Source: Candidatus Berkelbacteria bacterium (lineage in GTDB: Bacteria; Patescibacteriota; UBA1384; 2-12-FULL-50-11). From it: a stretch of 57,267 bases of DNA. The DNA is taken from positions 1 through 57,267 of the forward strand of contig JANLIQ010000056.1 in NCBI GenBank assembly GCA_024654065.1, read 5' to 3'. Shown piece by piece: positions 1 through 57,267 of the stretch. Every line of letters begins with the position of its first letter. Position 1 is the first letter of the stretch. Under the pieces are notes generated by a model. It had not been told where the DNA came from, searched no databases, and was given only the letters and a program-made list of their open reading frames with translations. The position numbers and the translations under genes were made by a program.

Positions 1-1
1 C

Positions 2-355
2 AAGAATCTTAAAACAGTGGTTTTAGGCGCCGGGAAGTTAGTTGGTGGTCCGCTAGCAAAAGTATTTGCCCGCAATAATTGGCCGCTGACGGTTATCGCC
101 AAGCAAGCCCGCTCTCAAGCCGCAACGATTCGGGAACACGACTTGTTAATTTCGGCCACCGGCGTTCGCAGTCTAGTCGATCCAGAAATGGTCCATCAAG
201 AAATGATTGTGGTTGATGGCTCAGGCCTGGACGTTGACGTTAAGACTATTGAGCCCCTAGTTAAGTTGATTACACCCACCAAAGGGGCGATCGGCCCACT
301 AACAGTTAGCTTCCTTTTCGAGAACTTGCTCACGTCCACCAAGCAGCGAGTTTAA
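2..355 (+). CDS. folD: FolD (methylenetetrahydrofolate dehydrogenase/cyclohydrolase), C-terminal part; 5' end outside window
   Basis: The frame is open from the window edge (KNLKTVVLGAGKLVGGPLA...). It has the Rossmann GxGxxVG, ISATG and VVDGSG motifs and a C-terminal KGAIGPLTVSFL motif, which is the FolD C-terminal domain pattern. Confidence 0.8.
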   Translation, partial: KNLKTVVLGAGKLVGGPLAKVFARNNWPLTVIAKQARSQAATIREHDLLISATGVRSLVDPEMVHQEMIVVDGSGLDVDVKTIEPLVKLITPTKGAIGPLTVSFLFENLLTSTKQRV

Positions 356-381
356 TCTGCAACTGTTTCGCGGCTTTGCGT

Positions 382-2118
382 TTATTTAATACTAAAAACG
401 TTGCCAAGCTCGGTTAGCTTCACTGTCTTTTGCTCAACTTCGCCGCGAGAGCGCACGGTGACAGTTTTATCGGCCACTTCTTTTTCCCCAACAATCAAGA
501 CAAACGGCACTTTTTGATTTTCGGCGTTCCGAATCCGTTTACCGAGAGTTTCTGATGCGTCGTCGAGCTCAAAACGAACCCCTAGATTCGCTAGTTCAGT
601 TGCCACGGCCTGACCGTAATCTATAAACTTTTCGCTAATCGGTAGTATTTTAGCTTGGACGGGCGCCAACCAAAGAGGGAAATCCCCAGCATAGTGCTCG
701 ATCAGAACCGACAAGAATCGTTCGATCGAACCCATAATGGCGGCGTGGATCATAATCACTTGCTCCTCTTTGCCTTCGCTGTTGATAAAGTTCAGATCAA
801 ATCTTTCAGGCAAATTCATGTCCAGCTGAATGGTGGCTAACTGCCATTGGCGGTTGAGGGAATCGCGGGCCATAAAATCAACTTTCGGGCCGTAAAAAGC
901 CGCTTCGCCAGGCGAAACTACGTAATTAGCATTTTTTTGTTTGGCTAGCTGCTCCAATTCGGCCTCGGCTTTCTGCCAAACGCGGGCTTCCCCCAAATAT
1001 TTATCTGGTTGGTTTGGGTCGCGGAAAGATAAATGAACCGATAGATCTTTAAACCCAACCTTGGCGTAAAGCTCGCTAACGATATCCCAAACGGCGAGAA
1101 GCTCGTCTTTGACCTGATCTGGTCGACAGAAAACATGAGCATCGTCTTGGGTGATTGAACGAACCCGCGACAAACCAGCTAGTTCTCCGGTCTGTTCGTC
1201 GCGATAAACCATCGTGGTGTTGGCGTAGCGTTGTGGCAGTTCGCGGTAGCTCCAAGATTTACGGGCGAATATTTGCGTGTGGTGCGGGCAGTTCATCGGC
1301 TTGAGGACGAAAGTGTGGCCTTCACGAGTTTCAATTTTCATTAGATCCTCCTGAAACTTGTCCCAATGACCGGATTTTTTATATAGATCGCTTTTGGCAA
1401 TATGGGGGATTTCTACTTTTTGATAGCCCTTTTTGACTCGCAACGACCAGACATAATCGTCTAAAGTCTGGCGTAAAATATTGCCTTTAGGCGTCCAGAG
1501 TGGCAAGCCGGCACCGACTAGCTCAGAGAACAGGAATAGATCGAGCTGTGGCCCAAGCTTTTTGTGGTCGCGTTTTTTGGCTTCTTCTAACTGCGCTAAG
1601 TGAGCATCAAGTTCTTTTTTGGAGCCAAACGCCGTACCGTAGACTCGAGTCAACATCGCCTTTTTTTCGTCACCGCGCCAGTAAGCTCCAGCTACACTAA
1701 GCAGCTTGAAGGCTTTCACTTCCCCAGTTGAGCTGACATGTGGCCCCTTGCAGAGATCGCTAAACCAATCAATTGTGTAGAATCCAAGCTTTTCGTCCTC
1801 AATACCTTCTACCAACTCCACCTTATACGGCTGGTCTTCTTTTTCGATCCTAGTTAACCCTTCTTTATGACTAAGCATTTCGTGTTTCACGGCTAAATTT
1901 GCCTGGATTATTTTAGACATCGACTTTTCCAGAGTTCCTAGATCGTCTTCTGTTAGTGGCTTAGAAAACTCAAAATCGTAATAAAAGCCATTTTCAATTG
2001 GTGGGCCAATCGCAAATTTTACCTCTGGATCAAACTCATGAGCCGCCATCGCCAAAATATGCGAAGCAGTGTGACGGATCTTGTAAAGTTGGGAATCTTC
2101 GTATTCTTCGTTTTTCAT
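382..2118 (-). CDS. thrS: Threonyl-tRNA synthetase (short form, no N-terminal TGS domain)
   Basis: 578-aa ORF with ThrRS hallmarks: HTASHILAMA editing/second-additional domain, LCKGPHV, class II core (FRDPN..., RVRSITQDDAHVF, GSIERF) and an anticodon-binding C-terminus (PFVLIVGEKE). Confidence 0.95.
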   Translation of the reverse strand: MKNEEYEDSQLYKIRHTASHILAMAAHEFDPEVKFAIGPPIENGFYYDFEFSKPLTEDDLGTLEKSMSKIIQANLAVKHEMLSHKEGLTRIEKEDQPYKVELVEGIEDEKLGFYTIDWFSDLCKGPHVSSTGEVKAFKLLSVAGAYWRGDEKKAMLTRVYGTAFGSKKELDAHLAQLEEAKKRDHKKLGPQLDLFLFSELVGAGLPLWTPKGNILRQTLDDYVWSLRVKKGYQKVEIPHIAKSDLYKKSGHWDKFQEDLMKIETREGHTFVLKPMNCPHHTQIFARKSWSYRELPQRYANTTMVYRDEQTGELAGLSRVRSITQDDAHVFCRPDQVKDELLAVWDIVSELYAKVGFKDLSVHLSFRDPNQPDKYLGEARVWQKAEAELEQLAKQKNANYVVSPGEAAFYGPKVDFMARDSLNRQWQLATIQLDMNLPERFDLNFINSEGKEEQVIMIHAAIMGSIERFLSVLIEHYAGDFPLWLAPVQAKILPISEKFIDYGQAVATELANLGVRFELDDASETLGKRIRNAENQKVPFVLIVGEKEVADKTVTVRSRGEVEQKTVKLTELGNVFSIK

Positions 2119-2220
2119 ATCTCCAAGAATTGTAACGGATTATTGACCAGACCCCAACCCTACCCGTACCGCCAACAACCGCAATCAAGCTAACTACTAC
2201 AACCCCTAGCCAACTGTGGT

Positions 2221-3342
2221 GTGGGTAAACATCTTGACTTCACTTTAAATTATCAGGTAAGGACGCTAAACTTGAAAAAGATGTTCTTTTCCGCAAGCAA
2301 AGATAAACCGTCCAACCTGACTAGCGAGGAAGAAGCAATCCTTCGTTCAATTGTTGTTGCATCAGAGAACAATCCTAACCATCCCGAATTTCCTCCAGGT
2401 AACCCAAGATTTCCAGCAACCCCAACGTATAAAATTGTAGTACCTGGTTTTACTAATGTCTGGCTCAAAGACGAAAGCGTCAACCCGACTGGCACTCACA
2501 AAGATCGATTAGCCTGGGAGATTATAGTCACATATAAATATTTCATTGAAGCAAAGAAACGCGGTCAAACCACTGGTGCGCTACCTCATATGTCAATTAT
2601 CTCCTCTGGCTCAGCGGCAATGGCCGTCCAATCCATGCTGCGCCGTTACAGGCTGCCAGATTTAAAAGTGTTAGTAGACATCCACATAGGCTCCGATACG
2701 GTTGCAGGACTTAGACAGATTGGTTGCGAAATTCATCGGGCTGACTTAAGCCGGCGCTTACTTAGTTGGAAAGATATCCTAAAGCTGACATTTAATCGAA
2801 ATGGTTTTGATATTACTTCGTCGGTTGCCCTTGACCCAACAACTCGGTTTTACGACTGGCTAAGTTACGAGATTATCAATACAAACCCATCGTTTTGTTT
2901 TATCCCATTCGGCACAGGAAACCTCTATGAGAACGTTCTTAACGTTGCTAAGAAAGAGATTTCCTCACGTTCAGGTTACGATCCACGATTCAAGGGTGAC
3001 ATCAGGCTGTTGAGTGAGTGCAATTTTATGGGGGCTACCACCAACAATCCTAGCTCCAAATTGGCGGAAAAACTCTACGCTCCGCACCTGCCATTTGCAG
3101 ACTATAATGAACAATGGATAAGGCTATATCGACAAGCGGGATACTGTGGGCCGTTGTCTGATGTTCGCGTAGTAAAGGAACTGTTTGTTGATGAAGCTAT
3201 GAAACTTGCTGCCAATCAAGGCATCAACTGTGAGCCATCGGCAACTGCTGGATTGGCTCTGATGCTACAGCTTAAAGATTCGTTACCGCGCGATAAAAAA
3301 ATGCTGATTGTTAATACCGGTAAGTCTCATCTGCCGAAATAA
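2221..3342 (+). CDS. PLP-dependent enzyme, fold type II (Trp-synthase-beta/threonine-synthase-like), specific function unknown
   Basis: Has the PLP-lysine context NPTGTHKDRLAWE and a glycine loop PFGTGNL. The tracked start at 2221 is GTG; an alternative ATG is at 2281. Confidence 0.55.
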   Translation: MGKHLDFTLNYQVRTLNLKKMFFSASKDKPSNLTSEEEAILRSIVVASENNPNHPEFPPGNPRFPATPTYKIVVPGFTNVWLKDESVNPTGTHKDRLAWEIIVTYKYFIEAKKRGQTTGALPHMSIISSGSAAMAVQSMLRRYRLPDLKVLVDIHIGSDTVAGLRQIGCEIHRADLSRRLLSWKDILKLTFNRNGFDITSSVALDPTTRFYDWLSYEIINTNPSFCFIPFGTGNLYENVLNVAKKEISSRSGYDPRFKGDIRLLSECNFMGATTNNPSSKLAEKLYAPHLPFADYNEQWIRLYRQAGYCGPLSDVRVVKELFVDEAMKLAANQGINCEPSATAGLALMLQLKDSLPRDKKMLIVNTGKSHLPK

Positions 3343-3367
3343 TTATAATTTCAGGTAGAACAATGCT

Positions 3368-3814
3368 ATGAAATCTATTGCTTCCAACAAAAAGGCGTAT
3401 TTCGACTACTCAATTACAGACGACGTGGAAGCCGGGCTAGTTTTGACGGGCGAAGAAATCAAAGCCATTCGCGACAAACGAGTTAATATTAGCGGGAGCT
3501 ATGTCAAACCGTTCATCGCCGATGGCGCTAATGAGCTTTGGTGGGTGGGTAGTAATTTTAATATCGAGAATGGCGATCAATCACGGAGTAAGAAACTTTT
3601 GCTCCATAAGATAGAGATCGAACGGTTGACTGGTAAACTCTCGGCCAAAAACCTGACGATCGTACCGCTGGAATTATATTTATCTCGGGGTCGAGCTAAA
3701 CTCAAAATTGGCTTGGCCAGTCGCAAGCAAGTTCATGACAAACGGGAAACTCTCAAGAAACGAGACATCGAACGGGAAGTTGCTCGCCGTCTTAACGATC
3801 GAAGTAAAAAGTAA
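3368..3814 (+). CDS. smpB: SsrA-binding protein SmpB
   Basis: 148 aa with KKAYFDYSI, GEEIKAIR, KLLLHK and a basic C-terminal tail, the typical SmpB pattern. A tmRNA gene is also present in this window. Confidence 0.9.
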   Translation: MKSIASNKKAYFDYSITDDVEAGLVLTGEEIKAIRDKRVNISGSYVKPFIADGANELWWVGSNFNIENGDQSRSKKLLLHKIEIERLTGKLSAKNLTIVPLELYLSRGRAKLKIGLASRKQVHDKRETLKKRDIEREVARRLNDRSKK

Positions 3815-3815
3815 C

Positions 3816-4715
3816 CTAAGGAGAGTCTGAACTGGTAGAGTCGTCGCTTACAGTTTCTTTTAGTAGGTCAATCTCGTCGCGGGCAGCCGATAGACTGCTC
3901 TTAGCTGCTTTAAGAGTGGTCTTGGCAGCGGCAAGGTCGGCTTTGTAAGTAGTAGCACCCGGGTTATTTGCGATCTTTTTGTACGCCGCGTAAGCAGACT
4001 GGGCTTTCGCCTTAGTGTCCGCTAAGAGTGCTTCAAGCTTGGTGGTGTCCAGTCCGTCAGCTTTGAGTCGCGTTACAATCGTCGCCAATTTCCCCTCCAC
4101 CAAGCCAACTATCTTGTCGGATATGCACATACCACGAACTGCTGGCAACACGGCGATATAAACATGGTTTTTGCCGATGATATCGTCACTGATCTTTGTT
4201 CTGATGCTATCGACGGTTTGGAGCGTAATCGCTTCGGCCTGATCTTTCTCCAACCGAGTAATGACAGCGTTGATTGCAGTAACTGCTTCAGCTTTCGCCG
4301 CGGCACGACAGTTTTTGGTGTGCTCACCTGACTGTAACTTTTTCAATACCTCTAATCGACCCTCAGCTAATTCTTTAGCTAGCTCCCGAGATTTTTCAAG
4401 TTTTTTATCTTCTTTGGCTGTTTTAGCTTCTTCTAAAAGTTTTTTATAGTTCTCGCGCGATGTTGAACGTTCGGTCTTAGCCTTTTCCCGAAGCTCCTCT
4501 GCTGCTTTAATCTTTATTTCCCGCTGTTTCTTGGCTTTTTCCAACAAAGCTTCTTGGGCTTTCTTTTGTTCTTCTGACTGTTCGTTCGAACCAGAACTTG
4601 AATTCCCATCCTCCGCACTCACGTAGACCATGGGCGTCACCAACAAATTACCCACAATAAGAAAACTTAAACCAAATAATCCCAGTTTTTTCATTTTAAA
4701 AATTAACTGTGTCAT
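3816..4715 (-). CDS. Secreted Ala/Lys/Glu-rich coiled-coil protein (hypothetical)
   Basis: 299-aa ORF with an N-terminal signal/TM segment (LGLFGLSFLIVGNLLV) followed by low-complexity helical K/E/A-rich sequence. It is last in a same-strand string behind 5048-5419. Confidence 0.5.
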   Translation of the reverse strand: MTQLIFKMKKLGLFGLSFLIVGNLLVTPMVYVSAEDGNSSSGSNEQSEEQKKAQEALLEKAKKQREIKIKAAEELREKAKTERSTSRENYKKLLEEAKTAKEDKKLEKSRELAKELAEGRLEVLKKLQSGEHTKNCRAAAKAEAVTAINAVITRLEKDQAEAITLQTVDSIRTKISDDIIGKNHVYIAVLPAVRGMCISDKIVGLVEGKLATIVTRLKADGLDTTKLEALLADTKAKAQSAYAAYKKIANNPGATTYKADLAAAKTTLKAAKSSLSAARDEIDLLKETVSDDSTSSDSP

Positions 4716-5031
4716 CTTCGGATCCTTCGTCAGCCTCTATTTCGCTTAAATCGTTGTCAATGTCGTCTAGTGCGGCAAGAATCTCAGTCTTGGCTTCGGT
4801 TATTGGACTGAGAGTATTGGTCGGCGCTGTCGTCGCCACCGGTTCAGGTGTTGCTGATTTGGAATTAAAGTAAACCCAGCTGATAGCACCTGTAATCAAC
4901 AGCAATGCTAGGACGGCAATAAAAATAGACAGCGCCGTCGAAGCAGGTTTTTCAGTCTTTGGTTCGGGGAACATAATAATATGTTGGCTTGTTGCTGAGG
5001 CCCTGTCAACATACAAGCCAACATATCTCAA
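4696..5031 (-). CDS. Small single-pass membrane protein (hypothetical)
   Basis: Has one strong TM helix (LSIFIAVLALLLITGAISWVYF) and an acidic C-terminus. The true start may be the internal Met at 4974. Confidence 0.45.
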   Translation of the reverse strand: MRYVGLYVDRASATSQHIIMFPEPKTEKPASTALSIFIAVLALLLITGAISWVYFNSKSATPEPVATTAPTNTLSPITEAKTEILAALDDIDNDLSEIEADEGSEDDTVNF

Positions 5032-5047
5032 GTCTAATGTCTGAAGT

Positions 5048-5419
5048 CTAAAGTTCGATTTTTTGTAATTTCCAGCTCAAGGTGTCTTCGTTTTTGGTTT
5101 GATAATCGCCGGCGCCAACCTCGGCTGGCTGCCCATTGATTTCAAATGCCCAAAAATGAGTGGCTGGCGCTTTGACCCCGTCAATCGATTGCACCATCTC
5201 ACCGAAACTAAATGATTGCGTTTCAACCTGGTGGCTAGATTTCAAAAGCTCTAAAGCGTTTTGACCTTCAACCCCCCGGTAACTAATCTCACATTTCTGC
5301 TCCAACTGCGCAATCTCGTTGATCGGGTTGCATAAATTACGATCAGGCACAATCAGCCACAAACCAAAGGCCAGAACCAATACTCCAATCACATAAATCC
5401 AATTCGGTCGTCGTTGCAT
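5048..5419 (-). CDS. DUF4430-like (transcobalamin beta-domain-like) membrane-anchored protein
   Basis: N-terminal TM helix followed by ...FGEMVQSIDGVKAPATHFWAFEINGQPAEVGAGDYQTKNEDTLSWKL, the DUF4430 pattern. I moved the start to ATG 5419, which has GGAG 8 nt upstream. The tracked TTG at 5437 lies inside the terminator U-tract/RBS. Confidence 0.65.
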   Translation of the reverse strand: MQRRPNWIYVIGVLVLAFGLWLIVPDRNLCNPINEIAQLEQKCEISYRGVEGQNALELLKSSHQVETQSFSFGEMVQSIDGVKAPATHFWAFEINGQPAEVGAGDYQTKNEDTLSWKLQKIEL

Positions 5420-5435
5420 AATGGTAGCTCCTTTC

Positions 5436-5590
5436 AAAAAACCCTCGCGAGCAGTCGAGGGATTAATATTTCTGCTCGGAAAAATCGGGGTCGGGCTTTA
5501 ACCCTTCGACTAAGCTCAGGGCGAACCGTTGCGGCACAGCGACGGAATTCCACCGTCTTCACCAAAACATGTAACTTCGAGGTACTTGCT
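5436..5590 (-). promoter_or_regulatory. Candidate cobalamin (B12) riboswitch with intrinsic-terminator expression platform
   Basis: The minus-strand RNA contains GUGAA-GACGG-UGGAAUU-CCGUC-GCUGUGCCGCAACGGU. This aligns to the remembered B12 core GGGAA-stem-UGAAAAU-stem-GCGGUCCCGCCACUGU. It is followed by a GUCGaaGGGuuaaagCCCGAC hairpin, then CCCUCG-8nt-CGAGGG plus U6 (5436-5461) directly before the RBS of the DUF4430 gene. Confidence 0.5.
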
Positions 5591-5707
5591 ACTTGTACGG
5601 CGAATAATTACTACTGTCAACAATTGATCTATAGCCAGGAATGTGATAAGATTCGGGAAGCAAATTAGGGATCGGTTCCTTAATAATCGGGTTTCTGGAG
5701 AGATGAT

Positions 5708-6499
5708 ATGATGAGCTCACTATTAGCAATCGGTCTAGCTGTATTTGCGGCTGGCAATTATTCACCGTGGGAGGAATCAAAAATGGATGGACCTTCAGCC
5801 TTCTTGGCTATCCCACTTGCGAAGAATCTCAAACTCGAGATCTCGCAGGGCTGGGTCTACAGCGACGATGAGCGCAGTATCCATCCGAGTATCCCGACCC
5901 ACTTCGCTGTGGACTTTCCCTCCGCTTGGGGAACTCCAGTCTATGCCCCCGCTGACGGCGTCGCGCTTGCGAGCTATCACACCTACGACATGGTCGATTC
6001 TCAAGGCCGAACAATCGGCTACGGACTCGGTCTGTTCGTCGCCATCTGGCATGACAAGCAACGGCTCTACACCAGCTACAGCCATTTGAGCGGGGTCAAC
6101 GACAAGTTGGTCCCCTACATCCAGCCTTCGCTGGAAGGACTCAACTGGCAACCACGCCGAGCTCTATACGTCTCGATCGAGACGTTCAGAACGATGGCCA
6201 AGCCTGTCAAGCGCGGCGATCTGATCGGCTACGTCGGTTACTCGGGCCTACGGCTTGGTTATCCGGAAGTTCCGTCGAACCCACCGAAGATCGATCCGTT
6301 GGTCAACAAGACCTGGGATCCGCACGGGGCCCACCTTCACTGGGAGGTCTACACCCGCACGGCGGACGGTGGTAAGAAGGACGAACGCTACGATCCGTTT
6401 GGGATCAAGGGAGAGCGGGAGAAGTACGCCAATGTCTTCACAAAAGCCCAGGGGCTAATCCTGGCAAACCCCGACGGTTCGCCACAGTTCGCCAAATGA
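5708..6499 (+). CDS. M23 family (LytM-like) metallopeptidase
   Basis: Has the HxxxD motif (HFAVDF) and C-terminal GAHLHWEV (HxH), plus GYVGYSG. The gene is markedly more GC-rich than its neighbours and is covered by spurious antisense ORFs. Confidence 0.8.
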
Positions 6500-6518
6500 A
6501 AACCCCTTCTCGTCGTCA

Positions 6519-6554
6519 GAGGCGCGCACCGTTCGGTGTTGCGCCTCCTTTTTT
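6519..6554 (+). terminator. Rho-independent terminator after the M23 peptidase gene
   Basis: GAGGCGCGCACCG-TTC-GGTGTTGCGCCTC hairpin followed by CTTTTTT. Confidence 0.7.
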
Positions 6555-6581
6555 ATACTCAAATAAGGTAAAATTACTCTG

Positions 6582-7640
6582 ATGGAAATCGGAATAGTTG
6601 GTTTACCAAACGTTGGTAAGTCGTCACTATTTAATGCATTAACCAAAGCGGGCGCGCAGGCGTCTAATTTTCCGTTCACAACAATCGAGCCAAACGTTGG
6701 TGTTGTCAGCGTACCGGATAAGCGATTGGAATTTCTAACCACAACTTTTAGCTCGGCCAAAACGGTACCGGCCACTATCAAATTCGTCGACATCGCTGGG
6801 TTAGTGAAGGGCGCTTCGCAGGGTGAGGGCCTGGGCAACAAGTTTTTGAGCCACATCCGTTCGGTAGACGCGATTGTCGAGGTTGTGCGGGTGTTTGACG
6901 ACCCTAATGTTATCCATGTTCACGGTGGCGTTGACCCTGACTCAGACATCAGCACTATCAACACCGAACTTTTATTAGCCGACTTAGAACAGGCAACCAA
7001 ATCCCTCGAAAGTTTAAATAAAAATAAATCTAAGGACCCCCATACCTTTGAAGGTATAAAATTACTAGAGAAAGCTATCGAATTATTTAACAACGATATT
7101 CCACTGCGAACAAAACCAGATCTGGTGCAGGAATTGAAAGAGTTTCAGTTTTTGAGTGCTAAGCCGCTGCTCTATGTTGCCAATACTAGTGAGGGATCAG
7201 CTGATATAACCGCTATAAAGAAGCATGCCGAAACTGAAGGGGCGGGGGTAATCGCGATTAACGTTAAGGCCGAAAACGAAATTGTTGAACTGCCTGAAGC
7301 CGAGCAAGTCGAGTTTCGGACCGAGCTAGGGCTGAAATCGGGTCTCGATGAAGTGATTAAAGCCGGTTATGAGCTGCTGGGATTAATAACTTTTCTGACT
7401 GCTGGGCCAGACGAATCTCGAGCTTGGACAATAACTAAAGGCACTAAAGCGCCGCAAGCGGCCGGTAAAATTCACACCGATTTTGAGCATGGTTTCATCC
7501 GCGCCCAGGTTTATGCGTTCGAAGACTTAAAAAAATACGGCTCGGAAAAAGCGATTCGTGATGCCGGCCGCCTGCGCAGCGAAGGCAAAGAATATACCGT
7601 CGCCGACGGTGATGTGGTCGAGTTCCTATTCAATGTATAA
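6582..7640 (+). CDS. ychF: Ribosome-binding ATPase YchF
   Basis: 352 aa with G1 [34 protein letters not shown] and a C-terminal TGS-like domain ([24 protein letters not shown]). Confidence 0.95.
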
Positions 7641-7652
7641 ATTATAACTACG

Positions 7653-8342
7653 ATGGATATAGCTCGTGCCTACCGTTCTTGCGAGGCGGCCCGAATCTCC
7701 GGCCTTGGCCAACCAGTTAACTCGTGGTCATCGTTGGCATTCTTTGGGCTAGCGACTACGTACTTAATAAGTTGGACTACTAGAACACAAAGATTTATCC
7801 AAAACTCGCGTCTTTATAGCTATCTATTCATCCTTGTTGTTGCGCTAATCGGTATTGGCTCTTTCTTGGCTCACGGTACCCTAACCGTATGGGGTGGAGC
7901 AGTTGATTTTGAGAGTATGTATTTGTTAGTGACACTGGCCATGCTACTTGGCCTAAATTGGTTTTATCCGATACCGCAGAAGCTACTACTGTTCATCTGG
8001 TTGGTAGTTAATGTACCGCTAACTTACATTGCCATTCAACCGGCTCGAATCACCGACTATACCTTCATGCTTCTGGTTTTTCTGGTGATAATAATTGAGT
8101 TAATTGCCTTGAATCGCCTTAAGCAGCTGGGTAATAGTTACTTTTGGCTATCAATACTTTCGCTTGCGGTTGGTTACGGTATTTGGCAACTTGATGTCAG
8201 GAAAATCTGGTGTAGCCCGTACGGCTTATGGCAAGGCCACGCCGTTTGGCATCTACTGACCGCCTTAGCTGCTTGCTTCTTGTATATCTATCTGGCCACT
8301 AAGCCCAACCCTAGAACTGCAGTAGGGCGTGATGATCTTTGA
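7653..8342 (+). CDS. Polytopic membrane protein, alkaline-ceramidase-like family
   Basis: About 7 TM helices. It has an N-terminal CE....I..L.QPVNSWSSLAF motif and a C-terminal GHAVWHLLTA motif resembling the ceramidase (PF05875-type) pattern. Confidence 0.45.
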   Translation: MDIARAYRSCEAARISGLGQPVNSWSSLAFFGLATTYLISWTTRTQRFIQNSRLYSYLFILVVALIGIGSFLAHGTLTVWGGAVDFESMYLLVTLAMLLGLNWFYPIPQKLLLFIWLVVNVPLTYIAIQPARITDYTFMLLVFLVIIIELIALNRLKQLGNSYFWLSILSLAVGYGIWQLDVRKIWCSPYGLWQGHAVWHLLTALAACFLYIYLATKPNPRTAVGRDDL

Positions 8343-9009
8343 GCCACTTCTGGGCGTCTTTATGGTTAGGGACATAGCGTTCAACTAATTGCCAGAAATC
8401 TTTAGAGTGGTTCATGTGCGTAAGATGCGCCAACTCGTGATAAATTACATAATCTGACACCCAGTCCGGCGCCATAATCAGGCGCCAATTTAACGAAATT
8501 GTGTTGCGGCTGGAACAAGAGCCCCAACGAGTGCGTTGAGAACGAATCGAAACAGTTTTGACGGTACTGTCAACCAAGTCAGCCAGCAACGGTACTCTTT
8601 CTTTGAAGTGCTTGGCCGCCTGGGCTCGGTACCATTTTTCTAAAATTCGACGAACTTGGGCGTGATCTTCCCGCACCGCTGTAACGGTGAGAATTGAGTC
8701 GGTAATCTTCACCCCTTCTTTTTGAGGGCTAATACTCAAACGGAAATCATATTCCAAGCCACGAAAAAACAGCTTTTCCCGTTCCGCGACAAGAGCGTTC
8801 AACTTCTCAACTACAGATCCCTGCTTCTCCCTAATCCAATCCTCATGTTTGGCAACAAATTGGTTAATGACAAATCGCGGGGTAAACCGTGGGGCCGTAA
8901 CCACCACCGAGCCATTCGGCAAAACCCGAACACTAACCGAACGGCTTCTTGGGACAGTTTTAACTACGACCTTCAAGTCGCCCAACATTAGATCTGTCCT
9001 AGTAACCAA
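8311..9009 (-). CDS. YgjP/DUF45-type (M48-like) zinc metallohydrolase
   Basis: Has a C-terminal HELAHLTHMNHSKDFW (HExxH...H) motif and RWGSCS, typical of the YgjP/SprT-like family. Confidence 0.75.
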   Translation of the reverse strand: MVTRTDLMLGDLKVVVKTVPRSRSVSVRVLPNGSVVVTAPRFTPRFVINQFVAKHEDWIREKQGSVVEKLNALVAEREKLFFRGLEYDFRLSISPQKEGVKITDSILTVTAVREDHAQVRRILEKWYRAQAAKHFKERVPLLADLVDSTVKTVSIRSQRTRWGSCSSRNTISLNWRLIMAPDWVSDYVIYHELAHLTHMNHSKDFWQLVERYVPNHKDAQKWLKDHHALLQF

Positions 9010-9181
9010 TTGTTGGCGTACCAGTGCCGGTATCGCGCATGAAGAAGTAATAAATTACGCCGTACACCACCACTGCGACAACAACATAAATTAGTAGCCA
9101 CTTTTTCCAGCCACCTTTTTGACCGTACCCGCCCGATGGCTGCTTAACTGTTTCGTTCCCATTCTCTTGTGTATTATCCAT
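8999..9181 (-). CDS. Small tail-anchored membrane protein (paralog of 9325-9510)
   Basis: 60 aa with a polar N-terminus followed by WKKWLLIYVVVAVVVYGVIYYFFMR. It shares the W..WLL..VV.AVV.YG.IYFFM segment with the next small ORF. Confidence 0.4.
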   Translation of the reverse strand: MDNTQENGNETVKQPSGGYGQKGGWKKWLLIYVVVAVVVYGVIYYFFMRDTGTGTPTIGY

Positions 9182-9324
9182 TTATCCACACTTGCAGACA
9201 GTTCGATTTCTGTCAAACCAAATTGTCCGCTCACTTCGGATGTTTTTAAAATTCTTCAAAAACATCGCCTGTGCGGCCACCTTCAACTCTTTAATTCTAA
9301 AAAAATCAACCAAGTGTTCCGGAG

Positions 9325-9510
9325 CTACTTCATAAAGAAGTAGATTCCGTAAGCGACTACGGCCAAGACAACGATAACGAGCAACCATGTCATCCAGCTG
9401 CTTTTACCGGTGCTTGTGCTAGCTTCTGGCATTGCTGCAGGAGCAGCTGGAGCCGGAGCTACTGGAGCCGTTGTGGCTTCTTGTGGCTGACCAAGATTTG
9501 CGTCTTCCAT
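9325..9510 (-). CDS. Small tail-anchored membrane protein (paralog of 8999-9181)
   Basis: The tracked ORF runs to 9648, but that portion overlaps the protease gene. The internal Met at 9510 gives MEDANLGQPQEATTAPVAPAPAAP...WMTWLLVIVVLAVVAYGIYFFMK. Confidence 0.4.
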   Translation of the reverse strand: MEDANLGQPQEATTAPVAPAPAAPAAMPEASTSTGKSSWMTWLLVIVVLAVVAYGIYFFMK

Positions 9511-9586
9511 AGTCCTAGCGTCCCAGACCGATTGTGATGTGTCAAACGGATGTATTATAAAAGTTCTAAAGTGGTACTGTTTAGCT

Positions 9587-11827
9587 ATGGGTATTAAAGC
9601 TCGTTTAGTCACCTTAGCTAGCGTATTAACGATCCTTTTAACATTCACATCACTGTTTGTGACTATGGGTAGTCTTAAAACTCCCGGCAGTGCGGTGTTT
9701 AATGCCGGTTCAGAAGATCAGATGGAGTCGGTTAGTGTATTTGTTCACTTTAATACAGAAGGCCTGAGCGATGAATATAAAAACAGTTGGGGCCAGAAAT
9801 ACGGACTTGCCTATTACCAGCAGATTGTTCCTGCCCCAGGCGAGGTGAATCAGTTCCGCTTGTACTGGAATCTTTTAAAAGCTGGTGATGTACTTGAATG
9901 GATTAAAAGAGATCCCGAAGTTACTTGGGCCGAATTTCAAGGGATCGCCGAACCCTTATTCACCCCAAACGATACACAATTCAGTAGTTCGTGGCATTTA
10001 AATAGTGCTCGACTAGGCGCCCAAGAGGCCTGGGATATTTCATCCGGAAAGAACGTCATAATTGCGATCTTAGATACCGGAGTCGACTGTACTCACCTGG
10101 ATTTATCCTGTGTTCCTGGCTGGAATATGTTTGATAACAATTCGAACACCAACGATGTGCTTGGCCACGGCACGAATGTCGCCGGAGTAGTGGCAGAAAT
10201 TGGTAATAATTCGGCCTACACCACTGGGGTAGCCGGGGAAGCTAAGATAATGCCCATCAGGATAAGTGATACAAGCGGTGTGACCTCCTTTTCGATAGTA
10301 GCGGCTGGTTTGCGATGGGCATCTGAACAGGGTGTCAGAGTAGCAAATAATAGCTATAAATCTAGTAAAAGCTACTCCGTCCAGTACGCAGCACAAAACT
10401 TTGCTAGTTTAGGTGGTGTTCTTACGATTGCGGCTGGTAACGACAACATTCTCGAAACTGGTCCTGGAGCCCAATATGCCTTAACCATCGGGGCGACTAA
10501 TCCAGACGGCACTAGGTGGGGGAGTTCTACTAGGGGTGTTAATTATCTAAGTTATACCGCTCCTGGTTCAGGCATCCAAACGACCCAGAGGGGCGGTGGC
10601 CTAGCTATTCGAACAGGAACCTCTTTTTCTGCTCCGGTTGCGGCTGGTTTAGTAGCTTTAATGAAGGCCTCAAAACCCAGTCTCTCCTTTGCCGAAACCA
10701 AAGAAATTATCGGGCTGACGGCGACAGATCTCGGCGCACCTGGACCGGATGATTTGTTTGGTGGCGGTGAAGTAAACTTCGCTCGAGCCCTGCAAGAAGT
10801 CCGTAATAGAGGCGGAAGCATCAACACCTACGTTCCACCGCCTCAATGCTCCGACGGCATCGACAACGACGCTGATGGATTGATCGATTATCCGATTGAT
10901 GCTGGTTGTTCGAGTACATCTGATAACGATGAAACTAATACAGCACCGCCACCACCACCCGCTCAATGTTCCGACAGTCTTGATAACGATTCTGACGGAC
11001 TGATTGATTTCCCAAATGATCCAGGCTGTTCAAGCGCCTCTGATAATGACGAGACAAACGCCGCGTCACCGCCGCCACCGCCACCTCCACCTCCGCCGCC
11101 ACCTCCACCGCCACCGCCTCAATGTTCCGACGGTATCGACAACGACGCTGACGGATTGATCGATCACCCTAAAGACCCGGGTTGCTCCAGTACCTCTGAT
11201 AATGACGAGACAAACGCTGCTACTACTTCGCCAACACCACCAACTAATCCCCCACCGACGTCTCCTTCAACACCTTCGGAAACCGAAGCTGGAATCGCAA
11301 TTCCAACACCAGCCGCAGGAGAGGAGTATAAAGCGCCGACAACGAAACCATCGTCGCCTAAAATAACCTCTACCAATACAAAATCAGATAAGAAGACCGA
11401 AGTTGCGCAGTCGGACCAAGTCGAGGTAAAGAGCGCTCAAAGCGTAGAAACAACGTTAAACGAACCCGAAAACCCTCAGTACTTCGGGCGGGTATCAATT
11501 TCAGGCAAAACTCTGCCAAACATCGAGGTGGAGTTATTGGTAATGCCTGCCAGTAAAAAATTTTCAGAAACCTCTAACGCAGACGGTGAGTTTGAGTTTA
11601 AGCTAAAAGAGCAGCTCGAAATTGGGTCGTATACCGCTGCCGCGAGAGTCATTTCTTCTCAAAACGATATGCCCTACAGCAATTCTGTCGCTATCGAAGT
11701 AGTCGAGAAAAAGATGAATTCCATCACCGTCGAGGTGGCGGTGGCAATCTCACTGCTTCTTGGCGGTGGGCTACTGCTCGCTTACCGAACCATATTACCC
11801 CGACTGCTGAAGAGTAAGGATATCTAG
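9587..11827 (+). CDS. Secreted, C-terminally membrane-anchored subtilisin-like (S8) serine protease with three Cys/Asp-rich repeats
   Basis: Catalytic triad contexts are AILDTGVD, HGTNVAG and GTSFSAP. It has a signal/TM at the N-terminus, three QCSDxxDNDxDGLIDxPxDxGCSSxSDNDETN modules, a P17 run, a Big-like domain and a terminal TM helix. The start is either 9539 or, preferred, the Met at 9587. Confidence 0.85.
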   Translation: MGIKARLVTLASVLTILLTFTSLFVTMGSLKTPGSAVFNAGSEDQMESVSVFVHFNTEGLSDEYKNSWGQKYGLAYYQQIVPAPGEVNQFRLYWNLLKAGDVLEWIKRDPEVTWAEFQGIAEPLFTPNDTQFSSSWHLNSARLGAQEAWDISSGKNVIIAILDTGVDCTHLDLSCVPGWNMFDNNSNTNDVLGHGTNVAGVVAEIGNNSAYTTGVAGEAKIMPIRISDTSGVTSFSIVAAGLRWASEQGVRVANNSYKSSKSYSVQYAAQNFASLGGVLTIAAGNDNILETGPGAQYALTIGATNPDGTRWGSSTRGVNYLSYTAPGSGIQTTQRGGGLAIRTGTSFSAPVAAGLVALMKASKPSLSFAETKEIIGLTATDLGAPGPDDLFGGGEVNFARALQEVRNRGGSINTYVPPPQCSDGIDNDADGLIDYPIDAGCSSTSDNDETNTAPPPPPAQCSDSLDNDSDGLIDFPNDPGCSSASDNDETNAASPPPPPPPPPPPPPPPPPQCSDGIDNDADGLIDHPKDPGCSSTSDNDETNAATTSPTPPTNPPPTSPSTPSETEAGIAIPTPAAGEEYKAPTTKPSSPKITSTNTKSDKKTEVAQSDQVEVKSAQSVETTLNEPENPQYFGRVSISGKTLPNIEVELLVMPASKKFSETSNADGEFEFKLKEQLEIGSYTAAARVISSQNDMPYSNSVAIEVVEKKMNSITVEVAVAISLLLGGGLLLAYRTILPRLLKSKDI
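10844..11215 (+). repeat. Three approximately 96-nt coding repeats (starts 10844, 10964, 11120) separated by Pro-rich linkers, including a 17-codon CCN run (11069-11119)
   Basis: The repeats are seen directly at DNA level (caatgytccgacrg...gataaygaygaracwaay, three copies) and in the protein. The proline run is a CCG/CCA/CCT microsatellite-like tract. Confidence 0.85.
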
Positions 11828-11864
11828 CACCGCCTGGAAATACCTTGCGTTAAATTTTCTCTTG

Positions 11865-11937
11865 CGCGCCCGGCAGGGGTCGAACCTGCGACTTTGTGCT
11901 TCGAAGGCACACGCTCTGTCCACTGAGCTACGGGCGC
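11865..11937 (-). tRNA. tRNA-Arg (anticodon TCG)
   Basis: Hand-folded cloverleaf: GCGCCCG/CGGGCGC acceptor, GCTC..GAGC D-arm, anticodon arm TGTGC-CTTCGAA-GCACA, T-arm GCAGG-TTCGACC-CCTGC. No encoded CCA. Confidence 0.9.
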
Positions 11938-11976
11938 ATTTATCTAACGTATTTTCCCAGAAAACAGTCTAAAAAT

Positions 11977-12951
11977 CTACCGTCTGATGGTTTTTGGAAC
12001 GATCTTTGGATAGTCGGAGAGCATCGAGTGCATTTCAGCTTTCGTCAGTAGGCCCGTTTCTGGACCAATCTTTGTAACAACTCCCGCAGCGTTTGCCATC
12101 CCCCAACGCATCGCTTCATCGATCGTTTCACCATGAAGCAGAGCTGCAGTAAAGCCAGCGCCATAGGCATCGCCACACCCAGTTCGCTGGACAACATTGG
12201 AAGGAATAATCTCGAGAAATAATAATTCATGTCCATCAAAACAGTACGCACCATTTGGGCCATCAGTAATTACTACGATCTTAACGCCGTAATCGTAGAG
12301 CGCTTCGGCTAATTTTGCGAATGATGCCGAGGCTGGTAGCTCAGTAAGATGCATCGCCTCTTCTTTATTAACAAACAAAATTTCTGTAATCGCAAAATAC
12401 TTTTTTAGAACCGTAACGCCGTCCTTAAGCTGAAATGAACCGGGATTAAAACTCAGTTTTGCTCCAGTCTTCTTGATAAACGCCGATACCTTCTCGTAAG
12501 CAGACTTGTAATCCTTGCCCATACTGGTCAAGTAAACCCAATCAACTGGTTCAAAGTTGGGTAGCTTATACTCACGAGGTTCGTGGTAAACAATCAGACT
12601 CCTCTCGTTCTGAAAGACAATCGCTGTTGAGTAGCTTGTCATCCCACTGAAATGCTGGATATAGCGCTGGTCGACACCTTCTTTTTCTAAGGCGTCTAGA
12701 ATTCTTTTACCGTTATCGTCATCCCCCACCACGCTATAAAGCTGACTCTCTAAGCCAAGACGAGCAAAAGATACGGATGTATTTGCCGCATTACCACCAA
12801 CAGTAAAAACTAACTTTTCCGCTAAAATCTTATCGGCATAGTGGATACAGAGCATGCATTTGGCGTGATGAAGCTCACACCTAACCTCGGCATCCTTCAA
12901 GAAAACAAAACAGTCTAGCGTCGCTTCACCAATCGATAGTACTTTTTTCAC
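11977..12951 (-). CDS. PfkB-family carbohydrate/ribokinase-like kinase
   Basis: Has an N-terminal GGNAANTSV motif and the C-terminal signature TGCGDAYGAGFTAAL (PfkB motif 2). Confidence 0.85.
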   Translation of the reverse strand: MKKVLSIGEATLDCFVFLKDAEVRCELHHAKCMLCIHYADKILAEKLVFTVGGNAANTSVSFARLGLESQLYSVVGDDDNGKRILDALEKEGVDQRYIQHFSGMTSYSTAIVFQNERSLIVYHEPREYKLPNFEPVDWVYLTSMGKDYKSAYEKVSAFIKKTGAKLSFNPGSFQLKDGVTVLKKYFAITEILFVNKEEAMHLTELPASASFAKLAEALYDYGVKIVVITDGPNGAYCFDGHELLFLEIIPSNVVQRTGCGDAYGAGFTAALLHGETIDEAMRWGMANAAGVVTKIGPETGLLTKAEMHSMLSDYPKIVPKTIRR

Positions 12952-13041
12952 TTACTTATCATAACAAACTTTTAAGGCCGACAGAGTGCGCACTGTCGGC
13001 CTTGAATTCGGGATTAGAGCGGGGGCCCTTTTTCCGGAAAC

Positions 13042-13563
13042 CTACACTTCCCCAGGAGCGGAAGTTTCCAGATACTTTTTGACCTTCCCAGGTAGCCAAA
13101 GTGTCGCGATAATAGTAGCCCTCTCCTTGCCTTCGCAACTTTGCCAAGCGACAATGTCGCCATCCTCCCTGCCGCTCAACGCCTGAAACATCGGACTGAG
13201 AGGAGTGACGATTAGCAGATCCTCAGAACCTGAGGCTACTTCAAACTTGGAGAGCAGGACGGCCTGTTCGGCCCCCTCCTCTGACGTTTGATCGAGGGGC
13301 GTCCACATCTTGACGAGTGCGCAGTCCCCAAGAATGAGTCCTGGCCCACCAGCTGGTCGTTCTTCGGGCAGACTCTTGAGCCAGCCGGAGAACTGAAATG
13401 ATGACTCGATGAGCCATTTCTCGACGCGTGCCAGCAAGCCGTTCGCCTGGAGTGTTTGTGCGATCGCTCCGCGATCACACTCACCGAAATCCAGTCCGTC
13501 CTTGAGTTTAGTCGGGTTGACAGCTATGCCGTCAAACAGTGAAGAGCGAGCCTTAACGCTCAT
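13042..13563 (-). CDS. Hypothetical protein with a GreA/GreB C-terminal-domain-like (Rnk-like) segment
   Basis: 173-aa GC-rich ORF. The segment LLIVTPLSPMFQALSGREDGDIVAWQSCEGKERATIIAT resembles the Gre-factor C-terminal motif (SP.g.AL.G...GD.V). The functional call is weak. Confidence 0.35.
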   Translation of the reverse strand: MSVKARSSLFDGIAVNPTKLKDGLDFGECDRGAIAQTLQANGLLARVEKWLIESSFQFSGWLKSLPEERPAGGPGLILGDCALVKMWTPLDQTSEEGAEQAVLLSKFEVASGSEDLLIVTPLSPMFQALSGREDGDIVAWQSCEGKERATIIATLWLPGKVKKYLETSAPGEV

Positions 13564-13699
13564 GTTATCCTCCGTGTTAATCCCTCCAGCATTTCTAGAG
13601 AGAACCGATCACAAACAACCGGTTTTTCTCTTATACCATAATTTGTCCAAGTTTCCCAGCTTAATTTTTCGTTTCTCATCTGTTAGAATATACGAGTAT

Positions 13700-13772
13700 G
13701 GTGCTAGTAGCTCAGTGGTAGAGCAATCGGTTGTGGTCCGATTGGTCGCAGGTTCGATCCCTGTCTAGCACC
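13700..13772 (+). tRNA. tRNA-His (anticodon GTG) with genomically encoded G-1
   Basis: G-1 followed by GTGCTAG/CTAGCAC acceptor stem and C73. Anticodon arm ATCGG-TTGTGGT-CCGAT, T-arm GCAGG-TTCGATC-CCTGT. Confidence 0.9.
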
Positions 13773-13814
13773 CTTTGAACCTGTACAAGCATATGCTATT
13801 ACTAGAAATACTGA

Positions 13815-14237
13815 TTGATAACATTTAGTGATAAGATCGTTAATGTAATGAAACCTAAAACTCATTCCCGTTTCGTCCGCTCTATCTATTTCTGGGTTGG
13901 TATCGTTGCAACACTGGCGTATCGAATCGTGATCGTCCTTAACCACATTAGCCCAACTTGGGTGCTAGCTTCCTGGTATATTGGCACGCTTGGCTTTATT
14001 ATCTACTTTGCCCATCGCTACCAAATATCGGAATTGCGGGCGAAATTAATTAAGAGAAATTCGCTGTCAGAAAAGATTAGTCGCGGCGACCAGCTATCGG
14101 CCGAAGACAAAGAAGCAATCGAATATATATTCAAAACCCTACAGTCATCGCGCGAGAAGTGGAACTATATTTTTATTTTCGTGTCGTCAGTTTTAGCGCT
14201 GATGGCTGGTATTTACCTAGATTTTATCGCCAAGTAG
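13815..14237 (+). CDS. Membrane protein (hypothetical, 3 TM)
   Basis: 140-aa ORF with three hydrophobic helices. An alternative ATG start is at 13848. Confidence 0.45.
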   Translation: MITFSDKIVNVMKPKTHSRFVRSIYFWVGIVATLAYRIVIVLNHISPTWVLASWYIGTLGFIIYFAHRYQISELRAKLIKRNSLSEKISRGDQLSAEDKEAIEYIFKTLQSSREKWNYIFIFVSSVLALMAGIYLDFIAK

Positions 14238-14249
14238 CGAGAGCAGATT

Positions 14250-16067
14250 TTACTTCTTGGCTTTGGCGCGTAGCGATGAATTAAGAATTCTTTTACGTAG
14301 TCGTAAGGATTTCGGCGTAGCTTCTAGTAGCTCGTCATCCTCAAGAAAGTCAATTGACTGTTCGAGACTTAGAATATTCGGTGGGGTAAGAGTAATAGCG
14401 TCATCACTCCCTGCTGCTCGAACGTTTGTTTGTTTCTTTTCTTTTGTAACATTAACTTCCAGATCGTTCTCCCGAGCGTGAAGACCAACGATCATGCCCT
14501 CATAAACTGGTGTTTGCGGATTAATAAAAGTAATTCCCCGCTGTTGGGCGTTGTTGAGACCATAAGAAACAGCCTTTCCAGACTCTGAAGCGATTAGTAC
14601 CCCATTACGCATCTTAGGAATTGCGCCACTAACTGGTTCAAACCGCAAAAATAGGGAGTTCATAGTTGCCGTACCACGAGATAGCGTTAGTAAAAGGTTA
14701 CGCAAACCCAGTAAACCTCGAGTAGGTATCTCAAACACCAATCTGGTTGTCCCGTCATCATTTTCGGTTTGTGAAAGTATAAGACCCTTTCGTTTCCCAA
14801 TCTCACCTGTTATGGGGCTTGAGTAATCGCTCTTAACGTCAACTGTTAGCTCTTCAACTGGTTCCTGCAATACTCCATCAATCATTTTCGTCACCACCTG
14901 TGGCTTACTAACCTGCATCTCAAAGCCTTCTCGACGAAGTGCTTCGATCAACACTGAAAGATGCAGCTCACCGCGACCCCAAAGAATATATTCGCCTGTT
15001 TCTCCAGGAGTCATTTTTAGAGAAACATTAACTTCTAGCTCTTTAATAATACGTTCGTAAATTTTTTGGCTAGTCAATTGCGTTCCCTCCTGTCCAACAA
15101 ATGGTGAAGTGTTGGCTGAAACAGCCATTTTTAACGTTGGTTCGGCGATTTGGAGTGTAGGCAAAGCCTCGGGAGTAATGGCATCGGCAATAGTGTCACC
15201 AATCCGACAATTTCTCAATCCAGTAATGGCAACTATGTCGCCTGATCGGGCCTCTTCAGATTGTAAGCGTTTTAGTCCGTGAGTGCTGTAGACTCTATCA
15301 ATCTTAGAGGTCTCTCTCCACCCATCTGGTGTACCGATTGCTACTGCTAGGCCAAGCTTAGCAGTACCGCGGGTAATTTTACCAATAGCATACTTACCCT
15401 GAAAATTGTCCCAATCAAGTGCTGTCACCAGCATTTGGAACGGTTCATTGTGAGCGGCAACTGGCGAGGGGATATGTTTTAATATCGCGTCAAAGATTGG
15501 CGTTAGATCCGTATCTGCGCTTAGCTGCTCGGTTGTTGGAGCGCTGTCCCAGGCCTTACCGTCCCGACCAACAGCATAGTAAACCGGAAACTCTAGTTGA
15601 GCAGCATCAGTTGCTAAATCCAAAAATAAATCAGCCGTATCACGCAAAACTTTATCTATTTGGGCGTCAGATTTATCTACTTTGTTAATAACTACAATTG
15701 GCCGAAGACCGAGCTCTAATGCCTTTTTTAAAACAAACTTAGTCTGTGGCATCGGACCTTCTTTAGCGTCGATAATCAACAGCGCTCCATCAGTCATCTG
15801 CAGTGTTCGTTCAACTTCGCCGCCAAAATCAGCGTGCCCTGGCGTGTCAACAATGTTTATTTTTACACCCTTGTATGTCACGGCAGTGTTTTTGGCCAAA
15901 ATTGTAATGCCTCGTTCTCGCTCCTGGTCGTTGGAATCCATAATCAAGGTCTGGCTCATCGCCGCTTCATTCTCACGAAAAGTGTGAGATTGCTTTAAAA
16001 GCCCATCTACAAGAGTGGTTTTTCCGTGATCAACGTGAGCAATGACGGCGATATTACGAATTGGCAT
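14250..16067 (-). CDS. typA: Translational GTPase TypA/BipA
   Basis: 605 aa starting [19 protein letters not shown], with [12 protein letters not shown] and NKVD motifs, EF-G-like domains and the TypA-specific C-terminal domain. Confidence 0.95.
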
Positions 16068-16069
16068 TT

Positions 16070-17263
16070 TTATTGAACGAACGTCAGGGCTTTACCTTTT
16101 TGATCGGCTCGTCCTGTTCGACCAATACGGTGGATGTAATCTCCGTAGCTTTGAGGAAGATCAAAATTAATAACATGGGTGACGTTAGGGATATCTAGTC
16201 CTCGAGCGGCAACATCCGTTGCTACAAGAATTTGAGTTTTGTTGTCTTTAAACTCGTTTAAGGATCTTTGGCGTTGAGATTGGCTCTTGTTACCGTGAAT
16301 GGAAGAAGCGCTAAAACCACGCTCTATTAGGGCGTCACATAGACGCTCTACACCGTGTTTGGTTTTACCAAATATTAGTACTTTCTTGCACTCATCTGTT
16401 CCTAACAATTCATGGAGAAGAGTCATTTTATGAAAGTTGTCTGTGAAGTGAATTACGTCCTGATCAACATTAACGGAGGTCTCACGCTTTTTGACGCTAA
16501 TGGTTTGCGGAGACTGCAGGAAGGAGTGAACCATGTTTTTGACTTCCGGAGCCATAGTGGCCGAGAAAAAAAGAGTTTGACGATTAACTGGTAATTTCCC
16601 AACCAACATTCGAATATCTTTGATGAATCCCATATCAACTAAACGATCAGCTTCGTCAATTACCAGATTTTGAACATCACTTAAGTGAAGTGTTCGACGC
16701 TCAAAGTGATCCTTAAGGCGGCCTGGAGTACCGATTATAAATTGTGGGCGACGTTGAAGTGATCGGTCTTGATGCCCGTAGCCGTTTCCGCCGATACAAA
16801 CTGCTGAGTAGATTGGTAGTCCGTATGCAAACTCTTTTAATTCTTCATCGATTTGCACCGCTAGCTCGCGTGTAGGAACAATTATCAGGGCTTTTTGACT
16901 CCGATCAGAAAGCATTTTATGAATTAATGGCAGTAAAAATACTGCAGTTTTACCGGTGCCGGTATCTGCTAAGCCAATAACATCACTTCCAGCCATAACA
17001 ACTGGAATTGCCCGGTCCTGAATTGGTGTTGGTGTTACGTAACCATGACGAATAACACGGTCAACGACCTGGTTATTTAAACCGAAATCGTCAAAAGAGT
17101 GTGTTGGGGCGTACGGCAATTCAACCGGCAAGTCAGCCGATTTATTTATAAACAGCGACTGATTGACGCCGTTTGAGCCTGAGCTTGTACTGCGACGGCC
17201 AAAGCGTTGCTGGCGACTTCTCCCCAACGAGGGACGCTTCGAAGTTCTTGTATTGTTGTACAT
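16070..17263 (-). CDS. DEAD-box ATP-dependent RNA helicase
   Basis: Has the Q-motif (FDDFGL...TPIQ), motif I ADTGTGKT, PTRELA, DEAD (VIDEAD), SAT and HRIGRTGRA. Confidence 0.9.
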   Translation of the reverse strand: MYNNTRTSKRPSLGRSRQQRFGRRSTSSGSNGVNQSLFINKSADLPVELPYAPTHSFDDFGLNNQVVDRVIRHGYVTPTPIQDRAIPVVMAGSDVIGLADTGTGKTAVFLLPLIHKMLSDRSQKALIIVPTRELAVQIDEELKEFAYGLPIYSAVCIGGNGYGHQDRSLQRRPQFIIGTPGRLKDHFERRTLHLSDVQNLVIDEADRLVDMGFIKDIRMLVGKLPVNRQTLFFSATMAPEVKNMVHSFLQSPQTISVKKRETSVNVDQDVIHFTDNFHKMTLLHELLGTDECKKVLIFGKTKHGVERLCDALIERGFSASSIHGNKSQSQRQRSLNEFKDNKTQILVATDVAARGLDIPNVTHVINFDLPQSYGDYIHRIGRTGRADQKGKALTFVQ

Positions 17264-17504
17264 TTTCTAAAAACAGCCTTTCTACTGTTTGGTTCGACCA
17301 AGTTTGGTCGGTGGCTCCCAGACAGTAAGGCCACTTGTTTTTAGCAACAGGGCAACAATCCGAAAGCAAATATTATTTTGCTTGACGCACTTCTGTGACA
17401 CAGAGTATACGTAAAGTCCTGATATCATAGCAGTAGTTTGGATAAATGTCCAGCTCAAGAGGGTCCAATCGGCAAAGGGAGGTAGTTTCTGGTAACCTGA
17501 AGCT

Positions 17505-18752
17505 ATGGGGAGAGTAGCTGGGAAACATAGAGTAGTTATTGTGGGTGGTGGTTTCGGAGGTATTCGTGCTTCACAAGAGTTAGCCAAATATAGTGACGAA
17601 TTTGACATTACCTTAGTTTCAGATAAATCTCACTTTGAGTACCACGCCGCATTGTACCGGGTTGTTACAGGACGCTCACCGTTAGAAGTCTGCATACCTT
17701 TATCTACGATTTTCGAAAGTTCACCAGTAAATGTTGTTGAAGATACTATCCAGACTGTTTATCCAAAAACTAAACAGATACTTGGAAAGGATGGCTCCAA
17801 ATATTCATACGACTCGCTCATTCTCGCTCTTGGAAGTGAGAATGCCTATCTCAATGTTCCTGGGCTCAAAGAGCATTCATTCACCTTAAGATCCATCAAC
17901 GACGCCTTGCGACTAAAGGAACATATTCATGAGATTTTTATCAATGCGGCCATCAGCCTAAAGAACGGTACTCGCCAACCGATCCACATAGTCTTGGTTG
18001 GAGGCGGACCAACTGGGGTGGAGCTGTCCGGTGAGTTAGCAATTTACGCTCGTCATATGGCAAGACGCCACCGCCTTGACCCTAATACAATTATCATTGA
18101 TCTTTTTGAATCTGGTGAGCGATTACTAGGAACGCTAGATAAGAAAATTTCTGAGATAGCTTTTGAGCGCCTTCATTACTTGGGTGTAAATATTTTTCTT
18201 AATACCCCAATCCTTGAAAACCGAATTGAGGCTGCATATCTCGCTGACATGAAACTAAAAACTAAGACTTTAATTTGGACGGCTGGGGTAACGACAAACC
18301 CTCTTTACGCAAGAATAAAGGGTTTAAGCTTCAACGCTACAAACAAGGTCCTTGTTGACCTTTCTATGCAAGCTAAGGGTTTCCATGATCTTTACGTTAT
18401 AGGAGACGCTGCGGCAAGTATGTATAGCGGTATGGCTCAATCAGCCCTCTACGATGGTGAGTTCGTAGCCGAATGCTTAAGAAGAAAGTTGCATGGCCGA
18501 CCGATAGCTACCTACAACCCTCATAAACCTATTTTTGCTATTCCAGTTGGACTCGGTTGGGCAATCGTAGTCACAAAAATAGGTGTGTTTCGTGGAAAAT
18601 TGGGTTGGATACTACGTCGTGCGGCTGACTTTAGATTCTTTAGCTCGATTCTTCCCTTACAAAAGGCTTTGATAGCGTTTTCTGACGGATATCAGCTAAG
18701 CGAGACTTGCCCTATTTGTTCAAAACCAAATCGTTTGCACAGTAAGGTGTAA
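17505..18752 (+). CDS. Type II NADH dehydrogenase-like FAD-dependent pyridine nucleotide-disulfide oxidoreductase
   Basis: Two dinucleotide-binding motifs (VVIVGGGFGG and VLVGGGPTGVE) and the GD motif VIGDAA. Confidence 0.75.
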   Translation: MGRVAGKHRVVIVGGGFGGIRASQELAKYSDEFDITLVSDKSHFEYHAALYRVVTGRSPLEVCIPLSTIFESSPVNVVEDTIQTVYPKTKQILGKDGSKYSYDSLILALGSENAYLNVPGLKEHSFTLRSINDALRLKEHIHEIFINAAISLKNGTRQPIHIVLVGGGPTGVELSGELAIYARHMARRHRLDPNTIIIDLFESGERLLGTLDKKISEIAFERLHYLGVNIFLNTPILENRIEAAYLADMKLKTKTLIWTAGVTTNPLYARIKGLSFNATNKVLVDLSMQAKGFHDLYVIGDAAASMYSGMAQSALYDGEFVAECLRRKLHGRPIATYNPHKPIFAIPVGLGWAIVVTKIGVFRGKLGWILRRAADFRFFSSILPLQKALIAFSDGYQLSETCPICSKPNRLHSKV

Positions 18753-18796
18753 TAAACTAAATTTAAAAAGTAATCTTAAGTAGTGTAGGAGGGGGA

Positions 18797-19276
18797 ATGA
18801 ATAGTAAGATTTGGGCGTTGGCTCGTATTGCATTGGGACTTGTTTTTCTTTGGGCATTTTTAGATAAAGTTTTTGGACTAGGTTTCGCTACTAAAGCTAG
18901 TATGTCGTGGTTATCTGGCGGTTCACCAACGGCAGGGTATCTAGCTCACGCGACAACTGGACCGTTGGCACCGTTCTACCAGAACCTAGCAGGATCGGGA
19001 TTTGTTGACTGGATATTTATGATTGCCCTACTGGGAATTGGTATATCTATGGTATTTGGTGTCTGTATGCATCTTGCTGGTTGGGGCGGGGCATTACTGA
19101 TGGTAGCGATGTGGTCAGCTTCTTGGCCCATAGAAAACAATCCAGTAATTGATGAGCATATTATCTATGCTTTGATGCTAATGGGCTTTGGTTCAACTAG
19201 TATTGGGGACTCCTGGAGCTTGCGGACTTGGTGGAAGAGCACTGGCTTGGTTATGCGACATCCTTTTCTAGCCTAA
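18797..19276 (+). CDS. DoxX-family membrane protein
   Basis: 4 TM helices. The N-terminal ARIALGLVFLWAFLDK pattern is typical of DoxX. It lies immediately downstream of the NDH-2-like gene. Confidence 0.55.
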   Translation: MNSKIWALARIALGLVFLWAFLDKVFGLGFATKASMSWLSGGSPTAGYLAHATTGPLAPFYQNLAGSGFVDWIFMIALLGIGISMVFGVCMHLAGWGGALLMVAMWSASWPIENNPVIDEHIIYALMLMGFGSTSIGDSWSLRTWWKSTGLVMRHPFLA

Positions 19277-19368
19277 GTCGCTAGAACGTCACCACCGGAG
19301 GGTTGACAGATCCACCATAGCTGGTAAACTGGGAAACGTCCGACTGTAAAGGAGGTTCCATACCCCCG

Positions 19369-20364
19369 TTGTTAGACAGAATACGAAAAAACATACATTC
19401 TATTACCGAAGTTGTCCGTAGTTTTCTCTCCCAAGTCACGAGTTTTATCTTGACTCTCGCCAGTGGCCTTTTTTCAGCTGTAAAATCTCTAAAATTTGTA
19501 AAGCGCTTTCCTAAGCGTCCTATTCGTTTTATTAAAAAATACTCGATGCAGATTAGCTTTGGGGTAGTTTTGGCGCTCTTTTTAACTGTTTCGGTTGGTG
19601 AGGGTCAAGCCTACCAGGTTGGAGCAGCCGATTTCTCGAGCGATATTGACTTACCAGCCGATGGCTTTTTAGGTAAGCCACAAATCTTAGGAACCCAAAC
19701 TATTTTAACTGGTGAGACCGAACAAGTAGCGATTATTAACTACACCGTTGAAAAGGGTGACAGTATTTCAGGTATCGCGAGCCGGTATAACCTAAGTGTT
19801 GGCTCACTTTTGGATGCCAACGGTCTTAAAGCCATTAGTGTGGTCAAGGCTGGTGACCAGCTTATCATCCCCGCTGAGGACACCAACCAATCTAATGACT
19901 GGATAGCTGAGATCAACGCCGAGAAGGCTCGTCAGCAAAAATTGGCCGAAGCCGCCCGTCAGAAACAGCTCGCCCAATCACGAAGTCGTATAACTACTAG
20001 GGGTCGCTCCACTGCCTCAATTAGCAGTAGTTACGAAATCATTGGCAAAGAATACGGTAGCTATAACGGTGGTTTACCAGGTTGGTGTACGTGGTGGGCA
20101 AACAAAATGCGCTCAGATTTACCAAATGGTATGGGTAACGCCCGTGACTATCTCCGCAATGCCCGGGCAGCAGGAATGGCAACGGGTTCTATAGCACGAC
20201 CAGGAGCAATATTTGTTAGCGGTGAGTCTGGCTGGGGCCATGTTGGTTACGTAGAATCTGTCAGTGGTGGCACAATGACCGTTACCGAGATGAACTACGT
20301 TGGTCGGTACGTCGTTAATCGCAGAACAACCTCAACCTCTATTGCCTGGGGTTTTATCTACTAG
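19369..20364 (+). CDS. LysM + CHAP domain peptidoglycan hydrolase
   Basis: LysM motif (YTVEKGDSISGIASRYNLSVGSLLDANGL), a Q/A-rich linker, and a CHAP Cys context (PGWCTWWANKMR) with GHVGYVESV. The tracked start is TTG; an alternative Met at 19543 precedes a signal-like helix. Confidence 0.8.
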   Translation: MLDRIRKNIHSITEVVRSFLSQVTSFILTLASGLFSAVKSLKFVKRFPKRPIRFIKKYSMQISFGVVLALFLTVSVGEGQAYQVGAADFSSDIDLPADGFLGKPQILGTQTILTGETEQVAIINYTVEKGDSISGIASRYNLSVGSLLDANGLKAISVVKAGDQLIIPAEDTNQSNDWIAEINAEKARQQKLAEAARQKQLAQSRSRITTRGRSTASISSSYEIIGKEYGSYNGGLPGWCTWWANKMRSDLPNGMGNARDYLRNARAAGMATGSIARPGAIFVSGESGWGHVGYVESVSGGTMTVTEMNYVGRYVVNRRTTSTSIAWGFIY

Positions 20365-20430
20365 ATACTCTTGATTTTATCTTGGGCATAGCTCAAGATA
20401 TGGAGGCATTTCATTGTCAGGAGGACAGAG

Positions 20431-20937
20431 ATGATGAATTTCGTACTTTCCATGTTCATTGTTCTGGTTTGCGCTAGACTGACCAGCGCCCAAACCACCA
20501 AGCTGGAGGTTGAGACGGCCTACAAACACCTGCTCGAGATCGCCAAGACCGCCGGTTATGACGGTCATGTGAATGAACGAGGCCAGCCATTGACCGGGTT
20601 GAAGAGTCGTCTTCAAACCAGCCTACTAGGGTCTGGACAAACTCTGGAGCAGGCGAAAGCTATTCAACAAATCCGGACCAACAATGTTCGGTCGGTTGCC
20701 GAAGGGTTCTATGAAATGACGCACGACAAGACCGGTCTAGTTCAAGAGCTCACTTTCGAGCCAATCAAAGTCACCCTTAATGGAGAGTTCGCGGCAATGG
20801 TTGAATCCAGCGTGCTATTCCCTCCCACTGACGACGGTTATCAGTTTGGCTTCAAATGGATCTGGCATCTAAGACGCGCCGGTACAGAATGGATGGCGTT
20901 TGACATCCATGAGACTCGGTTTTCAAAGCCGCCCTAA
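20431..20937 (+). CDS. Secreted hypothetical protein (GC-rich)
   Basis: 168-aa ORF with a signal peptide (FIVLVCARLTSAQT). I recognise no family motif. Its composition is GC-rich relative to the flanks. Confidence 0.45.
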   Translation: MMNFVLSMFIVLVCARLTSAQTTKLEVETAYKHLLEIAKTAGYDGHVNERGQPLTGLKSRLQTSLLGSGQTLEQAKAIQQIRTNNVRSVAEGFYEMTHDKTGLVQELTFEPIKVTLNGEFAAMVESSVLFPPTDDGYQFGFKWIWHLRRAGTEWMAFDIHETRFSKPP

Positions 20938-20974
20938 CATTGGTTCGGGGCGGCTAATCCTTTATAATGTGCTT

Positions 20975-21460
20975 ATGAGACGGGGATATTTGCGGAACTT
21001 TATTTTCGGCGCCGAGGACAGTTTGGTTTCTACCGTTGGGCTACTTTCCGGTGTGTCGTTTGCCGGTCTTACTAATCGCGAGATTATCTTAAGCGGCGTT
21101 ATTCTAATTTTAGTCGAGTCTATTTCGATGGGCGCGGGCGTTTATCTATCTGAAGATTCAGCAAACGACCTACCTCAAGAAGGTGAGCGCGACAATACCA
21201 TCGCTGACGCGACAATTATGCTAATTTCTTACCTCTTGATCGGATTGACTCCGTTGTTACCTTACGTATTTTCAGCTGATACTAAAATAGGATTTTACTA
21301 CTCAGTTGGATTTTCTCTTCTCTCTCTTTTCTGCCTTGGATTATTTAAAGGTTATGTGGTCGGAAAACACCCGGTTTATAGTGCAATTAAAGTCTTTATA
21401 GTGGGTGGTTTAGTTACTGCTATTGCCGTTAGTGTTGGCTTAATAATTAAAACCGTTTAG
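20975..21460 (+). CDS. VIT1/CCC1-family iron/manganese transporter
   Basis: The N-terminal FIFGAEDSLVSTVGLLSGV motif and 4-5 TM helices are characteristic of the VIT family. The start was moved to ATG 20975; the tracked 20900 start overlaps the preceding gene. Confidence 0.7.
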   Translation: MRRGYLRNFIFGAEDSLVSTVGLLSGVSFAGLTNREIILSGVILILVESISMGAGVYLSEDSANDLPQEGERDNTIADATIMLISYLLIGLTPLLPYVFSADTKIGFYYSVGFSLLSLFCLGLFKGYVVGKHPVYSAIKVFIVGGLVTAIAVSVGLIIKTV

Positions 21461-21468
21461 GTTAGCTG

Positions 21469-21542
21469 CGCCCCCGGCAGGATTCGGACCTGCGACCTAG
21501 CGGGTAGAAACCGCTCGCTCTAATCCACTGAGCTACAGGGGC
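21469..21542 (-). tRNA. tRNA-Arg (anticodon TCT)
   Basis: GCCCCTG/CGGGGGC acceptor stem (one G-U pair), anticodon arm AGCGG-TTTCTAC-CCGCT, T-arm GCAGG-TCCGAAT-CCTGC. Confidence 0.9.
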
Positions 21543-21611
21543 ATGAAGACTAAACGAAGTCTATCTTATTTTAGCTTGAAAATATAGGGTTTGTAAGGTA
21601 ATTTTAAGTTC

Positions 21612-22178
21612 ATGATAACTCGTGAAGAGGCATATAAGTTACTAACAGATAACGTAAAAAATAAAAATTTAATTCGTCATTGCTTGGCTGTGGAGGCCTC
21701 AATGAAGTCATTAGCTGCATATTTCAGCGCTAATGAAGAAGCTTGGGGAATTGCCGGTCTACTACACGATGCTGACTGGGAAGCTACTAAAGACACTCCC
21801 GAACAACATACTTTAGTCCTAGCGGATTGGTTAGAAGATTGGGATCTAGGAGATGAGGGAATCAAAGAAGCGATCCTTGCTCATAACCATTTCCATAACG
21901 GTCACGAACCACCCCAAACTCAATTTGAATGGTCGCTGTACTGTGCTGATGAATTAACAGGCTTAATTGTTGCTTGTGCGCTAGTTCAGCCAAACAAAAA
22001 CATCGGTACGGTTACCGTAGACTCTGTAATGCGTAAATTCCCAGAAAGCGCTTTTGCAGCAGGTGTCGATCGCTCCAAAATCCAGAACTGTGAAGCCGAA
22101 TTAAATATCGATTTAGAAAGTTTTATAGAAATTGTTCTTAAGGCAATGCAAGAGATTGCCGAAGATTTGGGGCTATAA
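21612..22178 (+). CDS. HD-domain phosphohydrolase
   Basis: Has H...HD (RHCLAVE...GLLHDADWE) and downstream His residues (ILAHNHFH), typical of small HD/HDIG hydrolases. Confidence 0.7.
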   Translation: MITREEAYKLLTDNVKNKNLIRHCLAVEASMKSLAAYFSANEEAWGIAGLLHDADWEATKDTPEQHTLVLADWLEDWDLGDEGIKEAILAHNHFHNGHEPPQTQFEWSLYCADELTGLIVACALVQPNKNIGTVTVDSVMRKFPESAFAAGVDRSKIQNCEAELNIDLESFIEIVLKAMQEIAEDLGL

Positions 22179-22212
22179 AAAACGGTGCGCAACCCACAAG
22201 GGACACGCACCG
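22177..22212 (-). terminator. Rho-independent terminator of the pyrF/PRTase operon
   Basis: Minus-strand CGGUGCG-(UGUCCCUUGUGGGUUG)-CGCACCG followed by a U-run (rc of the A-run at 22177-22182). Confidence 0.55.
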
Positions 22213-22272
22213 CGAACGTAGGATTCGGCGAATCTTGACCCTGGTCTCGGCACAATTCTTAGGAACCAGGAC

Positions 22273-22986
22273 TCACATCGGCTTCTGCTGCGAGGCTTCG
22301 AGTTTCGCCCAGTCGTCTTTGGGCTTCCAGACGACGTTGCCGTTTTTGATGTCTTCGGCCACTTCTGGGTCATCCTGTCTGTACTCCGGGATCGGTTTGC
22401 AAACCAGAGCCACCACCGGTAGCTGTTGGCCCGAGTCCGTTGTATACACAGTATCCACCTTCAGGGACCTGTTAAGGAAGCAGATGATCCCCACGACCTC
22501 AGCTCCGTAACTCTCTATCAGCCTGATAAGAGCGTAGGTAGTGCTGAAGTTATTGCAGACATCCTCCACAATCCACCATCGCTCTCCGGGACCCGGTTTG
22601 TGGCGGCCGAACACCATTTCAGAGATCTCTCTGGAGGTTTCGGTCGCCGCCACAAGCACCTTCGTGCCTGGATAGATGTAACGCTTTCGAGCGTGGGCAC
22701 CTAGTGCAAAAGCAAGAGCTTTCCCACCTTCGGGAGCTCCACAGTAGCCGTTGCAGTGGTCAGATACGTGCAAAGGCATTAGACCCCTTGCGATGTTGTT
22801 GACGTCATTGGGATATTCCTCAACAACCGCAAAGTTGATGTAGGTATCCCCAACGAACTGTCTCTTCTGTTCGTCTCGAGCGGTATAACCGACAAGCGGA
22901 TCGCACCGCTTACCGTCGAATTTCCGACAGTCGTAGTACCCACCTAGGGTCTGCACCCTCCGAAGGTGCTCATTCTCTTCGTACAT
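22273..22986 (-). CDS. Type I phosphoribosyltransferase, orotate-PRTase-like
   Basis: Has the PRPP-binding loop WWIVEDVCNNFSTT (hydrophobic-x-(D/E)D-hydrophobic-x-x-G/S-T-T). It lies 18 nt downstream of pyrF on the same strand. GC-rich. Confidence 0.6.
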   Translation of the reverse strand: MYEENEHLRRVQTLGGYYDCRKFDGKRCDPLVGYTARDEQKRQFVGDTYINFAVVEEYPNDVNNIARGLMPLHVSDHCNGYCGAPEGGKALAFALGAHARKRYIYPGTKVLVAATETSREISEMVFGRHKPGPGERWWIVEDVCNNFSTTYALIRLIESYGAEVVGIICFLNRSLKVDTVYTTDSGQQLPVVALVCKPIPEYRQDDPEVAEDIKNGNVVWKPKDDWAKLEASQQKPM

Positions 22987-23004
22987 GATTGCTTCCTCCT
23001 GCCC

Positions 23005-23805
23005 TTAGCCCAGGGCTGTGGCGATTTCATCCACAATCCGTTTGGCGGCATCGGCCCTTGTACCGGACTTGGGTTGAGTGATTGGTCTGCCGACGATCAG
23101 TACGTCAGAGCCGGCCTCGATTGCAACAGTTGGCGTTGTAGTTCGTTTCTGGTCGTTTGCGTCTCCGCCCGCAGGACGAATGCCCGGAGTGATGATCTTG
23201 AAATTCGGACCCACACGATTCCTGATAAGCGTGGTTTCTTGCGCCGAAGCCACAACCCCATCCAAACCACATTCCTTGGCCATTTGGGCGAGATGGCAGA
23301 CTAGGCTCGTCAGAAAGCTCGACTTATCAGTCCGTGAGTACTCGCAAATCGCATGAATAAACTCGGATGGAATCATGTCTAAGAGCTCGTCCGGACTGAT
23401 TGACGTCAGAACCGTTACCCCCAGAACCCAGGGTCGGGCCTCGAGATCAGGACATCCTATCGACACCCCCTCGACCGCTGACTTCATCATTGCTCTTCCG
23501 CCCAGACACATGACGTTAGTCATACTGACACCCGGCCAAGCAGCAGCGCTTGATACGCCATTCTTGACCGTTTCGGGAATGTCGATGATCTTGCCGTCCC
23601 AGAATGCCCAACACCCAGCGTCAAAGATGTGTCGAGTGAGCACTCCCGCGTCTTGCTTTTGAATCCGTTCGTGTCCAAGCTTGAAACCGCCTACAAGCGG
23701 GTACAAATCATCGACACACTGTCTCGCTTCGTCTGTGTCCATTCCATCTAGCGGAACACAAAGCCGATCTGTCAGCTTTAGTGATAGAATCCTCATCTTA
23801 GTCAC
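23005..23805 (-). CDS. pyrF: Orotidine-5'-phosphate decarboxylase
   Basis: Has the catalytic DxKxxD context FWDGKIIDIPETV, plus GGFKLG, VTVLTS, TPGIR and the C-terminal LIVGRPITQ motif. Confidence 0.8.
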   Translation of the reverse strand: MTKMRILSLKLTDRLCVPLDGMDTDEARQCVDDLYPLVGGFKLGHERIQKQDAGVLTRHIFDAGCWAFWDGKIIDIPETVKNGVSSAAAWPGVSMTNVMCLGGRAMMKSAVEGVSIGCPDLEARPWVLGVTVLTSISPDELLDMIPSEFIHAICEYSRTDKSSFLTSLVCHLAQMAKECGLDGVVASAQETTLIRNRVGPNFKIITPGIRPAGGDANDQKRTTTPTVAIEAGSDVLIVGRPITQPKSGTRADAAKRIVDEIATALG

Positions 23806-23918
23806 CTCGTATTAAAGAGCTAGCCTAAACCTTCAATCAAGAAAGTTTGACCCCTCCACTGCAAAGGATTGTATCAAAGAAGTGCTGGGTAATCCACCTT
23901 CTACGGTATGACTTCAAT

Positions 23919-25916
23919 CTATAACTTTATCCGCTTTAACTGTAGGGCGTTAACAACAACAATCACAGAAGACATTGCCATCAAGAAGGCTCCAACATCG
24001 GGTCTCAAAAATAGTCCCCACTTAGAAAATACTCCCGCAGCAGCGGGAATCGCTACAACGTTGTACCCAACCGCCCAAACCAAATTCTGAATCATTTTTG
24101 TGTAAACTTTCTTAGATAAAACTAAGAGTCTAGAAATATCTGCCGGATTATTCTTAATTAGGATTATGTCTCCCGCTTCAACTGTTACGTCCGTTCCTGC
24201 CCCTATCGCCACCCCCACATTGGCTTGAATCAAAGCCGGAGCGTCGTTAACGCCGTCGCCGACCATCATCACGGCCTCGCCTTTATCTTGGAGCTCTTTG
24301 ACTTTCTTGTATTTGTCTTCCGGCAGGACACTAGAAAAATAGGTGTCTATCCCGAGTTCCACCGCCACATACTTAGCCACCCCCTCGTTATCACCGGTGA
24401 TCATCGCCACCTTTACTCCGGCTTGATGTAAACAATCGACAGCTTCTTTGGACTCTGGACGGATTTTGTCGGCGACGGCGATTAAGCCCAATACCTCCTT
24501 GTTGCTTCGCAGTATCGCCACGGTTTTTCCTTGATCGGACAGTTCGGATAACTTTTTCTCCAACTCTCCGAGCTCGACACCATCTAAGATTTTTTCATTA
24601 CCGAGCCAAAACTGCTGACCGTCAATTCTACCAGTAACACCCTGACCAGCCAGATTTTTGAAGTCTTGGATCTGCTTAGAGGAAACCTTGCTTTCGCTGG
24701 CTTTCTCAAGCACGGCTCTGGCTAACGGATGTGAAGACCCGGCCTCCAACGCTGAGGCGATGGTCAGGAGCTTGTTTTCATCCTCCGCTACAATGTCGGT
24801 TACGGCCGGTTTTCCTTCTGTTAATGTGCCAGTTTTGTCAAAAGCGACAACACTAATATTGCGTGCCGCTTCAAGTTTCTTCAGAGACTTTAAGAAAATT
24901 CCATTCTTAAGAGCTAGCGAGGTAGCGGTGGTCGAAACTGTCGGAATAGCTAACCCCAGCGCGTGCGGGCAAGCGATAACCAACACTGTCACCGCTAAAG
25001 TCAAAGCAAAAGCAAAAGTCTGTCCTTCCACCAAAGTCCAAACTAGAACTGTCGCAATGGCTGTACCAAGCGCCACAAATGTCAAAAGCGAAGCTACCCG
25101 ATCGGCTAAATACTGTAGTTTGGGTTTGGTAGTCTGGGCGGTTTCAACCAATTGTTGAATATGTCCAACCGTTGAATCTAAGCCGACTTTTTCTAGTCTT
25201 ATTGTCAACGATCCATCTAGACAAATCGAACCGGCAATTACTTTGTCGCCAGCTTTTTTGCTGATTGGTTTGGATTCGCCCGTCACCAGCGCCTCATCCA
25301 TATTGGCCTGGCCGTCGATAATCACCCCATCGGCCGGTAGTTTTTCGCCGGGCTTAACAATGACCGTGTCTCCAGGCTTAATCTGCTCCAGCGGCACATC
25401 TTTGCTTTGACCGTCCACTAAAAGATGGACTTCTTTCGGCAACAATTTCGCCACTTCCTGCAGGGCGCTTCCGGCGGCGGCAGTCGATTTAGCTTCCAAA
25501 TAGTGACCAAACAGCAACACCCAAATTAGGGTCGAGATTTCCAGGAAAAATTCCATACCGCCAAAACTGGGGATGAACGTGGAAGCGACGGAGAATAGAA
25601 AGCCACTGGCGACCGCCAGCGACACTAGCGTCATCATACCGTAACTTTTGGCTTTAATTTCGTGCGTGGCGTGTTCAAAGAAAACTAAAGAGAAATAGAA
25701 AATTATCGTCGAGATAGCAAAACCAACATACTGTCGCCCCTCAAAATCCGGTGTCCCCAAGAATTTCACCCCAACATTACTAACGAGAAGAAGCGGAACC
25801 AGTAGAGCGGTAGCGTACCAAAACCGACGCAGAAACATCATCGCGTCGTCCATTGTCATCGCGTGATGACCGCCATGACTATGGTTATGTTCGGCGTGGT
25901 CGTGACAGTTGTCCAT
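23919..25916 (-). CDS. P1B-type heavy-metal (copper) ATPase, CopB-like (CPH motif, His-rich N-terminus)
   Basis: Has TGES, the transmembrane CPH motif (VIACPHALGLA), DKTGTLT, MITGDN and GDGVNDAP. The N-terminus is MDNCHDHAEHNHSHGGHH and there is no ferredoxin-like HMA domain. Confidence 0.9.
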   Translation of the reverse strand: MDNCHDHAEHNHSHGGHHAMTMDDAMMFLRRFWYATALLVPLLLVSNVGVKFLGTPDFEGRQYVGFAISTIIFYFSLVFFEHATHEIKAKSYGMMTLVSLAVASGFLFSVASTFIPSFGGMEFFLEISTLIWVLLFGHYLEAKSTAAAGSALQEVAKLLPKEVHLLVDGQSKDVPLEQIKPGDTVIVKPGEKLPADGVIIDGQANMDEALVTGESKPISKKAGDKVIAGSICLDGSLTIRLEKVGLDSTVGHIQQLVETAQTTKPKLQYLADRVASLLTFVALGTAIATVLVWTLVEGQTFAFALTLAVTVLVIACPHALGLAIPTVSTTATSLALKNGIFLKSLKKLEAARNISVVAFDKTGTLTEGKPAVTDIVAEDENKLLTIASALEAGSSHPLARAVLEKASESKVSSKQIQDFKNLAGQGVTGRIDGQQFWLGNEKILDGVELGELEKKLSELSDQGKTVAILRSNKEVLGLIAVADKIRPESKEAVDCLHQAGVKVAMITGDNEGVAKYVAVELGIDTYFSSVLPEDKYKKVKELQDKGEAVMMVGDGVNDAPALIQANVGVAIGAGTDVTVEAGDIILIKNNPADISRLLVLSKKVYTKMIQNLVWAVGYNVVAIPAAAGVFSKWGLFLRPDVGAFLMAMSSVIVVVNALQLKRIKL

Positions 25917-26752
25917 TATTCCCCATCCTTTAGACTAATTTTGAGCCGTTTGAAAATAATTACCAGGACGAACACCAGGACCAGCAGAGCGAGAATGGCA
26001 AATACCGGGTTTTCGTTGAGAAATTTTGAAATATTGCGACCGATCGTGAGCACGCCAACGGTAAACTCGCTTTCAACGGCGACATTAAGTCGACCATTTA
26101 AGACATTAATGCCCAGATATAGGCCGTACAGGATCATCACGGCGCCACCAAGCAGACTACCAACAGTCGTAACGCCGAGTGGTTTATTGAAGAACGCCCG
26201 AACCTTCATCAGTCCGGAGGTACTCATGAGCATGGCACCAAGTAGCAGCGGCAGGACCATGCCGGCCACATAACTCAAGCCCACAATGAGCGCCATGAAT
26301 GTACTTGGTGAAAGCGTGGTCAGGGCGATAGCCCCTAGCAGAACTGGGGCGCAACAAGCCGTTGCCAGGCCAGAAGTCACTCCCAGCAGAAAGAGCGAGC
26401 CGATCGTCGCTTTGCCCTTAAGTTCACTCGGCCGGATAAACATCGGCAGTTTGAATTGAAAAACCAGTAGCAGACCTAATAGAATCATTACGATCGCCCC
26501 AATGCCGTAAAAATACGGGTGGTAGTCGTTAAAAATGTTGATTAGTTCTCGAAATCCGAGCGCGATTGGCAACATCACCGCGGCAATCCCCAACGAGAAA
26601 ACCAATGTAGCCAACAAGACCCGAACCCGCGTTTGGACAATCTGCGCCAGGTATGTCGGCAGTAATACTGTCAGGCAACACGGCGCAAATAAGGCGATCG
26701 CACCGGAAACAAAGCCAACGACTATACTGGCACTCCAGAAAATAACGTCCAT
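25916..26752 (-). CDS. CcdA/DsbD_2-like polytopic membrane protein with two membrane-embedded Cys-Cys pairs
   Basis: About 8 TM helices with motifs APCCLTVLLP and ATACCAPVLL. Its stop overlaps the copB-like start by 1 nt (TAATG). Confidence 0.5.
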   Translation of the reverse strand: MDVIFWSASIVVGFVSGAIALFAPCCLTVLLPTYLAQIVQTRVRVLLATLVFSLGIAAVMLPIALGFRELINIFNDYHPYFYGIGAIVMILLGLLLVFQFKLPMFIRPSELKGKATIGSLFLLGVTSGLATACCAPVLLGAIALTTLSPSTFMALIVGLSYVAGMVLPLLLGAMLMSTSGLMKVRAFFNKPLGVTTVGSLLGGAVMILYGLYLGINVLNGRLNVAVESEFTVGVLTIGRNISKFLNENPVFAILALLVLVFVLVIIFKRLKISLKDGE

Positions 26753-27240
26753 TACTTGACGTTGGCCGATACCGTTAGTCGAATTTCTTTAGAATTATTT
26801 ATCTTGAAGGTGGAATAACGCTCGATCGGACCGTACACTGGCATTAAGGCCGGTTCGTAAGTAACTCCAATCTCGGCTGTTTCACCTGGAGCTAGATCGT
26901 GATTCCAGGCCCTTTCGGCGCTCGACATATGAGCGGGCATATTAAACATCGGTGAGGTTTCGCCGTTGATTTTAACTTCCGTCATCGTGCAGTTACAGCT
27001 AGTTTCAAATCTACTCAAATTCATTTTTTCGCTACTTGTATTTCTAAAAGTGAAATTAGCAGTTTTTTTATCGTCGACTGTCATTTCGCCCAAATTCATC
27101 TTTTCACTCGAAAGTTCGTAGGTACCGATAAGACTGTTTGTACTGACGGTATTTTCCTCCGAACCCTTAGACCCAACAAAGTATATAGCCAATATCGCGA
27201 CTAAGCTAAGTCCAATCACAGATAAAACAAATTTAGACAT
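26752..27240 (-). CDS. DUF1573-like secreted protein with CxC motif
   Basis: Signal/TM anchor followed by FTFRNTSSEKMNLSRFETSCNCT, the DUF1573 pattern (F.F.N.G...L.I..v..SCGCT). It overlaps the next gene by 1 nt. Confidence 0.55.
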   Translation of the reverse strand: MSKFVLSVIGLSLVAILAIYFVGSKGSEENTVSTNSLIGTYELSSEKMNLGEMTVDDKKTANFTFRNTSSEKMNLSRFETSCNCTMTEVKINGETSPMFNMPAHMSSAERAWNHDLAPGETAEIGVTYEPALMPVYGPIERYSTFKINNSKEIRLTVSANVK

Positions 27241-27248
27241 TTCCCTCC

Positions 27249-27530
27249 TTAAGACTTATTTGCTAAGCGACTAACTTTAATTATTTCTTCAATCATTTTT
27301 TTCTGTTTGCCCATCGAGCCGGATTCCACTCCCTCGGCAAAACAAGTGTGGAGATGGTCTTGCATTACTTGCTGATGGACAGATTTCAATAATCCAATAA
27401 CAGCAAGGTTCTGTTGCATAATATCTACACAGTATTGGTCTCCCTCCACCATGGAGGTAATTTTCTTCAGTAAACTCTCCGCCTTCTTGAGCCCTATCAA
27501 AATCTTTTGTTTGTCTTTTTCTATACCCAT
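27249..27530 (-). CDS. csoR: CsoR/RcnR-family metal-sensing transcriptional repressor
   Basis: 93 aa with a Cys...His...Cys ligand pattern (DQYCVDI ... QDHLHTC), characteristic of the CsoR (DUF156) four-helix repressor. It is the first gene of the copper operon. Confidence 0.8.
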   Translation of the reverse strand: MGIEKDKQKILIGLKKAESLLKKITSMVEGDQYCVDIMQQNLAVIGLLKSVHQQVMQDHLHTCFAEGVESGSMGKQKKMIEEIIKVSRLANKS

Positions 27531-27594
27531 AATGAGTAGCCTCCGTCTACGAATTAAGAAGTTGGATTATTATTATTTCTTCAACCAACTACTA

Positions 27595-27630
27595 TACCCC
27601 TACCTTAGGTGTAGGTAGTGGATTTGTCAA
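27595..27630 (-). promoter_or_regulatory. Putative promoter/operator of the csoR operon
   Basis: The minus strand reads TTGACA-17 nt-TAAGGT. Inverted repeat CTACCT-7nt-AGGTAG (27600-27618), embedded in ATACCCCTACC, overlaps the spacer and -10. CsoR operators are typically TACCC-containing pseudo-palindromes. Confidence 0.4.
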
Positions 27631-27638
27631 GCTTTACG

Positions 27639-27661
27639 AAAAAACCACCCGCAAAGGGTGG
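27639..27661 (-). terminator. Rho-independent terminator of ssrA
   Basis: Minus-strand CCACCC-UUUGC-GGGUGG followed by U6, starting 9 nt after the tmRNA CCA end. Confidence 0.7.
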
Positions 27662-27669
27662 AATTCTCG

Positions 27670-28058
27670 TGGTGGAGCTGGCGAGAGTCGAACTCGCGTC
27701 CGAAAACAAACGAACCAAATCTTCTACAAGCTTAGACAGTTTACTTTTCTTAGATGGCTGGAATAGAAACAGACAAAATTTCCAGTCATAGCATCATCTT
27801 AATCTTGTGAATGGGCCGATGAGAACCCAAACGCTACCCTACGATTATGACGCTTCGCTGTTTTAGTAGAGATCAAACAGGGAAACGGTACTGGTGTTTA
27901 GGCCAATACTGGTTGAGCGACGAAGCTACCAAACGCGTTTGCTACAGTAGCTTTGACTTTGCTCATAACGTTTGCACGTATTTTTTTGTACTCTAAGGCA
28001 GGTACTCTCCGCTTGCAAATTTGGTTGTTAAAGTTCCCGTCGAAGCCATTACAGCCCC
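27670..28058 (-). ncRNA. ssrA: tmRNA (SsrA), tag reading frame 27898-27975
   Basis: The 5' end GGGGCUGUAAUGGCUUCGACGGG pairs with the 3' end ...GGACGCGAGUUCGACUCUCGCCAGCUCCACCA (tRNA-Ala-like acceptor and T-arm). An A-rich run then GCA AAC at nt 84 resembles the E. coli resume context. The tag ORF encodes ANVMSKVKATVANAFGSFVAQPVLA-stop. Confidence 0.85.
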
Positions 28059-28066
28059 ATGCGGAT

Positions 28067-28095
28067 ACAGTAGCATTAAACAGATAAGAAGTCAA
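28067..28095 (-). promoter_or_regulatory. Putative sigma-70-type promoter of ssrA
   Basis: Minus-strand TTGACT-17 nt-TACTGT, ending 8 nt before the tmRNA 5' G. Confidence 0.35.
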
Positions 28096-28133
28096 TCAAT
28101 ATGGGTAAAGATTTGGCCGCCCGAAGGCGGCCG

Positions 28134-28457
28134 TTAACCACGCGACTCACGACGCTCTGCGACTCCTTCGAGTCTTTCGGAAATGAGACTTTCCATTTCA
28201 GCCAGTCTGGTAGCGTCCGTGGCGTAGATAGTCACGAAGAGCTTCTTGGCAATGCCCCTCATTACAATCGTCATCGCTTCAGAGTCGTTGCAGACTAACC
28301 GAATTAAGAACAGGTGATTCCTGCCGATGAACTCATCGTGCCCATCCTCTCGAACAATTCCCTGGAGCAAACTTACGATTTGAAGACGCTCGGCGAAATC
28401 AAGAACTCGGATCAATTCGAAAGTGAAAGAACGAAAAAGAACAGATGTTTCCACCAA
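28134..28457 (-). CDS. Hypothetical protein
   Basis: 107-aa ORF with no motif I recognise. It is followed by a GGCCGCC-TTCG-GGCGGCC hairpin (28115-28132). Confidence 0.4.
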   Translation of the reverse strand: MVETSVLFRSFTFELIRVLDFAERLQIVSLLQGIVREDGHDEFIGRNHLFLIRLVCNDSEAMTIVMRGIAKKLFVTIYATDATRLAEMESLISERLEGVAERRESRG

Positions 28458-28507
28458 GCGATTTTATCACTCCTTGGCAGAAATTGTAAGAGAGGGTAAC
28501 CTGGTTA

Positions 28508-29176
28508 TTGATGCTGAAATTAGTTAACGCTCGCAAACAATTCACCGCCGGAGAAGTTGTAAACGCTTTAGACGGCGTATCGCTCAAAATCGCCAAGGGT
28601 GAGTTCGTCGGAATCATCGGCCCAAGCGGTTGCGGCAAATCGACCCTACTTTATACGCTTGGCTTGCTGGATTCGACCGACGAAGGCGAGTACTTTATCG
28701 ACGGCACTCGCGTTGATAGATTTTCCAGCCGCGAGCGGGCCGGGTTACGAAACAAAAAGTTTGGCTTTGTCTTTCAGTCGTTCAACTTGATTAGCCGAAC
28801 GACATCATTTGATAATGTTCTCCTTCCACTTTTATACGGACAGACACGAGGTGCCACCGCTAAGGTCCAGCACGCCCTAGAGCAAGTTGGTGTTTGGAAC
28901 AAGCGCCGTAACTGGCCCAACCAAATGTCTGGTGGCCAGCAACAGCGGGTCGCCATCGCCCGAGCGCTTGTGACCGAACCGGAAATAATCTTAGCTGACG
29001 AACCAACCGGCAACCTGGACTCTAAGACTGGTGAGGAAATCATGGAACTGTTCCGAGATATTCACTCCAAAGGTACGACGGTAGTAATGGTCACCCACAA
29101 CCCCGACTTACTAAAATACGCCACTCGCATTATCGAGATGCGTGATGGCAAAATAGTTAGCGACAAAAAATTATGA
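28508..29176 (+). CDS. ABC transporter ATP-binding protein (MacB/LolD-type)
   Basis: Walker [11 protein letters not shown]-loop, signature [15 protein letters not shown], Walker [14 protein letters not shown]-loop VTHN. Confidence 0.9.
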
Positions 29177-30372
29177 ACATTATTGAAAACTTTAAAACCG
29201 CCCTTAAATCTCTTTGGAATAACCGCCTACGAAGTTTCCTAACTCTGCTTGGCATTGTTATCGGAGTTTACGCTGTCGTCACACTGCTCGCCGCCGCCCA
29301 AGGGGTTCAGAACCAAATTGGCGGATTTGTGGAGGATTTTGGCCCGCGCACGATTCTAATAATGCCGGGGGAAACCGATTCTTCTGGTACGCCAAACTTT
29401 GCCGCTCAAGCGGCGCCGTCAACTCTTCTTGTTGATGACATAGAATATCTCAAGACTCACGCCGATCTTATCGAGCAAACGGTCGACTACGCCGTATTTA
29501 TCGGCGGCCTGGCCACCCACGGCGATAAAAAGCTATCCGGCATGCCAGTCGGCATTACCCCAGGCGCGGTAGAGTTGTTTAGTATCAAGGTCGTGAACGG
29601 CCGCGACTTTACGCAGTCAGATCTTGATCAGAAGAAGCGCTTTATCGTTATTAGCGAGGCCGCGGCCGAGAAGCTGGCAGTAAAAGTCGGTGAGACGATG
29701 AGTATCGGTATCGAGAAGTTCGAGGTCATTGGCTTGTTTAAAATTGAACAGTCATTAAATATCAGCTCCTCTCAGGGCGAGATGTTTTTCATTCCAGCTC
29801 CCGTCGCAAACGAGATCAACAAGTCACCGCAAGTCAATCGTATTGTTGCTCACGCCAAAACGGTTGAAGATGTCGACAGGGCTATAACCCAAGTAAAAGA
29901 AGCTCTGACCACCAAGCATGGCACCGTCGATTTTTCTGTTATGAAACCAACCGATATTCTCAAAACCGTCGACAGTATTATTAACATTCTTAAATATATG
30001 GTGATTGGTATCACTTCAATCTCGCTACTCGTCGGTGGTATCGGAATTATGAATATCATGCTGGTGACGGTAGCGGAGCGAACTCGTGAAATCGGCATTC
30101 GTAAGGCGGTTGGCGCTACCGAAAGCGCAATACTTATTCAATTCTTAATCGAGTCGATTCTACTAACCGTCATCGGTGCTTTGATTGGTATCGCCATGGC
30201 GACGGTAACGTCTTATCTTGCAGCGAAGTTCTCACCGCTCGAACCGGCGATTACTAGCAGTACCATTATGATCGCCGTTGGTATGGGGGTGGTTGCTGGA
30301 GTTATCTTCGGCTTACTGCCGGCCCTTCGCGCCGCCCGCAAAAACCCGGTTCAGGCGTTGAAATACGAGTAG
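29173..30372 (+). CDS. ABC transporter permease, MacB-like (FtsX-fold with large periplasmic domain)
   Basis: Four TM helices with an extracytoplasmic domain of about 230 aa between TM1 and TM2. Has the conserved ERTREIGIRKAVGA motif. The start overlaps the ATPase stop (ATGA). Confidence 0.85.
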   Translation: MNIIENFKTALKSLWNNRLRSFLTLLGIVIGVYAVVTLLAAAQGVQNQIGGFVEDFGPRTILIMPGETDSSGTPNFAAQAAPSTLLVDDIEYLKTHADLIEQTVDYAVFIGGLATHGDKKLSGMPVGITPGAVELFSIKVVNGRDFTQSDLDQKKRFIVISEAAAEKLAVKVGETMSIGIEKFEVIGLFKIEQSLNISSSQGEMFFIPAPVANEINKSPQVNRIVAHAKTVEDVDRAITQVKEALTTKHGTVDFSVMKPTDILKTVDSIINILKYMVIGITSISLLVGGIGIMNIMLVTVAERTREIGIRKAVGATESAILIQFLIESILLTVIGALIGIAMATVTSYLAAKFSPLEPAITSSTIMIAVGMGVVAGVIFGLLPALRAARKNPVQALKYE

Positions 30373-30415
30373 ATTTATACATTGTTGTTAGAAAGTAAAA
30401 TGTTAGAGTAAAAAT

Positions 30416-30691
30416 ATGCTAACTAAAAGTGATCTACAAAATATCGAGGCGCTCTTCGACAAAAAATTCGATGAGAAATTTGATCAGAGATTCAAGCCGC
30501 TGAAGGTTGAATTATCCGATCTAATCGACCATAAACTCGAGCCGCTGAAAAAGGATATTAAAAAGATCAAAACCGACGTCGCCCAAACCAGGAAAGATAT
30601 CAATATGGTTATTGGAGTTTTCGACAACGACAATACGAAACTACGCCAGCGAGTCGAAATTATTGAAGATAGGGTAGGGATTAGACATTAG
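30416..30691 (+). CDS. Small charged coiled-coil protein (hypothetical)
   Basis: 91-aa K/D/E-rich helical ORF with no recognised family. Confidence 0.4.
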   Translation: MLTKSDLQNIEALFDKKFDEKFDQRFKPLKVELSDLIDHKLEPLKKDIKKIKTDVAQTRKDINMVIGVFDNDNTKLRQRVEIIEDRVGIRH

Positions 30692-30722
30692 TCCCAGCAT
30701 CAGTAAGATTTGGGGTTGATTT

Positions 30723-30744
30723 AATGTAAAGTTTCCTTTACATT
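30723..30744 (+). promoter_or_regulatory. Perfect 22-bp palindrome AATGTAAAG-TTTC-CTTTACATT, 8 nt upstream of the HTH-Hsp20 start codon
   Basis: Read directly from the sequence: 9-bp arms and a 4-nt spacer. A third TGTAAA half-site abuts the ATG at 30753. It is either an operator for the XRE domain or a 5'-UTR hairpin. Confidence 0.6.
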
Positions 30745-30752
30745 ATGTGTAA

Positions 30753-31358
30753 ATGTCAGCGGAATTACGGTTACTTTTACGAGATTTGCGCCAAGCCCAA
30801 GAGTTAAGTCAAGATGAGCTAGCTCATCAATTAGGTATATCTCGTCAATCCATTATCTCACTTGAACAGGGCGCATACTTGCCAAGTTTTCCGTTACTTA
30901 TAAATATGATCCAGTTTTTTAACTGCGACTTAGAGGAGCTTGTCGAAGGCCTCAGCCAGAATGTGGCCCAATTGCCCTCAGTTGCCGAGCTGGCTATTCA
31001 GTCAATTGAACAGCCTGCCACCCGCCCAGCGGCCGGTGCGATAAATGTCTACGAAACTGCCATTGAGTACGAAGTGCAAGTTCAAGCGCCCGGGTTCAAG
31101 GAAAATGAGATCCACCTGGAATTTTCAGGTGATACGCTGACGATTACCGCCCAAACTTCTATTGACCAACGGGAGGCCGCCGAAAAACTAATCCGCCGCG
31201 AGTGGGAGTGCGACTCCTTCACCCGTCAAGTGCGCTTTGCTCACCCTATCGATGTTGATCAAGTCGAGGCCAAGCTCGCTGATGGAATGTTAACCATCCA
31301 CACCCCAAAGGTAGAACCGGTCAAACCTAAGATTAAAAAGATCGAAGTGAAGAAATAG
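30753..31358 (+). CDS. Fusion protein: N-terminal XRE-family HTH domain + C-terminal Hsp20/alpha-crystallin domain
   Basis: The N-terminus LRDLRQAQELSQDELAHQLGISRQSIISLEQG is a Cro/C1-type HTH. The C-terminus INVYETAIEYEVQVQAPGFKENEIHLEFSGDTLTITAQ...FTRQVRFAHPIDVDQVEAKLADGMLTIHTPK is an alpha-crystallin domain. Confidence 0.8.
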   Translation: MSAELRLLLRDLRQAQELSQDELAHQLGISRQSIISLEQGAYLPSFPLLINMIQFFNCDLEELVEGLSQNVAQLPSVAELAIQSIEQPATRPAAGAINVYETAIEYEVQVQAPGFKENEIHLEFSGDTLTITAQTSIDQREAAEKLIRREWECDSFTRQVRFAHPIDVDQVEAKLADGMLTIHTPKVEPVKPKIKKIEVKK

Positions 31359-31384
31359 CTTCTACTAAGTTCGGCAAGAGAATC

Positions 31385-31408
31385 GAGGTCTGAACGACCT
31401 CTTTTCTT
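31385..31408 (+). terminator. Rho-independent terminator after the HTH-Hsp20 gene
   Basis: GAGGTC-TGAAC-GACCTC followed by TTTTCTTCT. Confidence 0.5.
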
Positions 31409-32017
31409 CTACTTAACTTCTATCGAATTAATCGTATCCCCAACGGCAATCTTTTTAACAACATCGTTGCCGGAAGTTACGCGACCGAAGATTGTGTAAT
31501 TCTTAGGGAGGGTTTCGTTATCTTTAAGCATTATGAAGAACTGCGAGCCGTTGGTGTTGGGACCAGAATTGGCCATCGCCAGAACGCCCTCTAAATACCC
31601 CGTCTTGTAACTGGCCGTATTAGGATTTAGCTCGTCTTCAAACTTAGCGCCAAAAATTGAAGCGCCACCAGTACCGTTGCCGCTCGGATCACCACCTTGG
31701 ATGACAAAGCCCGGCTCAACACGGTGAAAAGTAAGATTGTCGTAGTAGCCGTTTTTAGCCAGAGTCGCGAAGTTCATAACTGTCTTTGGCGCATCGTTAG
31801 GATAGAGCTCGAGGGTAATATCGCCTTTGTCAGTTTTGATTACGGCTGAAGTAGCGCTCACTTTTTCAAATGTTGTTGGATCTGCTGTCATGGTTGTTGT
31901 CTCCTTTGTAGGGCTAGTTGTATTTGTTACGGTGTCTGTTGATTTATTTTGCGGAACGAGAGAAAAAATACCGATGATAATGGCCACGAAAACTGCAAGA
32001 TATATAATATTTTTCAT
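31409..32017 (-). CDS. Membrane-anchored cyclophilin-type peptidyl-prolyl cis-trans isomerase
   Basis: N-terminal TM helix followed by a cyclophilin core ([34 protein letters not shown]). The start was set at ATG 32017 because the tracked extension to 32077 reads through tRNA-Val. Confidence 0.85.
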
Positions 32018-32019
32018 TG

Positions 32020-32091
32020 TGGGCGACGAAGGAATCGAACCTTCAACCCCGGCTACGTCAAAGCCGTGCTCTACCATTGAGCTAGCCGCCC
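32020..32091 (-). tRNA. tRNA-Val (anticodon GAC)
   Basis: GGGCGGC/GTCGCCC acceptor stem, anticodon arm CGGCT-TTGACGT-AGCCG, T-arm GAAGG-TTCGATT-CCTTC. No encoded CCA. Confidence 0.9.
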
Positions 32092-32111
32092 GATAACACC
32101 TGTCATTTTAG

Positions 32112-33014
32112 CTAATCTTTGCTCCGTTGGGAAGGCACGAGCTGACGCTTCGCAATAGCAATTTCTTCGTTAATCCGCTTCAAAAGATCCGTTTTTTCCT
32201 TAACCCGAATGCGCGGTAATTCATACAAGCTACTCTTTTCTGTCGCAACTCCCAGATTAGTAGTGACGGCCGCTTTAATGCCAAGACCGGAAACGATATC
32301 AAGCGTAACGGGATTGTACTTCCCTGATGGGTAGGAAAAGACCGGGTCATATGACCTCACGCTAGTACTAATTTCGTCAATTGCCTTTTCGTACTGGGCG
32401 TTAGCCAAATTTAAATGAATCGCCGTATGGCCACCAATTTCCATACCCGCTAATCTTAGTTGCTGAACCTGGGGCGTCGTCATGTACCCAGTTCTTCCAA
32501 GAAAGCCAGAAACGATAAAAAATGTTGCGGTGGTCTGGTATTTTTCCAAAATCGGCAGAGCATTCGTGTAATGGTCGTCATAACCATCATCGAAAGTAAT
32601 AATTAGCGACTTAGGCTTGTACTTACCTTTGGCGAAATCTTCAAGCGAGATTGTTTCGTACCCGGCATCTTTGAGAACGGATAGCTGTTTATCCAAAGTC
32701 TTTGGTGAGACTGATAACTGAATTCCTAGCGGATCATCTGTCCGATCCTGGTAATCTCGAATGTAGTGGTACATCAAAATTGGTACATAGACTGACGGCG
32801 GGGTTGAAGGAACCGTTGAGTCGTTCTGTGAGAAAGGCTCTGAAACTGCCTCGCTCTTTTTCTGATCGAGTAATGGTTTGGCAGAAGAAGCCTGGATCCC
32901 ATGAAAGAGTGCCAACCAAACTAGTCCACCACCGATCAGCATTAGACCAGCAACCAGATATAGAAACGTGCCCTTCATCTCTCTATCATACCCCGAATCG
33001 TTGTTTCTCGGCAT
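32112..33014 (-). CDS. Polysaccharide deacetylase (NodB-homology/CE4 domain), membrane-anchored
   Basis: Has the TFDDGYDD motif (NodB motif 1) and later His motifs (GGHTAIH). One TM helix lies near the N-terminus. The start is probably ATG 33014 or 32978, because the tracked 33077 start runs antisense into tRNA-Glu. Confidence 0.8.
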   Translation of the reverse strand: MPRNNDSGYDREMKGTFLYLVAGLMLIGGGLVWLALFHGIQASSAKPLLDQKKSEAVSEPFSQNDSTVPSTPPSVYVPILMYHYIRDYQDRTDDPLGIQLSVSPKTLDKQLSVLKDAGYETISLEDFAKGKYKPKSLIITFDDGYDDHYTNALPILEKYQTTATFFIVSGFLGRTGYMTTPQVQQLRLAGMEIGGHTAIHLNLANAQYEKAIDEISTSVRSYDPVFSYPSGKYNPVTLDIVSGLGIKAAVTTNLGVATEKSSLYELPRIRVKEKTDLLKRINEEIAIAKRQLVPSQRSKD

Positions 33015-33038
33015 TTTTAAAGGTAAAATAGGCGTATT

Positions 33039-33112
33039 GGTCCCATCGTCTAGTGGCCTAGGACGTCGCCTTTTCATGGCGAAGATCGCGGGTTCGACTC
33101 CCGCTGGGACCG
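33039..33112 (+). tRNA. tRNA-Glu (anticodon TTC)
   Basis: GGTCCCA/TGGGACC acceptor stem, anticodon arm TCGCC-TTTTCAT-GGCGA, T-arm GCGGG-TTCGACT-CCCGC. Confidence 0.9.
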
Positions 33113-33495
33113 CTGAAAGAGATCACACTCTATCTGTTACCAGTAGATTGCGGTTCTAAAAATCACACACCTAACGGGAATGTTAGTACCTCTATTCGTA
33201 AGGAAGTTCTATTCCCAGACGTGTTCAAAGTGCAGTAAACTAACAGCATAAGATTTCCCGTGCCTACAAAAAAGAGCTTATCGAATTCAGTAAGACCTAC
33301 AGAGACAAATACTCCCTTGAGCTTGTCGACAAAGATGTGCTAGAAACGGCCAGCTACATAATGGAGCCCCTCTTGCTAACAAGCCCTAAGCTTTACAAGT
33401 CGTACAAAAAGCTGAACTAACCTGGTTGACAACCTGTCTCCAATCTGCTATTGTTCTGCTTAAACTCTCGCGAGAGAGGGCGTTCTTAGGAGACG

Positions 33496-33909
33496 ATGAT
33501 GCCAGAAGAATACTCAGACGTAAACGAAACCGCAGCTTTTGGTTTCTTGGTCAATGCGAGTGACCGGCTAAAAGGGGCGGACGGTGACACGGGAGCGATA
33601 TTCCCCATGAGCGACGCGGAAGATTTGAGTCGTGGGGCTCGTTTCATTCCCGAAGCCGTGACTGATGCACGACGCAGTGGCCAGAAGGTCAACTTCGTTT
33701 ATGATCGCAGTGCATGCTGCTGGTATTGGGAGATGCCCGATGGTTCTCGCCTTTATCACTAGGAGCGGGCTACCGATAATGAGGTTGGTCAGGCCAACGG
33801 TCGCCAGTTCGTAGTAAGCACATCGGATTTCGAAGGTGGCTCTGGCCCGTGTCCTATGTGTGGAAATCCGCACACAAGAGGGGAGGAAGTACCAAAACCA
33901 AAACCCTAG
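33496..33909 (+). pseudogene. GC-rich small ORF interrupted by an in-frame TAG (33760-33762); hypothetical, possibly decayed
   Basis: The 88-codon ORF ends ...DGSRLYH-TAG. The same frame then continues ERATDNEVGQANG...GGSGPCPMCGNPHTRGEEVPKPKP-TAG (33907-33909), and a strong hairpin terminator follows. Confidence 0.3.
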
Positions 33910-33920
33910 CTCGAATCACT

Positions 33921-33965
33921 GCGCCCCGCGGACTTCATGTCTGTGGGGCGCTACTTGTTTGTGTT
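33921..33965 (+). terminator. Rho-independent terminator
   Basis: GCGCCCCGC-13 nt-GTGGGGCGC (9 bp including one G-U) followed by the T-rich tract TACTTGTTTGTGTT. Confidence 0.55.
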
Positions 33966-34174
33966 AGACTTCTCCTCTGCAAAACACAATTCTTCTTCAT
34001 TTAAACCTGCTGCAGAGTGCGAATGCGTTCTTGCCAAGCCCGCAAACAGGTAAAGTTAAAGTTGTCTTATTGTATAAGACGTGCGAGAATCACCTCGAGC
34101 AGCTACCAAGGTTTTGGTTACTGTTAGTTCATCACAATTGGGCTGCAATTTTACCAACTTCTAGGAGGAACCCC

Positions 34175-37024
34175 GTGATTCAAGTTGTCAGAGTTCAAGG
34201 AAAGATCGGCGATCCACGCGGGGAGGACCTCGCAGCGGAAATTCGATCAACCCTTGGCATCGTCTCTGTCGAGCAGGTACGAACCGTCAAGGTCTACCGA
34301 CTCGAAAATGTGTCCGTCGAACAGGCCGACACACTAGCTCACCAGCTCCTGGCCGATCCAATCAGCCAGTCATATTCGCTCAATCAGCCGACCGTTATAG
34401 GCGCTTTTGCCGTACGTGAGGTCGCCTACAAACCCGGGGTAATGAACCCCGAGGTTGCCTCGATTCTCAAATCAGCGGCTGACCTTGGCATCACCGAACT
34501 GGTCGCGGCCGACACCAGCTACGAGTACCATTTCTTCGTCAACGGTTCGTTAGATGCGAACCAGCTGAAGACAATCGTCTCCCGCTTGCTGGTCAATAAA
34601 ACCGTTCAGCGTGTTTTGGAAAGCGAGCCGACTACCTTGTTGATCGGCGGCCAAGCCGGTCCGATCCGAACTATCGCCATCCGTGAACTGGACGACTTGG
34701 CGCTGATAGCACTCTCTGCAGCGATGCAGCTACATCTCAATCTTGAGGAGATGCGAGTGATTCAGGAGTACTTCCGCGACCTTGGTCGCGATCCGCGAGA
34801 CGCCGAGTTGGAGACTTTGGCGCAGACGTGGAGCGAGCACTGCGGACACAAGACCTTCAAGGCCAAGCTCGTTGTCAACGGAGTTTCAAAACCGCCTCTG
34901 ATGAGCCGTCTGAAGGCCGCATCCATGGCCTGCGAAAGTCCGATCGTTCTCTCGTCGTTCGTCGACAATTCTGGTGTGATCCGTTTTGATGAAAAGTTCG
35001 GTATTGCCGGCAAAGTCGAAACCCACAATAGCCCCAGCGCTATCGAGCCACGGGGCGGAGCTATGACTGGTAGCGGCGGCGTCTTTCGGGACGTTATGGG
35101 AACGGGTCGGGGCGCGCGAGTGATCGCCAGTACCGATATCTTCTGTTTCGCCCCGCCCGATTTACCAGATGATGAGTTGCCCAAGGGCTGTCTTCACCCA
35201 CGCTACCTCCTCCGACAGGTTGTCGGTGGTGTCCGTGATTACGGCAATCCGATGGGCGTACCAACCCTCAACGGTTCGGTTCACTTCCACTCCGACTTTA
35301 GAGCCAAGCCAACGGTAATCGTTGGTGCTTACGGCTTGATTCCGATCGAAGACTGTCAGAAAGGCGAACCGCAAATCGGCGACTTGATCGTCACTGTTGG
35401 CGGCAAGACCGGACGTGACGGTGTCCATGGTGCCACTTTCTCAAGTGGCGAAATGACACCTGACACAATCGAAAACGCCAGCGTCGTCCAGATCGGTAAC
35501 CCGATCGAGGAGAAGCGTACGAGCGACGCCCTCATCAACTGTCGCGATGCCGGTCTCATTCGAGCGGTAACCGACTGCGGTGCAGGTGGATTCTCGTCGG
35601 CAATTGGTGAGATGGGATCGACAATCGGTGCTCGAGTCAACCTGGAAGAGGCGCCATTGAAGTATAGCGGGCTTGCTCCATGGGAGATCTGGGTCTCCGA
35701 GTCACAGGAGCGAATGGTTGTGGCGGTCCCGCCAGAATCGCTCGCAAAGTTCCTGCGGACATGCAAGGGCTTCAACGTTGAGGCAACGACTCTTGGTGCG
35801 TTCACCGGCGACGGACAGCTACTCGTCACTTACAACGGCGAGGTGGCTTGTGATCTGCCGATGAGCTTTCTGCACGACGGTTTGCCACAACGAACGATGA
35901 AGGCCACCTGGATCGACCGGGAAGTTAGTAGCATCGGCTCCATCTCCCCAGATCCCGTAACGGCCTACCACCGAGTTATGGCGCACCTCGACGTCGCTTC
36001 GAAAGAGCCGATCGTCAGAATGTACGACCATAGCGTCCAGGGTAGCATGGTGTTACCGCCATTTGTCGGCGTCTTCCAAGACGGACCAACAGACGCGGCA
36101 GTACTCCAACCGCTCCCCAACTCATCGCGGGGGATTGTCATCAGTCACGGCTTAAACCCGGTTCTCGATCGGATTCATCCGTACTGGGGTAGTGTTTGGG
36201 CAATCGCCGAGGCGCTCTCTAACTACGTTGCCGTCGGTGGCTACTTGACGCAAGCAGCTCTGATCGACAATTTCATCTGGCCATTTCCAGACGAAGAGTC
36301 ACTGGGCGAGCTCGACCAAGCAGTCGATGCATGCGTCGATATCATGCGAGAGCTCCGTACCCCGTTTGTTTCCGGCAAGGACTCGCTTTCGAGCACCTAC
36401 CGATATCCAGACGGGTCGGTCCTGAAGATACCGCCGGTTCTTTGTGTCTCAGCGTTCGGGTCAATCGACAACGTCGAGAGGACCAAAACGTCAGACTTCA
36501 AGAAAGTCGGTTCGGCCATCATTCTTGTTGGTCGCCCGGATTTCTGGGGTATGGGAGGATCTGTTTACTCGCGAGTTCACAACGTCCAAAACGGTCGTGT
36601 TCCGCGAATACATCCCTCCGAGCTGGCTATCACTCTTCGGGAAACGACGCGGTTGCTGCTTTCAAGCGACGTCCTGGCTTGCCATGACGTCAGCGAAGGT
36701 GGAGTTGGCGCCACAATTGCCGAGATGTGCTTTGGTGGCAACCTCGGCGCCGTGATCGATCTAAGCCGCTTTGAGAACAAACTCGACCTCGGGCCACTTA
36801 GCGGTTTCTTCAACGAAACTGCTGGTTGCTTCGTTGTCGAGGCGCGACAAGATCTGCTTGGATATATCAGCGACTACCTGACCGAGACTCCCTGGAGTCT
36901 AATCGGCATCACTCAACACAGTGACGAAATCGTGGTTGAGGACAAGTCCATTCACCTCTCCGTTTCGCTCTCGTCACTCAAGAACAGCTGGCAACAGCCA
37001 GTAAAGGAGGTCTTCCACTCATGA
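34175..37024 (+). CDS. purL: FGAM synthase: tandem PurS-like modules fused to PurL (phosphoribosylformylglycinamidine synthase II)
   Basis: GTG 34175 sits 6 nt after AGGAGG; the tracked ATG at 34031 adds a non-homologous leader. Two PurS-like units (VIQVVRVQGKIGDPRGEDLA...; AVREVAYKPGVMNPEVASIL...) are followed by PurL signatures (AQTWSEHCGHKTF, ETHNSPSAIEPRGGA, GNPMG, VTDCGAGG). Confidence 0.9.
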   Translation: MIQVVRVQGKIGDPRGEDLAAEIRSTLGIVSVEQVRTVKVYRLENVSVEQADTLAHQLLADPISQSYSLNQPTVIGAFAVREVAYKPGVMNPEVASILKSAADLGITELVAADTSYEYHFFVNGSLDANQLKTIVSRLLVNKTVQRVLESEPTTLLIGGQAGPIRTIAIRELDDLALIALSAAMQLHLNLEEMRVIQEYFRDLGRDPRDAELETLAQTWSEHCGHKTFKAKLVVNGVSKPPLMSRLKAASMACESPIVLSSFVDNSGVIRFDEKFGIAGKVETHNSPSAIEPRGGAMTGSGGVFRDVMGTGRGARVIASTDIFCFAPPDLPDDELPKGCLHPRYLLRQVVGGVRDYGNPMGVPTLNGSVHFHSDFRAKPTVIVGAYGLIPIEDCQKGEPQIGDLIVTVGGKTGRDGVHGATFSSGEMTPDTIENASVVQIGNPIEEKRTSDALINCRDAGLIRAVTDCGAGGFSSAIGEMGSTIGARVNLEEAPLKYSGLAPWEIWVSESQERMVVAVPPESLAKFLRTCKGFNVEATTLGAFTGDGQLLVTYNGEVACDLPMSFLHDGLPQRTMKATWIDREVSSIGSISPDPVTAYHRVMAHLDVASKEPIVRMYDHSVQGSMVLPPFVGVFQDGPTDAAVLQPLPNSSRGIVISHGLNPVLDRIHPYWGSVWAIAEALSNYVAVGGYLTQAALIDNFIWPFPDEESLGELDQAVDACVDIMRELRTPFVSGKDSLSSTYRYPDGSVLKIPPVLCVSAFGSIDNVERTKTSDFKKVGSAIILVGRPDFWGMGGSVYSRVHNVQNGRVPRIHPSELAITLRETTRLLLSSDVLACHDVSEGGVGATIAEMCFGGNLGAVIDLSRFENKLDLGPLSGFFNETAGCFVVEARQDLLGYISDYLTETPWSLIGITQHSDEIVVEDKSIHLSVSLSSLKNSWQQPVKEVFHS

Positions 37025-37800
37025 GAATGCCCCACGTTTGCATCCTACGCACCGATGGGACCAATTGTGACGAGGAGACAGCGACGGCTTTCCAGATGGC
37101 TGGGGCCGTCACCTCCTTTGTTCACGTCAACGAACTACGATCGAGAGACAAGTGCTTGGCCGACTTCCAGATTCTAGCCCTGTCTGGTGGCTTCTCTTAC
37201 GGCGACGACGTTGCCTCCGGTCAGATTCTAGCCAACGAGCTAGTCTCGAACTTAGGTGACGATATCCAACGATTCGTTGAGGCCAGCAAACCAATCTTGG
37301 GGATCTGCAACGGATTCCAGGTATTGATTCGAACTGGCCTGCTACCGTTTGGACAGCTCGGCAAAGTTTGCGCCACCCTGACCAACAACGAGTCGGGAAG
37401 ATTCGAATGCCGTTGGGTTAAGATGGTGACAGAGAACGAGCCGGGCTGTGTCTTTCGCCCATTTCTGATCTGGGAAGCAATTAATCTTCCCGTAGCGCAT
37501 GGTGAGGGTCGTTTCTTCGCCGAACCTGCGACACTCGAAGAAATAGAACGACAGAACCTGGTCGTCCTACGATACTCGCACGAAGGCGAACCAACAATGG
37601 AGTTCCCGTACAATCCAAATGGTTCGGTCAACTCGATAGCCGGGATCTGCGACCCCAGCGGTTGCATTTTCGGCATGATGCCTCACCCCGAGCGCTTCAC
37701 CAGGAAAGTCCACTTTCCCAACTGGCGACGAGGCGACTTCAACAAGCCGGATGGCTTGCAGTTCTTCGCCTCGGCCGTCAACTACGCAGCCCAACTTTAA
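37021..37800 (+). CDS. purQ: FGAM synthase glutaminase subunit PurQ
   Basis: Class I amidotransferase with nucleophile context GICNGFQ and C-terminal MMPHPER. The start overlaps the purL stop (ATGA). Confidence 0.9.
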   Translation: MRMPHVCILRTDGTNCDEETATAFQMAGAVTSFVHVNELRSRDKCLADFQILALSGGFSYGDDVASGQILANELVSNLGDDIQRFVEASKPILGICNGFQVLIRTGLLPFGQLGKVCATLTNNESGRFECRWVKMVTENEPGCVFRPFLIWEAINLPVAHGEGRFFAEPATLEEIERQNLVVLRYSHEGEPTMEFPYNPNGSVNSIAGICDPSGCIFGMMPHPERFTRKVHFPNWRRGDFNKPDGLQFFASAVNYAAQL

Positions 37801-37812
37801 CTCTTTGAGTTC

Positions 37813-37840
37813 GCGGCGCCGCAAGGCGCCGCACCTTTTT
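37813..37840 (+). terminator. Rho-independent terminator after purQ
   Basis: Perfect 8-bp GC stem GCGGCGCC-GCAA-GGCGCCGC followed by ACCTTTTT. Confidence 0.75.
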
Positions 37841-37889
37841 ACTCCAGTGGAGGTTGCCTTCCGAGCCAATTTGGGCGACGCTATAGTAA

Positions 37890-38300
37890 ATGAGACGCAG
37901 TTTTACCCTAATTGAAGTTCTGACAGTTATAGCAATAATTGGCATTTTAGCATCACTGGGAGCGTACACTTACGCTGCATCTTTGACACGCTCCCGAGAT
38001 AGTCAAAGAATTGCCGATTTACAATTCATCCGTAATGGCCTGGAGCAATTTTATGTAGACAACCGGGGCTATCCACTTTTTGATGCCGACAAGAATTTAC
38101 CTCAAGCATCTTGGCAGCTAGAAGATAGTTATGCTTGCCATATAATCACAAAAAAATACTTAGCACCAAAATATTTAGCTAATGTTCCCCAAGATCCCTC
38201 ATCTAAGTTCAGCATTAATAGCGGCGACTGTGCACCGAGTGCCTACGGCCAGTATCTCTACTACGGTTTGCCCAAAGCAACTAGTAAGACTGGCTTTTAA
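37890..38300 (+). CDS. Type IV pilin/pseudopilin (prepilin-type N-terminal methylation domain); the frame continues past an in-frame TAA to 38477
   Basis: The N-terminus MRRSFTLIEVLTVIAIIGILASL is a class III signal peptide with Glu at position 5 after the cleavage site. The ORF stops at TAA 38298-38300, but the same frame reads on for 57 more codons, including a Cys-x12-Cys loop. Confidence 0.75.
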   Translation: MRRSFTLIEVLTVIAIIGILASLGAYTYAASLTRSRDSQRIADLQFIRNGLEQFYVDNRGYPLFDADKNLPQASWQLEDSYACHIITKKYLAPKYLANVPQDPSSKFSINSGDCAPSAYGQYLYYGLPKATSKTGF

Positions 38301-38473
38301 CTTATGGCTAGGATGGAACGCACCTTAAATATTAATTACATCGGCCCAATCACCCAATTAGTGGACGAGTACACTTTGGGCGGCTTTCTTCGCCTGTTTT
38401 GTAATACCCAAGACTTTTCGTCTAATCCGACTAGTTGCTCCCAGAACTACTTCGTCACCAATTCCAAAAACAA

Positions 38474-39985
38474 CTAATCCCCAACGCGGACGATACCAGA
38501 TTTAACAGCAAACTTTTTCGTAACGTTGAAAACAGTAAAGGGCTTATTAAACATCATTCGTGTCTGCGAGTCGATGGCAGGTATTGCCGAGAATAATATG
38601 CCGGAAATCGGTAACATCAGCGGCGCAAAAATCCATTCCTTTACTAAGGTTAGGATATAAATGGCCCGGCTCCCTGGTCGCGGCGGAACAATCATCGACG
38701 CAATTGCCATGGTTGATATCATACCGATCCAAGCAGCAAGTAAGAACGCTCGGTAAACAATTGGAAAATTGTATCCCAAGACTGAGTTCTGGAATTCAAC
38801 ATCAAGCACTCCTGGCAACCAACCGATTAGCAAAATAAATGATTGGGTGGCTAAGCTCCAATGAGATTCAAATAACCTACCGAACTGAAGCCATTTGTAG
38901 AAAAATGGAATGGAGCCATTTCTAAAGGAACGAGAAAAAACATACGGTACGTCAGATACCCCCCAAAACCAACGACGACGCTGAAGGTACTGCTCACGAA
39001 AAGTATTGTAAAGATTTTCTCCTTGGACAGCGTCCATATATACAGGTACAAAGATCGGCACGATATGATGGTTGCCATTAAATTTAAAGTACGACCGCCA
39101 GTACTGGTGACCGTCCTCAACGATTGTTTCCACCGACCAAAAATCTGTTTCGACCAAAGCCTTTAAGCTTTGGGAGTGGGCAGAAAAATTTCGGGCATGA
39201 TGTGGTCTCATTGCTTGGATCATCTGCCAGAAACTAGACCCCATCGCCGTCATCTTTACGGCCAGAGGAACTTGCCAGACGTTATTGAAGAACATTGGCA
39301 GGGGCTGGAAACTCTTGTGGTGCGGATCAGGTTCGTTCAAAAATGCCCAAGAAACATTACCAAAATAGTTTTCGTCAACTCTGTTATCGGCATCTAGCGT
39401 AGTTACTACGACATCATCACGGTCAATTTTTCTATTGTCTATGTACTCTAAGGCTCTCCTAGCTGCCCAAGTGATGTTTGGCCCCTTACCTCGGACCTCG
39501 CCTGGGATATCGCTAGGATGGAAAGTTGTAAGTATACCTCCAAATGAATGTTCGAATTCGTGCAAAATTGTTTTAGCATAACCTGGGGCTAATTCCTTCT
39601 CTCTTTCCTCAAAGGCCACAACCACGATCAACTTTTCACAGGGATAGTTACTATTTTTTATTGCTCCCAGAGTATGTCGTAAAATCGAGATATCTTCCTT
39701 ATAGGTAGGGACAAACGCTAAGTGGTAGATTTTTTCCCATCTATCAGGAAAGTCTGACTTCAAACGTACCTGCCAATCCATTTTCTGTTCGCGACGGTAA
39801 CGAAAGAAACCTGCTATTAGATAGCTGGTCATAATAATAATTCGCACCACCCAGTAGACAGCATAGAGCAAGACAAAAGTCGCAACGAAATGTGGAGAAA
39901 TTCGCACCAGTAGTAGTAAGCCAACGATTGTTACCCAAGTTGTTAGGCCAGGGATAATCTCCCACACCCTTCTGCTCAAACTCAT
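38474..39985 (-). CDS. Membrane-embedded processive family-2 glycosyltransferase (cellulose/chitin-synthase-like)
   Basis: Has the DxD motif (TLDADNRVD) and Q(R/Q)xRW (LQRRRWFWG), flanked by multiple TM helices. Confidence 0.8.
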   Translation of the reverse strand: MSLSRRVWEIIPGLTTWVTIVGLLLLVRISPHFVATFVLLYAVYWVVRIIIMTSYLIAGFFRYRREQKMDWQVRLKSDFPDRWEKIYHLAFVPTYKEDISILRHTLGAIKNSNYPCEKLIVVVAFEEREKELAPGYAKTILHEFEHSFGGILTTFHPSDIPGEVRGKGPNITWAARRALEYIDNRKIDRDDVVVTTLDADNRVDENYFGNVSWAFLNEPDPHHKSFQPLPMFFNNVWQVPLAVKMTAMGSSFWQMIQAMRPHHARNFSAHSQSLKALVETDFWSVETIVEDGHQYWRSYFKFNGNHHIVPIFVPVYMDAVQGENLYNTFREQYLQRRRWFWGVSDVPYVFSRSFRNGSIPFFYKWLQFGRLFESHWSLATQSFILLIGWLPGVLDVEFQNSVLGYNFPIVYRAFLLAAWIGMISTMAIASMIVPPRPGSRAIYILTLVKEWIFAPLMLPISGILFSAIPAIDSQTRMMFNKPFTVFNVTKKFAVKSGIVRVGD

Positions 39986-39986
39986 G

Positions 39987-40295
39987 CTAAATTTGAGGTC
40001 CCGTAGCTAGGCTAATCAGGTAGAATATAGTCACAATTACCTCCATAGTAACTAGAAAGATTAAGGACAACACTCCCATCTTAGCGCTAATGCGATCGGT
40101 AAAAAAGAAAAGTAAGCTATCTACGGCGTAAAGAATAACTAACTGTTTGAAGACAGTCCACTCATTAGGCTCGACTACCCTAGCCAATAAAAAGACGACT
40201 ACTAAGCCAACTGTAATAAAGAGCCACCAAAATCTAAGTTTACTAGCTGGATCATACCTTATAGTGTGGAAGTATTCAGAGAATCTTTTCATCAA
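39987..40295 (-). CDS. Small 3-TM membrane protein (hypothetical)
   Basis: 102-aa hydrophobic ORF packed between the GH130 and GT2 genes, with overlap or abutment on both sides. Confidence 0.45.
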   Translation of the reverse strand: MMKRFSEYFHTIRYDPASKLRFWWLFITVGLVVVFLLARVVEPNEWTVFKQLVILYAVDSLLFFFTDRISAKMGVLSLIFLVTMEVIVTIFYLISLATGPQI

Positions 40296-41202
40296 GTGAA
40301 GACATGATACTCTCTAAGGGGATTTTCGCTAGACCAATAACCTTGTCTGCACCTCCGTAATAAAGACGGATCTTGCCGTGAGCTACCAAAGCACCGGTTG
40401 GAAAAATAACGTTGTTTATTACGCCACGTCTTTCCCAGTCAAAATGCGGAGACATAATAGGATATTTAGTTCTTTTTAAAATCACTGCTGGGTTTTCTTT
40501 AGCCAGCAGAACTGCTCCGAGCGAGTAGGTGTAGTTGGTAGATACGCCGTGATAGAGAAGTAGCCAACCTTCTTCAATTTCTATTGGGGGACAAGCAGCA
40601 CCAATCTTCTTCTCCTCCCAGGATTCTTTTGAGCTCATCATCTCAATATTGCCTTCCCATTTTTTCAGATCCTTCGATCTGGCAATGAAGATACTGGGGT
40701 CAACCCGATGGATCAACCAGTAGAAACCAAGATGACGCGCCGGAATTAATACTGCGTCTTTGCTATCAAGATCTGGGATGATGACCCCTAGTCTCTGGAA
40801 TGATCTCATGTCTCTAGTTTTAAGAGCACTGACCCGAACTCGCCATGGAGTGTGAGCTGGATTGAGCGGCTGGTTTATGGGTTTAGTACCCGCGGGGTAG
40901 ACCGAAGCGGCAGTGTATGTAATAAAAATATCTCGACCAATAACGGTAGCACGGGGATCTTCAACTCCTAGACGCTCATAGGGATTGTTGGGATCACCTT
41001 CGAAAATGGGTTCATCGAAGCGAGTGAAGGTTTCACCATCTTCTGAAATTGCTAAACCAAACCTTGAGATGTGATCAGCACCAACGGCACGGTAGAGTAG
41101 GTGAATTTTTCCACCAATCTCGACCACGGCCGGATTGAGAACGCCTCCCTTCTCCCACCAAATATCCCTGGGCTCAAGTACGACTTGTCGTGGGAATTCC
41201 AT
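40276..41202 (-). CDS. GH130-family glycoside phosphorylase/hydrolase (DUF377, beta-mannoside-phosphorylase-like)
   Basis: Has VLNPAVVEIGGKIHLLYRAVG, GVEDPR, LLYHGV and the C-terminal YYGGADKVIGLA motif, the five-bladed beta-propeller GH130 pattern. Confidence 0.75.
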   Translation of the reverse strand: MEFPRQVVLEPRDIWWEKGGVLNPAVVEIGGKIHLLYRAVGADHISRFGLAISEDGETFTRFDEPIFEGDPNNPYERLGVEDPRATVIGRDIFITYTAASVYPAGTKPINQPLNPAHTPWRVRVSALKTRDMRSFQRLGVIIPDLDSKDAVLIPARHLGFYWLIHRVDPSIFIARSKDLKKWEGNIEMMSSKESWEEKKIGAACPPIEIEEGWLLLYHGVSTNYTYSLGAVLLAKENPAVILKRTKYPIMSPHFDWERRGVINNVIFPTGALVAHGKIRLYYGGADKVIGLAKIPLESIMSSLDEKIL

Positions 41203-41264
41203 GAGCTAAATATACCTGAAATACACCCTCTTGCCACTCGGGTTAAAAGCACTATCATGAAGTC

Positions 41265-42401
41265 ATGAAGGTGGCCTTACGACTGCTTGCGATAGGACTG
41301 TTGATTGCGGCCTTTGTTTTGCCAGTTCGAGCAGCAGACTTCCGCTCCAGTGAGCAACCTGTTTCCATAAGTCAAACCGAGAAGCCTCACGACCTCCATT
41401 TAGCTGGTCGAAATATCATTGTTGACGCTAATACTACCGGTGACTTGGTGCTTGCTGGTGAAACTATTCTTTCAAACGGTGAAGTTGAAAACAGTCTGTT
41501 TATAGCCGGAGGTACCGTTACTGTTCGCAGCCACGTTTTGCACCACGTCCGGATCGCTGGTGGTACCGTCACACTTTCAGGCAAAGTTGACGGAGATGTT
41601 TTTATCGCCGGGGGTGACGTTACTTTTGCTGATACGGTCGAGATTGGTGGCGGAGTATATGTTGCCAGCGGAACTCTTAAGGTTGCAGGAAAGGTAAACG
41701 GTGAGTTGCGCGTTGGTAGCGGAACTATTGTCATTGACGGAATTGTGGGCTCGGCTAATCTTTACGGAGAAGATATTAGTCTAACAAGCAAGGTCAGAGT
41801 GAACGGCAATTTTGATTACCATTCTTCAAAGACAGCCGATATTGATCCTGCTGCTGTCATAACCGGAAAAACCACTTACACCAAATACACTGGGTCTCAA
41901 TTTGATAAATACGGAATTATTTTCGGTAGCTTCTTAACTCTTGGATACTTACTACGAATTATTGGAGCTATCCTTCTGGGCTGGCTCTTGATCAGCTTAT
42001 GGCCACGGACTTCGCGCAAGGTAATTGATTTTGCTTTTGGTTCACCGCTACCTTCAATCGGTTACGGCTTACTAACTTTAATAGGAGTATTGTTTACGGT
42101 GATGATTCTGTTTCTCACAATAGTTGGTACGAGTGTGGCTAGTCTGGTGTTTGCTTTATGGCTAGTAGCTCTCATGGTTGGTTCAATATTTGGCAAAATT
42201 CTTCTTGGAAGCTGGCTGTATCGTATGTTCAAACGGGAAGCAGGTTACCAGATAACAATTGGTACAGTGTCACTAGGCGTAATCGCTGGCTCAATACTAA
42301 TATTCCTACCAGTTATTGGGCCGTTTGTTGTCTTTGTACTCTTCCTGCTTGGCGTTGGTTCTGTTTTCAACCTAATTGTCCGCTCCAAGGAAGCTGCCTA
42401 A
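41265..42401 (+). CDS. Membrane protein with extracytoplasmic bactofilin-like (polymer-forming beta-helix) repeats and a C-terminal polytopic domain
   Basis: Signal peptide followed by repeated G(D/E)L/V..AG..V.(I/V).G motifs (GDLVLAGETILSNGEVENSLFIAGGTVTV...GDVFIAGGDVTF...), then about 5 TM helices. Confidence 0.55.
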   Translation: MKVALRLLAIGLLIAAFVLPVRAADFRSSEQPVSISQTEKPHDLHLAGRNIIVDANTTGDLVLAGETILSNGEVENSLFIAGGTVTVRSHVLHHVRIAGGTVTLSGKVDGDVFIAGGDVTFADTVEIGGGVYVASGTLKVAGKVNGELRVGSGTIVIDGIVGSANLYGEDISLTSKVRVNGNFDYHSSKTADIDPAAVITGKTTYTKYTGSQFDKYGIIFGSFLTLGYLLRIIGAILLGWLLISLWPRTSRKVIDFAFGSPLPSIGYGLLTLIGVLFTVMILFLTIVGTSVASLVFALWLVALMVGSIFGKILLGSWLYRMFKREAGYQITIGTVSLGVIAGSILIFLPVIGPFVVFVLFLLGVGSVFNLIVRSKEAA

Positions 42402-42402
42402 T

Positions 42403-44502
42403 CTAGTCAGGTAGGTAACGACGGAAACGTCGACCACGAAAAGACAGTAACCCAGCCAGCAAGCTAACAATACTCATAGAAATCGTTCGGCTGTCATTAT
42501 TGCCGCCGTTGCTTTGGACGCCAGAGACAATTACTGGAACTTCATCGGGCTTTGATGATCCCGCAACTGTTGAAATTGGTTTTGAGCTGACCACCGGAGT
42601 TGGAGTGGTCGCTTTCTTAGTAACAACAGATTTCTTTGGCGTGGTAGTGCCGGAATTGCTAGTAGTTGGGGCCGTAGTGGCAGAGGCGGCTGGCTGACTA
42701 CGAGATACCAGCTGGTAATCCGTAGATAAGGCCCAAGCTTCGAATGACCCGGAAGCACTGTTCCAGTCGATTACAGCAGGAACAATTAGTTGGTCATCTT
42801 TCTGAAAAACCGTCTTGGCCCCAATGAAATGCAGCTTCAAGCTTCCTAGTGTCAGGTAGTCAGTGTCAGTACCCATAACCATGCCCTTCAACTGGACGCT
42901 CTGGCCTTGATAATTGATGGCCTCGTCAGAACTAACTATCGGTTGAGTCCAGCTCGCCTGGCTACCCAAATCCAAATCCCCGAGCGTGTTTAGTAGCACT
43001 CGTTTAGTTTGGCTACTACTAATCTCGCCGGTGACCACGGCTTTAACTTTCATCTGGGTCGGCAGAAGACCATTGGTCTGACTAAGAAAAATTTGTATAC
43101 CACCTGTTGTGTCTTCGAGGTAGAGAACCTCGTTGTCGACCACTTTTGGTCCGACGGTAATAACCCCTGAAATTTCAACCAAACTACCAGCAGGAAGGGT
43201 GCGGGTTTGGCCAATTGTCGGCGATAAGGTTGGTTTCGTTGGTAAGGTAATGCGATTCCAGTGGATAAAGTCTGTCGTTTTGTACAAATTAACATTACCG
43301 TTACCCGATTGGGTGATAACCGAGATGAAGCTGGTCACTTGGCCGATTTCAACTGCCTGTATAGGCGAGGTCGTAGACGACCAAGGATTAACTTTAGTAA
43401 ATGTAGTCGAGCCTGTTGGGGCAAATTGAGTCAGGGATCCCGTATTCCAAACCAGTACTCCTAATGGCGTTTGACGAGAGGCAGTAAACCCACCGGCACT
43501 TGTGATTAACTGCCACTGACCGGCAATTGATGAAACCTGCGGAGACGCACCGTTAATCATCAGGTTTTTTGAACCGCTAATCGGCATAACCATTCCAGAA
43601 TTGGTGTCGTTTAGCTCGACCAACAGTGGTGTATTAGATTGCCAAATTAGTTCCTTCCAATTACTCTCTGTTTTCTTGAAAAGGATGCGGTTACCGCTAA
43701 CTACTGTTTGATCAATCTCAGTGGCAGCAAGCGTTGGAAGTTGAATGTCAGTCTCAATGCCATCTCTCCAGATATGGAAGAGATGATCATCTGCCTTATC
43801 CCAACCAGCCAATATCTCCTCAGATGAGTAGATATCACGAACATAGGCAATGTTTAATCTGGTCCATTGGTTGCCCGTAGCCCTTCGAATTACAGTCCCA
43901 TCCTGGCAGTACACTCCGATAACCGGAACTTCGATTACGCGAGATTGATTGCAGTTAAAGTGTGATTCAAGTTGCCAACCGCGAAGATTACTAAAGACCG
44001 AAACATTTGAATTCGTTTGTTGGATATATAGCAAATCTCCGTCAGACTCAACGATTCGGGTAAGGTCATTTCTTGAGCCCAATAATGGTGGCGCAATCTT
44101 CTCCATCTGACCCCCGGGCTGATAAACGACTAGACTAACTTCTGCGCTATCTTGCCGATAAACAACTAGATTACTGGCAGTTTGCTTGAGAACGATCTCC
44201 TCTGCTGGAGCAATATCAGCTACCTGGACAAAATTAAGTAAATTACCCTGTCGAAATAGGTGTTTTTCTGTTCCTGCCTCAACGACTAGCCAAATATGAC
44301 CGTCAAAACTAATTGACTGCAATATTTTTGTCTCTGATGGCAAAGCAACCAACTGCCACGGACGACTATCCAATTTCTGTCGATAAACTCCGTTATTGGC
44401 ACTGAAGAAGAGGTCGGTATTTCGATTAAAATCGTGAGCAGAAGTCGAGACGGGCCAAAGGAGTAGGGACAGCAGGGCTAAAAAGAGGCTACTCTTCTTC
44501 AT
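42403..44502 (-). CDS. Large secreted, C-terminally anchored surface protein (hypothetical) with two OB-fold-like modules
   Basis: 699 aa with a signal peptide (LALLSLLLWPVSTSA). Two modules fit the pattern G..V.(I/V).G.(I/V).......(L/F).(L/Q)D..GGI.(I/V). These are followed by an S/T/P-rich linker, a TM helix and an RRFRR tail. Confidence 0.55.
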   Translation of the reverse strand: MKKSSLFLALLSLLLWPVSTSAHDFNRNTDLFFSANNGVYRQKLDSRPWQLVALPSETKILQSISFDGHIWLVVEAGTEKHLFRQGNLLNFVQVADIAPAEEIVLKQTASNLVVYRQDSAEVSLVVYQPGGQMEKIAPPLLGSRNDLTRIVESDGDLLYIQQTNSNVSVFSNLRGWQLESHFNCNQSRVIEVPVIGVYCQDGTVIRRATGNQWTRLNIAYVRDIYSSEEILAGWDKADDHLFHIWRDGIETDIQLPTLAATEIDQTVVSGNRILFKKTESNWKELIWQSNTPLLVELNDTNSGMVMPISGSKNLMINGASPQVSSIAGQWQLITSAGGFTASRQTPLGVLVWNTGSLTQFAPTGSTTFTKVNPWSSTTSPIQAVEIGQVTSFISVITQSGNGNVNLYKTTDFIHWNRITLPTKPTLSPTIGQTRTLPAGSLVEISGVITVGPKVVDNEVLYLEDTTGGIQIFLSQTNGLLPTQMKVKAVVTGEISSSQTKRVLLNTLGDLDLGSQASWTQPIVSSDEAINYQGQSVQLKGMVMGTDTDYLTLGSLKLHFIGAKTVFQKDDQLIVPAVIDWNSASGSFEAWALSTDYQLVSRSQPAASATTAPTTSNSGTTTPKKSVVTKKATTPTPVVSSKPISTVAGSSKPDEVPVIVSGVQSNGGNNDSRTISMSIVSLLAGLLSFRGRRFRRYLPD

Positions 44503-45085
44503 TAACGAGCTTGCGATGTAGTTCCAGGATTACCCTTGCTATCCGGTTAGGATCGGGGATATCACTAATACTGAAGTAGCCTTGTAAACCGTGCCTCATT
44601 TTATTGTCGGAAGTACCCTCACCAGCCGTTTCTACCGTCAGAGTTCCAAAGTTAAAGTAACTTCGTAGAACACCGTCCATGTTAGCCGAGACATCCTGTA
44701 CTTGGTGCAGGTTTAATTCAGATACTTCCCGCGCCAATAACCCTTTTTGGTTAACATTTAGAATTCTTTCTCCAGTAATAAAAATAACGTCGTAGTAGAA
44801 ATCTAACCAGCTACCGAAAAGGAATGTTAAGAGAAATAAGTAGTAGCCGGACAGACCCATAACTAGAAAACTGTGATACTGCGAAAATTGGTTAACCACT
44901 AAGAGCTTGCCAACGAATATTAGCAATGCCGGGAAAATAAACATTGCTAGAAACAAGCCTATTGTAGCTAAGAATCCGGCCCAATGATGGCGAACCACAA
45001 AGAGAATCTGTTCATCTGTATGTAGATTTAGATACAGAAACGCCTGGTCGTTGGCATCAACTTCTTCGTCTATTAAGTGACTCAT
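44489..45085 (-). CDS. Bacterial PH-domain (bPH_2/YdbT-like) membrane protein
   Basis: Two TM helices followed by ...GERILNVNQKGLLAREVSELNLHQVQDVS...FGTLTVETAG, the bPH_2 pattern. Confidence 0.55.
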   Translation of the reverse strand: MSHLIDEEVDANDQAFLYLNLHTDEQILFVVRHHWAGFLATIGLFLAMFIFPALLIFVGKLLVVNQFSQYHSFLVMGLSGYYLFLLTFLFGSWLDFYYDVIFITGERILNVNQKGLLAREVSELNLHQVQDVSANMDGVLRSYFNFGTLTVETAGEGTSDNKMRHGLQGYFSISDIPDPNRIARVILELHRKLVNEEE

Positions 45086-45288
45086 AATAATGAGCTGATT
45101 CCTAAGTAAAGAGAGCTAACCACTAGGATGGTCAGGATAAGTGCTAAGTGAATAATTAAGACAGGGATCGAAGCATCTCCCGGTAGACGATACTTGAAGA
45201 CCTGAAAGAAATAAAGAAGGTTAATAATCAAGATCAGCAGTAAGAATCCCGCATAAACCGCCAAAACTATTACGTTGGACAGTGACAT
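45082..45288 (-). CDS. Small 2-TM membrane protein (hypothetical)
   Basis: 68-aa hydrophobic ORF whose stop overlaps the start of the PH-domain gene. Confidence 0.4.
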   Translation of the reverse strand: MSLSNVIVLAVYAGFLLLILIINLLYFFQVFKYRLPGDASIPVLIIHLALILTILVVSSLYLGISSLL

Positions 45289-45314
45289 GACTTAACAGTA
45301 TCGCAAGAGGCGCT

Positions 45315-46484
45315 CTACGGGAAGATGTAGGTGACGTTGCCGTAGAGTGTTGGATTCACCCCCAGTCGCTCACCGTAGCTTCGTGAGACCGACCAGTTGT
45401 ACTCTTCGATATCGATAGTGCCGTTGGCGTTAACGCGATTAACCCAAGCGGCGTGACCATAAGGCCGGTTCGGTCCAGTCGGTATTGAGATGACGGAATT
45501 AGCCCGGGGGGTAGAGCTCGTTTGGAAGCCTTGGTCACGAGCAAGGGCTGGCCAGTTCCAGGCGCTGCCCTGACCGGGACGAGTATTGTAAAACACCAAC
45601 CCAAATTCGGCTTGAAATTTCCAGGCGGCAAAAGAGGTGCACTGACGCTTGTAATACAGCCAAGGATCAACGGCGTAGGCATCAGGTTCATTTGCCCATG
45701 GGTAGCCTCCGGTACCGCCAATTAGCAACTGTCCGTTACCGGATTGTCGACGGGCATCGTAAATAGCTTGGCTGATCGACTCTTGCTCGTTCTGAAGCTG
45801 CTTAAGTAGGGCTTCGTACTGAGCTTGCTGGCCTTGTGTTTGCAGTAAAAGATAATTCTTTTGTGTTCGACGACTATTTAAGGAGTTCTTAGATTTAGTT
45901 AGGTCTTGCTTCAAACTAACTAAACCTGTTTTTTGAGCAACACTTTCATTTTTTTTGCCCTCAAGCTCAGTCTTAGCGGTGTTGGTTTTATCTATATTCC
46001 CTTGAAGCTCGGTTTGAAGAGACTGGATATATTGTGACTGTGAAACCATCTCCGTCAGGGAAGATGAGGCTAATATTGTATCGAGTGGGCTAGCCTGAGA
46101 AAGCTCATAAAGTGAGATGTAAGCGTTACGTAATTTTAGCTGCAACCCATCAAGTTCAGTCTGGGTTTGGTCTATATCAACAGCCAATTCATTAATTACC
46201 TCCTCGGTAACAGCTATCTGAGCTTCAGTATTAGTAATGTTGTCCTGGGTCTCGGCAATATCCTGATCAAGCCCACCAACAATTCCCGTAAGATCGTTAA
46301 CGACCCCCTTGGTTTGTTCGAGTTTCTTTTTGTTCTCATCTGCCTTACGGCGCAAGTCAGCCTGACGCTGGAGAAGTTGGCTCAGGCTTTCGGCATTAGC
46401 CTGAGGAGGGTACAGCAAACCGATCAACCCAACCACGGCGACGAAAATGATCACTATCCTTGCCAGACGTCCTCCGATTATCAT
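45315..46484 (-). CDS. PcsB-like coiled-coil + CHAP domain peptidoglycan hydrolase
   Basis: Signal/TM segment, a Q/L/E-rich coiled coil of about 220 aa, then a CHAP domain (QCTSFAAWKF ... GHAAWVNRVN). It lies directly downstream of ftsE-ftsX on the same strand. Confidence 0.8.
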   Translation of the reverse strand: MIIGGRLARIVIIFVAVVGLIGLLYPPQANAESLSQLLQRQADLRRKADENKKKLEQTKGVVNDLTGIVGGLDQDIAETQDNITNTEAQIAVTEEVINELAVDIDQTQTELDGLQLKLRNAYISLYELSQASPLDTILASSSLTEMVSQSQYIQSLQTELQGNIDKTNTAKTELEGKKNESVAQKTGLVSLKQDLTKSKNSLNSRRTQKNYLLLQTQGQQAQYEALLKQLQNEQESISQAIYDARRQSGNGQLLIGGTGGYPWANEPDAYAVDPWLYYKRQCTSFAAWKFQAEFGLVFYNTRPGQGSAWNWPALARDQGFQTSSTPRANSVISIPTGPNRPYGHAAWVNRVNANGTIDIEEYNWSVSRSYGERLGVNPTLYGNVTYIFP

Positions 46485-46554
46485 GACCTACTTAGTGTAA
46501 CAGAGAAGTCAATGCAAATAATGTCGAACTTGCAAGATTACACCCTATAACCAA

Positions 46555-47469
46555 CTAAGCCTTAAGGAATCTTCTGACAGATATTGAACTGACGATAACA
46601 CCGAGTAGAACGCCTATCGCTAACTGGATACCAATCAGTGTCCAGAGATTTACCAGTATTAATTGGAAGAAATCGACACCAAAACTAGCAAAAACACTGT
46701 TTATAGTCGACGAGACAAGATAGGCAATTAGCAATAGAAAGATTGTTGTGAAAAGCGTTCCTAGAACCCCATAGAGAATTCCTTCGACAATGAATGGGCC
46801 TCGAACAAAGGCATTAGAGGCACCCACATAGCGCATAATCTCGATCTCATCCGATCGGGCATTAATAGTAATCCGGATGATATTCATGACATTGAAGACA
46901 GCTATTATGCCAAAGAATACACTTAGGAAAAGTCCAGCTCGTTGAACAAACTTAGTAATAGATAACAAACGATCAACGGTTTCTTTGTTTTTGGAGTACG
47001 ACACACATTCATTGCAAACAATCTTCTGACTATCCTGGATGGCAATAGTCGTAATTAAGCTCTGGATATTGTCGGGATTAGTCGTTCGGATCTGTAAACT
47101 TCGAGGAAGGGGATTGTAGGATTCCCCAACGGGACGTTTTATATTTTCATTGATTGGTAGGCGATTCCAGATCGAAAGTGCCGCACGTTTATCCGTAAAA
47201 GAAACTTCGGCTACCCCATTCTGCAACTTAATCCGATCTCCCAGCGCGGTAATATCACCGTCTGATACCGCATCATCACGAAAATATATCGTAAGATCTA
47301 TCTTTGAGCGGATTGTAGTTGCTAAATCTCTTACAATTAGACTTAGAACTAAAGATACCGAGATCATTATTAGCGTTAAGGTCATTAAAAGCGTTGCACC
47401 AAGAGTTAACCAGCGATTACGCCAGAAATTGGTATAACCCAACTTCACAATCCTTTGGAAGGTTTCCAT
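46555..47469 (-). CDS. ftsX: Cell-division ABC transporter permease-like protein FtsX
   Basis: 304 aa with TM1, an extracellular domain and three further TM helices, plus the conserved EIEIMRYVGA motif. It is coupled to ftsE with a 1-nt overlap. Confidence 0.85.
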   Translation of the reverse strand: METFQRIVKLGYTNFWRNRWLTLGATLLMTLTLIMISVSLVLSLIVRDLATTIRSKIDLTIYFRDDAVSDGDITALGDRIKLQNGVAEVSFTDKRAALSIWNRLPINENIKRPVGESYNPLPRSLQIRTTNPDNIQSLITTIAIQDSQKIVCNECVSYSKNKETVDRLLSITKFVQRAGLFLSVFFGIIAVFNVMNIIRITINARSDEIEIMRYVGASNAFVRGPFIVEGILYGVLGTLFTTIFLLLIAYLVSSTINSVFASFGVDFFQLILVNLWTLIGIQLAIGVLLGVIVSSISVRRFLKA

Positions 47470-48218
47470 TAGATGACGTACTTTCCAGTTTTTTGATCGC
47501 TAACTAACTTACCGGACTTCATAAGTAAGACTCGTTTTTGAACCCGGTCCACTGCCTGTCGATTATGTGTCGCTAAAATCACGGTCGTTCCTTTTTGATT
47601 AATCCTATAAAGCAAATCTATAATTTCAAAAGTATTAACCGGGTCTAGATTTCCAGTCGGCTCATCTGCAATTAATAGTTTAGGCGCGTGAACTAAGGCT
47701 CGAGCGATAGCAGCTCGTTGACGCTCACCACCAGAGAGCTCGTTTGGATAATTATTTTTACGGCGCCCCAAATTAACTAAATCTAAAACTTTTTCGACCC
47801 TTCTTAAGATATCTGCTCGAGCTACTCCACAAACTTCAAGGGCAAATGCAACGTTCTCGAAAACTGTTTTTTGCGGTAAGAGTTTAAAGTCTTGGAAAAC
47901 GACTCCTATTTTTCGACGGTAGTACGGCAACTCGCTACCACGAAGATCTGCTAAATTACGGCCGGCGACAAAAACCGAGCCAGAGGAGGGGGACTCTTGC
48001 TTTGTAAGAAATTTAATTAAAGTAGTTTTACCAACTCCCGACTGCCCAACTAAACAGACAAACTCCCCCTCATAGATCACCAGCGTCACGTCACTCACTG
48101 CGGCCCGATTACCGTATTTTTTAGTTGCCGCTTTCATCTCAATTAACGGCACCCTTACCTTGGGGTTAGTTATGGGTCTGGTAAGTTTTGGCGAACCAAC
48201 AGTTAGAATCTCTTGCAT
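47469..48218 (-). CDS. ftsE: Cell-division ATP-binding protein FtsE
   Basis: Walker A GQSGVGKTT, signature LSGGERQRAAIARAL, Walker [14 protein letters not shown]-loop ATHN. Confidence 0.9.
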   Translation of the reverse strand: MQEILTVGSPKLTRPITNPKVRVPLIEMKAATKKYGNRAAVSDVTLVIYEGEFVCLVGQSGVGKTTLIKFLTKQESPSSGSVFVAGRNLADLRGSELPYYRRKIGVVFQDFKLLPQKTVFENVAFALEVCGVARADILRRVEKVLDLVNLGRRKNNYPNELSGGERQRAAIARALVHAPKLLIADEPTGNLDPVNTFEIIDLLYRINQKGTTVILATHNRQAVDRVQKRVLLMKSGKLVSDQKTGKYVI

Positions 48219-48264
48219 TACCTTGAGGATACCAGGGCTGACTGAAAGTAAAAAGACTTCAGAG

Positions 48265-49641
48265 TCACAAGAAGATAGCGTAAATGGTTGCGAGTCCCGT
48301 GATAATCATTAACCCGGTAGCAATCCATCCCAGGACTGTGGTTACAGGATGATTAACCCTCGCGCCCATGATCGCTTTTTTACTACCGATCAAGACAATT
48401 AGAACCATAACAATTGGGGCAACTAAGCCATTCAGAACGGCTGAGTAGATAAGGGCCTTAATAGGGTCCAGCCCCACGAAGTTAAGCAAGACTCCGACGA
48501 TCATCGCAATAATTATTACCCCATAAAACGCATATGCTTCTTTCAAGTTTCGGTACAACCCTTCTTTCCATCCGAACGCTTCCGAAATGGCATAGGAGGC
48601 ACTGCCAGCTAAAACCGGGATACCGAGCAATCCCACACCAAAGATGCCAAGAGCAAACAGCAGGTAGGCCCAATCTCCCGCTAATGGCCTAAGTGCAGCA
48701 GCGGCATCAGCAGCAGTGCCGATGTTGGTAATACCGTTACGGAATAGTGTCGCTCCTGTGACGATAATAATAAAGAACATTACAACGTTAGAGAGCAACA
48801 TTCCCGACCAGTTATCTATACGCATATTACGAATCTCTTTGTCCGTGACAGCCACTCTTAGTTCTTGGTGACGATGACCGTTCCTCTGGATGGATTCTTC
48901 AACCTCCTGGCTAGTTTGCCAGAAAAACAAATACGGCGAGATTGTTGTTCCAAGGATTCCGCAGATCAAAATGATTTGCTCTTGGGTAAAAGTGACTGAT
49001 GGTACAAGAGTGCTCTTAAGAACTGACCACCAATCAATATCTTTTACGAGGAAGGCTGTAACTATATAAGACAGAATTAATAGTGTTAGATATTTTAAGT
49101 ATTTGGCGTAGAGACGATATGAGATAAAAATCTGCATTAGGACGCAGAGTAAGGCAAAGAAAATTACCAAAGCTGAGTAATTGAATTCTGGTTTAATCAG
49201 TTGTGCTGCTTTGGCCAACGCACCTAGATCGGCGCCAATGTTAAAAGTATTAGCTCCGAAGAGTAACCCGGCACATAGGTATAGCACCCAACGTGGAAAA
49301 GTAGATCTGATATTGGCCGCTAATCCCCTTCCTGTGACAAGCCCGATTCGAGCACACATTTCCTGGACCAGGCCCATAAGCGGGAAGGTAAAAGCAGCAA
49401 GCCAAGCAAGCTGGAAACCATACTGGGCACCAGTTTGAGAATATGTTGCAATCCCTGACGGATCATCATCTGCGGCACCGGTAGTTAATCCCGGTCCTAG
49501 TATTTTCCAGAATTTTTTTACCTTTCGGAACGGTTCTTGTTTCCCTATATCTGCCACTGCAATCTCAGCCCCTATAATGGTTTCCTCAACGGCCTTGGCT
49601 GGAAGTTCAGCAATTTCTTCGACAATATTCTTCTTAGCCAT
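48265..49641 (-). CDS. NRAMP-family divalent metal cation transporter
   Basis: About 11 TM helices. The N-terminal GPGLTTGAADDDPSGIATYSQTGAQYGF matches the Nramp DPGN-type motif region. Confidence 0.8.
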   Translation of the reverse strand: MAKKNIVEEIAELPAKAVEETIIGAEIAVADIGKQEPFRKVKKFWKILGPGLTTGAADDDPSGIATYSQTGAQYGFQLAWLAAFTFPLMGLVQEMCARIGLVTGRGLAANIRSTFPRWVLYLCAGLLFGANTFNIGADLGALAKAAQLIKPEFNYSALVIFFALLCVLMQIFISYRLYAKYLKYLTLLILSYIVTAFLVKDIDWWSVLKSTLVPSVTFTQEQIILICGILGTTISPYLFFWQTSQEVEESIQRNGHRHQELRVAVTDKEIRNMRIDNWSGMLLSNVVMFFIIIVTGATLFRNGITNIGTAADAAAALRPLAGDWAYLLFALGIFGVGLLGIPVLAGSASYAISEAFGWKEGLYRNLKEAYAFYGVIIIAMIVGVLLNFVGLDPIKALIYSAVLNGLVAPIVMVLIVLIGSKKAIMGARVNHPVTTVLGWIATGLMIITGLATIYAIFL

Positions 49642-49681
49642 TAGTTTTCATCATTACAAAAAACACTCCTTGGAAGCAAAC

Positions 49682-50485
49682 TTAGCTAGCAAGTTCTCTA
49701 AGATCTTTTTCAATTACTTTTGCCGCAAGGGGGTCGAAGATCTGGAGCAGTACCTGATACTTTCCGTAAGCCTCATTAGCTTTCTTTTGATCTCCCAGCT
49801 CCCCGTAAATTGCAGAAAGTAAACCGTGAAGTTGAGCGAGACGACGACCGTAATCGCTACCCGGGTGTTCGGCCAAATACCATCCCAGAGATTCTTCGGC
49901 CCAATCTCGTGCTTTCTCAAAATTTCCAAGTTTAAATTGGATTCGAGCCCCATCAAGTAATGTTGTTGAGCGAAAAAACCCTGCCGAAGGATCGTTTTTA
50001 AAGAGGTTGAGGGCCTTCTCTATAAATGGCTCCGCTTGTTTAGGTAGATTTTGCTTGTAAAAGTGAAGTCCAAGCTTGTCATACGTAACGGCTAGCTCTC
50101 CAAAGAATTCTGTTGGTTCTAATGTCTCGATGGCTTTTTGAAAATAGTTAACAGCGGTTTGGGAATCTTGAGCATAATCTGCGCAACTAGCAATGTCCCT
50201 ATAGAGCCCTCCAAGCATTTTTCGATCGCCCAATGTTCGGTATATCTCCTCTGCGGATGCAAAATAATTCAAGGCGTCTCGATAGTAAGAGCTTTCTATA
50301 CTAAGAACAGACTCTTTTGCTGCTACTCCAGCCAAATGGAATGCACGGGCACGGAAAAAGTTTTCGTGATTATCCGACGCCAGAGAAACAATTTCTTTGT
50401 ACGCCTTAATCGCCTCATCAACTTGTGCACTGTTTCTCAACCGATCGGCCTGAGCTAATAAATCTTCAAAGTCTATACTGGGCAT
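49682..50485 (-). CDS. TPR-repeat protein
   Basis: 267 aa with repeated A..Y......A......A...F..A motifs of about 34 aa. It abuts the secA stop. Confidence 0.6.
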   Translation of the reverse strand: MPSIDFEDLLAQADRLRNSAQVDEAIKAYKEIVSLASDNHENFFRARAFHLAGVAAKESVLSIESSYYRDALNYFASAEEIYRTLGDRKMLGGLYRDIASCADYAQDSQTAVNYFQKAIETLEPTEFFGELAVTYDKLGLHFYKQNLPKQAEPFIEKALNLFKNDPSAGFFRSTTLLDGARIQFKLGNFEKARDWAEESLGWYLAEHPGSDYGRRLAQLHGLLSAIYGELGDQKKANEAYGKYQVLLQIFDPLAAKVIEKDLRELAS

Positions 50486-53074
50486 CTAGCCTAGGTGATG
50501 TGTGGCGTTTATTAATCCACACTGTTTGTACTTATATGGTCTCTTTGTTGCTGGATTCACCGCGCCACAAGGGCATGGATCGTTACGGCCAACTTTTTTA
50601 CTATGTCCAAGCGCAGTTGCTGACGGTTCAGAAGGGTCGTTAGTTATCAGTTGCTGTGGGGTTTTCTCGACTTTAACTGGTTCGTTACTCTCTATTTGGG
50701 CACGAAGCAGCAAGTCGACAATCTGGGTATCAACTGCCCCTTGGAGCTGAAGAAAGATATCATAGGCTTCGCGTTTATACTCAACAATCGGCTCTCTTTG
50801 GCCGTAACCACGCAAACCAATACTTTCACGCAGCGCCTCCATCGTTTTCAGATGCTCAATCCACATCGTATCTATAATTCGCAAACTTACTGCCCTCTCA
50901 ACATCGAGCTGAAGTTCTTTTGGCCAGGAATCATATTTCTGCTCATAGGCAGCTTTCTGTTCAGGATTCATAAGTGAGGTTAATTCGTCATGTAACACAG
51001 CCGCTTGATCAGGCTGGGTTCTTACGATCCGGTCTCGACGACGATAAATTGCTTCACGATGCTTATTCATTACGTCGTCGTACTCAACCAACTGTTTACG
51101 AATATCGAAGTTGTGGGTTTCTACCTTGGTTTGTGACTGTTCGATCGCTTTTGAAAGAAGAGAGTTATTGATACTAACATCATCTGGAATCTTAAGTCTC
51201 TCCATCAAACTCTTCATCTTTTCGCCACCGAAGATACGCATCAAATCATCATCCATCGAGACAAAGAACTGGCTAACACCAGGGTCTCCCTGGCGACCAG
51301 CTCGACCACGTAGCTGATTATCTATACGACGAGATTCGTGTCTTTCTGTTCCAATAACGAACAATCCACCGAGCTCAACTATTTGTTCGTGGTCAGTTTC
51401 CCATTTCTTGAATTCCGACTTTCCTTTGTCGTTTGAAGGTGGTTGTCCGCCCAAAATAATGTCCACCCCTCGGCCAGCCATATTTGTTGCAACCGTTACG
51501 CCACCAAGTCGTCCCGCTTCGGCAACAATCGCGCCTTCTTTTTGATGGTGCTTAGCGTTTAGGACTGTGTGGTTAATCTTTGCTGCTTTTAAGTATTTAG
51601 AAATCTTTTCAGATTTTGCGATTGAAACAGTTCCAACTAAAACTGGCTGCCCTACCTCGTTTAATTCTTTGATAAGGTTTGTAGCAGCCTGGAACTTAGC
51701 ATCTTCTGTCTTAAAAATAACATCTTGGCGATCTATTCGAACCAGAGGTCGGTGGGTTGGAATAGTGACTACCTCCAAACTGTAGATCTTAGAAAATTCC
51801 TCCGCTTCAGTTACTGCAGTACCAGTCATACCTGAAAGCTTGGCGTAAAGCCGGAAGTAATTCTGAAAAGTAATTGTAGCTAACGTTACAGACTCTTCTT
51901 GGACCGAGACACCTTCTTTTGCCTCTATGGCTTGGTGCAGGCCTGCGGAGTAACGACGGCCGTGAAGCATTCGTCCAGTGAATTCATCAACAATGATAAT
52001 CTCTCCATCCTTAACAACGTATTCTTTATTTTTATGGTAAAGAGTATATGCCTTTAGCGCTGAGTCAACGTGATGAACAAGCTCAACGTGCTCTGGCGCG
52101 TAAAGGTTTTCGATCCCGATTAACCCCTCTAGCTTTGTAATGCCTTCGCTTGTCAGGGAAGTGGCATGCGCCTTCTCGTCAACCGTAAAGTCAATTTCCG
52201 GTTTTAACTTACTAACAGTTTGGGCAAACTTGGCGTAAAGCTCCCCTGACTGAGAGCTTGGAGCTGAGATAATTAAAGGGGTTCTAGCTTCGTCGATTAA
52301 AATAGAGTCAACTTCATCGACGATAGCATATACTAACTCCCTTTGAGAAAGCTGACTCACAGATTGGGTCATATTGTCTCTCAGGTAGTCAAATCCAAAC
52401 TCGTTATTTGTACCGTAGGTAATATCTGCTCGGTAAGCTTCCTGTCTAGAAACTTCCCGGAAACAACGTAAGCGTTCGTCGCTTTCTCCGTTGTCGTGTG
52501 TTGGATCGTATATATATGAGAACTGCGGACCAATAACACCAACCTTCAGTCCCAGAAGCGAGTAGACTGGCCCTATCCAACCAGCGTCACGTCTAGCTAG
52601 GTAGTCGTTTACCGTTACTAGATGAGCACCCAGACCCGTGAGCGAATTAAGGTATAAAGGTAGGCTCGCTACTAGCGTTTTACCTTCACCCGTTTTCATT
52701 TCTGCGATCTGTCCTCGATGCAGAACCGCCCCTCCAAGAACCTGTACGTCGTAATGCCGCAAGCCTATTGCTCGTTTAGCTGCTTCACGCACCAGAGCAT
52801 AAGCATATGCTTCCTTTGGAGCCAATAACTCACTGATGACTTTCTTTCGCTCTTTGTTACGTTCCTGTCGATCATCAATCGCATTTGTTTCAGATATAAT
52901 CTCTGATGCCGATGCAGAGATAGTGCTCTTGAGTTCAGTAGATAATTTCGTTAGCTCAGAATCTGCAATAGACTCAAACTGACTCTCTAAAGAATTAGTC
53001 TCATCAACAACGTTCTGGTAACGACTAACCTCTTTTTTGTTGGCATCGCCAAACAGGCGCTCTAGAAAAGACAT
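50486..53074 (-). CDS. secA: Preprotein translocase ATPase SecA
   Basis: 862 aa with motifs MKTGEGKT, DEVDSILIDEARTPLIIS, TGMTGTA and NMAGRGVDI, and a C-terminal zinc-binding tail (CPCG...C). Confidence 0.97.
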   Translation of the reverse strand: MSFLERLFGDANKKEVSRYQNVVDETNSLESQFESIADSELTKLSTELKSTISASASEIISETNAIDDRQERNKERKKVISELLAPKEAYAYALVREAAKRAIGLRHYDVQVLGGAVLHRGQIAEMKTGEGKTLVASLPLYLNSLTGLGAHLVTVNDYLARRDAGWIGPVYSLLGLKVGVIGPQFSYIYDPTHDNGESDERLRCFREVSRQEAYRADITYGTNNEFGFDYLRDNMTQSVSQLSQRELVYAIVDEVDSILIDEARTPLIISAPSSQSGELYAKFAQTVSKLKPEIDFTVDEKAHATSLTSEGITKLEGLIGIENLYAPEHVELVHHVDSALKAYTLYHKNKEYVVKDGEIIIVDEFTGRMLHGRRYSAGLHQAIEAKEGVSVQEESVTLATITFQNYFRLYAKLSGMTGTAVTEAEEFSKIYSLEVVTIPTHRPLVRIDRQDVIFKTEDAKFQAATNLIKELNEVGQPVLVGTVSIAKSEKISKYLKAAKINHTVLNAKHHQKEGAIVAEAGRLGGVTVATNMAGRGVDIILGGQPPSNDKGKSEFKKWETDHEQIVELGGLFVIGTERHESRRIDNQLRGRAGRQGDPGVSQFFVSMDDDLMRIFGGEKMKSLMERLKIPDDVSINNSLLSKAIEQSQTKVETHNFDIRKQLVEYDDVMNKHREAIYRRRDRIVRTQPDQAAVLHDELTSLMNPEQKAAYEQKYDSWPKELQLDVERAVSLRIIDTMWIEHLKTMEALRESIGLRGYGQREPIVEYKREAYDIFLQLQGAVDTQIVDLLLRAQIESNEPVKVEKTPQQLITNDPSEPSATALGHSKKVGRNDPCPCGAVNPATKRPYKYKQCGLINATHHLG

Positions 53075-53077
53075 TAG

Positions 53078-54289
53078 TTAAATTCGCCAATGCCGAGGCA
53101 AATTAACGGTGCCATCCGGACGTTGGTTGTTTTCAATATATGAAATTAGTAGTCGTTCAGTTGCTAATGTCCCATTAAGAGTGTGGGCTAGCTTCTCCTT
53201 ACCATCCTGAGCGCGATATTTGATACTAAATCTACGGGATTGAAAGTCGGTACAATTACTTGCTGAATGTGTTTCTCGGTATCGTTTCTGAGAAGGGAAC
53301 CACGCTTCAATGTCATATTTCTTGGCCGCAGTTGGCCCTAAGTCCCCGCTACCAATTAGTATCTTTTGGTACGGTAGCCCTAACTTCTTAACAAAGCTTT
53401 CCTCCATAGAAACTAGAAATTCGTGTTCTTCAGCTGATTGTTCGGGAGTTGTTACAGACACCATCTCGACCTTGTCGAATTGATGCTGGCGGAACATTCC
53501 CTCGACGTCCTTACCATACGAACCGACCTCACGACGAAAACAGGTGGAAAAAGCGACTAAACGTATTGGCAATTCTTCTTCTCTGAAGGTTTTGTTAGCA
53601 AAAAGGGCGAGAAGAGTTTGTTCGGAAGTGCCGGGTAGAAGTAGCTCATCTCGTTCAACTTTGAAGAAGTCGTCTTTAAGAAACGGTAAGTAACCAGCCT
53701 TCTCAAGTGTTTCGGCCTTTGTCATCACTGGCGGAATAACAGGGGTGAATCCGTGACTGACAGCCATTCTCAAAGCTTCTCCCATTATTTGCAAGTGGGC
53801 CCAGGCAGCATTGCCTTTTAAATAACGATAGCGGGAACCAGACCAATCTGCAGCGGTTTTAAGATCGAGCCAACCTGCTTTAGTCATTAATTCGTGGTGC
53901 GGTCGTCCTTCCGCTAAACGAATTTTACCCACAGTCTCTACGACTTTGTTTGCAGACTCGCCCTCACCTACCGGCACATCATCACTCACTAGATTCGGTA
54001 AGGAGAGCAGGGCGCTTTTTGCGAGACTTTCTGCCTTCTTGAGATCCTCTTCAATAATGGAAATTTTTTTGTTAATTTCCTTAGCCTGCTTTAGAACGGC
54101 TGGAGTTGGCTTACCACCGCGACTAAGGGTATTTTTTTTGGCCCGGAGTGGCTCAACATCAGCCATTAGAGAACGCCACTTGGTATCAAGCTCAAGATAT
54201 TTAACAATTAGTTTCGGGTCCTCGCCGCGTTTGGTCAGCGACTCTTTAACAATCTCGGGATGTTGACGCAATAAATCACGATCAATCAT
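53078..54289 (-). CDS. serS: Seryl-tRNA synthetase
   Basis: N-terminal coiled-coil arm (MIDRDLLRQHPE...) and a class II core (FRRE, GSGDLGPTAAKKYDIEAWFP, NGTLATER). I prefer the Met at 54289; the tracked start at 54325 adds 12 non-conserved residues. Confidence 0.93.
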   Translation of the reverse strand: MIDRDLLRQHPEIVKESLTKRGEDPKLIVKYLELDTKWRSLMADVEPLRAKKNTLSRGGKPTPAVLKQAKEINKKISIIEEDLKKAESLAKSALLSLPNLVSDDVPVGEGESANKVVETVGKIRLAEGRPHHELMTKAGWLDLKTAADWSGSRYRYLKGNAAWAHLQIMGEALRMAVSHGFTPVIPPVMTKAETLEKAGYLPFLKDDFFKVERDELLLPGTSEQTLLALFANKTFREEELPIRLVAFSTCFRREVGSYGKDVEGMFRQHQFDKVEMVSVTTPEQSAEEHEFLVSMEESFVKKLGLPYQKILIGSGDLGPTAAKKYDIEAWFPSQKRYRETHSASNCTDFQSRRFSIKYRAQDGKEKLAHTLNGTLATERLLISYIENNQRPDGTVNLPRHWRI

Positions 54290-54440
54290 GCTGGTAGTGT
54301 ACCAAACCCCCTCCTGAAACGCCAAGGGTTGAACGATACAATCACACAGTATATTGAGTAAATACGATTAGCTAAGCTATTTTATCAACTTGAACAAACT
54401 CACATGCCCTAGATAGCCGATATAAGCAGCAGAAATATAC

Positions 54441-55496
54441 TTATAGCCGCGGTGCGATTTCTTTAACCTTTTGCGTCAACTTGTGCGAATCAGCGTGTCC
54501 GATGTGACCTAAGTACGAGGGTAGGGCCTTTTCGATATCTTCCGCCAAATCAGTTTTAAGTCTCTTTAACATCCGCTTAACGGTCTTCCGACGCGGTAGG
54601 CTGTAACGAGGGAGGGCGATATAGCCAACAAAGTCGATTCCTTGGGAGAGTTTCCGCAAAGAGACTTTATTCGGGTGGATTTGCAGTTTTAATCGTTCTT
54701 TAAGAAATAGGTTCAACTCGACCAAGCAGCCAAGCAGATAATCCGGATCGGTCGAGAGAATCACAAAGTCATCAGCGTAGCGTAAGTAGTATTTAATTCT
54801 TAGCTCATGATTCACGAACTTATCAAGCGGGTCCATGTAGACGTTTGCAAAAAGCTGACTCGTTAGGTTCCCAAGTGGCATTCCTTTGCCGGACGAGAAA
54901 TGAAAACTCTCAATAATTAGCTTTAACAATTGCAGCAGTCGCTCATCCGCAAGCCGTTCTCGTAATAGTTCTAACAGAACTTCATGGTCGATCGAATCAA
55001 AGAATTTTTTAATATCCATTTTGATTGCCCAGCAGGGACGAGTGTAATTGCCGCTAACCTCCCGGCTGAAGACAGCTACTCGCTCAAAAGCTTTGTGTGT
55101 ACCTTTGCTGTCACGGCAGGAATACGAGTCGAAAATGAAAATTTTATCAAAAGCCGTGTAGAGTCTTTGGTAGATGGCCTGATGGAGCAAACGGTCGCGG
55201 ACCGGCGCTTTGCTAATCATCCGCGACTTTGGATCGGTAATGCGAAACTGCTGATAACCGCCAGGTCGGTATATTCCGTTTTCCAAATCTTCATGAAGTT
55301 GAAAAACTTTGTCTTCAAGGCGAAATTCAAATTCTTGAATATCAGGTTTGCTCCGTTTGCCTTTCCGATAGTTCTTCCAGGCTAAGAATAGATTGTCTAA
55401 AGAGATAATTTGTGCAAAAGTTCCCTCATGGAACAAAACCCGGCTTTTAAGCCCCCCCCCCAACGGAATTTTCTCCACAGGGGAGATTCCGATCAT
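54441..55496 (-). CDS. DGR-type reverse transcriptase
   Basis: RT motifs are IKMDIKKFFDSIDH (motif 2/A), GMPLGNLTSQLFANVYM (the DGR-diagnostic [I/L]GxxxSQ motif) and YLRYADDFVILS (YxDD). There is no maturase/X or endonuclease domain. It is adjacent to the TR/VR pair. A possible alternative TTG start is at 55436. Confidence 0.9.
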   Translation of the reverse strand: MIGISPVEKIPLGGGLKSRVLFHEGTFAQIISLDNLFLAWKNYRKGKRSKPDIQEFEFRLEDKVFQLHEDLENGIYRPGGYQQFRITDPKSRMISKAPVRDRLLHQAIYQRLYTAFDKIFIFDSYSCRDSKGTHKAFERVAVFSREVSGNYTRPCWAIKMDIKKFFDSIDHEVLLELLRERLADERLLQLLKLIIESFHFSSGKGMPLGNLTSQLFANVYMDPLDKFVNHELRIKYYLRYADDFVILSTDPDYLLGCLVELNLFLKERLKLQIHPNKVSLRKLSQGIDFVGYIALPRYSLPRRKTVKRMLKRLKTDLAEDIEKALPSYLGHIGHADSHKLTQKVKEIAPRL

Positions 55497-55815
55497 CCAA
55501 AAGCTCTACGAGTTCCAACTGGAGTTGCATACTTGCGTTATTTCCTTTCCTAAAGTTGATAAGCACACCCTTGGCCAACAGCTTCAGACTAAAACCCTCC
55601 AGTTGATCGAGACAATTTTCCTAGCCAGTCGTCAGACGGTCGACACCAAGAAAGGCACCCTGCTTGAGTCAAACAGTCAGCTCGACCTACTGAAACTATT
55701 AGTTAGAATGAGTGCCGATATCAAAGCCCTAAATCAGAAGAAGTATATGTTATTGCAAAGAATGCTTCAAGAAGTTGGTAAAATGCTTGGTGGATGGCTC
55801 AGAAGCCTAGACTAA
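55393..55815 (+). CDS. avd: Avd-like accessory variability determinant (four-helix bundle), encoded on the opposite strand to RT/TR/VR
   Basis: ...IIQKLYEFQLELHTCVISFPKVDKHTLGQQL...LDLLKLLVRMSADIKAL...LLQRMLQEVGKMLGGWLRS parallels Bordetella phage bAvd (FPK/IPRKH..., ...EVGRILGSWI). The conserved core starts at about 55480, where there is no ATG/GTG/TTG. The only ATG (55393) makes a 104-nt head-to-head overlap with the RT. Confidence 0.7.
   Translation: MSKEIICAKVPSWNKTRLLSPPPNGIFSTGEIPIIQKLYEFQLELHTCVISFPKVDKHTLGQQLQTKTLQLIETIFLASRQTVDTKKGTLLESNSQLDLLKLLVRMSADIKALNQKKYMLLQRMLQEVGKMLGGWLRSLD
55452..55461. repeat. Homopolymeric tract C10 (+ strand) / G10 (- strand)
   Basis: Counted directly: gCCCCCCCCCCaacgg. 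It encodes LGGG in the RT frame (codons 12-15) and SPPPN in the long avd frame. Confidence 0.95.
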
Positions 55816-55843
55816 CCAAAACTCCCCGCGATCAGGCGGGGAG
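55814..55843 (-). terminator. Hairpin plus U-tract immediately 3' of TR (terminator-like; possible TR-RNA 3' structure)
   Basis: Minus-strand CUCCCCGC-CUGAUC-GCGGGGAG followed by UUUUGGUU. It begins 13 nt after the end of TR/VR homology and also lies just past the avd stop codon on the other strand. Confidence 0.5.
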
Positions 55844-55855
55844 AAACACTGACAG

Positions 55856-55989
55856 TTGCGGCAGAACACCAGACGGTAGTTGCCATTCCAGACATTGTCC
55901 GGGTTGGCATAGTTCCTGTTGACCCACGAACCGTTGGAATTGCGTTCAACGTTGAGGACGTTCAGGTTGCCGTTAGCGTCCGCTTTGTG
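55856..55989 (-). repeat. DGR template repeat (TR)
   Basis: This is the invariant, adenine-bearing copy. Its minus-sense pseudo-ORF is Asn-rich (ADANGNLNVLNVERNSNGSWVNRNYANPDNVWNGNYRLVFCR). The tracked ORF 55807-56028 is this repeat, not a gene. Confidence 0.9.
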
Positions 55990-56215
55990 AGAAGCGCCAT
56001 CTGTATCCACTGCCCTGAGTCCGTACACTGGGGCTGTATTTTATGCGGCATTCAAATGCCAGAGCGCCTCACACCAAGTATCATATGTTTTTTAGGTTGT
56101 CTCGCGTGTCACACTGCTACAAACCTTGGTCTGCAGCACTCTGGATCGTAACGAGTTCCTAGATTCGGTAGCGGGCAGCCGTAACCGCCTGCGTATTCAC
56201 CTAATACCGCTGGTT

Positions 56216-56243
56216 ATTGTAGCTAAAAGTATCGGTAGATCAA
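56216..56243 (-). promoter_or_regulatory. Possible promoter for the TR transcript
   Basis: Minus-strand TTGATC-16 nt-TACAAT, located just after the target-gene terminator and about 225 nt upstream of TR. Confidence 0.3.
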
Positions 56244-56251
56244 GGAAGCTC

Positions 56252-56291
56252 AAAAAAAATATATGAAGAAGGCCGCGCAAGCGCGGCCTTC
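56252..56291 (-). terminator. GC-rich hairpin (10-bp stem, 4-nt loop) plus U-rich tract downstream of VR
   Basis: Minus-strand GAAGGCCGCG-CUUG-CGCGGCCUUC followed by UUCAUAUAUUUUUUUU. It lies 53 nt 3' of VR. It is the terminator of the target gene and a candidate DGR target-recognition hairpin. Confidence 0.65.
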
Positions 56292-56340
56292 GGGCAAAGC
56301 CCAAGAACACAAGAAAGTACAAGGTGCCAAGCCGCAAGAC

Positions 56341-57033
56341 TTACTTGCGGCAGAACACCAGACGGTAGTAGCCACTCCAGACAATGTCCGGGATGGCATA
56401 GTTCCCGTAGACCCACGAACCGTAGGAATAGCGTACAACGCTGAGGACGATCAGGTCGCCGTAAGCGTCCGCTAAGGGTTCGGAAACGACGATCCGCCAC
56501 TCGTCCATCGGCTGATCGGTGTACTCGCGGCGAAGCTGCAGAGCAGTCTCGTCGGGGCACTTACCGAAGCCGAACTCGTCGAGCTTGGCGTAGATGTCGC
56601 TGACCTTGGCTCCGTTGGGGAAACCCAACTCGGCGACCGTCGCCGTATACAGATCGAGCTTGCGCTCCTCTGTCTCAACGGTGAACAACTTGTTCTTGAC
56701 GACCTCCTTCGCCCAATCGGACAGCTTGTGACCTTCGGTTTCGACGGTCTTCTGCAAATCCTTCTTGTTCGGGTGGGTGCCAACGGTAATGGTCTTCCAG
56801 GCCGGGCGCTCGCTGAATGCGAGAACTTCGGCGCGCTTGGTAGCGCGGGCTTCGAACAGCTTGTAGAGTTCCTCGACAAAGTCGGGATCTCCCTTCACCA
56901 ATTCAAGCTTGGCAAGGCCGCCGGGGTACTTGAGCGACGCGTCTTCGACGATGCGTCCCATGTGCTTGGCGAGGCCGTCAGAGACGGGCTTGAATTCGGA
57001 AGTTCCGGGTGTAGTTGAAGTAGGCTGAGACAT
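56341..57033 (-). CDS. DGR target (variable) protein, VR at the extreme C-terminus
   Basis: GC-rich ORF. The preferred start is ATG 57033 (AAGGAG upstream), giving 231 aa with no signal peptide or TM helix. The C-terminus is ...ADAYGDLIVLSVVRYSYGSWVYGNYAIPDIVWSGYYRLVFCRK-stop. Confidence 0.85.
   Translation of the reverse strand: MSQPTSTTPGTSEFKPVSDGLAKHMGRIVEDASLKYPGGLAKLELVKGDPDFVEELYKLFEARATKRAEVLAFSERPAWKTITVGTHPNKKDLQKTVETEGHKLSDWAKEVVKNKLFTVETEERKLDLYTATVAELGFPNGAKVSDIYAKLDEFGFGKCPDETALQLRREYTDQPMDEWRIVVSEPLADAYGDLIVLSVVRYSYGSWVYGNYAIPDIVWSGYYRLVFCRK
56345..56478 (-). repeat. DGR variable repeat (VR)
   Basis: Aligns to 55856-55989 at a 489-nt offset. The 16 mismatches are all TR-A to VR-T/G/C in the minus sense, and the other 118 positions are identical. 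Confidence 0.9.
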
Positions 57034-57161
57034 CTCAGGTAGCTTCTCCTTGCGGTTTATATTCCGCGGTTGAGGCCAACTCACTATTGAGATGGACTGC
57101 AAAGAATTAAGTTATTATTTCTCTGAAGTCCACCTCAATTATTTGTTAATTTACTTGCCGA

Positions 57162-57190
57162 ACTATACCACAATCTATCGAGAAAGTCAA
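57162..57190 (-). promoter_or_regulatory. Strong sigma-70-like promoter of the DGR target gene
   Basis: Minus-strand TTGACT-17 nt-TATAGT with an extended -10 TG (TGGTATAGT), about 130 nt upstream of ATG 57033. Confidence 0.5.
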
Positions 57191-57267
57191 GAGAATTGAG
57201 GGTAATGTGGATTCTAAACCTAACCCGCCAGGCAATGTAGAATAAGCGGAAAAGAAAGGCGGGTCAG

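Follow-up and report, generated by a model that had tools for sequence, protein, structure and literature searches.

A helix-turn-helix–small heat-shock protein fusion as a candidate autoregulated heat-shock repressor in Berkelbacteria-like Patescibacteria

[quoted passage not shown] We put the probability at about 70% that this fusion is an autoregulated repressor of a heat-shock regulon in a Berkelbacteria-like lineage of Patescibacteria; its DNA binding, and its action as a repressor rather than an activator, we infer from sequence and promoter context. The sequence-only reading of this locus had proposed a one-component proteotoxic-stress sensor. That proposal is plausible, and the sensor's reach looks larger than first suggested: the predicted operator of the fusion gene, TGTAAAG-N4-CTTTACA, also marks promoters of dnaK, groESL, grpE and dnaJ.

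Architecture and spread of the fusion protein

Both domains first read from the letters of the open reading frame were recovered by profile searches and by structure prediction. Against Pfam, the 201-residue product scored 48.2 bits for HTH_3 over residues 9-63 (cut-off 23) and 64.3 bits for HSP20 over residues 101-200 (cut-off 20.8); no match to the HrcA, MerR-HspR or CtsR families was found for the protein in Pfam or NCBIfam. An AlphaFold2 monomer model folded confidently into two domains, each with a pLDDT of about 90: the HTH (9-63), comprising five helices at residues 9-15, 20-27, 31-38, 46-56 and 60-63, and a beta-sandwich (97-186), with residues 70-92 forming a disordered linker between the two. 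All of the top 50 PDB matches returned by Foldseek for the predicted structure were small heat-shock proteins, the best with an E-value of 4e-9. Profile searches matched Hsp16.0 and Hsp16.9 at E 1e-17, and, among solved structures, ranked CylR2 nearest to the HTH domain (E 8e-12 to 5e-10).

Across 35 aligned homologues the recognition-helix segment S30-E38 is invariant, as are A173, G178 and L180 of the sHSP motif AKLADGML (residues 173-180), and I197 and V199 near the C terminus are kept in at least 90%; a C-terminal IxI/V motif is the oligomerisation hook of sHSPs. Most family members, at about 233 residues, have an sHSP N-terminal arm of some 35 residues that connects the HTH to the crystallin domain; about 30 of these residues are missing from the window protein and its nearest relatives. 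This arm is a usual contributor to client binding and to higher oligomers in sHSPs; with the arm some 30 residues shorter, client titration may differ or be weaker in the clade of the window protein.

The same two-domain architecture recurs in more than 110 clusters at 90% identity, and those clusters with names are all Patescibacteria, Berkelbacteria or Saccharimonadales. Since the clusters come from many independent assemblies and keep both domains, the open reading frame is one gene and not a pair joined by a frameshift. Single-domain entries that might have pointed to a split-gene artefact (such as P0110, P0117 and L016/L023) proved to be assembly breaks: they sit at the ends of contigs, or their contigs are just 1-2 kb long. 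The terminator-like hairpin behind the fusion gene (Table 1) indicates that the gene is monocistronic.

Table 1. Features of the fusion locus, in window coordinates
Feature	Position	Strand	Remarks
Predicted -35 box, TTGATT	30716..30721	+	TTGACA in most orthologues
Predicted operator core, TGTAAAG-TTTC-CTTTACA (7+4+7)	30725..30742	.	Conserved core; extended repeat 30722-30745; half-site centres 11 bp apart
Predicted -10 box, TACATT	30739..30744	+	Within right arm of repeat, 17 nt after -35 box
Predicted transcription start	30751..30753	+	At or up to 2 nt from the ATG; 8 nt separate the -10 box from the ATG
HTH-sHSP fusion coding sequence	30753..31358	+	ATG start, 201 aa
XRE/Cro-C1-type HTH domain, residues 9-63	30777..30941	+	Pfam HTH_3; recognition-helix motif SRQSIISLE
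Flexible linker, residues 64-96	30942..31040	+	pLDDT below 50 for residues 70-92; alignment gap relative to 233-aa members
Alpha-crystallin (HSP20) domain and C-terminal extension	31041..31352	+	Pfam HSP20; Foldseek; AxxxDGxL at A173-L180
C-terminal I-x-V motif, I197-E198-V199	31341..31349	+	Conservation among 35 homologues
Terminator-like hairpin, T-runs on both strands	31385..31409	.	Common to the fusion gene and the convergent cyclophilin gene

An inverted repeat embedded in the fusion promoter

Directly upstream of the gene, and exactly where it was first noticed, AATGTAAAG-TTTC-CTTTACATT occupies 30723-30744, with 8 nt between it and the ATG. It had been described as a perfect 22-bp palindrome, but the central TTTC is not self-complementary; the element is an interrupted inverted repeat whose arms of 9 bp (10 bp counting 30722 and 30745) flank a 4-nt spacer. 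Allowing up to three mismatches, the window holds no second copy, against 0.01 matches expected by chance. A third TGTAAA half-site said to abut the start codon is present at 30748-30753 but is not conserved, the closest relatives having GGTAAA instead, and the upstream region does lack a Shine-Dalgarno sequence.

Conservation among relatives argues strongly that the repeat is a dimeric HTH operator serving autoregulation, as had been proposed. Each of the 32 orthologous loci compared has TGTAAAG-N4-CTTTACA ahead of its fusion gene (in one, L028, with one mismatch and about 95 nt upstream), and exactly one copy is present per fusion locus in the 420 kb made up by the window and related genome loci. 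Its sequence is invariant across fusion proteins down to about 28% identity: the arms do not change and show no compensatory substitutions, the loop varies, and the distance from repeat to ATG ranges from 6 to 95 nt across the 32 orthologues.

The repeat also keeps a fixed register with a predicted promoter. TTGA(C) lies upstream of the repeat core in 31 of the 32 loci, 4 nt off in 27 and 5 nt off in 4, and the -10 hexamer is TACATT in 25 loci, TACAAT in six and TACACT in one. The -35 box of the window itself agrees with consensus at only four of six positions, and a generic promoter scan did not call the window promoter (8 of 12 consensus positions against a threshold of 9), so that the promoter call rests on conservation among orthologues. 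Given the fixed -35 register and a -10 box inside the repeat, transcription is predicted to start downstream of the repeat. The -10 box lies 6-8 nt from the ATG, with no Shine-Dalgarno sequence, in 16 of the 32 orthologues; most orthologues with leaders of at least 16 nt have a GGAG/AGGA-type motif. About half of the lineages thus appear to produce a leaderless fusion mRNA, which would explain the missing Shine-Dalgarno sequence at the window gene.

This operator is predicted to go with this type of HTH more generally. The same repeat is found upstream of the own operons of CylR2-like, HTH-only homologues outside the Patescibacteria, beside DUF2178 membrane proteins, and such CylR2-type genes often have two tandem operators 21-26 bp apart. 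Two Glutamicibacter loci (L032 and L034) considered as possible fusions proved to encode homologues of the HTH alone, behind a membrane-protein gene, and their sites match only with two mismatches.

A candidate chaperone regulon and alternative readings

No chaperone gene was found near the fusion gene, either in the window or in the 5-kb flanks on each side of 39 genome loci, indicating that any regulon is dispersed rather than an operon. We scanned metagenomes with the pattern TTGAC-N4-TGTAAAG-N4-CTTTACA, whose TTGAC means that only sites in that promoter register can be found, and obtained at least 120 loci, with 122 sites in the loci listed. Among these 122 listed sites, 44 lie upstream of the fusion or an HTH homologue and 38 upstream of chaperone genes (21 at dnaK, 13 at groES and 4 at grpE); 26 precede DUF2178-type membrane-protein operons that also encode a small homologous HTH, and 14 have another downstream gene or none. 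Further sites lie upstream of dnaJ, on contigs that also bear an operator-carrying dnaK. The core and the -35/-10 register at the dnaK, groES and grpE promoters are identical to those of the fusion promoters, and at dnaK and groES the element stands 35-145 nt upstream of the start codon, far from the GGAG ribosome-binding sites.

Regulator and candidate targets are found in the same genomes. The fusion and an operator-bearing dnaK share one contig in JALHMV010000001.1 (L164 and L008) and in Ga0131077_10000003, and by inference also in BOKZ01000001.1 and in JBBUAP010000001.1, the closest genome relative of the window; the fusion and an operator-bearing groES-groEL are present together in one assembly, Berkelbacteria RIFCSPLOWO2_01_FULL_50_28 (MEZX01). 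Two metagenomic DnaK proteins whose genes bear the motif (L113 and L142) are named Patescibacteria by NCBI. The window holds the autoregulatory site only and no chaperone gene, so that its regulon is extrapolated from relatives with an 80-82% identical fusion protein. Neither a CIRCE nor a HAIR box turned up in 314 kb of chaperone loci together with the window; CtsR-like boxes were limited to a single match, which sits inside a dnaK coding sequence.

The chaperone targets have canonical leaders, whereas about half of the lineages are predicted to make the regulator mRNA without one; the contrast may bear on how the feedback loop is timed.

We considered whether the fusion might bind its own promoter alone, the repeats at chaperone promoters being bound by another factor or non-functional. 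Many small XRE regulators are purely autoregulatory, and across the window and the 5-kb flanks on either side of 31 orthologous loci the single site is the one upstream of the fusion. Such a local role is nevertheless unlikely: the dnaK, groES and grpE promoters share the identical core and register, chaperone genes are heavily enriched among the matches listed, regulator and operator sites co-occur on the same contigs, and the recognition helix is invariant across the fusion family.

An activator or dual regulator, binding in the promoter spacer as MerR proteins do and activating under stress, is less probable still. A site between the -35 and -10 boxes is the position of MerR-family activators as well, and at least one homologue of the CylR2-like kind, GakR, reportedly acts as a positive regulator. 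MerR-type activation, however, depends on overlong spacers of 19-20 nt; the promoters described here should be active unaided, since their -35 box is close to consensus (TTGACA), their 17-nt spacer is optimal and their -10 box is usable. An operator laid over the -10 box is, moreover, typical of steric repression.

We regard as very unlikely that the protein is a DNA-tethered chaperone whose HTH only anchors the sHSP to the nucleoid, or stands in for the N-terminal region in oligomerisation, with no part in gene regulation. The HTH does sit where the usual sHSP N-terminal region would be, and the sHSP hallmarks (AxxxDGxL and the C-terminal IxV) are intact, but a non-specific tether would not be expected to come with a specific 7-4-7 operator that is conserved along with the gene and an invariant recognition helix and sits precisely in the promoters of functionally linked genes.

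The other suggestion of the sequence-only reading, that the repeat forms an AU-rich hairpin in the 5' UTR that melts at high temperature in the manner of ROSE/fourU RNA thermometers, is hardly credible. The gene is of heat-shock type and RNA of 30716-30790 does fold with a 10-bp hairpin at a minimum free energy of -15.9 kcal/mol, but the folding z-score is only -1.8; the hairpin keeps the -35 register and contains the -10 box, with the predicted start downstream of it in all but one of the 32 loci; the spacing to the ATG is far from constant among orthologues; there is no Shine-Dalgarno sequence to mask, the AUG lying 8 nt 3' of the hairpin and unpaired with it; the invariant arms and variable loop are the signature of a protein-binding site and not of a covarying RNA stem; and at dnaK and groES the element is remote from the ribosome-binding sites. 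Nor did any Rfam thermometer family match, at the gathering threshold over the window or at E-values up to 10 over 30600-30900. As far as sequence can tell, the repeat is a promoter-embedded operator and not an RNA thermometer.

Proposed mechanism and relation to known systems

For the autoregulated repressor, we propose that the fused alpha-crystallin domain would bring the CylR2-like XRE HTH together as a dimer able to bind the inverted repeat. This repeat would take up the spacer between the two boxes of a promoter of sigma-70 type (TTGACA-17 nt-TACATT) and overlap its -10 box, so that bound protein would block RNA polymerase. The same promoter-operator module would control the regulator's own gene, dnaK, groES-groEL, grpE and a short dnaJ in the same genomes. 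The sHSP domain probably senses proteotoxic stress: on heat or proteotoxic stress it would be remodelled or drawn onto unfolded clients, and this engagement would pull the repressor off DNA and de-repress the chaperone genes. Newly made fusion protein would then both act as a chaperone and restore repression, closing a negative feedback loop.

More tentatively, and at slightly less than even odds, the master heat-shock regulator would itself be an sHSP: a covalent chaperone-repressor whose DNA binding through the HTH is switched off by client binding or by thermal remodelling of its oligomer. One polypeptide would then sense stress, control dnaK, groESL, grpE, dnaJ and its own gene, and serve as a first-line chaperone, a minimal circuit for reduced genomes that would replace HrcA, HspR or sigma-32.

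Known heat-shock repressors are either coupled to separate chaperones (HrcA to GroEL, HspR to DnaK) or self-sensing (CtsR, RheA). HrcA/CIRCE resembles the proposed circuit in placing a repressor on an inverted repeat at dnaK and groESL promoters under chaperone-coupled negative feedback, but HrcA activity is maintained by GroEL, a chaperone acting in trans, whereas here chaperone and DNA-binding domains form one covalent unit; the CIRCE operator (TTAGCACTC-N9-GAGTGCTAA) differs from TGTAAAG-N4-CTTTACA, and the HrcA protein is unrelated. HspR/HAIR likewise has an autoregulated repressor (of the dnaK and clpB operons) that is titrated when its chaperone is busy with clients. HspR, however, has a MerR-type HTH, its HAIR operator (CTTGAGT-N7-ACTCAAG) is absent from the chaperone loci and window analysed here, and its co-repressor DnaK is a separate, ATP-dependent Hsp70 in place of the predicted fused, ATP-independent sHSP.

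RheA and CtsR are intrinsically thermosensing repressors, with temperature acting directly on the repressor. In the RheA-hsp18 system of Streptomyces albus an autoregulated repressor is, as in our proposal, linked to a small heat-shock gene; there, regulator and sHSP are separate genes, the operator is another one and the regulon consists of hsp18 and rheA only, whereas here both functions share one polypeptide and the candidate targets include dnaK and groESL. The resemblance to HrcA/CIRCE, HspR/HAIR and CtsR is functional only.

Closer to the DNA-binding half, CylR2, the cytolysin repressor of Enterococcus faecalis, is a 66-residue XRE HTH that forms a dimer and represses from an inverted repeat in a promoter. 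Proteins of the CylR2 type consist of one domain, have a membrane protein as partner (CylR1 for CylR2) and regulate their own or bacteriocin operons; in the fusion, a chaperone domain replaces the membrane-protein input, and single operators lie at chaperone promoters.

For the sHSP half, IbpA of E. coli is a direct precedent for an sHSP as sensor. IbpA represses translation of its own mRNA and that of rpoH, giving negative feedback on the heat-shock response (PMC10410725; bioRxiv 10.1101/2020.04.20.050740), and is reported to be an aggregation sensor (PMC10410725, PMC10474464, bioRxiv 10.1101/2020.04.20.050740). It acts on mRNA 5' UTRs, at translation and without a dedicated nucleic-acid-binding domain; the fusion, in contrast, carries an HTH and would act on transcription.

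A full-text literature search found no account of an HTH-sHSP fusion regulator, of its operator or of heat-shock regulation in CPR bacteria, and the regulation of the stress response in the ultra-small Patescibacteria/CPR bacteria appears to be undescribed so far. The locus gives a testable hypothesis that requires no culturing, consisting of a regulator, an 18-bp operator and a set of candidate targets, namely dnaK, groESL, grpE, dnaJ and the gene of the regulator itself. With the operator as a marker, heat-shock regulons can be annotated in metagenome-assembled genomes of CPR bacteria, and the operator could also find use as a compact stress-responsive switch. An sHSP-fused repressor would, if true, be the most compact form of chaperone-titration feedback and the transcriptional counterpart of the IbpA aggregation sensor.

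A small heat-shock protein fused to a DNA-binding domain

The fusion is one ATG-initiated ORF of 201 aa, as the sequence-only reading had proposed, and Pfam supported both halves: HTH_3 (residues 9–63) scored 48.2 bits against a cut-off of 23 and HSP20 (residues 101–200) 64.3 bits against 20.8, while the NCBIfam small heat-shock protein (sHSP) and XRE models matched partially, with scores below cut-off only. An AlphaFold2 model computed from 35 homologues resolves confidently into a five-helix HTH and, at residues 97–186, a beta-sandwich, with a disordered linker (residues 70–92) between them. The best Foldseek matches of this model in the PDB were all sHSPs; in sequence profile searches of the PDB, the C-terminal part likewise led to sHSPs and the N-terminal part to CylR2, a 66-aa repressor. 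In terms of family, the protein qualifies as a bona fide sHSP and also as a CylR2-like XRE HTH.

The same architecture recurs in over 110 clusters (clustered at 90% identity) in a search of 5.8 billion proteins, with identities to the window protein from 91% down to ~40%, confirming one real gene rather than a split pair; the single-domain ‘halves’ that could have pointed to two separate genes come from very short contigs or lie where a contig stops, and are assembly breaks. Clusters with an organism name belong to Patescibacteria, Berkelbacteria or Saccharimonadales, and databases annotate these named relatives only as ‘Hsp20 family protein’. When 1.84 billion representatives were searched exhaustively with a profile, 63 matched at E ≤1e-30, the majority being full-length fusions (190–260 aa); the family is therefore of modest size and confined to one lineage.

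Across an alignment of 35 fusion members, the recognition-helix region S30-R-Q-S-I-I-S-L-E38 is invariant and the sHSP hallmarks A173-x4-G178-x-L180 and C-terminal I197-x-V199 are kept. Most members, at ~233 aa, have HTH and crystallin domain separated by the kind of N-terminal arm that is typical of sHSPs; ~30 residues of this arm are missing from the window protein and from its closest relatives. Two loci encode reduced variants (L100 7612–8060, 142 aa; L045, 190 aa). The former retains its HTH but, of the crystallin domain, just the last strands, followed by the IxV tail at the C-terminus (the match to Pfam HSP20 covers profile positions 53–101 only); a regulator of this type might dock on a separate sHSP via its IxV motif. 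Three giant proteins among the search matches (P0383, 1002 aa; P0384, 883 aa; P0399, 703 aa) carry 8–11 tandem CylR2-like HTH domains.

The inverted repeat and the fusion promoter

Eight nucleotides 5′ of the ATG lies AATGTAAAG-TTTC-CTTTACATT, first described as a perfect palindrome; since its central TTTC is not self-complementary, it is an interrupted inverted repeat. Even at 3 mismatches it occurs once in the 57-kb window, with 0.01 chance matches expected. We compared 32 fusion loci, the window and 31 from species-representative genomes, and found TGTAAAG-N4-CTTTACA upstream in 32/32, one of them with a single mismatch; the core is invariant, the 4-nt spacer varies, and the 420 kb of window and genome loci hold exactly one perfect copy per fusion locus. 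The third half-site noted beside the window ATG is there, but is not conserved among relatives.

The repeat sits in a constant position within the predicted promoter. A TTGA(C) −35 box precedes it by 4 nt in 27 loci and 5 nt in 4, and the −10 hexamer (TACATT in 25, TACAAT in 6, TACACT in 1) lies in its right arm, 17 nt after the −35 box; a generic promoter scan missed the window promoter because its −35 box matches just 4/6 consensus positions. Unlike this fixed −35 register, the distance from −10 box to start codon varies from 6 to 95 nt. It is 6–8 nt in 16/32 loci, which lack a Shine-Dalgarno sequence and fit leaderless mRNAs; the window, with 8 nt, is among them, bearing out the absence of such a sequence noted there. 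Eight loci have 10–13 nt, a very short leader, and eight have ≥16 nt, with a GGAG/AGGA-type motif in most. A terminator-like hairpin closes the unit, which is thus monocistronic. The 91-aa coiled-coil protein encoded directly 5′ of the fusion gene has no significant Pfam match; it is found in loci L023 and L014 and is missing in L001, where an FtsX permease gene adjoins the promoter, which places it outside the fusion system.

The sequence-only reading had offered the repeat as either an operator or an RNA thermometer in the fusion mRNA. As RNA it would form a 10-bp hairpin (−15.9 kcal/mol, z = −1.8), but the AUG falls outside this hairpin, there is no Shine-Dalgarno sequence to mask, an Rfam search gave no match to thermometer families and the repeat is predicted to lie outside the transcript; we therefore rejected the thermometer in favour of a promoter-embedded operator. 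Its presence at 32/32 fusion promoters, locked to the −35 and −10 boxes, supports autoregulation; the repeat is very probably the operator of the fusion’s own HTH.

Coordinates of the fusion unit and other features of the window
Feature	Position (strand)	Remark
Cluster of same-strand genes	23919–27530 (−)	
CsoR-type metal-sensing repressor	27249–27530 (−)	Pfam Trns_repr_metal
tmRNA gene	27670–28058 (−)	Rfam 152 bits
Coiled-coil protein gene	30416–30691 (+)	
−35 box TTGATT	30716–30721	predicted
Promoter spacer	30722–30738	
Inverted repeat	30723–30744	
−10 box TACATT	30739–30744	predicted
Transcription start	~30751–30753	predicted
Fusion gene	30753–31358 (+)	
Terminator-like hairpin	31385–31401	3′ of fusion gene
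Region 5′ of the PurL-like ORF’s conserved part	33114–34300	
PurL-like ORF	34031–37024	listed TTG start
Reverse transcriptase	54441–55496 (−)	351 aa; Pfam RVT_1 E 8e-27
ORF-poor DNA	55497–56340	

Elsewhere in the window, the tmRNA tag peptide predicted by ARAGORN is unusually long at 25 residues (ANVMSKVKATVANAFGSFVAQPVLA). The CsoR-type repressor heads a cluster whose last protein, His-rich and of 665 aa, we take to resemble a heavy-metal P-type ATPase; the cluster is probably a copper-resistance operon. The reverse transcriptase has ~850 bp with no long ORF beside it and may be part of a retron, a diversity-generating retroelement or a group II intron. A stretch of ~0.9–1.2 kb that leads up to the conserved portion of the PurL-like ORF yielded neither a convincing ORF nor an Rfam match, and the TTG start listed for the ORF probably lies too far upstream.

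The repeat at chaperone genes and in membrane-protein operons

A scan of metagenome contigs for TTGAC-N4-TGTAAAG-N4-CTTTACA returned at least 120 loci. Among the matches listed, we classified the gene 3′ of each of 122 sites: a fusion gene or HTH homologue followed 44, dnaK 21, groES 13, grpE 4 and small multi-pass membrane proteins 26, with no recognisable gene at 14, several of which are contig ends. Chaperone promoters share the layout of fusion promoters (cTTGACAAAATGTAAAGnnnnCTTTACAnT), with leaders of 35–145 nt and a GGAG-type ribosome-binding site in most. Further sites precede short dnaJ genes located on one contig with an operator-bearing dnaK, and DnaK at two operator-bearing loci (L113, L142) carries the NCBI name ‘Patescibacteria group bacterium’. 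No CIRCE or HAIR element was found in 314 kb of chaperone loci and window, and the one CtsR-like match lay inside the dnaK coding sequence. In two fusion-bearing genomes, 2-mismatch operators precede a metallophosphatase-dnaJ operon (CGTAAAGCAAACTTTACT; L161 15356) and, by ~43 nt, dnaJ (CGTAAAGCAAACTTGACA; L164 7748); this degeneracy suggests weaker dnaJ control.

DnaK search matches were paired with fusion-bearing contigs where the longest contig of the match had exactly the same size in bp. Such pairs comprise JBBUAP010000001.1 (495,617 bp), from the window’s closest genome relative, with a fusion 82% identical; BOKZ01000001.1 (685,065 bp); JAJTYJ010000001.1 (253,146 bp); JALHMV010000001.1 (109,143 bp); Ga0131077_10000003 (803,959 bp); and the contigs with fusions P0060 (75,148 bp) and P0106 (41,083 bp). 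A perfect operator follows TTGAC 40–50 nt 5′ of dnaK in 4/4 fetched dnaK loci, and JALHMV010000001.1 holds dnaK (10,635–18,536) and the fusion (62,910–73,596) on one contig, in record coordinates. Berkelbacteria RIFCSPLOWO2_01_FULL_50_28 has a fusion 80% identical to the window’s on MEZX01000001.1 and, on MEZX01000002.1, gTTGACAAATGTAAAGCAAACTTTACAAT 43 nt 5′ of groES in a groES-groEL operon. As the window contains no chaperone gene and the autoregulatory site is its only operator, we infer its organism’s regulon from these close relatives. The operator reading thus extends, with support from promoter sequences, to a candidate regulon that includes chaperone genes.

Single-domain HTH homologues (65–81 aa) occur in hosts outside Patescibacteria with GC contents of ~28–66%. 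Their genes usually lie 3′ of a small multi-pass membrane protein gene, in metagenome loci (L082, L085, L087, L099, L104, L120, L122, L134, L137 and others) and in Glutamicibacter (L032, L034); 2/4 membrane-protein clusters match DUF2178, and at least some of the membrane-protein genes at the scanned sites have a small homologous HTH gene after them. The same TGTAAAG-N4-CTTTACA precedes these operons, often twice at an interval of 21–26 bp, and so the repeat travels with the HTH subfamily, whatever the HTH’s partner. CylR2 is reported to repress as a dimer bound to an inverted repeat at a promoter, and has the membrane protein CylR1 as partner, a membrane-protein and small-HTH layout that resembles these operons. 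Such operons look like the ancestral context of HTH and operator; in the Patescibacteria lineage, the membrane-protein input appears to have been swapped for a fused chaperone and the operator recruited to chaperone promoters.

A probable chaperone-linked repressor

We consider the fusion protein to be a heat-shock regulon repressor, with a probability of about 0.7. It would bind the operator as a dimer, with the alpha-crystallin domain as the putative dimerisation module; a spacing of 11 bp between half-site centres, one helical turn, suits an HTH dimer. Once bound, it would repress the promoter sterically, which we favour over MerR-type activation because the operator occupies the spacer, itself of an optimal 17 nt, and extends over the −10 box of a promoter that is otherwise near-consensus. 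Heat remodels sHSP oligomers and unfolding clients sequester them; either process, acting on the sHSP part, could withdraw the repressor from DNA. That the fused domain is the stress sensor is a tentative proposal, slightly short of even odds, and the shortened N-terminal arm of the window’s clade calls for caution about client titration in the window organism. There is a precedent in Escherichia coli, where the sHSP IbpA represses both its own expression and that of rpoH as part of a negative feedback (PMC10410725, PMC10474464, bioRxiv 10.1101/2020.04.20.050740).

Full-text literature searches turned up no account of a regulatory role for the fusion, of the operator or of how CPR bacteria regulate heat shock. 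HrcA/CIRCE and HspR/HAIR, as dnaK/groESL repressors with chaperone feedback, are alike in function, as is RheA-hsp18, but all differ in both protein family and operator. We rate the fusion system as a probable chaperone-feedback heat-shock repressor, one that uses different components and has its chaperone covalently joined to it.

Follow-up and report, generated by a model that had tools for sequence, protein, structure and literature searches.

Parts of a retroelement in the window

The window analysed here is a 57,267-nt stretch of DNA, and its positions 54441 to 57190 harbour intact all parts that define a diversity-generating retroelement (DGR): a reverse transcriptase (RT) gene, a gene for the accessory variability determinant (avd), and a template repeat (TR) paired with a variable repeat (VR), the latter at the 3´ end of a gene. 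The target gene (56341-57033, 230 aa), VR (56345-56478), TR (55856-55989) and the RT gene (54441-55496) are all read from the minus strand. The avd gene (55393-55815) lies on the plus strand, divergent from RT and convergent with TR. This inversion of avd relative to RT, TR and target had been missed in the initial annotation; avd lies opposite to the RT strand in 64/64 related loci. The source protein is labelled by NCBI as coming from a Candidatus Berkelbacteria MAG, the window contains a tmRNA and tRNAs, and ORFs 50486-53074 and 53078-54325, judged by eye from their translations, look like SecA and seryl-tRNA synthetase.

A computed, ungapped alignment of TR and VR at an offset of 489 nt reproduced the 134 positions and 16 mismatches previously counted by hand, with 0 gaps. 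At every one of the 16 mismatches TR has T on the plus strand, that is A in the minus sense, while the plus-strand base of VR is A (11 cases), C (4) or G (1). Mismatches at non-adenine TR positions, which the initial annotation had named as fatal to its reading, did not occur (0/97), and the probability that all 16 fall on adenines by chance is P = 6.3e-11 (hypergeometric). TR holds 37 adenines, 43% of which differ in VR, in line with the earlier estimate of about 37 and roughly 40%. An independent repeat search recovered the same pair over 129 nt (55856-55984 and 56345-56473); identity is 88-90% over 129-134 nt, and no further VR-like copy is present in the window. As first proposed, VR forms the end of ORF 56341-57033, namely its last 44-45 codons. 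In the target frame eight mismatches fall on codon position 1, eight on position 2 and none on position 3, with the TR adenines distributed 15/20/2 over the three positions and 12 AAY codons in TR. The variable columns in an alignment of 39 homologues match the TR codons that contain adenine. One mismatch deserves separate treatment: at 55988 TR reads CAC and VR reads CCC, and because the encoded Pro186 is nearly invariant across the 39 homologues while the following residue (TR AAA) varies, this position probably lies outside the mutagenised tract, which probably extends from 55986 to about 55859. Therefore 15 of the 16 mismatches can safely be attributed to mutagenesis, one fewer than originally supposed.

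The RT gene encodes a 351-aa ORF from ATG 55496 (Pfam RVT_1, 8e-27), so the reported ORF length holds; the true start, and with it the length of the protein, is probably TTG 55436, giving 331 aa. The reading frame upstream of a poly-C/poly-G tract of 10 nt (55452-55461), located in the stretch in which avd and RT face each other with their 5´ ends, is not conserved with the related locus L001. The tract itself has the same length in L001, and L011 has G7 at the equivalent place. The RT carries the motifs PLGNLTSQLFANVYM and RYADDF; its LGNLTSQ and YADD correspond in the alignment to IGSLTSQ and YMDD of bRT from phage BPP-1, and every invariant position of a five-way RT alignment is found in this RT. 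Among PDB structures bRT matches best (8ub7, E 1.9e-45, alignment from residue 23), 23 orders of magnitude ahead of the group II RTs that come next (E 1.4e-22). NCBIfam, which contains no DGR RT model, ranks the group II intron RT/maturase model TIGR04416 first (2.5e-40), with 138.7 bits where the cut-off is 300; the retron RT model reaches 50.8 bits where 235 are required, and the Drt models stay far under their cut-offs. By sequence comparison the RT thus appears to belong to the DGR lineage and not to group II, retron or DRT enzymes, as had been supposed from its YADD and LGNLTSQ motifs. An RT grouping with group II intron or retron enzymes, which the initial annotation had likewise named as refuting, was therefore not observed. 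Group II introns and retrons were also rejected as candidates at the RNA level, with no Rfam match to a group II intron or to a retron RNA family in the window.

The Avd-like protein noticed before is confirmed by Pfam bAvd (PF22296, 1.1e-20, residues 34-138) and by the NCBIfam equivalog DivGenRetAVD (5.5e-23, 81.3 bits versus a cut-off of 80).

An ordinary partial gene duplication that happens to lie beside an unrelated RT of group II intron or retron type could account for two similar repeats, and the top rank of the group II maturase model in NCBIfam would be in keeping with it. This explanation is already refuted: the group II and retron scores fall far below their cut-offs, bRT is by far the closest structure, Rfam detects neither group II intron RNA nor retron RNA in the window, divergence is restricted to adenines (P = 6e-11), a dedicated Avd gene is present, and dozens of other loci carry this module as well. 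In this recurring arrangement the order TR, inverted avd and RT is conserved, and A-specific TR/VR pairs were also found in L001, L004, L009, L010, L011 and L015. Locus L009 retains the RT-avd-TR module, with a target that lies at another place on the opposite strand. Patescibacteria host most of the 17 genome loci with related elements.

Structured RNA around the template repeat

The spacer of about 350 nt between VR and TR carries a conserved RNA structure, which the initial annotation had overlooked. Related loci were gathered by RT similarity, not by target, and three structured modules (R1-R3) covary strongly across 42-57 of them. Paired cells amount to 94.7% in R1, 96.3% in R2 and 95.9% in R3 against 74.1%, 78.2% and 77.9% after shuffling, percentages that are inflated by the fitting of covariance models to the RNA alignments, which leaves the number of pair types unaffected; compensatory changes occur in 21/26, 7/7 and 11/14 pairs, respectively.

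Module R3 (56152-56232, minus strand; 42 matches, 85 bits in the window) comprises a -10 element (TACAAT, 56221-56216) and a 5´ hairpin domain (56208-56161). In its extended form, G-n-T-A-n-A-A-T, the -10 element is conserved: among the matches G occurs in 39/42, T in 42/42, A in 41/42 and the last T in 42/42, and a promoter scan reports the same TACAAT site. Module R1 covers the core leader domain (55987-56095, minus strand), modelled with RNAalifold on six loci; it has 57 matches on the RT strand, and its match in the window (55978-56095) scores 112 bits. Read 5´ to 3´, the leader starts with an A-rich stretch and the 5´ strand of helix P0 (56090-56081), followed by UACUUG and the 5´ strand of P1 (56074-56063), continues with the P2 hairpin (56060-56047), an A-rich junction and the P3 hairpin (56038-56008), and ends with single-stranded GUGG... 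and the 3´ strand of P1 (55998-55987), which abuts TR. In six loci the 5´ limit of TR is the base of helix P1, with TR-VR homology beginning 0-6 nt past it.

The 3´ strand of P0 (UCAGUGUUU, 55844-55852, minus strand) lies beyond TR and pairs with 56081-56090. Compensatory cells number 24 in this helix, compared with 6.7 +/- 2.1 in shuffles. The mean energy of cognate duplexes is -6.1 kcal/mol, permuted partners give -4.0 +/- 0.26, and 0/2000 permutations did as well; P0 is a long-range helix clamping TR. It is followed by the P4 hairpin (55818-55843, minus strand; CUCCCCGC-CUGAUC-GCGGGGAG, then UUUU), an intrinsic-terminator-like end of the TR transcript that was also flagged by a terminator scan. 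P4 lies within module R2, which matches the window at 55812-55884 with 80.1 bits. The minimum-free-energy fold of the single window RNA recovers P0-P4 (z = -2.8). TR is accordingly predicted to be embedded in an RNA of about 390 nt that has its own extended -10 promoter and terminator hairpin.

We read this RNA as the scaffold of the DGR RNA. The spacer structures might instead have nothing to do with it and form a small RNA of their own, or they might be a leader or terminator region that regulates the target gene in cis. The 5´ hairpin domain does lie directly downstream of the target-gene terminator hairpin (56268-56291, minus strand; GAAGGCCGCGC-UU-GCGCGGCCUUC followed by a U-rich run, read from the sequence), and R1 and R3 are split by a linker of variable length (-7 to 127 nt). 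But the modules occur on the RT strand in loci that were chosen for their RT and not for their target, R1 precedes RT in 48 of the 61 loci with sufficient upstream sequence, its end lying at a median distance of 551 nt, and the 3´ strand of P1 adjoins the TR-VR homology in six loci. Moreover, P0 joins the leader to the nucleotides right after TR with compensatory changes, a pairing that is sensible only if leader and TR share one transcript, and L009 keeps the module although its target lies elsewhere on the other strand. Either of these alternatives is consequently very improbable.

A search of Rfam 15 with region 55700-56400 of the window at E up to 10 returned no family besides terminator-type noise; the sub-threshold matches around 56268-56291 are all terminator-driven. 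In the literature searched, no structured leader RNA, promoter or terminator is described for DGR clade 2.

The avd start codon and the state of the element

Avd homology starts at about 55489, and no canonical start codon (ATG, GTG or TTG) is found near its onset. The sole canonical in-frame start, TTG 55393, would add 31 non-conserved residues and overlap the 5´ end of RT, whereas ATT 55486 or ATC 55492 come after a GGGGAG Shine-Dalgarno sequence. Such a gene would be expected in a recently inactivated or dormant DGR, whose parts are still recognisable after diversification ended, for example through loss of the avd start codon. It would also fit with dormancy that the target protein is alone in its 90%-identity cluster and that the database holds no VR variants of it. 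Yet the non-canonical start context is common to L001, and several further relatives likewise have no canonical upstream start; because the situation is shared in this way, a conserved non-ATG start codon is suggested rather than decay. All RT motifs and all invariant positions of the five-way alignment are intact, and the RNA modules score high (112, 80 and 85 bits). The lack of any non-adenine difference between TR and VR (0/97) argues that homing last took place recently when measured against the background mutation rate. We therefore regard a dormant element as unlikely.

The reading as a complete DGR, already put forward in the initial annotation, is supported by RT, Avd, the TR/VR pair and the position of VR at the 3´ end of a gene. 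The best explanation for the locus is that a Candidatus Berkelbacteria genome carries a complete DGR of the type found in the Candidate Phyla Radiation (CPR), with Architecture B3 and belonging to DGR clade 2, which operates by the mechanism proposed below; we give this a probability of about 0.88.

Proposed mechanism and comparison with known systems

In the proposed mechanism, a non-coding RNA of about 390 nt would be transcribed as a unit of its own from the minus strand, from the extended -10 promoter (56221-56216) to the terminator hairpin (55843-55822). The ends of this transcript, its binding by the proteins, the site of priming, retrohoming and activity at the present day are inferred. 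This RNA would fold into the 5´ hairpin domain, a three-way-junction domain (P1-P3) and the long-range helix P0. The 12-bp helix P1 would stop exactly at the start of TR, and P0, formed by a leader segment and the 9 nt after TR, would leave the 131-134-nt TR looped out between P1 and P0. RT and Avd, expressed from their head-to-head divergent genes, would bind the RNA and, by homology with bRT-Avd, copy TR into cDNA with misincorporation opposite adenines. The cDNA would then take the place of VR at the 3´ end of the target, homing being guided by the 25 nt over which the 3´ ends are identical and by a hairpin that only VR has. Up to 19 codons could be rewritten in this way, allowing about 1e19 protein variants; in the soluble target protein the diversified codons would fall on three beta-strands of its compact C-terminal domain.

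The target itself looks like a soluble, cytoplasmic protein. Its homologues start with MSQ or MCQ at the same ATG as the target ORF, and a candidate promoter (57162-57190, minus strand; TTGACT, 17-nt spacer, TG, TATAGT), put forward on its consensus match only, is the top hit of the promoter scan with 10/12 consensus positions. In the protein, a disordered N-terminus precedes a three-helix domain (residues 19-74), and the rest is an alpha/beta variable domain (residues 77-230), with AlphaFold2 pLDDT values of 92.9 for the full target and 97.4 for the C-terminal domain. It matches no Pfam or NCBIfam family, and its own family is very large and unannotated (>6000 clusters at 50% identity). The variable domain is predicted to begin with two beta-alpha-alpha units, after which come three or four variable beta-strands. 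Foldseek searches of this domain against PDB and BFVD found nothing at E <= 1e-3 (best 8oks_B at 0.059), the best 50 matches include no solved DGR variable protein, and a sequence-profile search found no PDB relative of the target. The weak matches are mostly C-type lectin domains with TM-scores of 0.35-0.5, so the predicted model points weakly to a C-type-lectin-like fold. The C-type lectin-fold DGR proteins Mtd, TvpA, TaqVP and AvpA likewise have a C-terminal VR with alternating variable residues, but no Foldseek match of the window target, to whatever protein, reaches E <= 1e-3, and TM-scores stay at 0.5 or below. By analogy, we assume a ligand-binding function.

The initial annotation had rated the element as the most likely special system in the window, which overstates its rarity, given that DGRs of this type are already known to be common in the CPR. 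The arrangement TR-(inverted avd)-RT is the standard one in the CPR: Wu et al. 2018 (PMC5758913) name it Architecture B3 and report it for 90% of their CPR set, and in Roux et al. 2021 (PMC8144416) the group is DGR clade 2. The window has exactly this order of TR, reverse-strand avd and RT, and its element is cell-encoded in a Patescibacteria/CPR host. It shares with the CPR DGRs of these two studies the gene order, the inverted avd, the host group, the chromosomal location and a C-terminal VR in a small target without transmembrane segment or known domain; in gene architecture there is no difference.

The prototype DGR of phage BPP-1 (mtd-avd-TR-brt) has a homologous RT (8ub7, E 1.9e-45; IGxxxSQ, YxDD) and a homologous Avd, and likewise shows a TR of about 134 nt, adenine-specific mutagenesis at AAY codons and a GC-rich hairpin after VR. 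Both elements have a duplex of about 12 bp immediately upstream of TR, which in BPP-1 is the site where cDNA synthesis stops (avd:Sp 'cPRT Stop'; bioRxiv 10.1101/2023.10.23.563531). In BPP-1 a spacer RNA of about 140 nt (Sp) with the primer and the RT- and Avd-binding elements lies 3´ of TR, whereas the window element has no room for Sp, with about 35 nt (P0 strand and P4 terminator) between TR and the inverted avd, and carries its structured RNA 5´ of TR instead. The window RNA is possibly a circular permutation of the phage one. A DGR RNA of BPP-1 type (Rfam RT-10 / Sp) was rejected as a candidate, given these 35 nt and the lack of an Rfam match at E <= 10. The two elements further differ in their hosts, cellular here and a phage there, and in their targets, since the window protein is no tail fibre and matches none of the Mtd-type C-type lectin structures significantly. 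Among the RT-associated RNA motifs RT-1 to RT-19, RT-10 is the TR-RT spacer of BPP-1 (Weinberg et al. 2017, PMC5737381). These motifs are likewise conserved structured RNAs that neighbour RT genes of bacteria, and one or more of them belong to a DGR RNA, but none matches region 55700-56400 in Rfam 15 at E up to 10, terminator-type noise aside. What may be new in the window element is a TR embedded in a conserved, self-contained structured RNA that is absent from Rfam.

TR and VR are identical over their last 25 nt at the 3´ end and, unlike the BPP-1 pair, show no IMH/IMH* difference inside the repeat; donor and recipient would therefore have to be distinguished by flanking sequence. A candidate discriminator, not kept in all relatives, is the hairpin or cruciform at the VR end (56331-56351; GCCGCAAG-TAAGT-CTTGCGGC), which is GC-rich with 8 bp, holds the stop codon in its loop and is missing at the TR end; its DNA fold is -13.3 kcal/mol when a 5-bp outer stem is counted. 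The hairpin is absent in L010 and L011, near-identical in L001 and present as a 6-bp form in L004; among DGRs in general, a hairpin at VR occurs in only 34% (Wu et al., PMC5758913).

A complete retroelement of the CPR type

The element in the window is a genuine, complete diversity-generating retroelement (DGR) and a standard representative of a known CPR clade (B3 architecture, clade 2). The initial annotation had read it as a DGR, and correctly so: a reverse transcriptase (RT), an Avd protein and a repeat pair diverging at adenines only were all found. The pair consists of the template repeat (TR, 55856-55989) and the variable repeat (VR, 56345-56478), the latter at the 3' end of the target ORF 56341-57033 (minus strand). 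Aligned at an offset of 489 nt, the two copies show 16 mismatches over 134 positions, and at all 16 the TR copy reads T on the plus strand (A in the minus sense), against A (11), C (4) or G (1) in the VR copy. The adenine-only divergence that had been claimed earlier is confirmed by tabulating the alignment by TR base: every mismatch falls on one of the 37 template adenines, none of the 97 non-adenine positions differs, and the hypergeometric probability of this all-adenine pattern is 6.3e-11. An independent repeat search recovered the same pair as a 129-nt repeat, and no additional VR-like copy was found within the window. In the frame of the target ORF the changes affect codon positions 1 or 2 only; the template adenines are distributed over positions 1, 2 and 3 as 15, 20 and 2, respectively, with 12 AAY codons, and the 19 recodable codons of the TR give a computed ~1e19 protein variants.

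The RT ORF (54441-55496, minus strand; RVT_1, 8e-27) has the reverse transcriptase of the Bordetella phage prototype DGR BPP-1 (bRT, 8ub7) as its closest solved relative, with an E-value of 1.9e-45 versus 1.4e-22 for the best group II RT, and its LGNLTSQ and YADD motifs align with IGSLTSQ and YMDD of bRT. NCBIfam lacks a model for DGR RTs, and the scores of its group II, retron and Drt models were far under the respective cut-offs; the earlier assignment of the enzyme to the DGR type stands. Two observations make TTG 55436 the probable true RT start: bRT aligns only from RT residue 23 onwards, and ahead of the G10 tract the reading frame is not shared with the close relative L001. The avd ORF (55393-55815; Pfam bAvd, 1.1e-20; NCBIfam DivGenRetAVD, 81.3 bits with the cut-off at 80) lies on the plus strand and is therefore inverted, i.e. 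head-to-head divergent from the RT and convergent on the TR. Avd homology begins at ~55489, where a canonical start codon is absent in both the window and L001; candidate starts, as judged by sequence, are ATT or ATC after a GGGGAG Shine-Dalgarno, or TTG 55393.

Relatives were collected by a genome scan with the target family, using a 15-sequence subset of a 39-sequence alignment as query (17 loci, nearly all Patescibacteria), and by a metagenome scan with an RT alignment (>537 relatives, 80 kept). A simple DGR scan identified adenine-specific TR/VR pairs in the related loci L001, L004, L009, L010, L011 and L015. The TR - inverted avd - RT module is constant, with avd opposite to the RT strand in 64 of the 64 loci containing both genes, and the target can move or flip, e.g. 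in L009. This B3 arrangement makes up 90% of CPR DGRs in the set of Wu et al. (PMC5758913), and DGR clade 2 of Roux et al. is cellular and Patescibacteria-restricted, its targets typically being without transmembrane or known domains (PMC8144416). A tmRNA gene (27670-28058, minus strand, 152 bits) and five tRNA genes (11865-11937, 13701-13772, 21469-21542, 32020-32091 and 33039-33112) belong to ordinary chromosomal content and confirm that the genome is cellular. Taken alone, the locus changes little: it adds another well-formed DGR to a clade whose abundance in CPR was established before.

A C10/G10 homopolymer (55452-55461) lies where avd and RT meet head to head, in the ~55 nt that separate their probable starts; its length is equal in L001 (10 nt), and L011 carries G7. 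Phase variation at this tract was considered and dropped, since the upstream extension is not conserved coding sequence; the frame difference between the window and L001 comes from an extra T beside the tract, and in these two loci the homopolymer is not a length-variable frameshift site. It may serve as a Shine-Dalgarno-like element or a promoter spacer, or have no role. In L009 (~2112-2140) the avd ATG and the RT ATG stand back to back (CATATG); the divergent genes there have no common intergenic DNA, and each promoter must therefore lie inside the coding sequence of the other.

Covarying helices in the VR-TR spacer

Nearly everything known about DGR mechanism derives from a single phage element, in which the RNA determinants are placed 3' of the template. 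To our knowledge, the priming and stopping of reverse transcription in B3 DGRs have hitherto been unexplained, because the inverted avd fills the space 3' of the template. An alignment of six loci revealed conserved blocks in the VR-TR spacer, for which RNAalifold predicts helices with many compensatory changes, and three covariance models (R1, R2, R3) were built from spacer alignments. The core domain R1 (55978-56095, RT strand, 112 bits) matched 57 sources, all on the RT strand, its end lying 551 nt (median) ahead of the RT. Its paired cells amount to 94.7%, versus 74.1% in shuffles and 31-55% with partners slid; 21 of 26 pairs are compensatory, with 329 compensatory cells versus 83 in shuffles. 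R1 was detected at E < 0.01 in 48 of the 61 loci with enough upstream sequence, and 5 more gave weak matches at the expected place. The 5' hairpin domain R3 (56152-56232, minus strand, 85 bits; 42 sources matched) has 95.9% paired cells versus 77.9% in shuffles and 11 compensatory pairs out of 14, and in R2, which comprises the TR 3' end, hairpin P4 and a U-run (55812-55884, minus strand, 80 bits; 46 matches), all 7 of 7 pairs are compensatory.

An unbiased mutual-information scan recovered the R1-R3 helices and suggested one long-range helix more, P0, in which the leader consensus AAAUGAAGA (window 56090-56081) pairs with UCUUCAUUU (window 55852-55844), the 9 nt after the TR; apart from the named helices and the P0 diagonal, it gave no long-range pairs of leader bases with sequence 3' of the TR. 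P0 shows 24 compensatory cells versus 6.7 +/- 2.1 in shuffles, and its cognate strands reach -6.1 kcal/mol versus -4.0 +/- 0.26 kcal/mol for permuted ones, with 0 of 2000 permutations as good. A single-sequence fold of the window RNA recovers all helices P0-P4 (z = -2.8). The 5' hairpin is preceded by a nearly invariant extended -10 element (G-n-T-A-n-A-A-T), and the minus strand is the only one on which P4 scores as an intrinsic terminator. Rfam 15, searched at gathering threshold over the whole window and at E <= 10 over 55700-56400, returned no relevant family; the leader RNA may be noted in earlier literature.

In six loci the 3' strand of P1 (55998-55987 in the window) ends 0-6 nt from the start of TR-VR homology. 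Across the target family Pro186 (VR CCC versus TR CAC) is near-invariant while the following residue (TR AAA) is variable, which argues that the mutagenised tract begins at the base of P1. At the opposite limit the homology stops at CGCAA, the last Lys codon is conserved in the target family, P0 starts 3 nt beyond, and the last 25 nt are identical in TR and VR. The leader UUG and the TR-end CAA are conserved (UA 40, CG 1), and at the G:C pair 9 of 41 loci have G:A instead; as bases so nearly without variation lend no covariation support, we keep a UUG:CAA pairing as a working hypothesis only.

Two further structures differ between loci. The linker between the 5' hairpin and core domains (56096-56151, minus strand) folds as a hairpin in the window and L001, a fold absent in L004; its length ranges from -7 to 127 nt across loci, and the segment is apparently a variable insertion site within the RNA. 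An 8-bp hairpin present at the VR end only (56331-56351; DNA fold -13.3 kcal/mol) occurs in the window, L001 and L004 and was rejected as a conserved feature, being missing in L010 and L011.

Inferred mechanism and a possible circular permutation of the phage RNA

Beyond the parts, the adenine-only divergence, the conserved architecture and the RNA helices, which the analysis demonstrates, we infer a mechanism in which a minus-strand RNA of ~390 nt would extend from about 56210 to 55818 and be bound by RT and Avd; cDNA synthesis would begin near the TR 3' end and stop at P1, and the cDNA would replace the VR, guided by the 25 identical 3' nucleotides and the VR-only 8-bp hairpin.

In the BPP-1 DGR an 11-bp duplex directly preceding the TR marks the stop of cDNA synthesis, and the primer and the RNA elements that bind protein are situated 3' of the template (bioRxiv 10.1101/2023.10.23.563531). 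In the window only ~35 nt follow the TR and the structured RNA is located 5', for which reason we propose that the scaffold has been moved to the 5' side. The resulting reading, to which we give a probability of only about 0.3, is that B3 DGRs use an uncatalogued stand-alone RNA of ~390 nt, with its own extended -10 promoter and terminator and with the protein-recruiting scaffold 5' rather than 3' of the template, in effect a circularly permuted BPP-1 RNA.

Under such a permutation P1 (12 bp, ending at the TR start) would correspond to the BPP-1 cPRT-Stop duplex, P2 with its A-rich junction to the stop stem-loop with its A-minor adenosines, P3 with the conserved single strands to the RT-binding elements, and P4, which directly follows the TR, to the Avd-binding stem-loop. 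The leader UUG, invariant and adjacent to P1, would pair with the TR-end CAA like a template:primer duplex, the template base after this pairing being G, as is TR G117 in BPP-1, and P0 would act as a clamp on the two ends that the phage RNA joins covalently. The covarying helices provide a mutable, testable model, with the TR looped out between P1 and P0 and with a conserved promoter and a terminator; given a covarying scaffold without an Rfam entry, the way in which CPR-type DGRs prime and stop reverse transcription becomes accessible to experiment. In CPR metagenomes, models R1-R3 could also serve to mark DGR RNAs and the boundaries of TRs.

The target family and its genomic surroundings

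The target protein (230 aa) has no family in Pfam or NCBIfam; inspection shows neither a signal peptide nor a hydrophobic segment. Its full length is covered in an alignment with 39 homologues, in which the columns that vary within the last 45 residues coincide with TR codons that contain adenine. Among 1.84 billion representative proteins, a profile search picked up 6104 target-family clusters (50% identity) at E <= 1e-3, which have mainly the C-terminal ~155 residues in common. Some members (P0040, P0047, P0049, P0051, P0052, P0055) are 360-480 aa long and match the profile in two stretches, and thus carry tandem variable-type domains; ten longer homologues sampled from the 6104-cluster set contained no Pfam domain. 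AlphaFold2 models the full target with a pLDDT of 92.9 and the C-terminal domain with 97.4, and the VR maps onto three beta-strands of the predicted model. Foldseek searches against PDB and BFVD gave zero matches at E <= 1e-3, the weaker ones being mostly C-type lectin domains (TM-scores 0.35-0.5), and solved DGR variable proteins are absent among the top 50; a sequence-profile search of PDB likewise returned no significant match. With more than 6000 clusters, no Pfam entry and no significant structural neighbour, the family is a candidate new scaffold tolerating hypervariation. CPR organisms are thought to live attached to other cells.

The target gene has a GC content of 58% and a third-position GC of 76% (A3 0.08, C3 0.47), the highest in the window, versus 43-45% for RT, avd and two adjacent ORFs, which from reading their translations we take to be SecA and seryl-tRNA synthetase. 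The contrast is present in L001, L004 and L010 and absent in L011. A chimeric assembly was rejected, since both repeat copies and the conserved spacer lie on one contig and the pattern recurs in L001; horizontal replacement of the target module and codon selection are both possible.

In L001, the closest related locus, the DGR cassette adjoins a large serine recombinase (Resolvase/Recombinase/Zn_ribbon_recom) and a 109-aa ORF (3007-4934), a hint that a mobile element can carry the cassette; the window cassette adjoins the ORF that presumably encodes seryl-tRNA synthetase. Target homologues in L006, L012 and L017 lie on MAG contigs labelled Acidobacteriaceae and Gammaproteobacteria, so that either these are mis-binned CPR contigs or the family has spread beyond CPR. 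Two paralogous target genes stand close together in L005 (4213-4686 and 5785-6081) and in L009 (~3500-4160 and 5001-5375), and in L009 the VR matching the TR sits in the paralogue on the strand opposite to the TR.

What the first reader, a model, noticed from the sequence alone, without database searches (positions are those of the whole stretch)
55436..55496. G10/C10 homopolymer inside the head-to-head RT/avd start region: candidate phase-variable ON/OFF switch for the DGR
A run of exactly 10 C (+ strand, 55452-55461) lies 35 nt into the RT ORF, where it encodes codons L12-G15. It also lies inside the only ATG-initiated version of the divergent avd ORF.

- If those long ORFs are real, a +/-1 slippage frameshifts RT and Avd simultaneously.
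- If the real starts are the TTG at 55436 (RT) and a non-canonical codon near 55480 (avd), the tract sits in a very short divergent promoter region. There, tract length would change promoter geometry.

Homopolymer tracts of this length are established slipped-strand phase-variation elements. Examples are the poly-C tracts in Bordetella fim promoters and the repeat tracts between the divergent Haemophilus hif promoters. I am not aware of a contingency locus that gates mutagenic retrohoming.
Basis: partly seen in the sequence, partly recalled or inferred. Interest (0 to 1): 0.72.

Follow-up and report, generated by a model that had tools for sequence, protein, structure and literature searches.

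The report
Slippery repeat gating a diversity-generating retroelement
The run of ten C's is one length variant of an unstable repeat found where the two enzyme genes of a targeted-hypermutation system start back to back in most relatives, so it probably works as a heritable, reversible switch on that system.

Summary
The C10/G10 run at 55452-55461 is real and is the only G/C run longer than 6 in the 57 kb window.

It lies where avd (+) and the reverse transcriptase gene (RT, -) of a genuine diversity-generating retroelement (DGR) meet head to head. All 13 TR/VR differences fall at TR adenines.

**It is a clade feature.**
- Among 61 non-redundant relatives with the same TR-(avd)-RT layout (Patescibacteria, RT 43-73% identical), about 75% carry a simple repeat at this junction.
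- Most carry G7-G13, always G on the RT strand. Others carry (GA)n, (CT)n or (GT)n.
- Repeat density is about 200-fold above the flanking DNA.

**Its length varies.** Near-identical genomes differ there and almost nowhere else. The window has 10 and its sister MAG has 9. A second Berkelbacteria species has 9, 10 and 11.

**It probably sits in coding sequence.**
- Repeat-free relatives always keep an ATG, usually the complement of RT's conserved His codon, in frame with avd (10/10).
- Repeat-bearing loci do so in 14/39, as expected for random phase.
- So the tract most likely lies in the 5' end of avd, and in this lineage probably of RT too.
- The window's C10 allele puts avd out of frame; C9 restores it.

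The phase-variation reading is supported. Switching of expression is inferred, not shown. I found no published description.

The parts
55452..55461 (.). Simple-sequence repeat: C10 on the + (avd) strand, G10 on the - (RT) strand. This is the hypermutable element.
   Evidence: The sister MAG has C9. Homologous tracts of G7-G13 occur in relatives.
55428..55430 (+). Inferred genuine avd start codon (ATG). It is the exact complement of RT's conserved His codon CAT. It is out of frame with the avd body in this C10 allele and in frame with C9 or C12.
   Evidence: Prodigal calls a 128-aa Avd from this ATG in the C9 sister contig. Homologues P0135 and P0136 start MEQ....
55393..55815 (+). avd ORF as open in this allele (TTG start, 140 aa). 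The Avd four-helix-bundle domain runs from about 55486 to 55812. The conserved leader NGIFSTGE (55462-55485) has no start codon.
   Evidence: (bAvd 74.5 bits; NF033474 81.3 bits against a cut-off of 80).
54441..55496 (-). DGR reverse transcriptase ORF, 351 aa as annotated by PGAP (MCR4278080.1). It reads the tract as Gly13-15. Alternative in-frame starts are GTG 55478, TTG 55463 (abuts the tract, with GGAG 9 nt upstream) and TTG 55436 (downstream of the tract, used in the sister MAG annotation, 331 aa).
55856..55984 (-). Template repeat (TR).
   Evidence: 129 nt, 90% identical to VR, with 13/13 differences at TR adenines.
56345..56473 (-). Variable repeat (VR) at the 3' end of the target gene.
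56341..57033 (-). DGR target gene (230 aa from ATG 57033; the mechanical ORF extends to TTG 57102). It has no Pfam family.
55822..55843 (-). G+C-rich hairpin followed by TTTT, immediately 3' of TR on the TR strand. It looks like an intrinsic terminator.
57162..57190 (-). Near-consensus sigma-70-type promoter match upstream of the target gene (TTGACT-17-TATAGT with TG).
   Evidence: This is a consensus match only.

Best explanation
The tract is a contingency locus: a hypermutable simple-sequence repeat maintained by selection at the head-to-head junction of avd and RT in TR-(avd)-RT ('B3') DGRs of Patescibacteria.

**Proposed mechanism**
- Slipped-strand mispairing during replication changes its length by one unit.
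- In the window's lineage, the two reading frames overlap across the tract in codon-on-codon antisense register.
- avd starts at ATG 55428, the complement of RT's His codon, and reads the tract as a Pro run.
- RT starts upstream of the tract and reads it as a Gly run.
- Tract length therefore decides which start codons are in frame with each gene body.

**Predicted states for this genome**
- n = 9 or 12: avd is in frame with its ATG, and RT is in frame with the starts of the codon-complement frame.
- n = 10 (this window): avd is cut off from its ATG. RT is in frame only with a different set of starts (ATG 55496, GTG 55478, TTG 55463).
- n = 8 or 11: neither gene has an upstream start.

Avd is required for cDNA synthesis in the Bordetella phage DGR (PMC6182149, seen here only as title and abstract; the requirement itself is from my own knowledge). 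Gating Avd should therefore gate mutagenic retrohoming. This would be a heritable, reversible ON/OFF or volume control on a targeted hypermutation machine.

**Shown**
- Existence of the tract.
- Clade-wide conservation as a repeat of varying motif.
- Length polymorphism between near-identical genomes.
- The frame relations.
- Avd's upstream ATG is obligatorily in frame where no repeat exists.

**Inferred**
- That slippage occurs within populations.
- That frame determines protein output.
- That the DGR is thereby switched.
For: 1. **Non-random presence.** The tract is the only G/C run longer than 6 in the window, against about 0.04 expected.

2. **Conservation.**
- avd is divergent from RT in the Patescibacteria relatives, with 9-100 nt between the homology-defined N-termini.
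- A G run of 7 or more lies in that gap in 42 non-redundant loci (RT 43-73% identical).
- It is always G on the RT strand.
- Lengths, counted on the 38 of those loci that also passed the avd filter, are 7:2, 8:8, 9:16, 10:7, 11:4, 13:1.
- DGRs with avd on the same strand as RT have none.

3. **The motif varies but a repeat stays.** Loci without poly-G carry a dinucleotide repeat at the same place:
- (GA)13 in L053
- (GA)n in L005
- (CT)21 in L060
- (CT)6 in L009
- (GT)13 in L015
- (GT)8 in L058
- (GT)9 in L071
- (TG)11 in L077

4. **Enrichment.** There are 46 repeats in 61 junction windows (8.8 kb) against 9 in 372 kb of flanks, about 215-fold by hand calculation.

5. **Length polymorphism among near-identical sequences.**
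- Window G10 against the sister MAG G9: 0 mismatches in 5.8 kb, and only one other indel and one SNP in 20 kb.
- A second Berkelbacteria species has G9 (L135), G10 (L133, L134) and G11 (L136) at 99.6-99.8% identity. The tract is the only gap in each pairwise alignment.
- That species' 90% RT cluster holds three N-terminal forms, one per frame upstream of the tract: 354 aa in 4 members, 343 aa in 5, 348 aa in 1.
- P0002 against P0132.
- L096 G8 against L122 G9, L090 G10 against L091 G11, and L082 G9 against L084 G10.
- L015 (GT)13 against L061 (GT)14.

6. **The tract lies inside avd coding sequence.**
- The avd frame is open from the tract to the conserved [ILV]P[IV] motif in all 32 loci examined. 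By my hand count that is roughly 226 codons without a stop.
- The leader FSTGE is conserved at protein level, with synonymous third-position changes, and contains no start codon.
- In all 10 repeat-free loci an ATG 7-18 codons upstream is in frame. The inter-gene gap is a multiple of 3 in 9 of 10.
- In repeat-bearing loci the ATG is in frame in 14 of 39, and the gap is uniform modulo 3 (11/11/14).
- Fisher p = 2.4e-4, or 1e-3 after merging related loci.

7. **RT is also affected in part of the clade.**
- Close relatives' RT ORFs read GGG followed by a conserved basic stretch plus [LI]FH, with no start codon in between.
- In the decayed-tract loci L007 and L014, the only canonical RT start lies upstream of the former tract.
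- Loci with no in-frame canonical RT start at all occur only where the gap is not a multiple of 3.
Against: - No read-level data were available, so within-population heterogeneity is not shown. Differences of one unit between assemblies could in principle be consensus errors at long G runs.
- Neither the avd ATG nor most RT candidate starts has a clear Shine-Dalgarno sequence. The target gene in the same window does have one (GGAG).
- Several lineages have canonical starts for both genes downstream of the tract, for example L075, L026, L036, L085 and L146. There the repeat cannot act by frameshifting a CDS, so one mechanism may not fit the whole clade.
- At n = 10 the RT has an RBS-like GGAG 9 nt upstream of the tract-abutting TTG 55463. 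If that is the true start, RT and Avd would be ON in different phases, which is hard to reconcile with a joint requirement.
- One species (P0101) shows G9, predicted avd-out-of-frame, in all three independent assemblies shown (11 contigs carry the identical RT protein). This sample is biased, because the look-up required an identical RT protein.
- The strict strand bias (poly-G always on the RT strand) is not predicted by a pure mutability model.
Confidence: 0.62

Rival explanations
1. Same hypermutable repeat, different lever. The tract lies in the shared 5' control region (promoter spacer, initially transcribed region or 5' UTR) of the divergent avd and RT transcripts. Its length would tune transcription or initiation geometry, as with Bordetella fim poly-C or Haemophilus hif (TA)n. 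It would not frameshift coding sequence.
For: - Many loci have canonical ATG, GTG or TTG starts for RT 13-33 nt downstream of the tract. About 10 loci have an in-frame stop between the tract and the RT start.
- Several loci have avd GTG or TTG, or ATG in L146, downstream of the tract.
- An A/T-rich 'AAAAT' element sits 5-6 nt upstream of the tract, and 'TTAnAGGAA' sits just downstream of it, on the RT strand.
- A terminator-like hairpin after TR implies that RT needs its own promoter near here.
Against: - The consensus scan predicts no sigma-70-type -35/-10 pair around the tract. The window's target promoter shows that this organism uses canonical promoters.
- The motifs flanking the tract carry little information, 0.2-0.5 bit per position.
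- This rival does not explain why repeat-free loci keep the upstream avd ATG in frame 10/10, with gaps that are multiples of 3.
- It does not explain why the avd frame is open from the tract onward in every locus examined.
Confidence: 0.17
2. RNA-level recoding rather than a heritable switch. The long C/G run would promote transcriptional slippage, ribosomal +1 slippage of tRNA-Pro on CCC-C, or poly-Pro stalling. Some in-frame Avd and RT would then be made whatever the DNA length. The repeat would act as a constitutive attenuator that keeps the enzymes scarce, and DNA polymorphism would be a by-product.
For: - The phase of assembled loci is random: 14/39 in frame, and the gap is uniform modulo 3. 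This is what one expects if the DNA phase is not under selection.
- One species keeps the predicted OFF phase in all sampled assemblies.
- From my own knowledge, not tested here: CCC-C motifs near the start of an ORF are prone to +1 frameshifting, and PPP motifs need EF-P. A +1 ribosomal slip would rescue exactly the 'needs -1' class, to which the window's C10 allele belongs.
Against: - Dinucleotide repeats replace poly-G in nine lineages. They are good DNA-slippage substrates, but they are not known ribosomal or RNA-polymerase slippage sites of this kind.
- From my own knowledge: transcriptional slippage in bacteria is documented mainly for A/T runs.
- Random phase is equally expected for a true contingency locus that is mostly OFF.
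Confidence: 0.12
3. A structural DNA element. Homopurine-homopyrimidine tracts (G)n and (GA)n can form H-DNA, and (GT)n can form Z-DNA. Placed between divergent promoters, they would absorb or sense negative supercoiling, or bind a regulator. Length variation would be incidental.
For: - Every repeat type seen here (G, GA/CT, GT) is a classic non-B-DNA former. A/T-type repeats are absent from the junction although the genomes are A+T-rich.
- The element lies between divergently transcribed genes.
- The strict strand bias of poly-G suggests a sequence-specific constraint.
Against: - There is no direct evidence for it.
- From my own knowledge: G/C runs are also the preferred contingency repeats in other A+T-rich bacteria such as Campylobacter.
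- It does not explain the frame constraints in repeat-free loci, nor the open avd frame from the tract onward.
- An RNA fold of the RT 5' region is unremarkable, z = -0.16. That speaks against a structured RNA but not against DNA structure.
Confidence: 0.06
4. Chance homopolymer, or an assembly or sequencing artefact with no function.
For: - Poly-G is error-prone on Illumina platforms.
- The window and its sister MAG also differ by one other 1-bp indel.
Against: - The tract recurs at the same junction in dozens of assemblies from unrelated studies and years, including 2011-2016 groundwater data.
- Enrichment over the flanks is about 215-fold.
- The same length is reproduced by independent assemblies in several lineages: L059/L068, L019/L065, L022/L073, L023/L074.
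Confidence: 0.02

Closest known systems
Poly-G/C contingency genes of Campylobacter jejuni, Neisseria meningitidis and Haemophilus influenzae (translational phase variation by slipped-strand mispairing)
   Same: - An uninterrupted G/C run of 7 or more near the 5' end of an ORF.
- Length polymorphism between near-identical strains.
- About one third of alleles in frame.
- The repeat motif can be replaced by another repeat in relatives.
   Different: - The gated genes are the enzymatic module (Avd, and probably RT) of a DGR, not a surface structure or a restriction-modification enzyme.
- One tract lies in two overlapping, oppositely oriented ORFs.
- The hosts are uncultured Patescibacteria.
- Switching has not been shown experimentally.
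Bordetella pertussis fim2/fim3 promoter poly-C, and the Haemophilus influenzae hifA/hifB (TA)n between divergent promoters
   Same: A repeat in a very short region between or upstream of genes. The hif case also involves a divergent gene pair controlled by one repeat.
   Different: - Those repeats lie in the -35/-10 spacer and act on transcription.
- No flanking -35/-10 pair was found here.
- The frame evidence points to coding sequence in this lineage.
Phase-variable DNA methyltransferases (phasevarions) and repeat-controlled mutator genes such as mutL/mutS switches (recalled from my own knowledge)
   Same: A repeat switches an enzyme whose activity changes many downstream phenotypes or the mutation supply. 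This is second-order control of variability.
   Different: The enzyme here drives targeted adenine mutagenesis of one variable region, not genome-wide methylation or mismatch repair.
Architecture B3 DGRs, TR-(avd)-RT, reported as 90% of the CPR set (Wu et al. 2018, PMC5758913)
   Same: The window's DGR has exactly this layout: target and VR, TR, inverted avd, RT.
   Different: That survey does not mention a repeat at the avd/RT junction, overlapping starts or promoters. Text searches found no occurrence of 'promoter' or 'start codon'.
Contingency loci in phages T2 and T4 (bioRxiv 2025, PMC12633550)
   Same: Hypermutable repeats used for bet-hedging outside the classical pathogens.
   Different: Different genes. 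The paper holds no occurrence of 'diversity-generating retroelement'.

Membership tests
Diversity-generating retroelement (DGR) | TR/VR repeat pair whose differences fall at TR adenines | tested here: met
   129-nt repeats at 55856-55984 and 56345-56473, 90% identical. All 13 differences are at A in TR on the - strand.
Diversity-generating retroelement (DGR) | Reverse transcriptase adjacent to TR | tested here: met
   RVT_1 94.7 bits. The sequence contains GNLTSQLFANVY, which I recognise from my own knowledge as the DGR-type motif. Relatives are Patescibacteria RTs that mostly carry an adjacent Avd homologue.
Diversity-generating retroelement (DGR) | Avd accessory protein | tested here: met
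   NF033474 DivGenRetAVD 81.3 bits (cut-off 80). Pfam bAvd 74.5 bits (cut-off 40).
DGR architecture B3, TR-(avd)-RT | avd on the opposite strand, between TR and RT | tested here: met
   TR(-) 55984..55856, avd(+) to 55815, RT(-) from 55496. Definition from PMC5758913.
Simple-sequence-repeat contingency locus | Uninterrupted repeat long enough to slip (poly-G/C of about 7 or more), over-represented relative to expectation | tested here: met
   C10, with about 0.04 expected per window. About 215-fold enrichment at the junction across 61 loci.
Simple-sequence-repeat contingency locus | Located in the 5' part of an ORF or in a promoter | tested here: met
   The tract lies between avd's inferred ATG (55428) and the Avd body, and within the annotated RT ORF. 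Which start codons are actually used was not determined.
Simple-sequence-repeat contingency locus | Repeat number differs among closely related strains while the flanks are conserved | tested here: met
   Polymorphic sets are 10 vs 9; 9/10/11; 11 vs 10; 8 vs 9; 10 vs 11; (GT)13 vs (GT)14, at 99.6-100% flank identity. A further pair, 9 vs 10 (L082/L084), is only 94.5% identical..
Simple-sequence-repeat contingency locus | Length heterogeneity within a clonal population, at read or colony level | not testable with these tools
   No reads are available, only consensus assemblies.
Simple-sequence-repeat contingency locus | Repeat length switches expression ON and OFF | not testable with these tools
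   Only the frame consequences were computed. The comparative control with repeat-free loci supports frame dependence of avd.
Promoter-spacer phase variation (Bordetella fim type) | Repeat lies between recognisable -35 and -10 hexamers, so that length sets the spacer | tested here: inconclusive
   The scan predicts no promoter-like pair around 55452-55461. Only weak A/T-rich motifs flank the tract across loci.
Structured regulatory RNA | Stable, conserved secondary structure involving the tract | tested here: not met
   RNA fold of 55540..55400 (-) gives z = -0.16 against shuffles. By eye, the local hairpin seen in the window is absent from the closest relative L003. No alignment fold was run.

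The most novel reading that the evidence does not exclude
Most TR-(avd)-RT DGRs of the Candidate Phyla Radiation carry a built-in, heritable and reversible switch. It is a slippage-prone repeat placed in the antisense overlap of the avd and RT reading frames, and it turns the whole mutagenic module on and off at high frequency. If so, a hypermutable locus governs a hypermutation machine. Populations of these tiny episymbionts would always hold a minority of cells that are diversifying their target protein and a majority that have frozen it.
Probability: 0.5. Interest if true: 0.85.

Novelty: new variant of a known kind. Interest (0 to 1): 0.8.

Why it matters
How DGR activity is regulated in nature is largely unknown. 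The systems are abundant in Patescibacteria/CPR, where nothing can be tested genetically yet.

- **A testable prediction.** A repeat-based switch would explain how cells avoid continuously scrambling a target protein that already works. VR microdiversity in metagenomes should track the repeat phase.
- **A simple sequence marker.** The junction gap modulo 3 would score DGRs as ON or OFF in metagenomes.
- **Annotation.** It explains the inconsistent annotation of avd and RT starts in these genomes. In this one species RT is annotated as 351 aa or 331 aa, and Avd is annotated as 96 aa by PGAP in one MAG and called as 128 aa in the collection's gene calls for the other.
- **Design.** It suggests a principle for synthetic DGR tools: an overlapping antisense pair of ORFs sharing one repeat, giving co-ordinated control of two genes.

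Tried and rejected
- **DNA pattern scan of JGI metagenome contigs.** I searched for the tract flanks with a variable gap and got 0 hits. The species is not in that collection.
- **Exact look-up of the 351-aa RT and of a 389-aa neighbour.** Neither is on record. The window's own contig was later identified through cluster membership.
- **IMG/VR scan with the RT.** Only distant relatives appeared, 35% identity or less. Their junctions were not examined.
- **Promoter scan.** No convincing promoter was found around the tract. By eye, '-10-like' hexamers occur on either side of the tract (TAGAAT, TAAAAG, AAAAT) and fit a leaderless or G-initiated transcript in some loci. They carry little information and are confounded with coding on the other strand. 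I did not build on them.
- **RNA structure.** The fold is not better than shuffles.
- **Poly-G as a Shine-Dalgarno sequence for RT.** Spacing to the RT start is 13-39 nt in most loci. Rejected.
- **Concordance of required shifts.** The shift required for avd and the shift required for RT appeared to agree in 6 of 8 close relatives. I rejected this as evidence. The avd ATG is the complement of an in-frame RT codon, so the agreement is a geometric identity whenever the RT start lies in the codon-complement frame.
- **In-frame fraction of the tract-abutting TTG/GTG on the RT strand.** About 8 of 16 are in frame, which is not informative.
- **Exact-protein look-ups for within-species polymorphism (P0101, P0115, P0124).** These are biased towards one phase, because the query protein includes the tract.
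- **Literature.** Seven full-text searches and three papers read found no link between DGRs and simple repeats, homopolymers, contingency loci or frameshifted avd. Paul et al. 2017 (Nat Microbiol), the main survey of CPR DGRs, is not held. It could not be fetched under the PMC id I tried from memory and did not turn up in a title search, so prior description there cannot be excluded.
Full report
**1. The observation**

The + strand carries exactly ten C at 55452-55461. It is the only G or C run longer than six in the 57,267-base window. About 0.04 runs of 10 or more C or G are expected under an iid or first-order Markov model.

On the - strand the run begins 35 nt into the 351-aa RT ORF that starts at ATG 55496. 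It supplies the last base of L12 (TTG 55463-55461) and Gly13-15.

The ATG at 55428 is not in the avd frame in this sequence. With C10 the only canonical start in frame with avd is TTG 55393. The ATG opens a short dead-end ORF ending at 55553.

**2. Context: a genuine DGR**

| Element | Strand | Coordinates | Evidence |
|---|---|---|---|
| RT | - | 55496..54441 | RVT_1, 94.7 bits |
| avd | + | ..55815 | NCBIfam DGR Avd 81.3 bits (cut-off 80), Pfam bAvd 74.5 bits |
| TR | - | 55984..55856 | |
| VR | - | 56473..56345 | |
| Target gene | - | 57033..56341 | |

- TR and VR are 129 nt long and differ at 13 positions, all TR adenines.
- The order target/VR, TR, inverted avd, RT is architecture B3, 'TR-(avd)-RT'. 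Wu et al. report it for 90% of their CPR DGR set (PMC5758913).
- A hairpin plus T-run directly after TR on the TR strand (55843..55822) looks like an intrinsic terminator. RT therefore probably needs its own promoter near the junction.
- The Avd profiles start at residue 33-34 of the 140-aa ORF, and there is no canonical start nearby.

**3. Source and the sister genome**

- The window is a whole 57,267-bp contig of an NCBI MAG named Candidatus Berkelbacteria bacterium. PGAP annotates its RT as the 351-aa form (MCR4278080.1) and its Avd as only 96 aa.
- A second MAG, GCA_024653705.1 (contig JANLHU010000127.1), is the same organism.
- Over 20 kb compared, it differs from the window by one SNP, one 1-bp indel near 57205, and the tract, which is C9 there.
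- In that contig the RT is called from TTG 55436 (331 aa). Avd is called from the ATG (128 aa, MEQNPAFKPPPNGIF...). The two calls overlap by 9 nt.

**4. The tract is a clade feature**

I searched GTDB genomes and JGI metagenomes with the RT and obtained 130 loci.

- In the Patescibacteria relatives (RT 43-73% identical) avd is always divergent from RT, with 9-100 nt between the homology-defined N-termini.
- A G run of 7 or more lies in that gap in 42 non-redundant loci, always as G on the RT strand.
- Lengths, counted on the 38 of those loci that also passed the avd filter, are 7:2, 8:8, 9:16, 10:7, 11:4 and 13:1.
- DGRs with avd on the same strand (RT below about 45% identity) have nothing comparable.
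- Most divergent loci without poly-G carry a dinucleotide repeat at the same spot:

| Repeat | Locus |
|---|---|
| (GA)13 | L053 |
| (GA)n | L005 |
| (CT)21 | L060 |
| (CT)6 | L009 |
| (GT)13 | L015 |
| (GT)8 | L058 |
| (GT)9 | L071 |
| (TG)11 | L077 |

- In 61 non-redundant divergent loci there are 46 repeats in the 145-nt junction windows, against 9 in 372 kb of flanking sequence. That is about 215-fold by hand calculation.
- What is conserved is therefore a slippage-prone repeat, not a particular sequence. A neutral G9-G11 run would decay quickly, and Gly or Pro codons would not stay homopolymeric.

**5. Length is polymorphic among near-identical genomes**

| Comparison | Repeat lengths | Flank identity |
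|---|---|---|
| Window vs sister MAG | 10 vs 9 | 0 mismatches in 5.8 kb |
| Second Berkelbacteria species: L135; L133 and L134; L136 | G9; G10; G11 | 99.6-99.8%, the tract is the only gap |
| P0002 vs P0132 | about 11 vs 10, inferred from N-termini | same 90% cluster |
| L096 vs L122 | 8 vs 9 | 0 mismatches in 1133 nt |
| L090 vs L091 | 10 vs 11 | 4 mismatches in 1200 nt |
| L082 vs L084 | 9 vs 10 | 94.5% |
| L015 vs L061 | (GT)13 vs (GT)14 | 1 mismatch in 1200 nt |

- In the second Berkelbacteria species (RT 72% identical to the window), the 90% RT cluster contains three N-terminal forms. They correspond to the three frames upstream of the tract:
  - MNKRNFNWGELRGGG..., 354 aa, 4 members
  - M/VGGGLNRR..., 343 aa, 5 members
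  - MGRIAWGGG..., 348 aa, 1 member
- Several lineages give the same length in independent assemblies (L059/L068, L019/L065, L022/L073, L023/L074). Lengths are therefore reproducible and are not assembly noise.

**6. Where the tract sits relative to coding sequence**

*The avd side*
- The avd frame is open from the tract to the conserved [ILV]P[IV] motif in all 32 loci examined. By my hand count that is roughly 226 codons without a stop.
- In the window's subclade the leader (N/K)FSTGE is conserved, with synonymous third-position changes, and contains no start codon.
- Almost every locus has an ATG upstream of the C run. It is usually the exact complement of RT's conserved His codon; in the window, CAT 55430..55428.

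*The decisive control: loci that have no repeat and so cannot switch*
- In all 10 of them an ATG 7-18 codons upstream is in frame with avd. In 9 of 10 the gap between the two gene bodies is a multiple of 3.
- In repeat-bearing loci the ATG is in frame in 14 of 39. The gap is uniform modulo 3 (11/11/14).
- Fisher p = 2.4e-4, or 1e-3 after merging related loci.
- This identifies the upstream ATG as the real avd start. It places the repeat inside the 5' end of the avd ORF, and it shows that about two thirds of assembled repeat-bearing loci are out of frame.

*The RT side*
- Close relatives read GGG followed by a conserved basic stretch plus [LI]FH, with no start codon in between. Examples are GGGLKSRVLFH, GGGLNRRVLFH and GGGRPRRRVLFH.
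- In the decayed-tract loci L007 (GAGGGGCC) and L014 (GGGGGA), the only canonical RT start lies upstream of the former tract.
- Loci with no in-frame canonical RT start occur only where the gap is not a multiple of 3.
- The TTG at 55436 is conserved as TTG in only a minority of close relatives. Others have ATT, GTT, CTT or TTT. It is probably a Leu codon.

*Exceptions*
- Other subclades have clear RT ATG starts 13-33 nt downstream of the tract, some with an in-frame stop between the tract and the start. Some also have avd starts downstream of it.
- In those lineages the repeat must act on the 5' UTR or promoter, if it acts at all.

**7. Consequences for this genome**

| Tract length | avd | RT |
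|---|---|---|
| 9 or 12 | In frame with its ATG (MEQNPAFKPPPNGIFSTGEIPII...) | In frame with the starts of the codon-complement frame (...ENSVGGGLKSRVLFHEG) |
| 10 (this window) | Only the distant TTG 55393 is in frame | In frame with ATG 55496, GTG 55478 and TTG 55463; the last has GGAG 9 nt upstream |
| 8 or 11 | No upstream start | Only TTG 55436 |

My best reading is this:
- The sister MAG (n = 9) carries the allele in which both genes are in frame.
- The window carries an allele in which Avd is off, or strongly reduced.
- I cannot say which RT start is used.

The VR consensus is identical in the two MAGs. This is uninformative about current activity.

**8. Mechanism and rivals**

Best explanation, confidence about 0.6: a contingency repeat that gates the Avd/RT module, mainly by frameshifting overlapping 5' coding sequence in this lineage.

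Rivals:
- **Same repeat acting on promoter or UTR geometry.** This is plausible for subclades whose starts lie inside the gap. No -35/-10 pair was found.
- **RNA-level recoding or attenuation.** Candidates are tRNA-Pro +1 slippage on CCC-C, poly-Pro stalling and transcriptional slippage. Random phase fits this rival, but the dinucleotide repeats do not.
- **Non-B DNA between divergent promoters.** All motifs seen are H-DNA or Z-DNA formers, and the strand bias is strict. It does not explain the frame constraints.
- **Artefact or chance.** Excluded for the tract's existence.
- **Structured RNA.** Not supported.

**9. Comparison with what is known**

- The element works like the poly-G/C contingency genes of Campylobacter, Neisseria and Haemophilus. 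It meets the sequence-level criteria for that class: length, enrichment, position and inter-strain polymorphism.
- Population-level heterogeneity and expression switching could not be tested.
- It differs in what it controls (a DGR) and in geometry (one repeat shared by two antisense-overlapping ORFs).
- The B3 architecture is known.
- Full-text searches and three papers read turned up no description of a repeat at the avd/RT junction, of overlapping avd and RT starts, or of phase-variable DGRs. The key survey of CPR DGRs (Paul et al. 2017) is not in the library.

**10. Verdict**

It extends from one locus to a clade-wide design.
- It is a new variant of a known kind of element.
- Interest is high, because it offers a concrete and testable answer to how DGR activity is controlled in the CPR.

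Noticed in passing
window ~57205 (between 57204 and 57206): The only other indel against the sister MAG in 20 kb. The window has CCACA-TTACCC where the sister has CCACAATTACCC. The site is about 15 nt upstream of the -35 hexamer of the near-consensus target-gene promoter (57190..57162, - strand). It could alter an UP-like region or be a real strain difference.
   Followed up: no
window 55822-55843 (- strand): An 8-bp G+C-rich hairpin plus TTTT lies immediately 3' of TR on the TR strand, and 7 nt beyond the avd stop on the other strand. If it terminates the TR transcript, the DGR RNA has almost no 'spacer' downstream of TR, unlike the Bordetella phage system, and RT is not co-transcribed with TR.
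   Followed up: partly
L005, L053, L009, L060, L015/L061, L058, L067, L071, L077 (avd-RT junctions): Dinucleotide repeats (GA, CT, GT/TG; 4-21 units) replace poly-G at the same junction. (GT)13 against (GT)14 distinguishes L015 from L061, which otherwise differ by 1 mismatch in 1200 nt.
   Followed up: yes
All poly-G loci: The strand bias is strict. The homopolymer is G on the RT-sense strand in 42 of 42 loci and never C. No model I tested predicts this. Possibly Pro in Avd and Gly in RT are tolerated but not the reverse, or there is a replication or transcription asymmetry.
   Followed up: no
L147 619-622: In this repeat-free relative the RT and avd start codons share one palindromic CATG, a 2-nt head-to-head overlap. 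Both genes then lack any private 5' region. Promoters and 5' UTRs must lie inside the partner gene.
   Followed up: no
L066, L063, L083 (just downstream of the G run): An in-frame TGA sits where the related locus L017 has TGG (…ATT TGA… against …ATT TGG…). This might reflect an alternative genetic code in those lineages, or a genuine stop that forces RT to start at the downstream ATG.
   Followed up: no
L041 (+554 from the RT start), L071 (+1887), L026 (+3421): Additional G10, C8 and G7 runs occur elsewhere in some relatives' loci. The one in L041 lies inside or just after RT. They may be further contingency tracts in these genomes.
   Followed up: no
L144 vs L145 (RT-upstream tract): Two 99.95% identical loci differ by a G/T substitution at the 3' end of the tract (G10-T against G11). 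This changes the run length without changing total length or frame. It is either an interruption mutation or a typical sequencing error at the end of a poly-G run.
   Followed up: no
window 54441-55815, annotation: Public annotations of the same two genes disagree because of the tract. RT is annotated as 351 aa in one MAG and 331 aa in the other. Avd is annotated as 96 aa by PGAP (start moved to an internal codon) in one MAG and called as 128 aa in the collection's gene calls for the other.
   Followed up: yes
window 56345-56473 vs L001: The VR consensus is identical in the two MAGs that differ in tract length. There is no consensus-level diversification between the two samples.
   Followed up: partly
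window ~38300: The single SNP (A in the window, C in the sister MAG) across 14.4 kb compared with L002. Its gene context was not examined.
   Followed up: no
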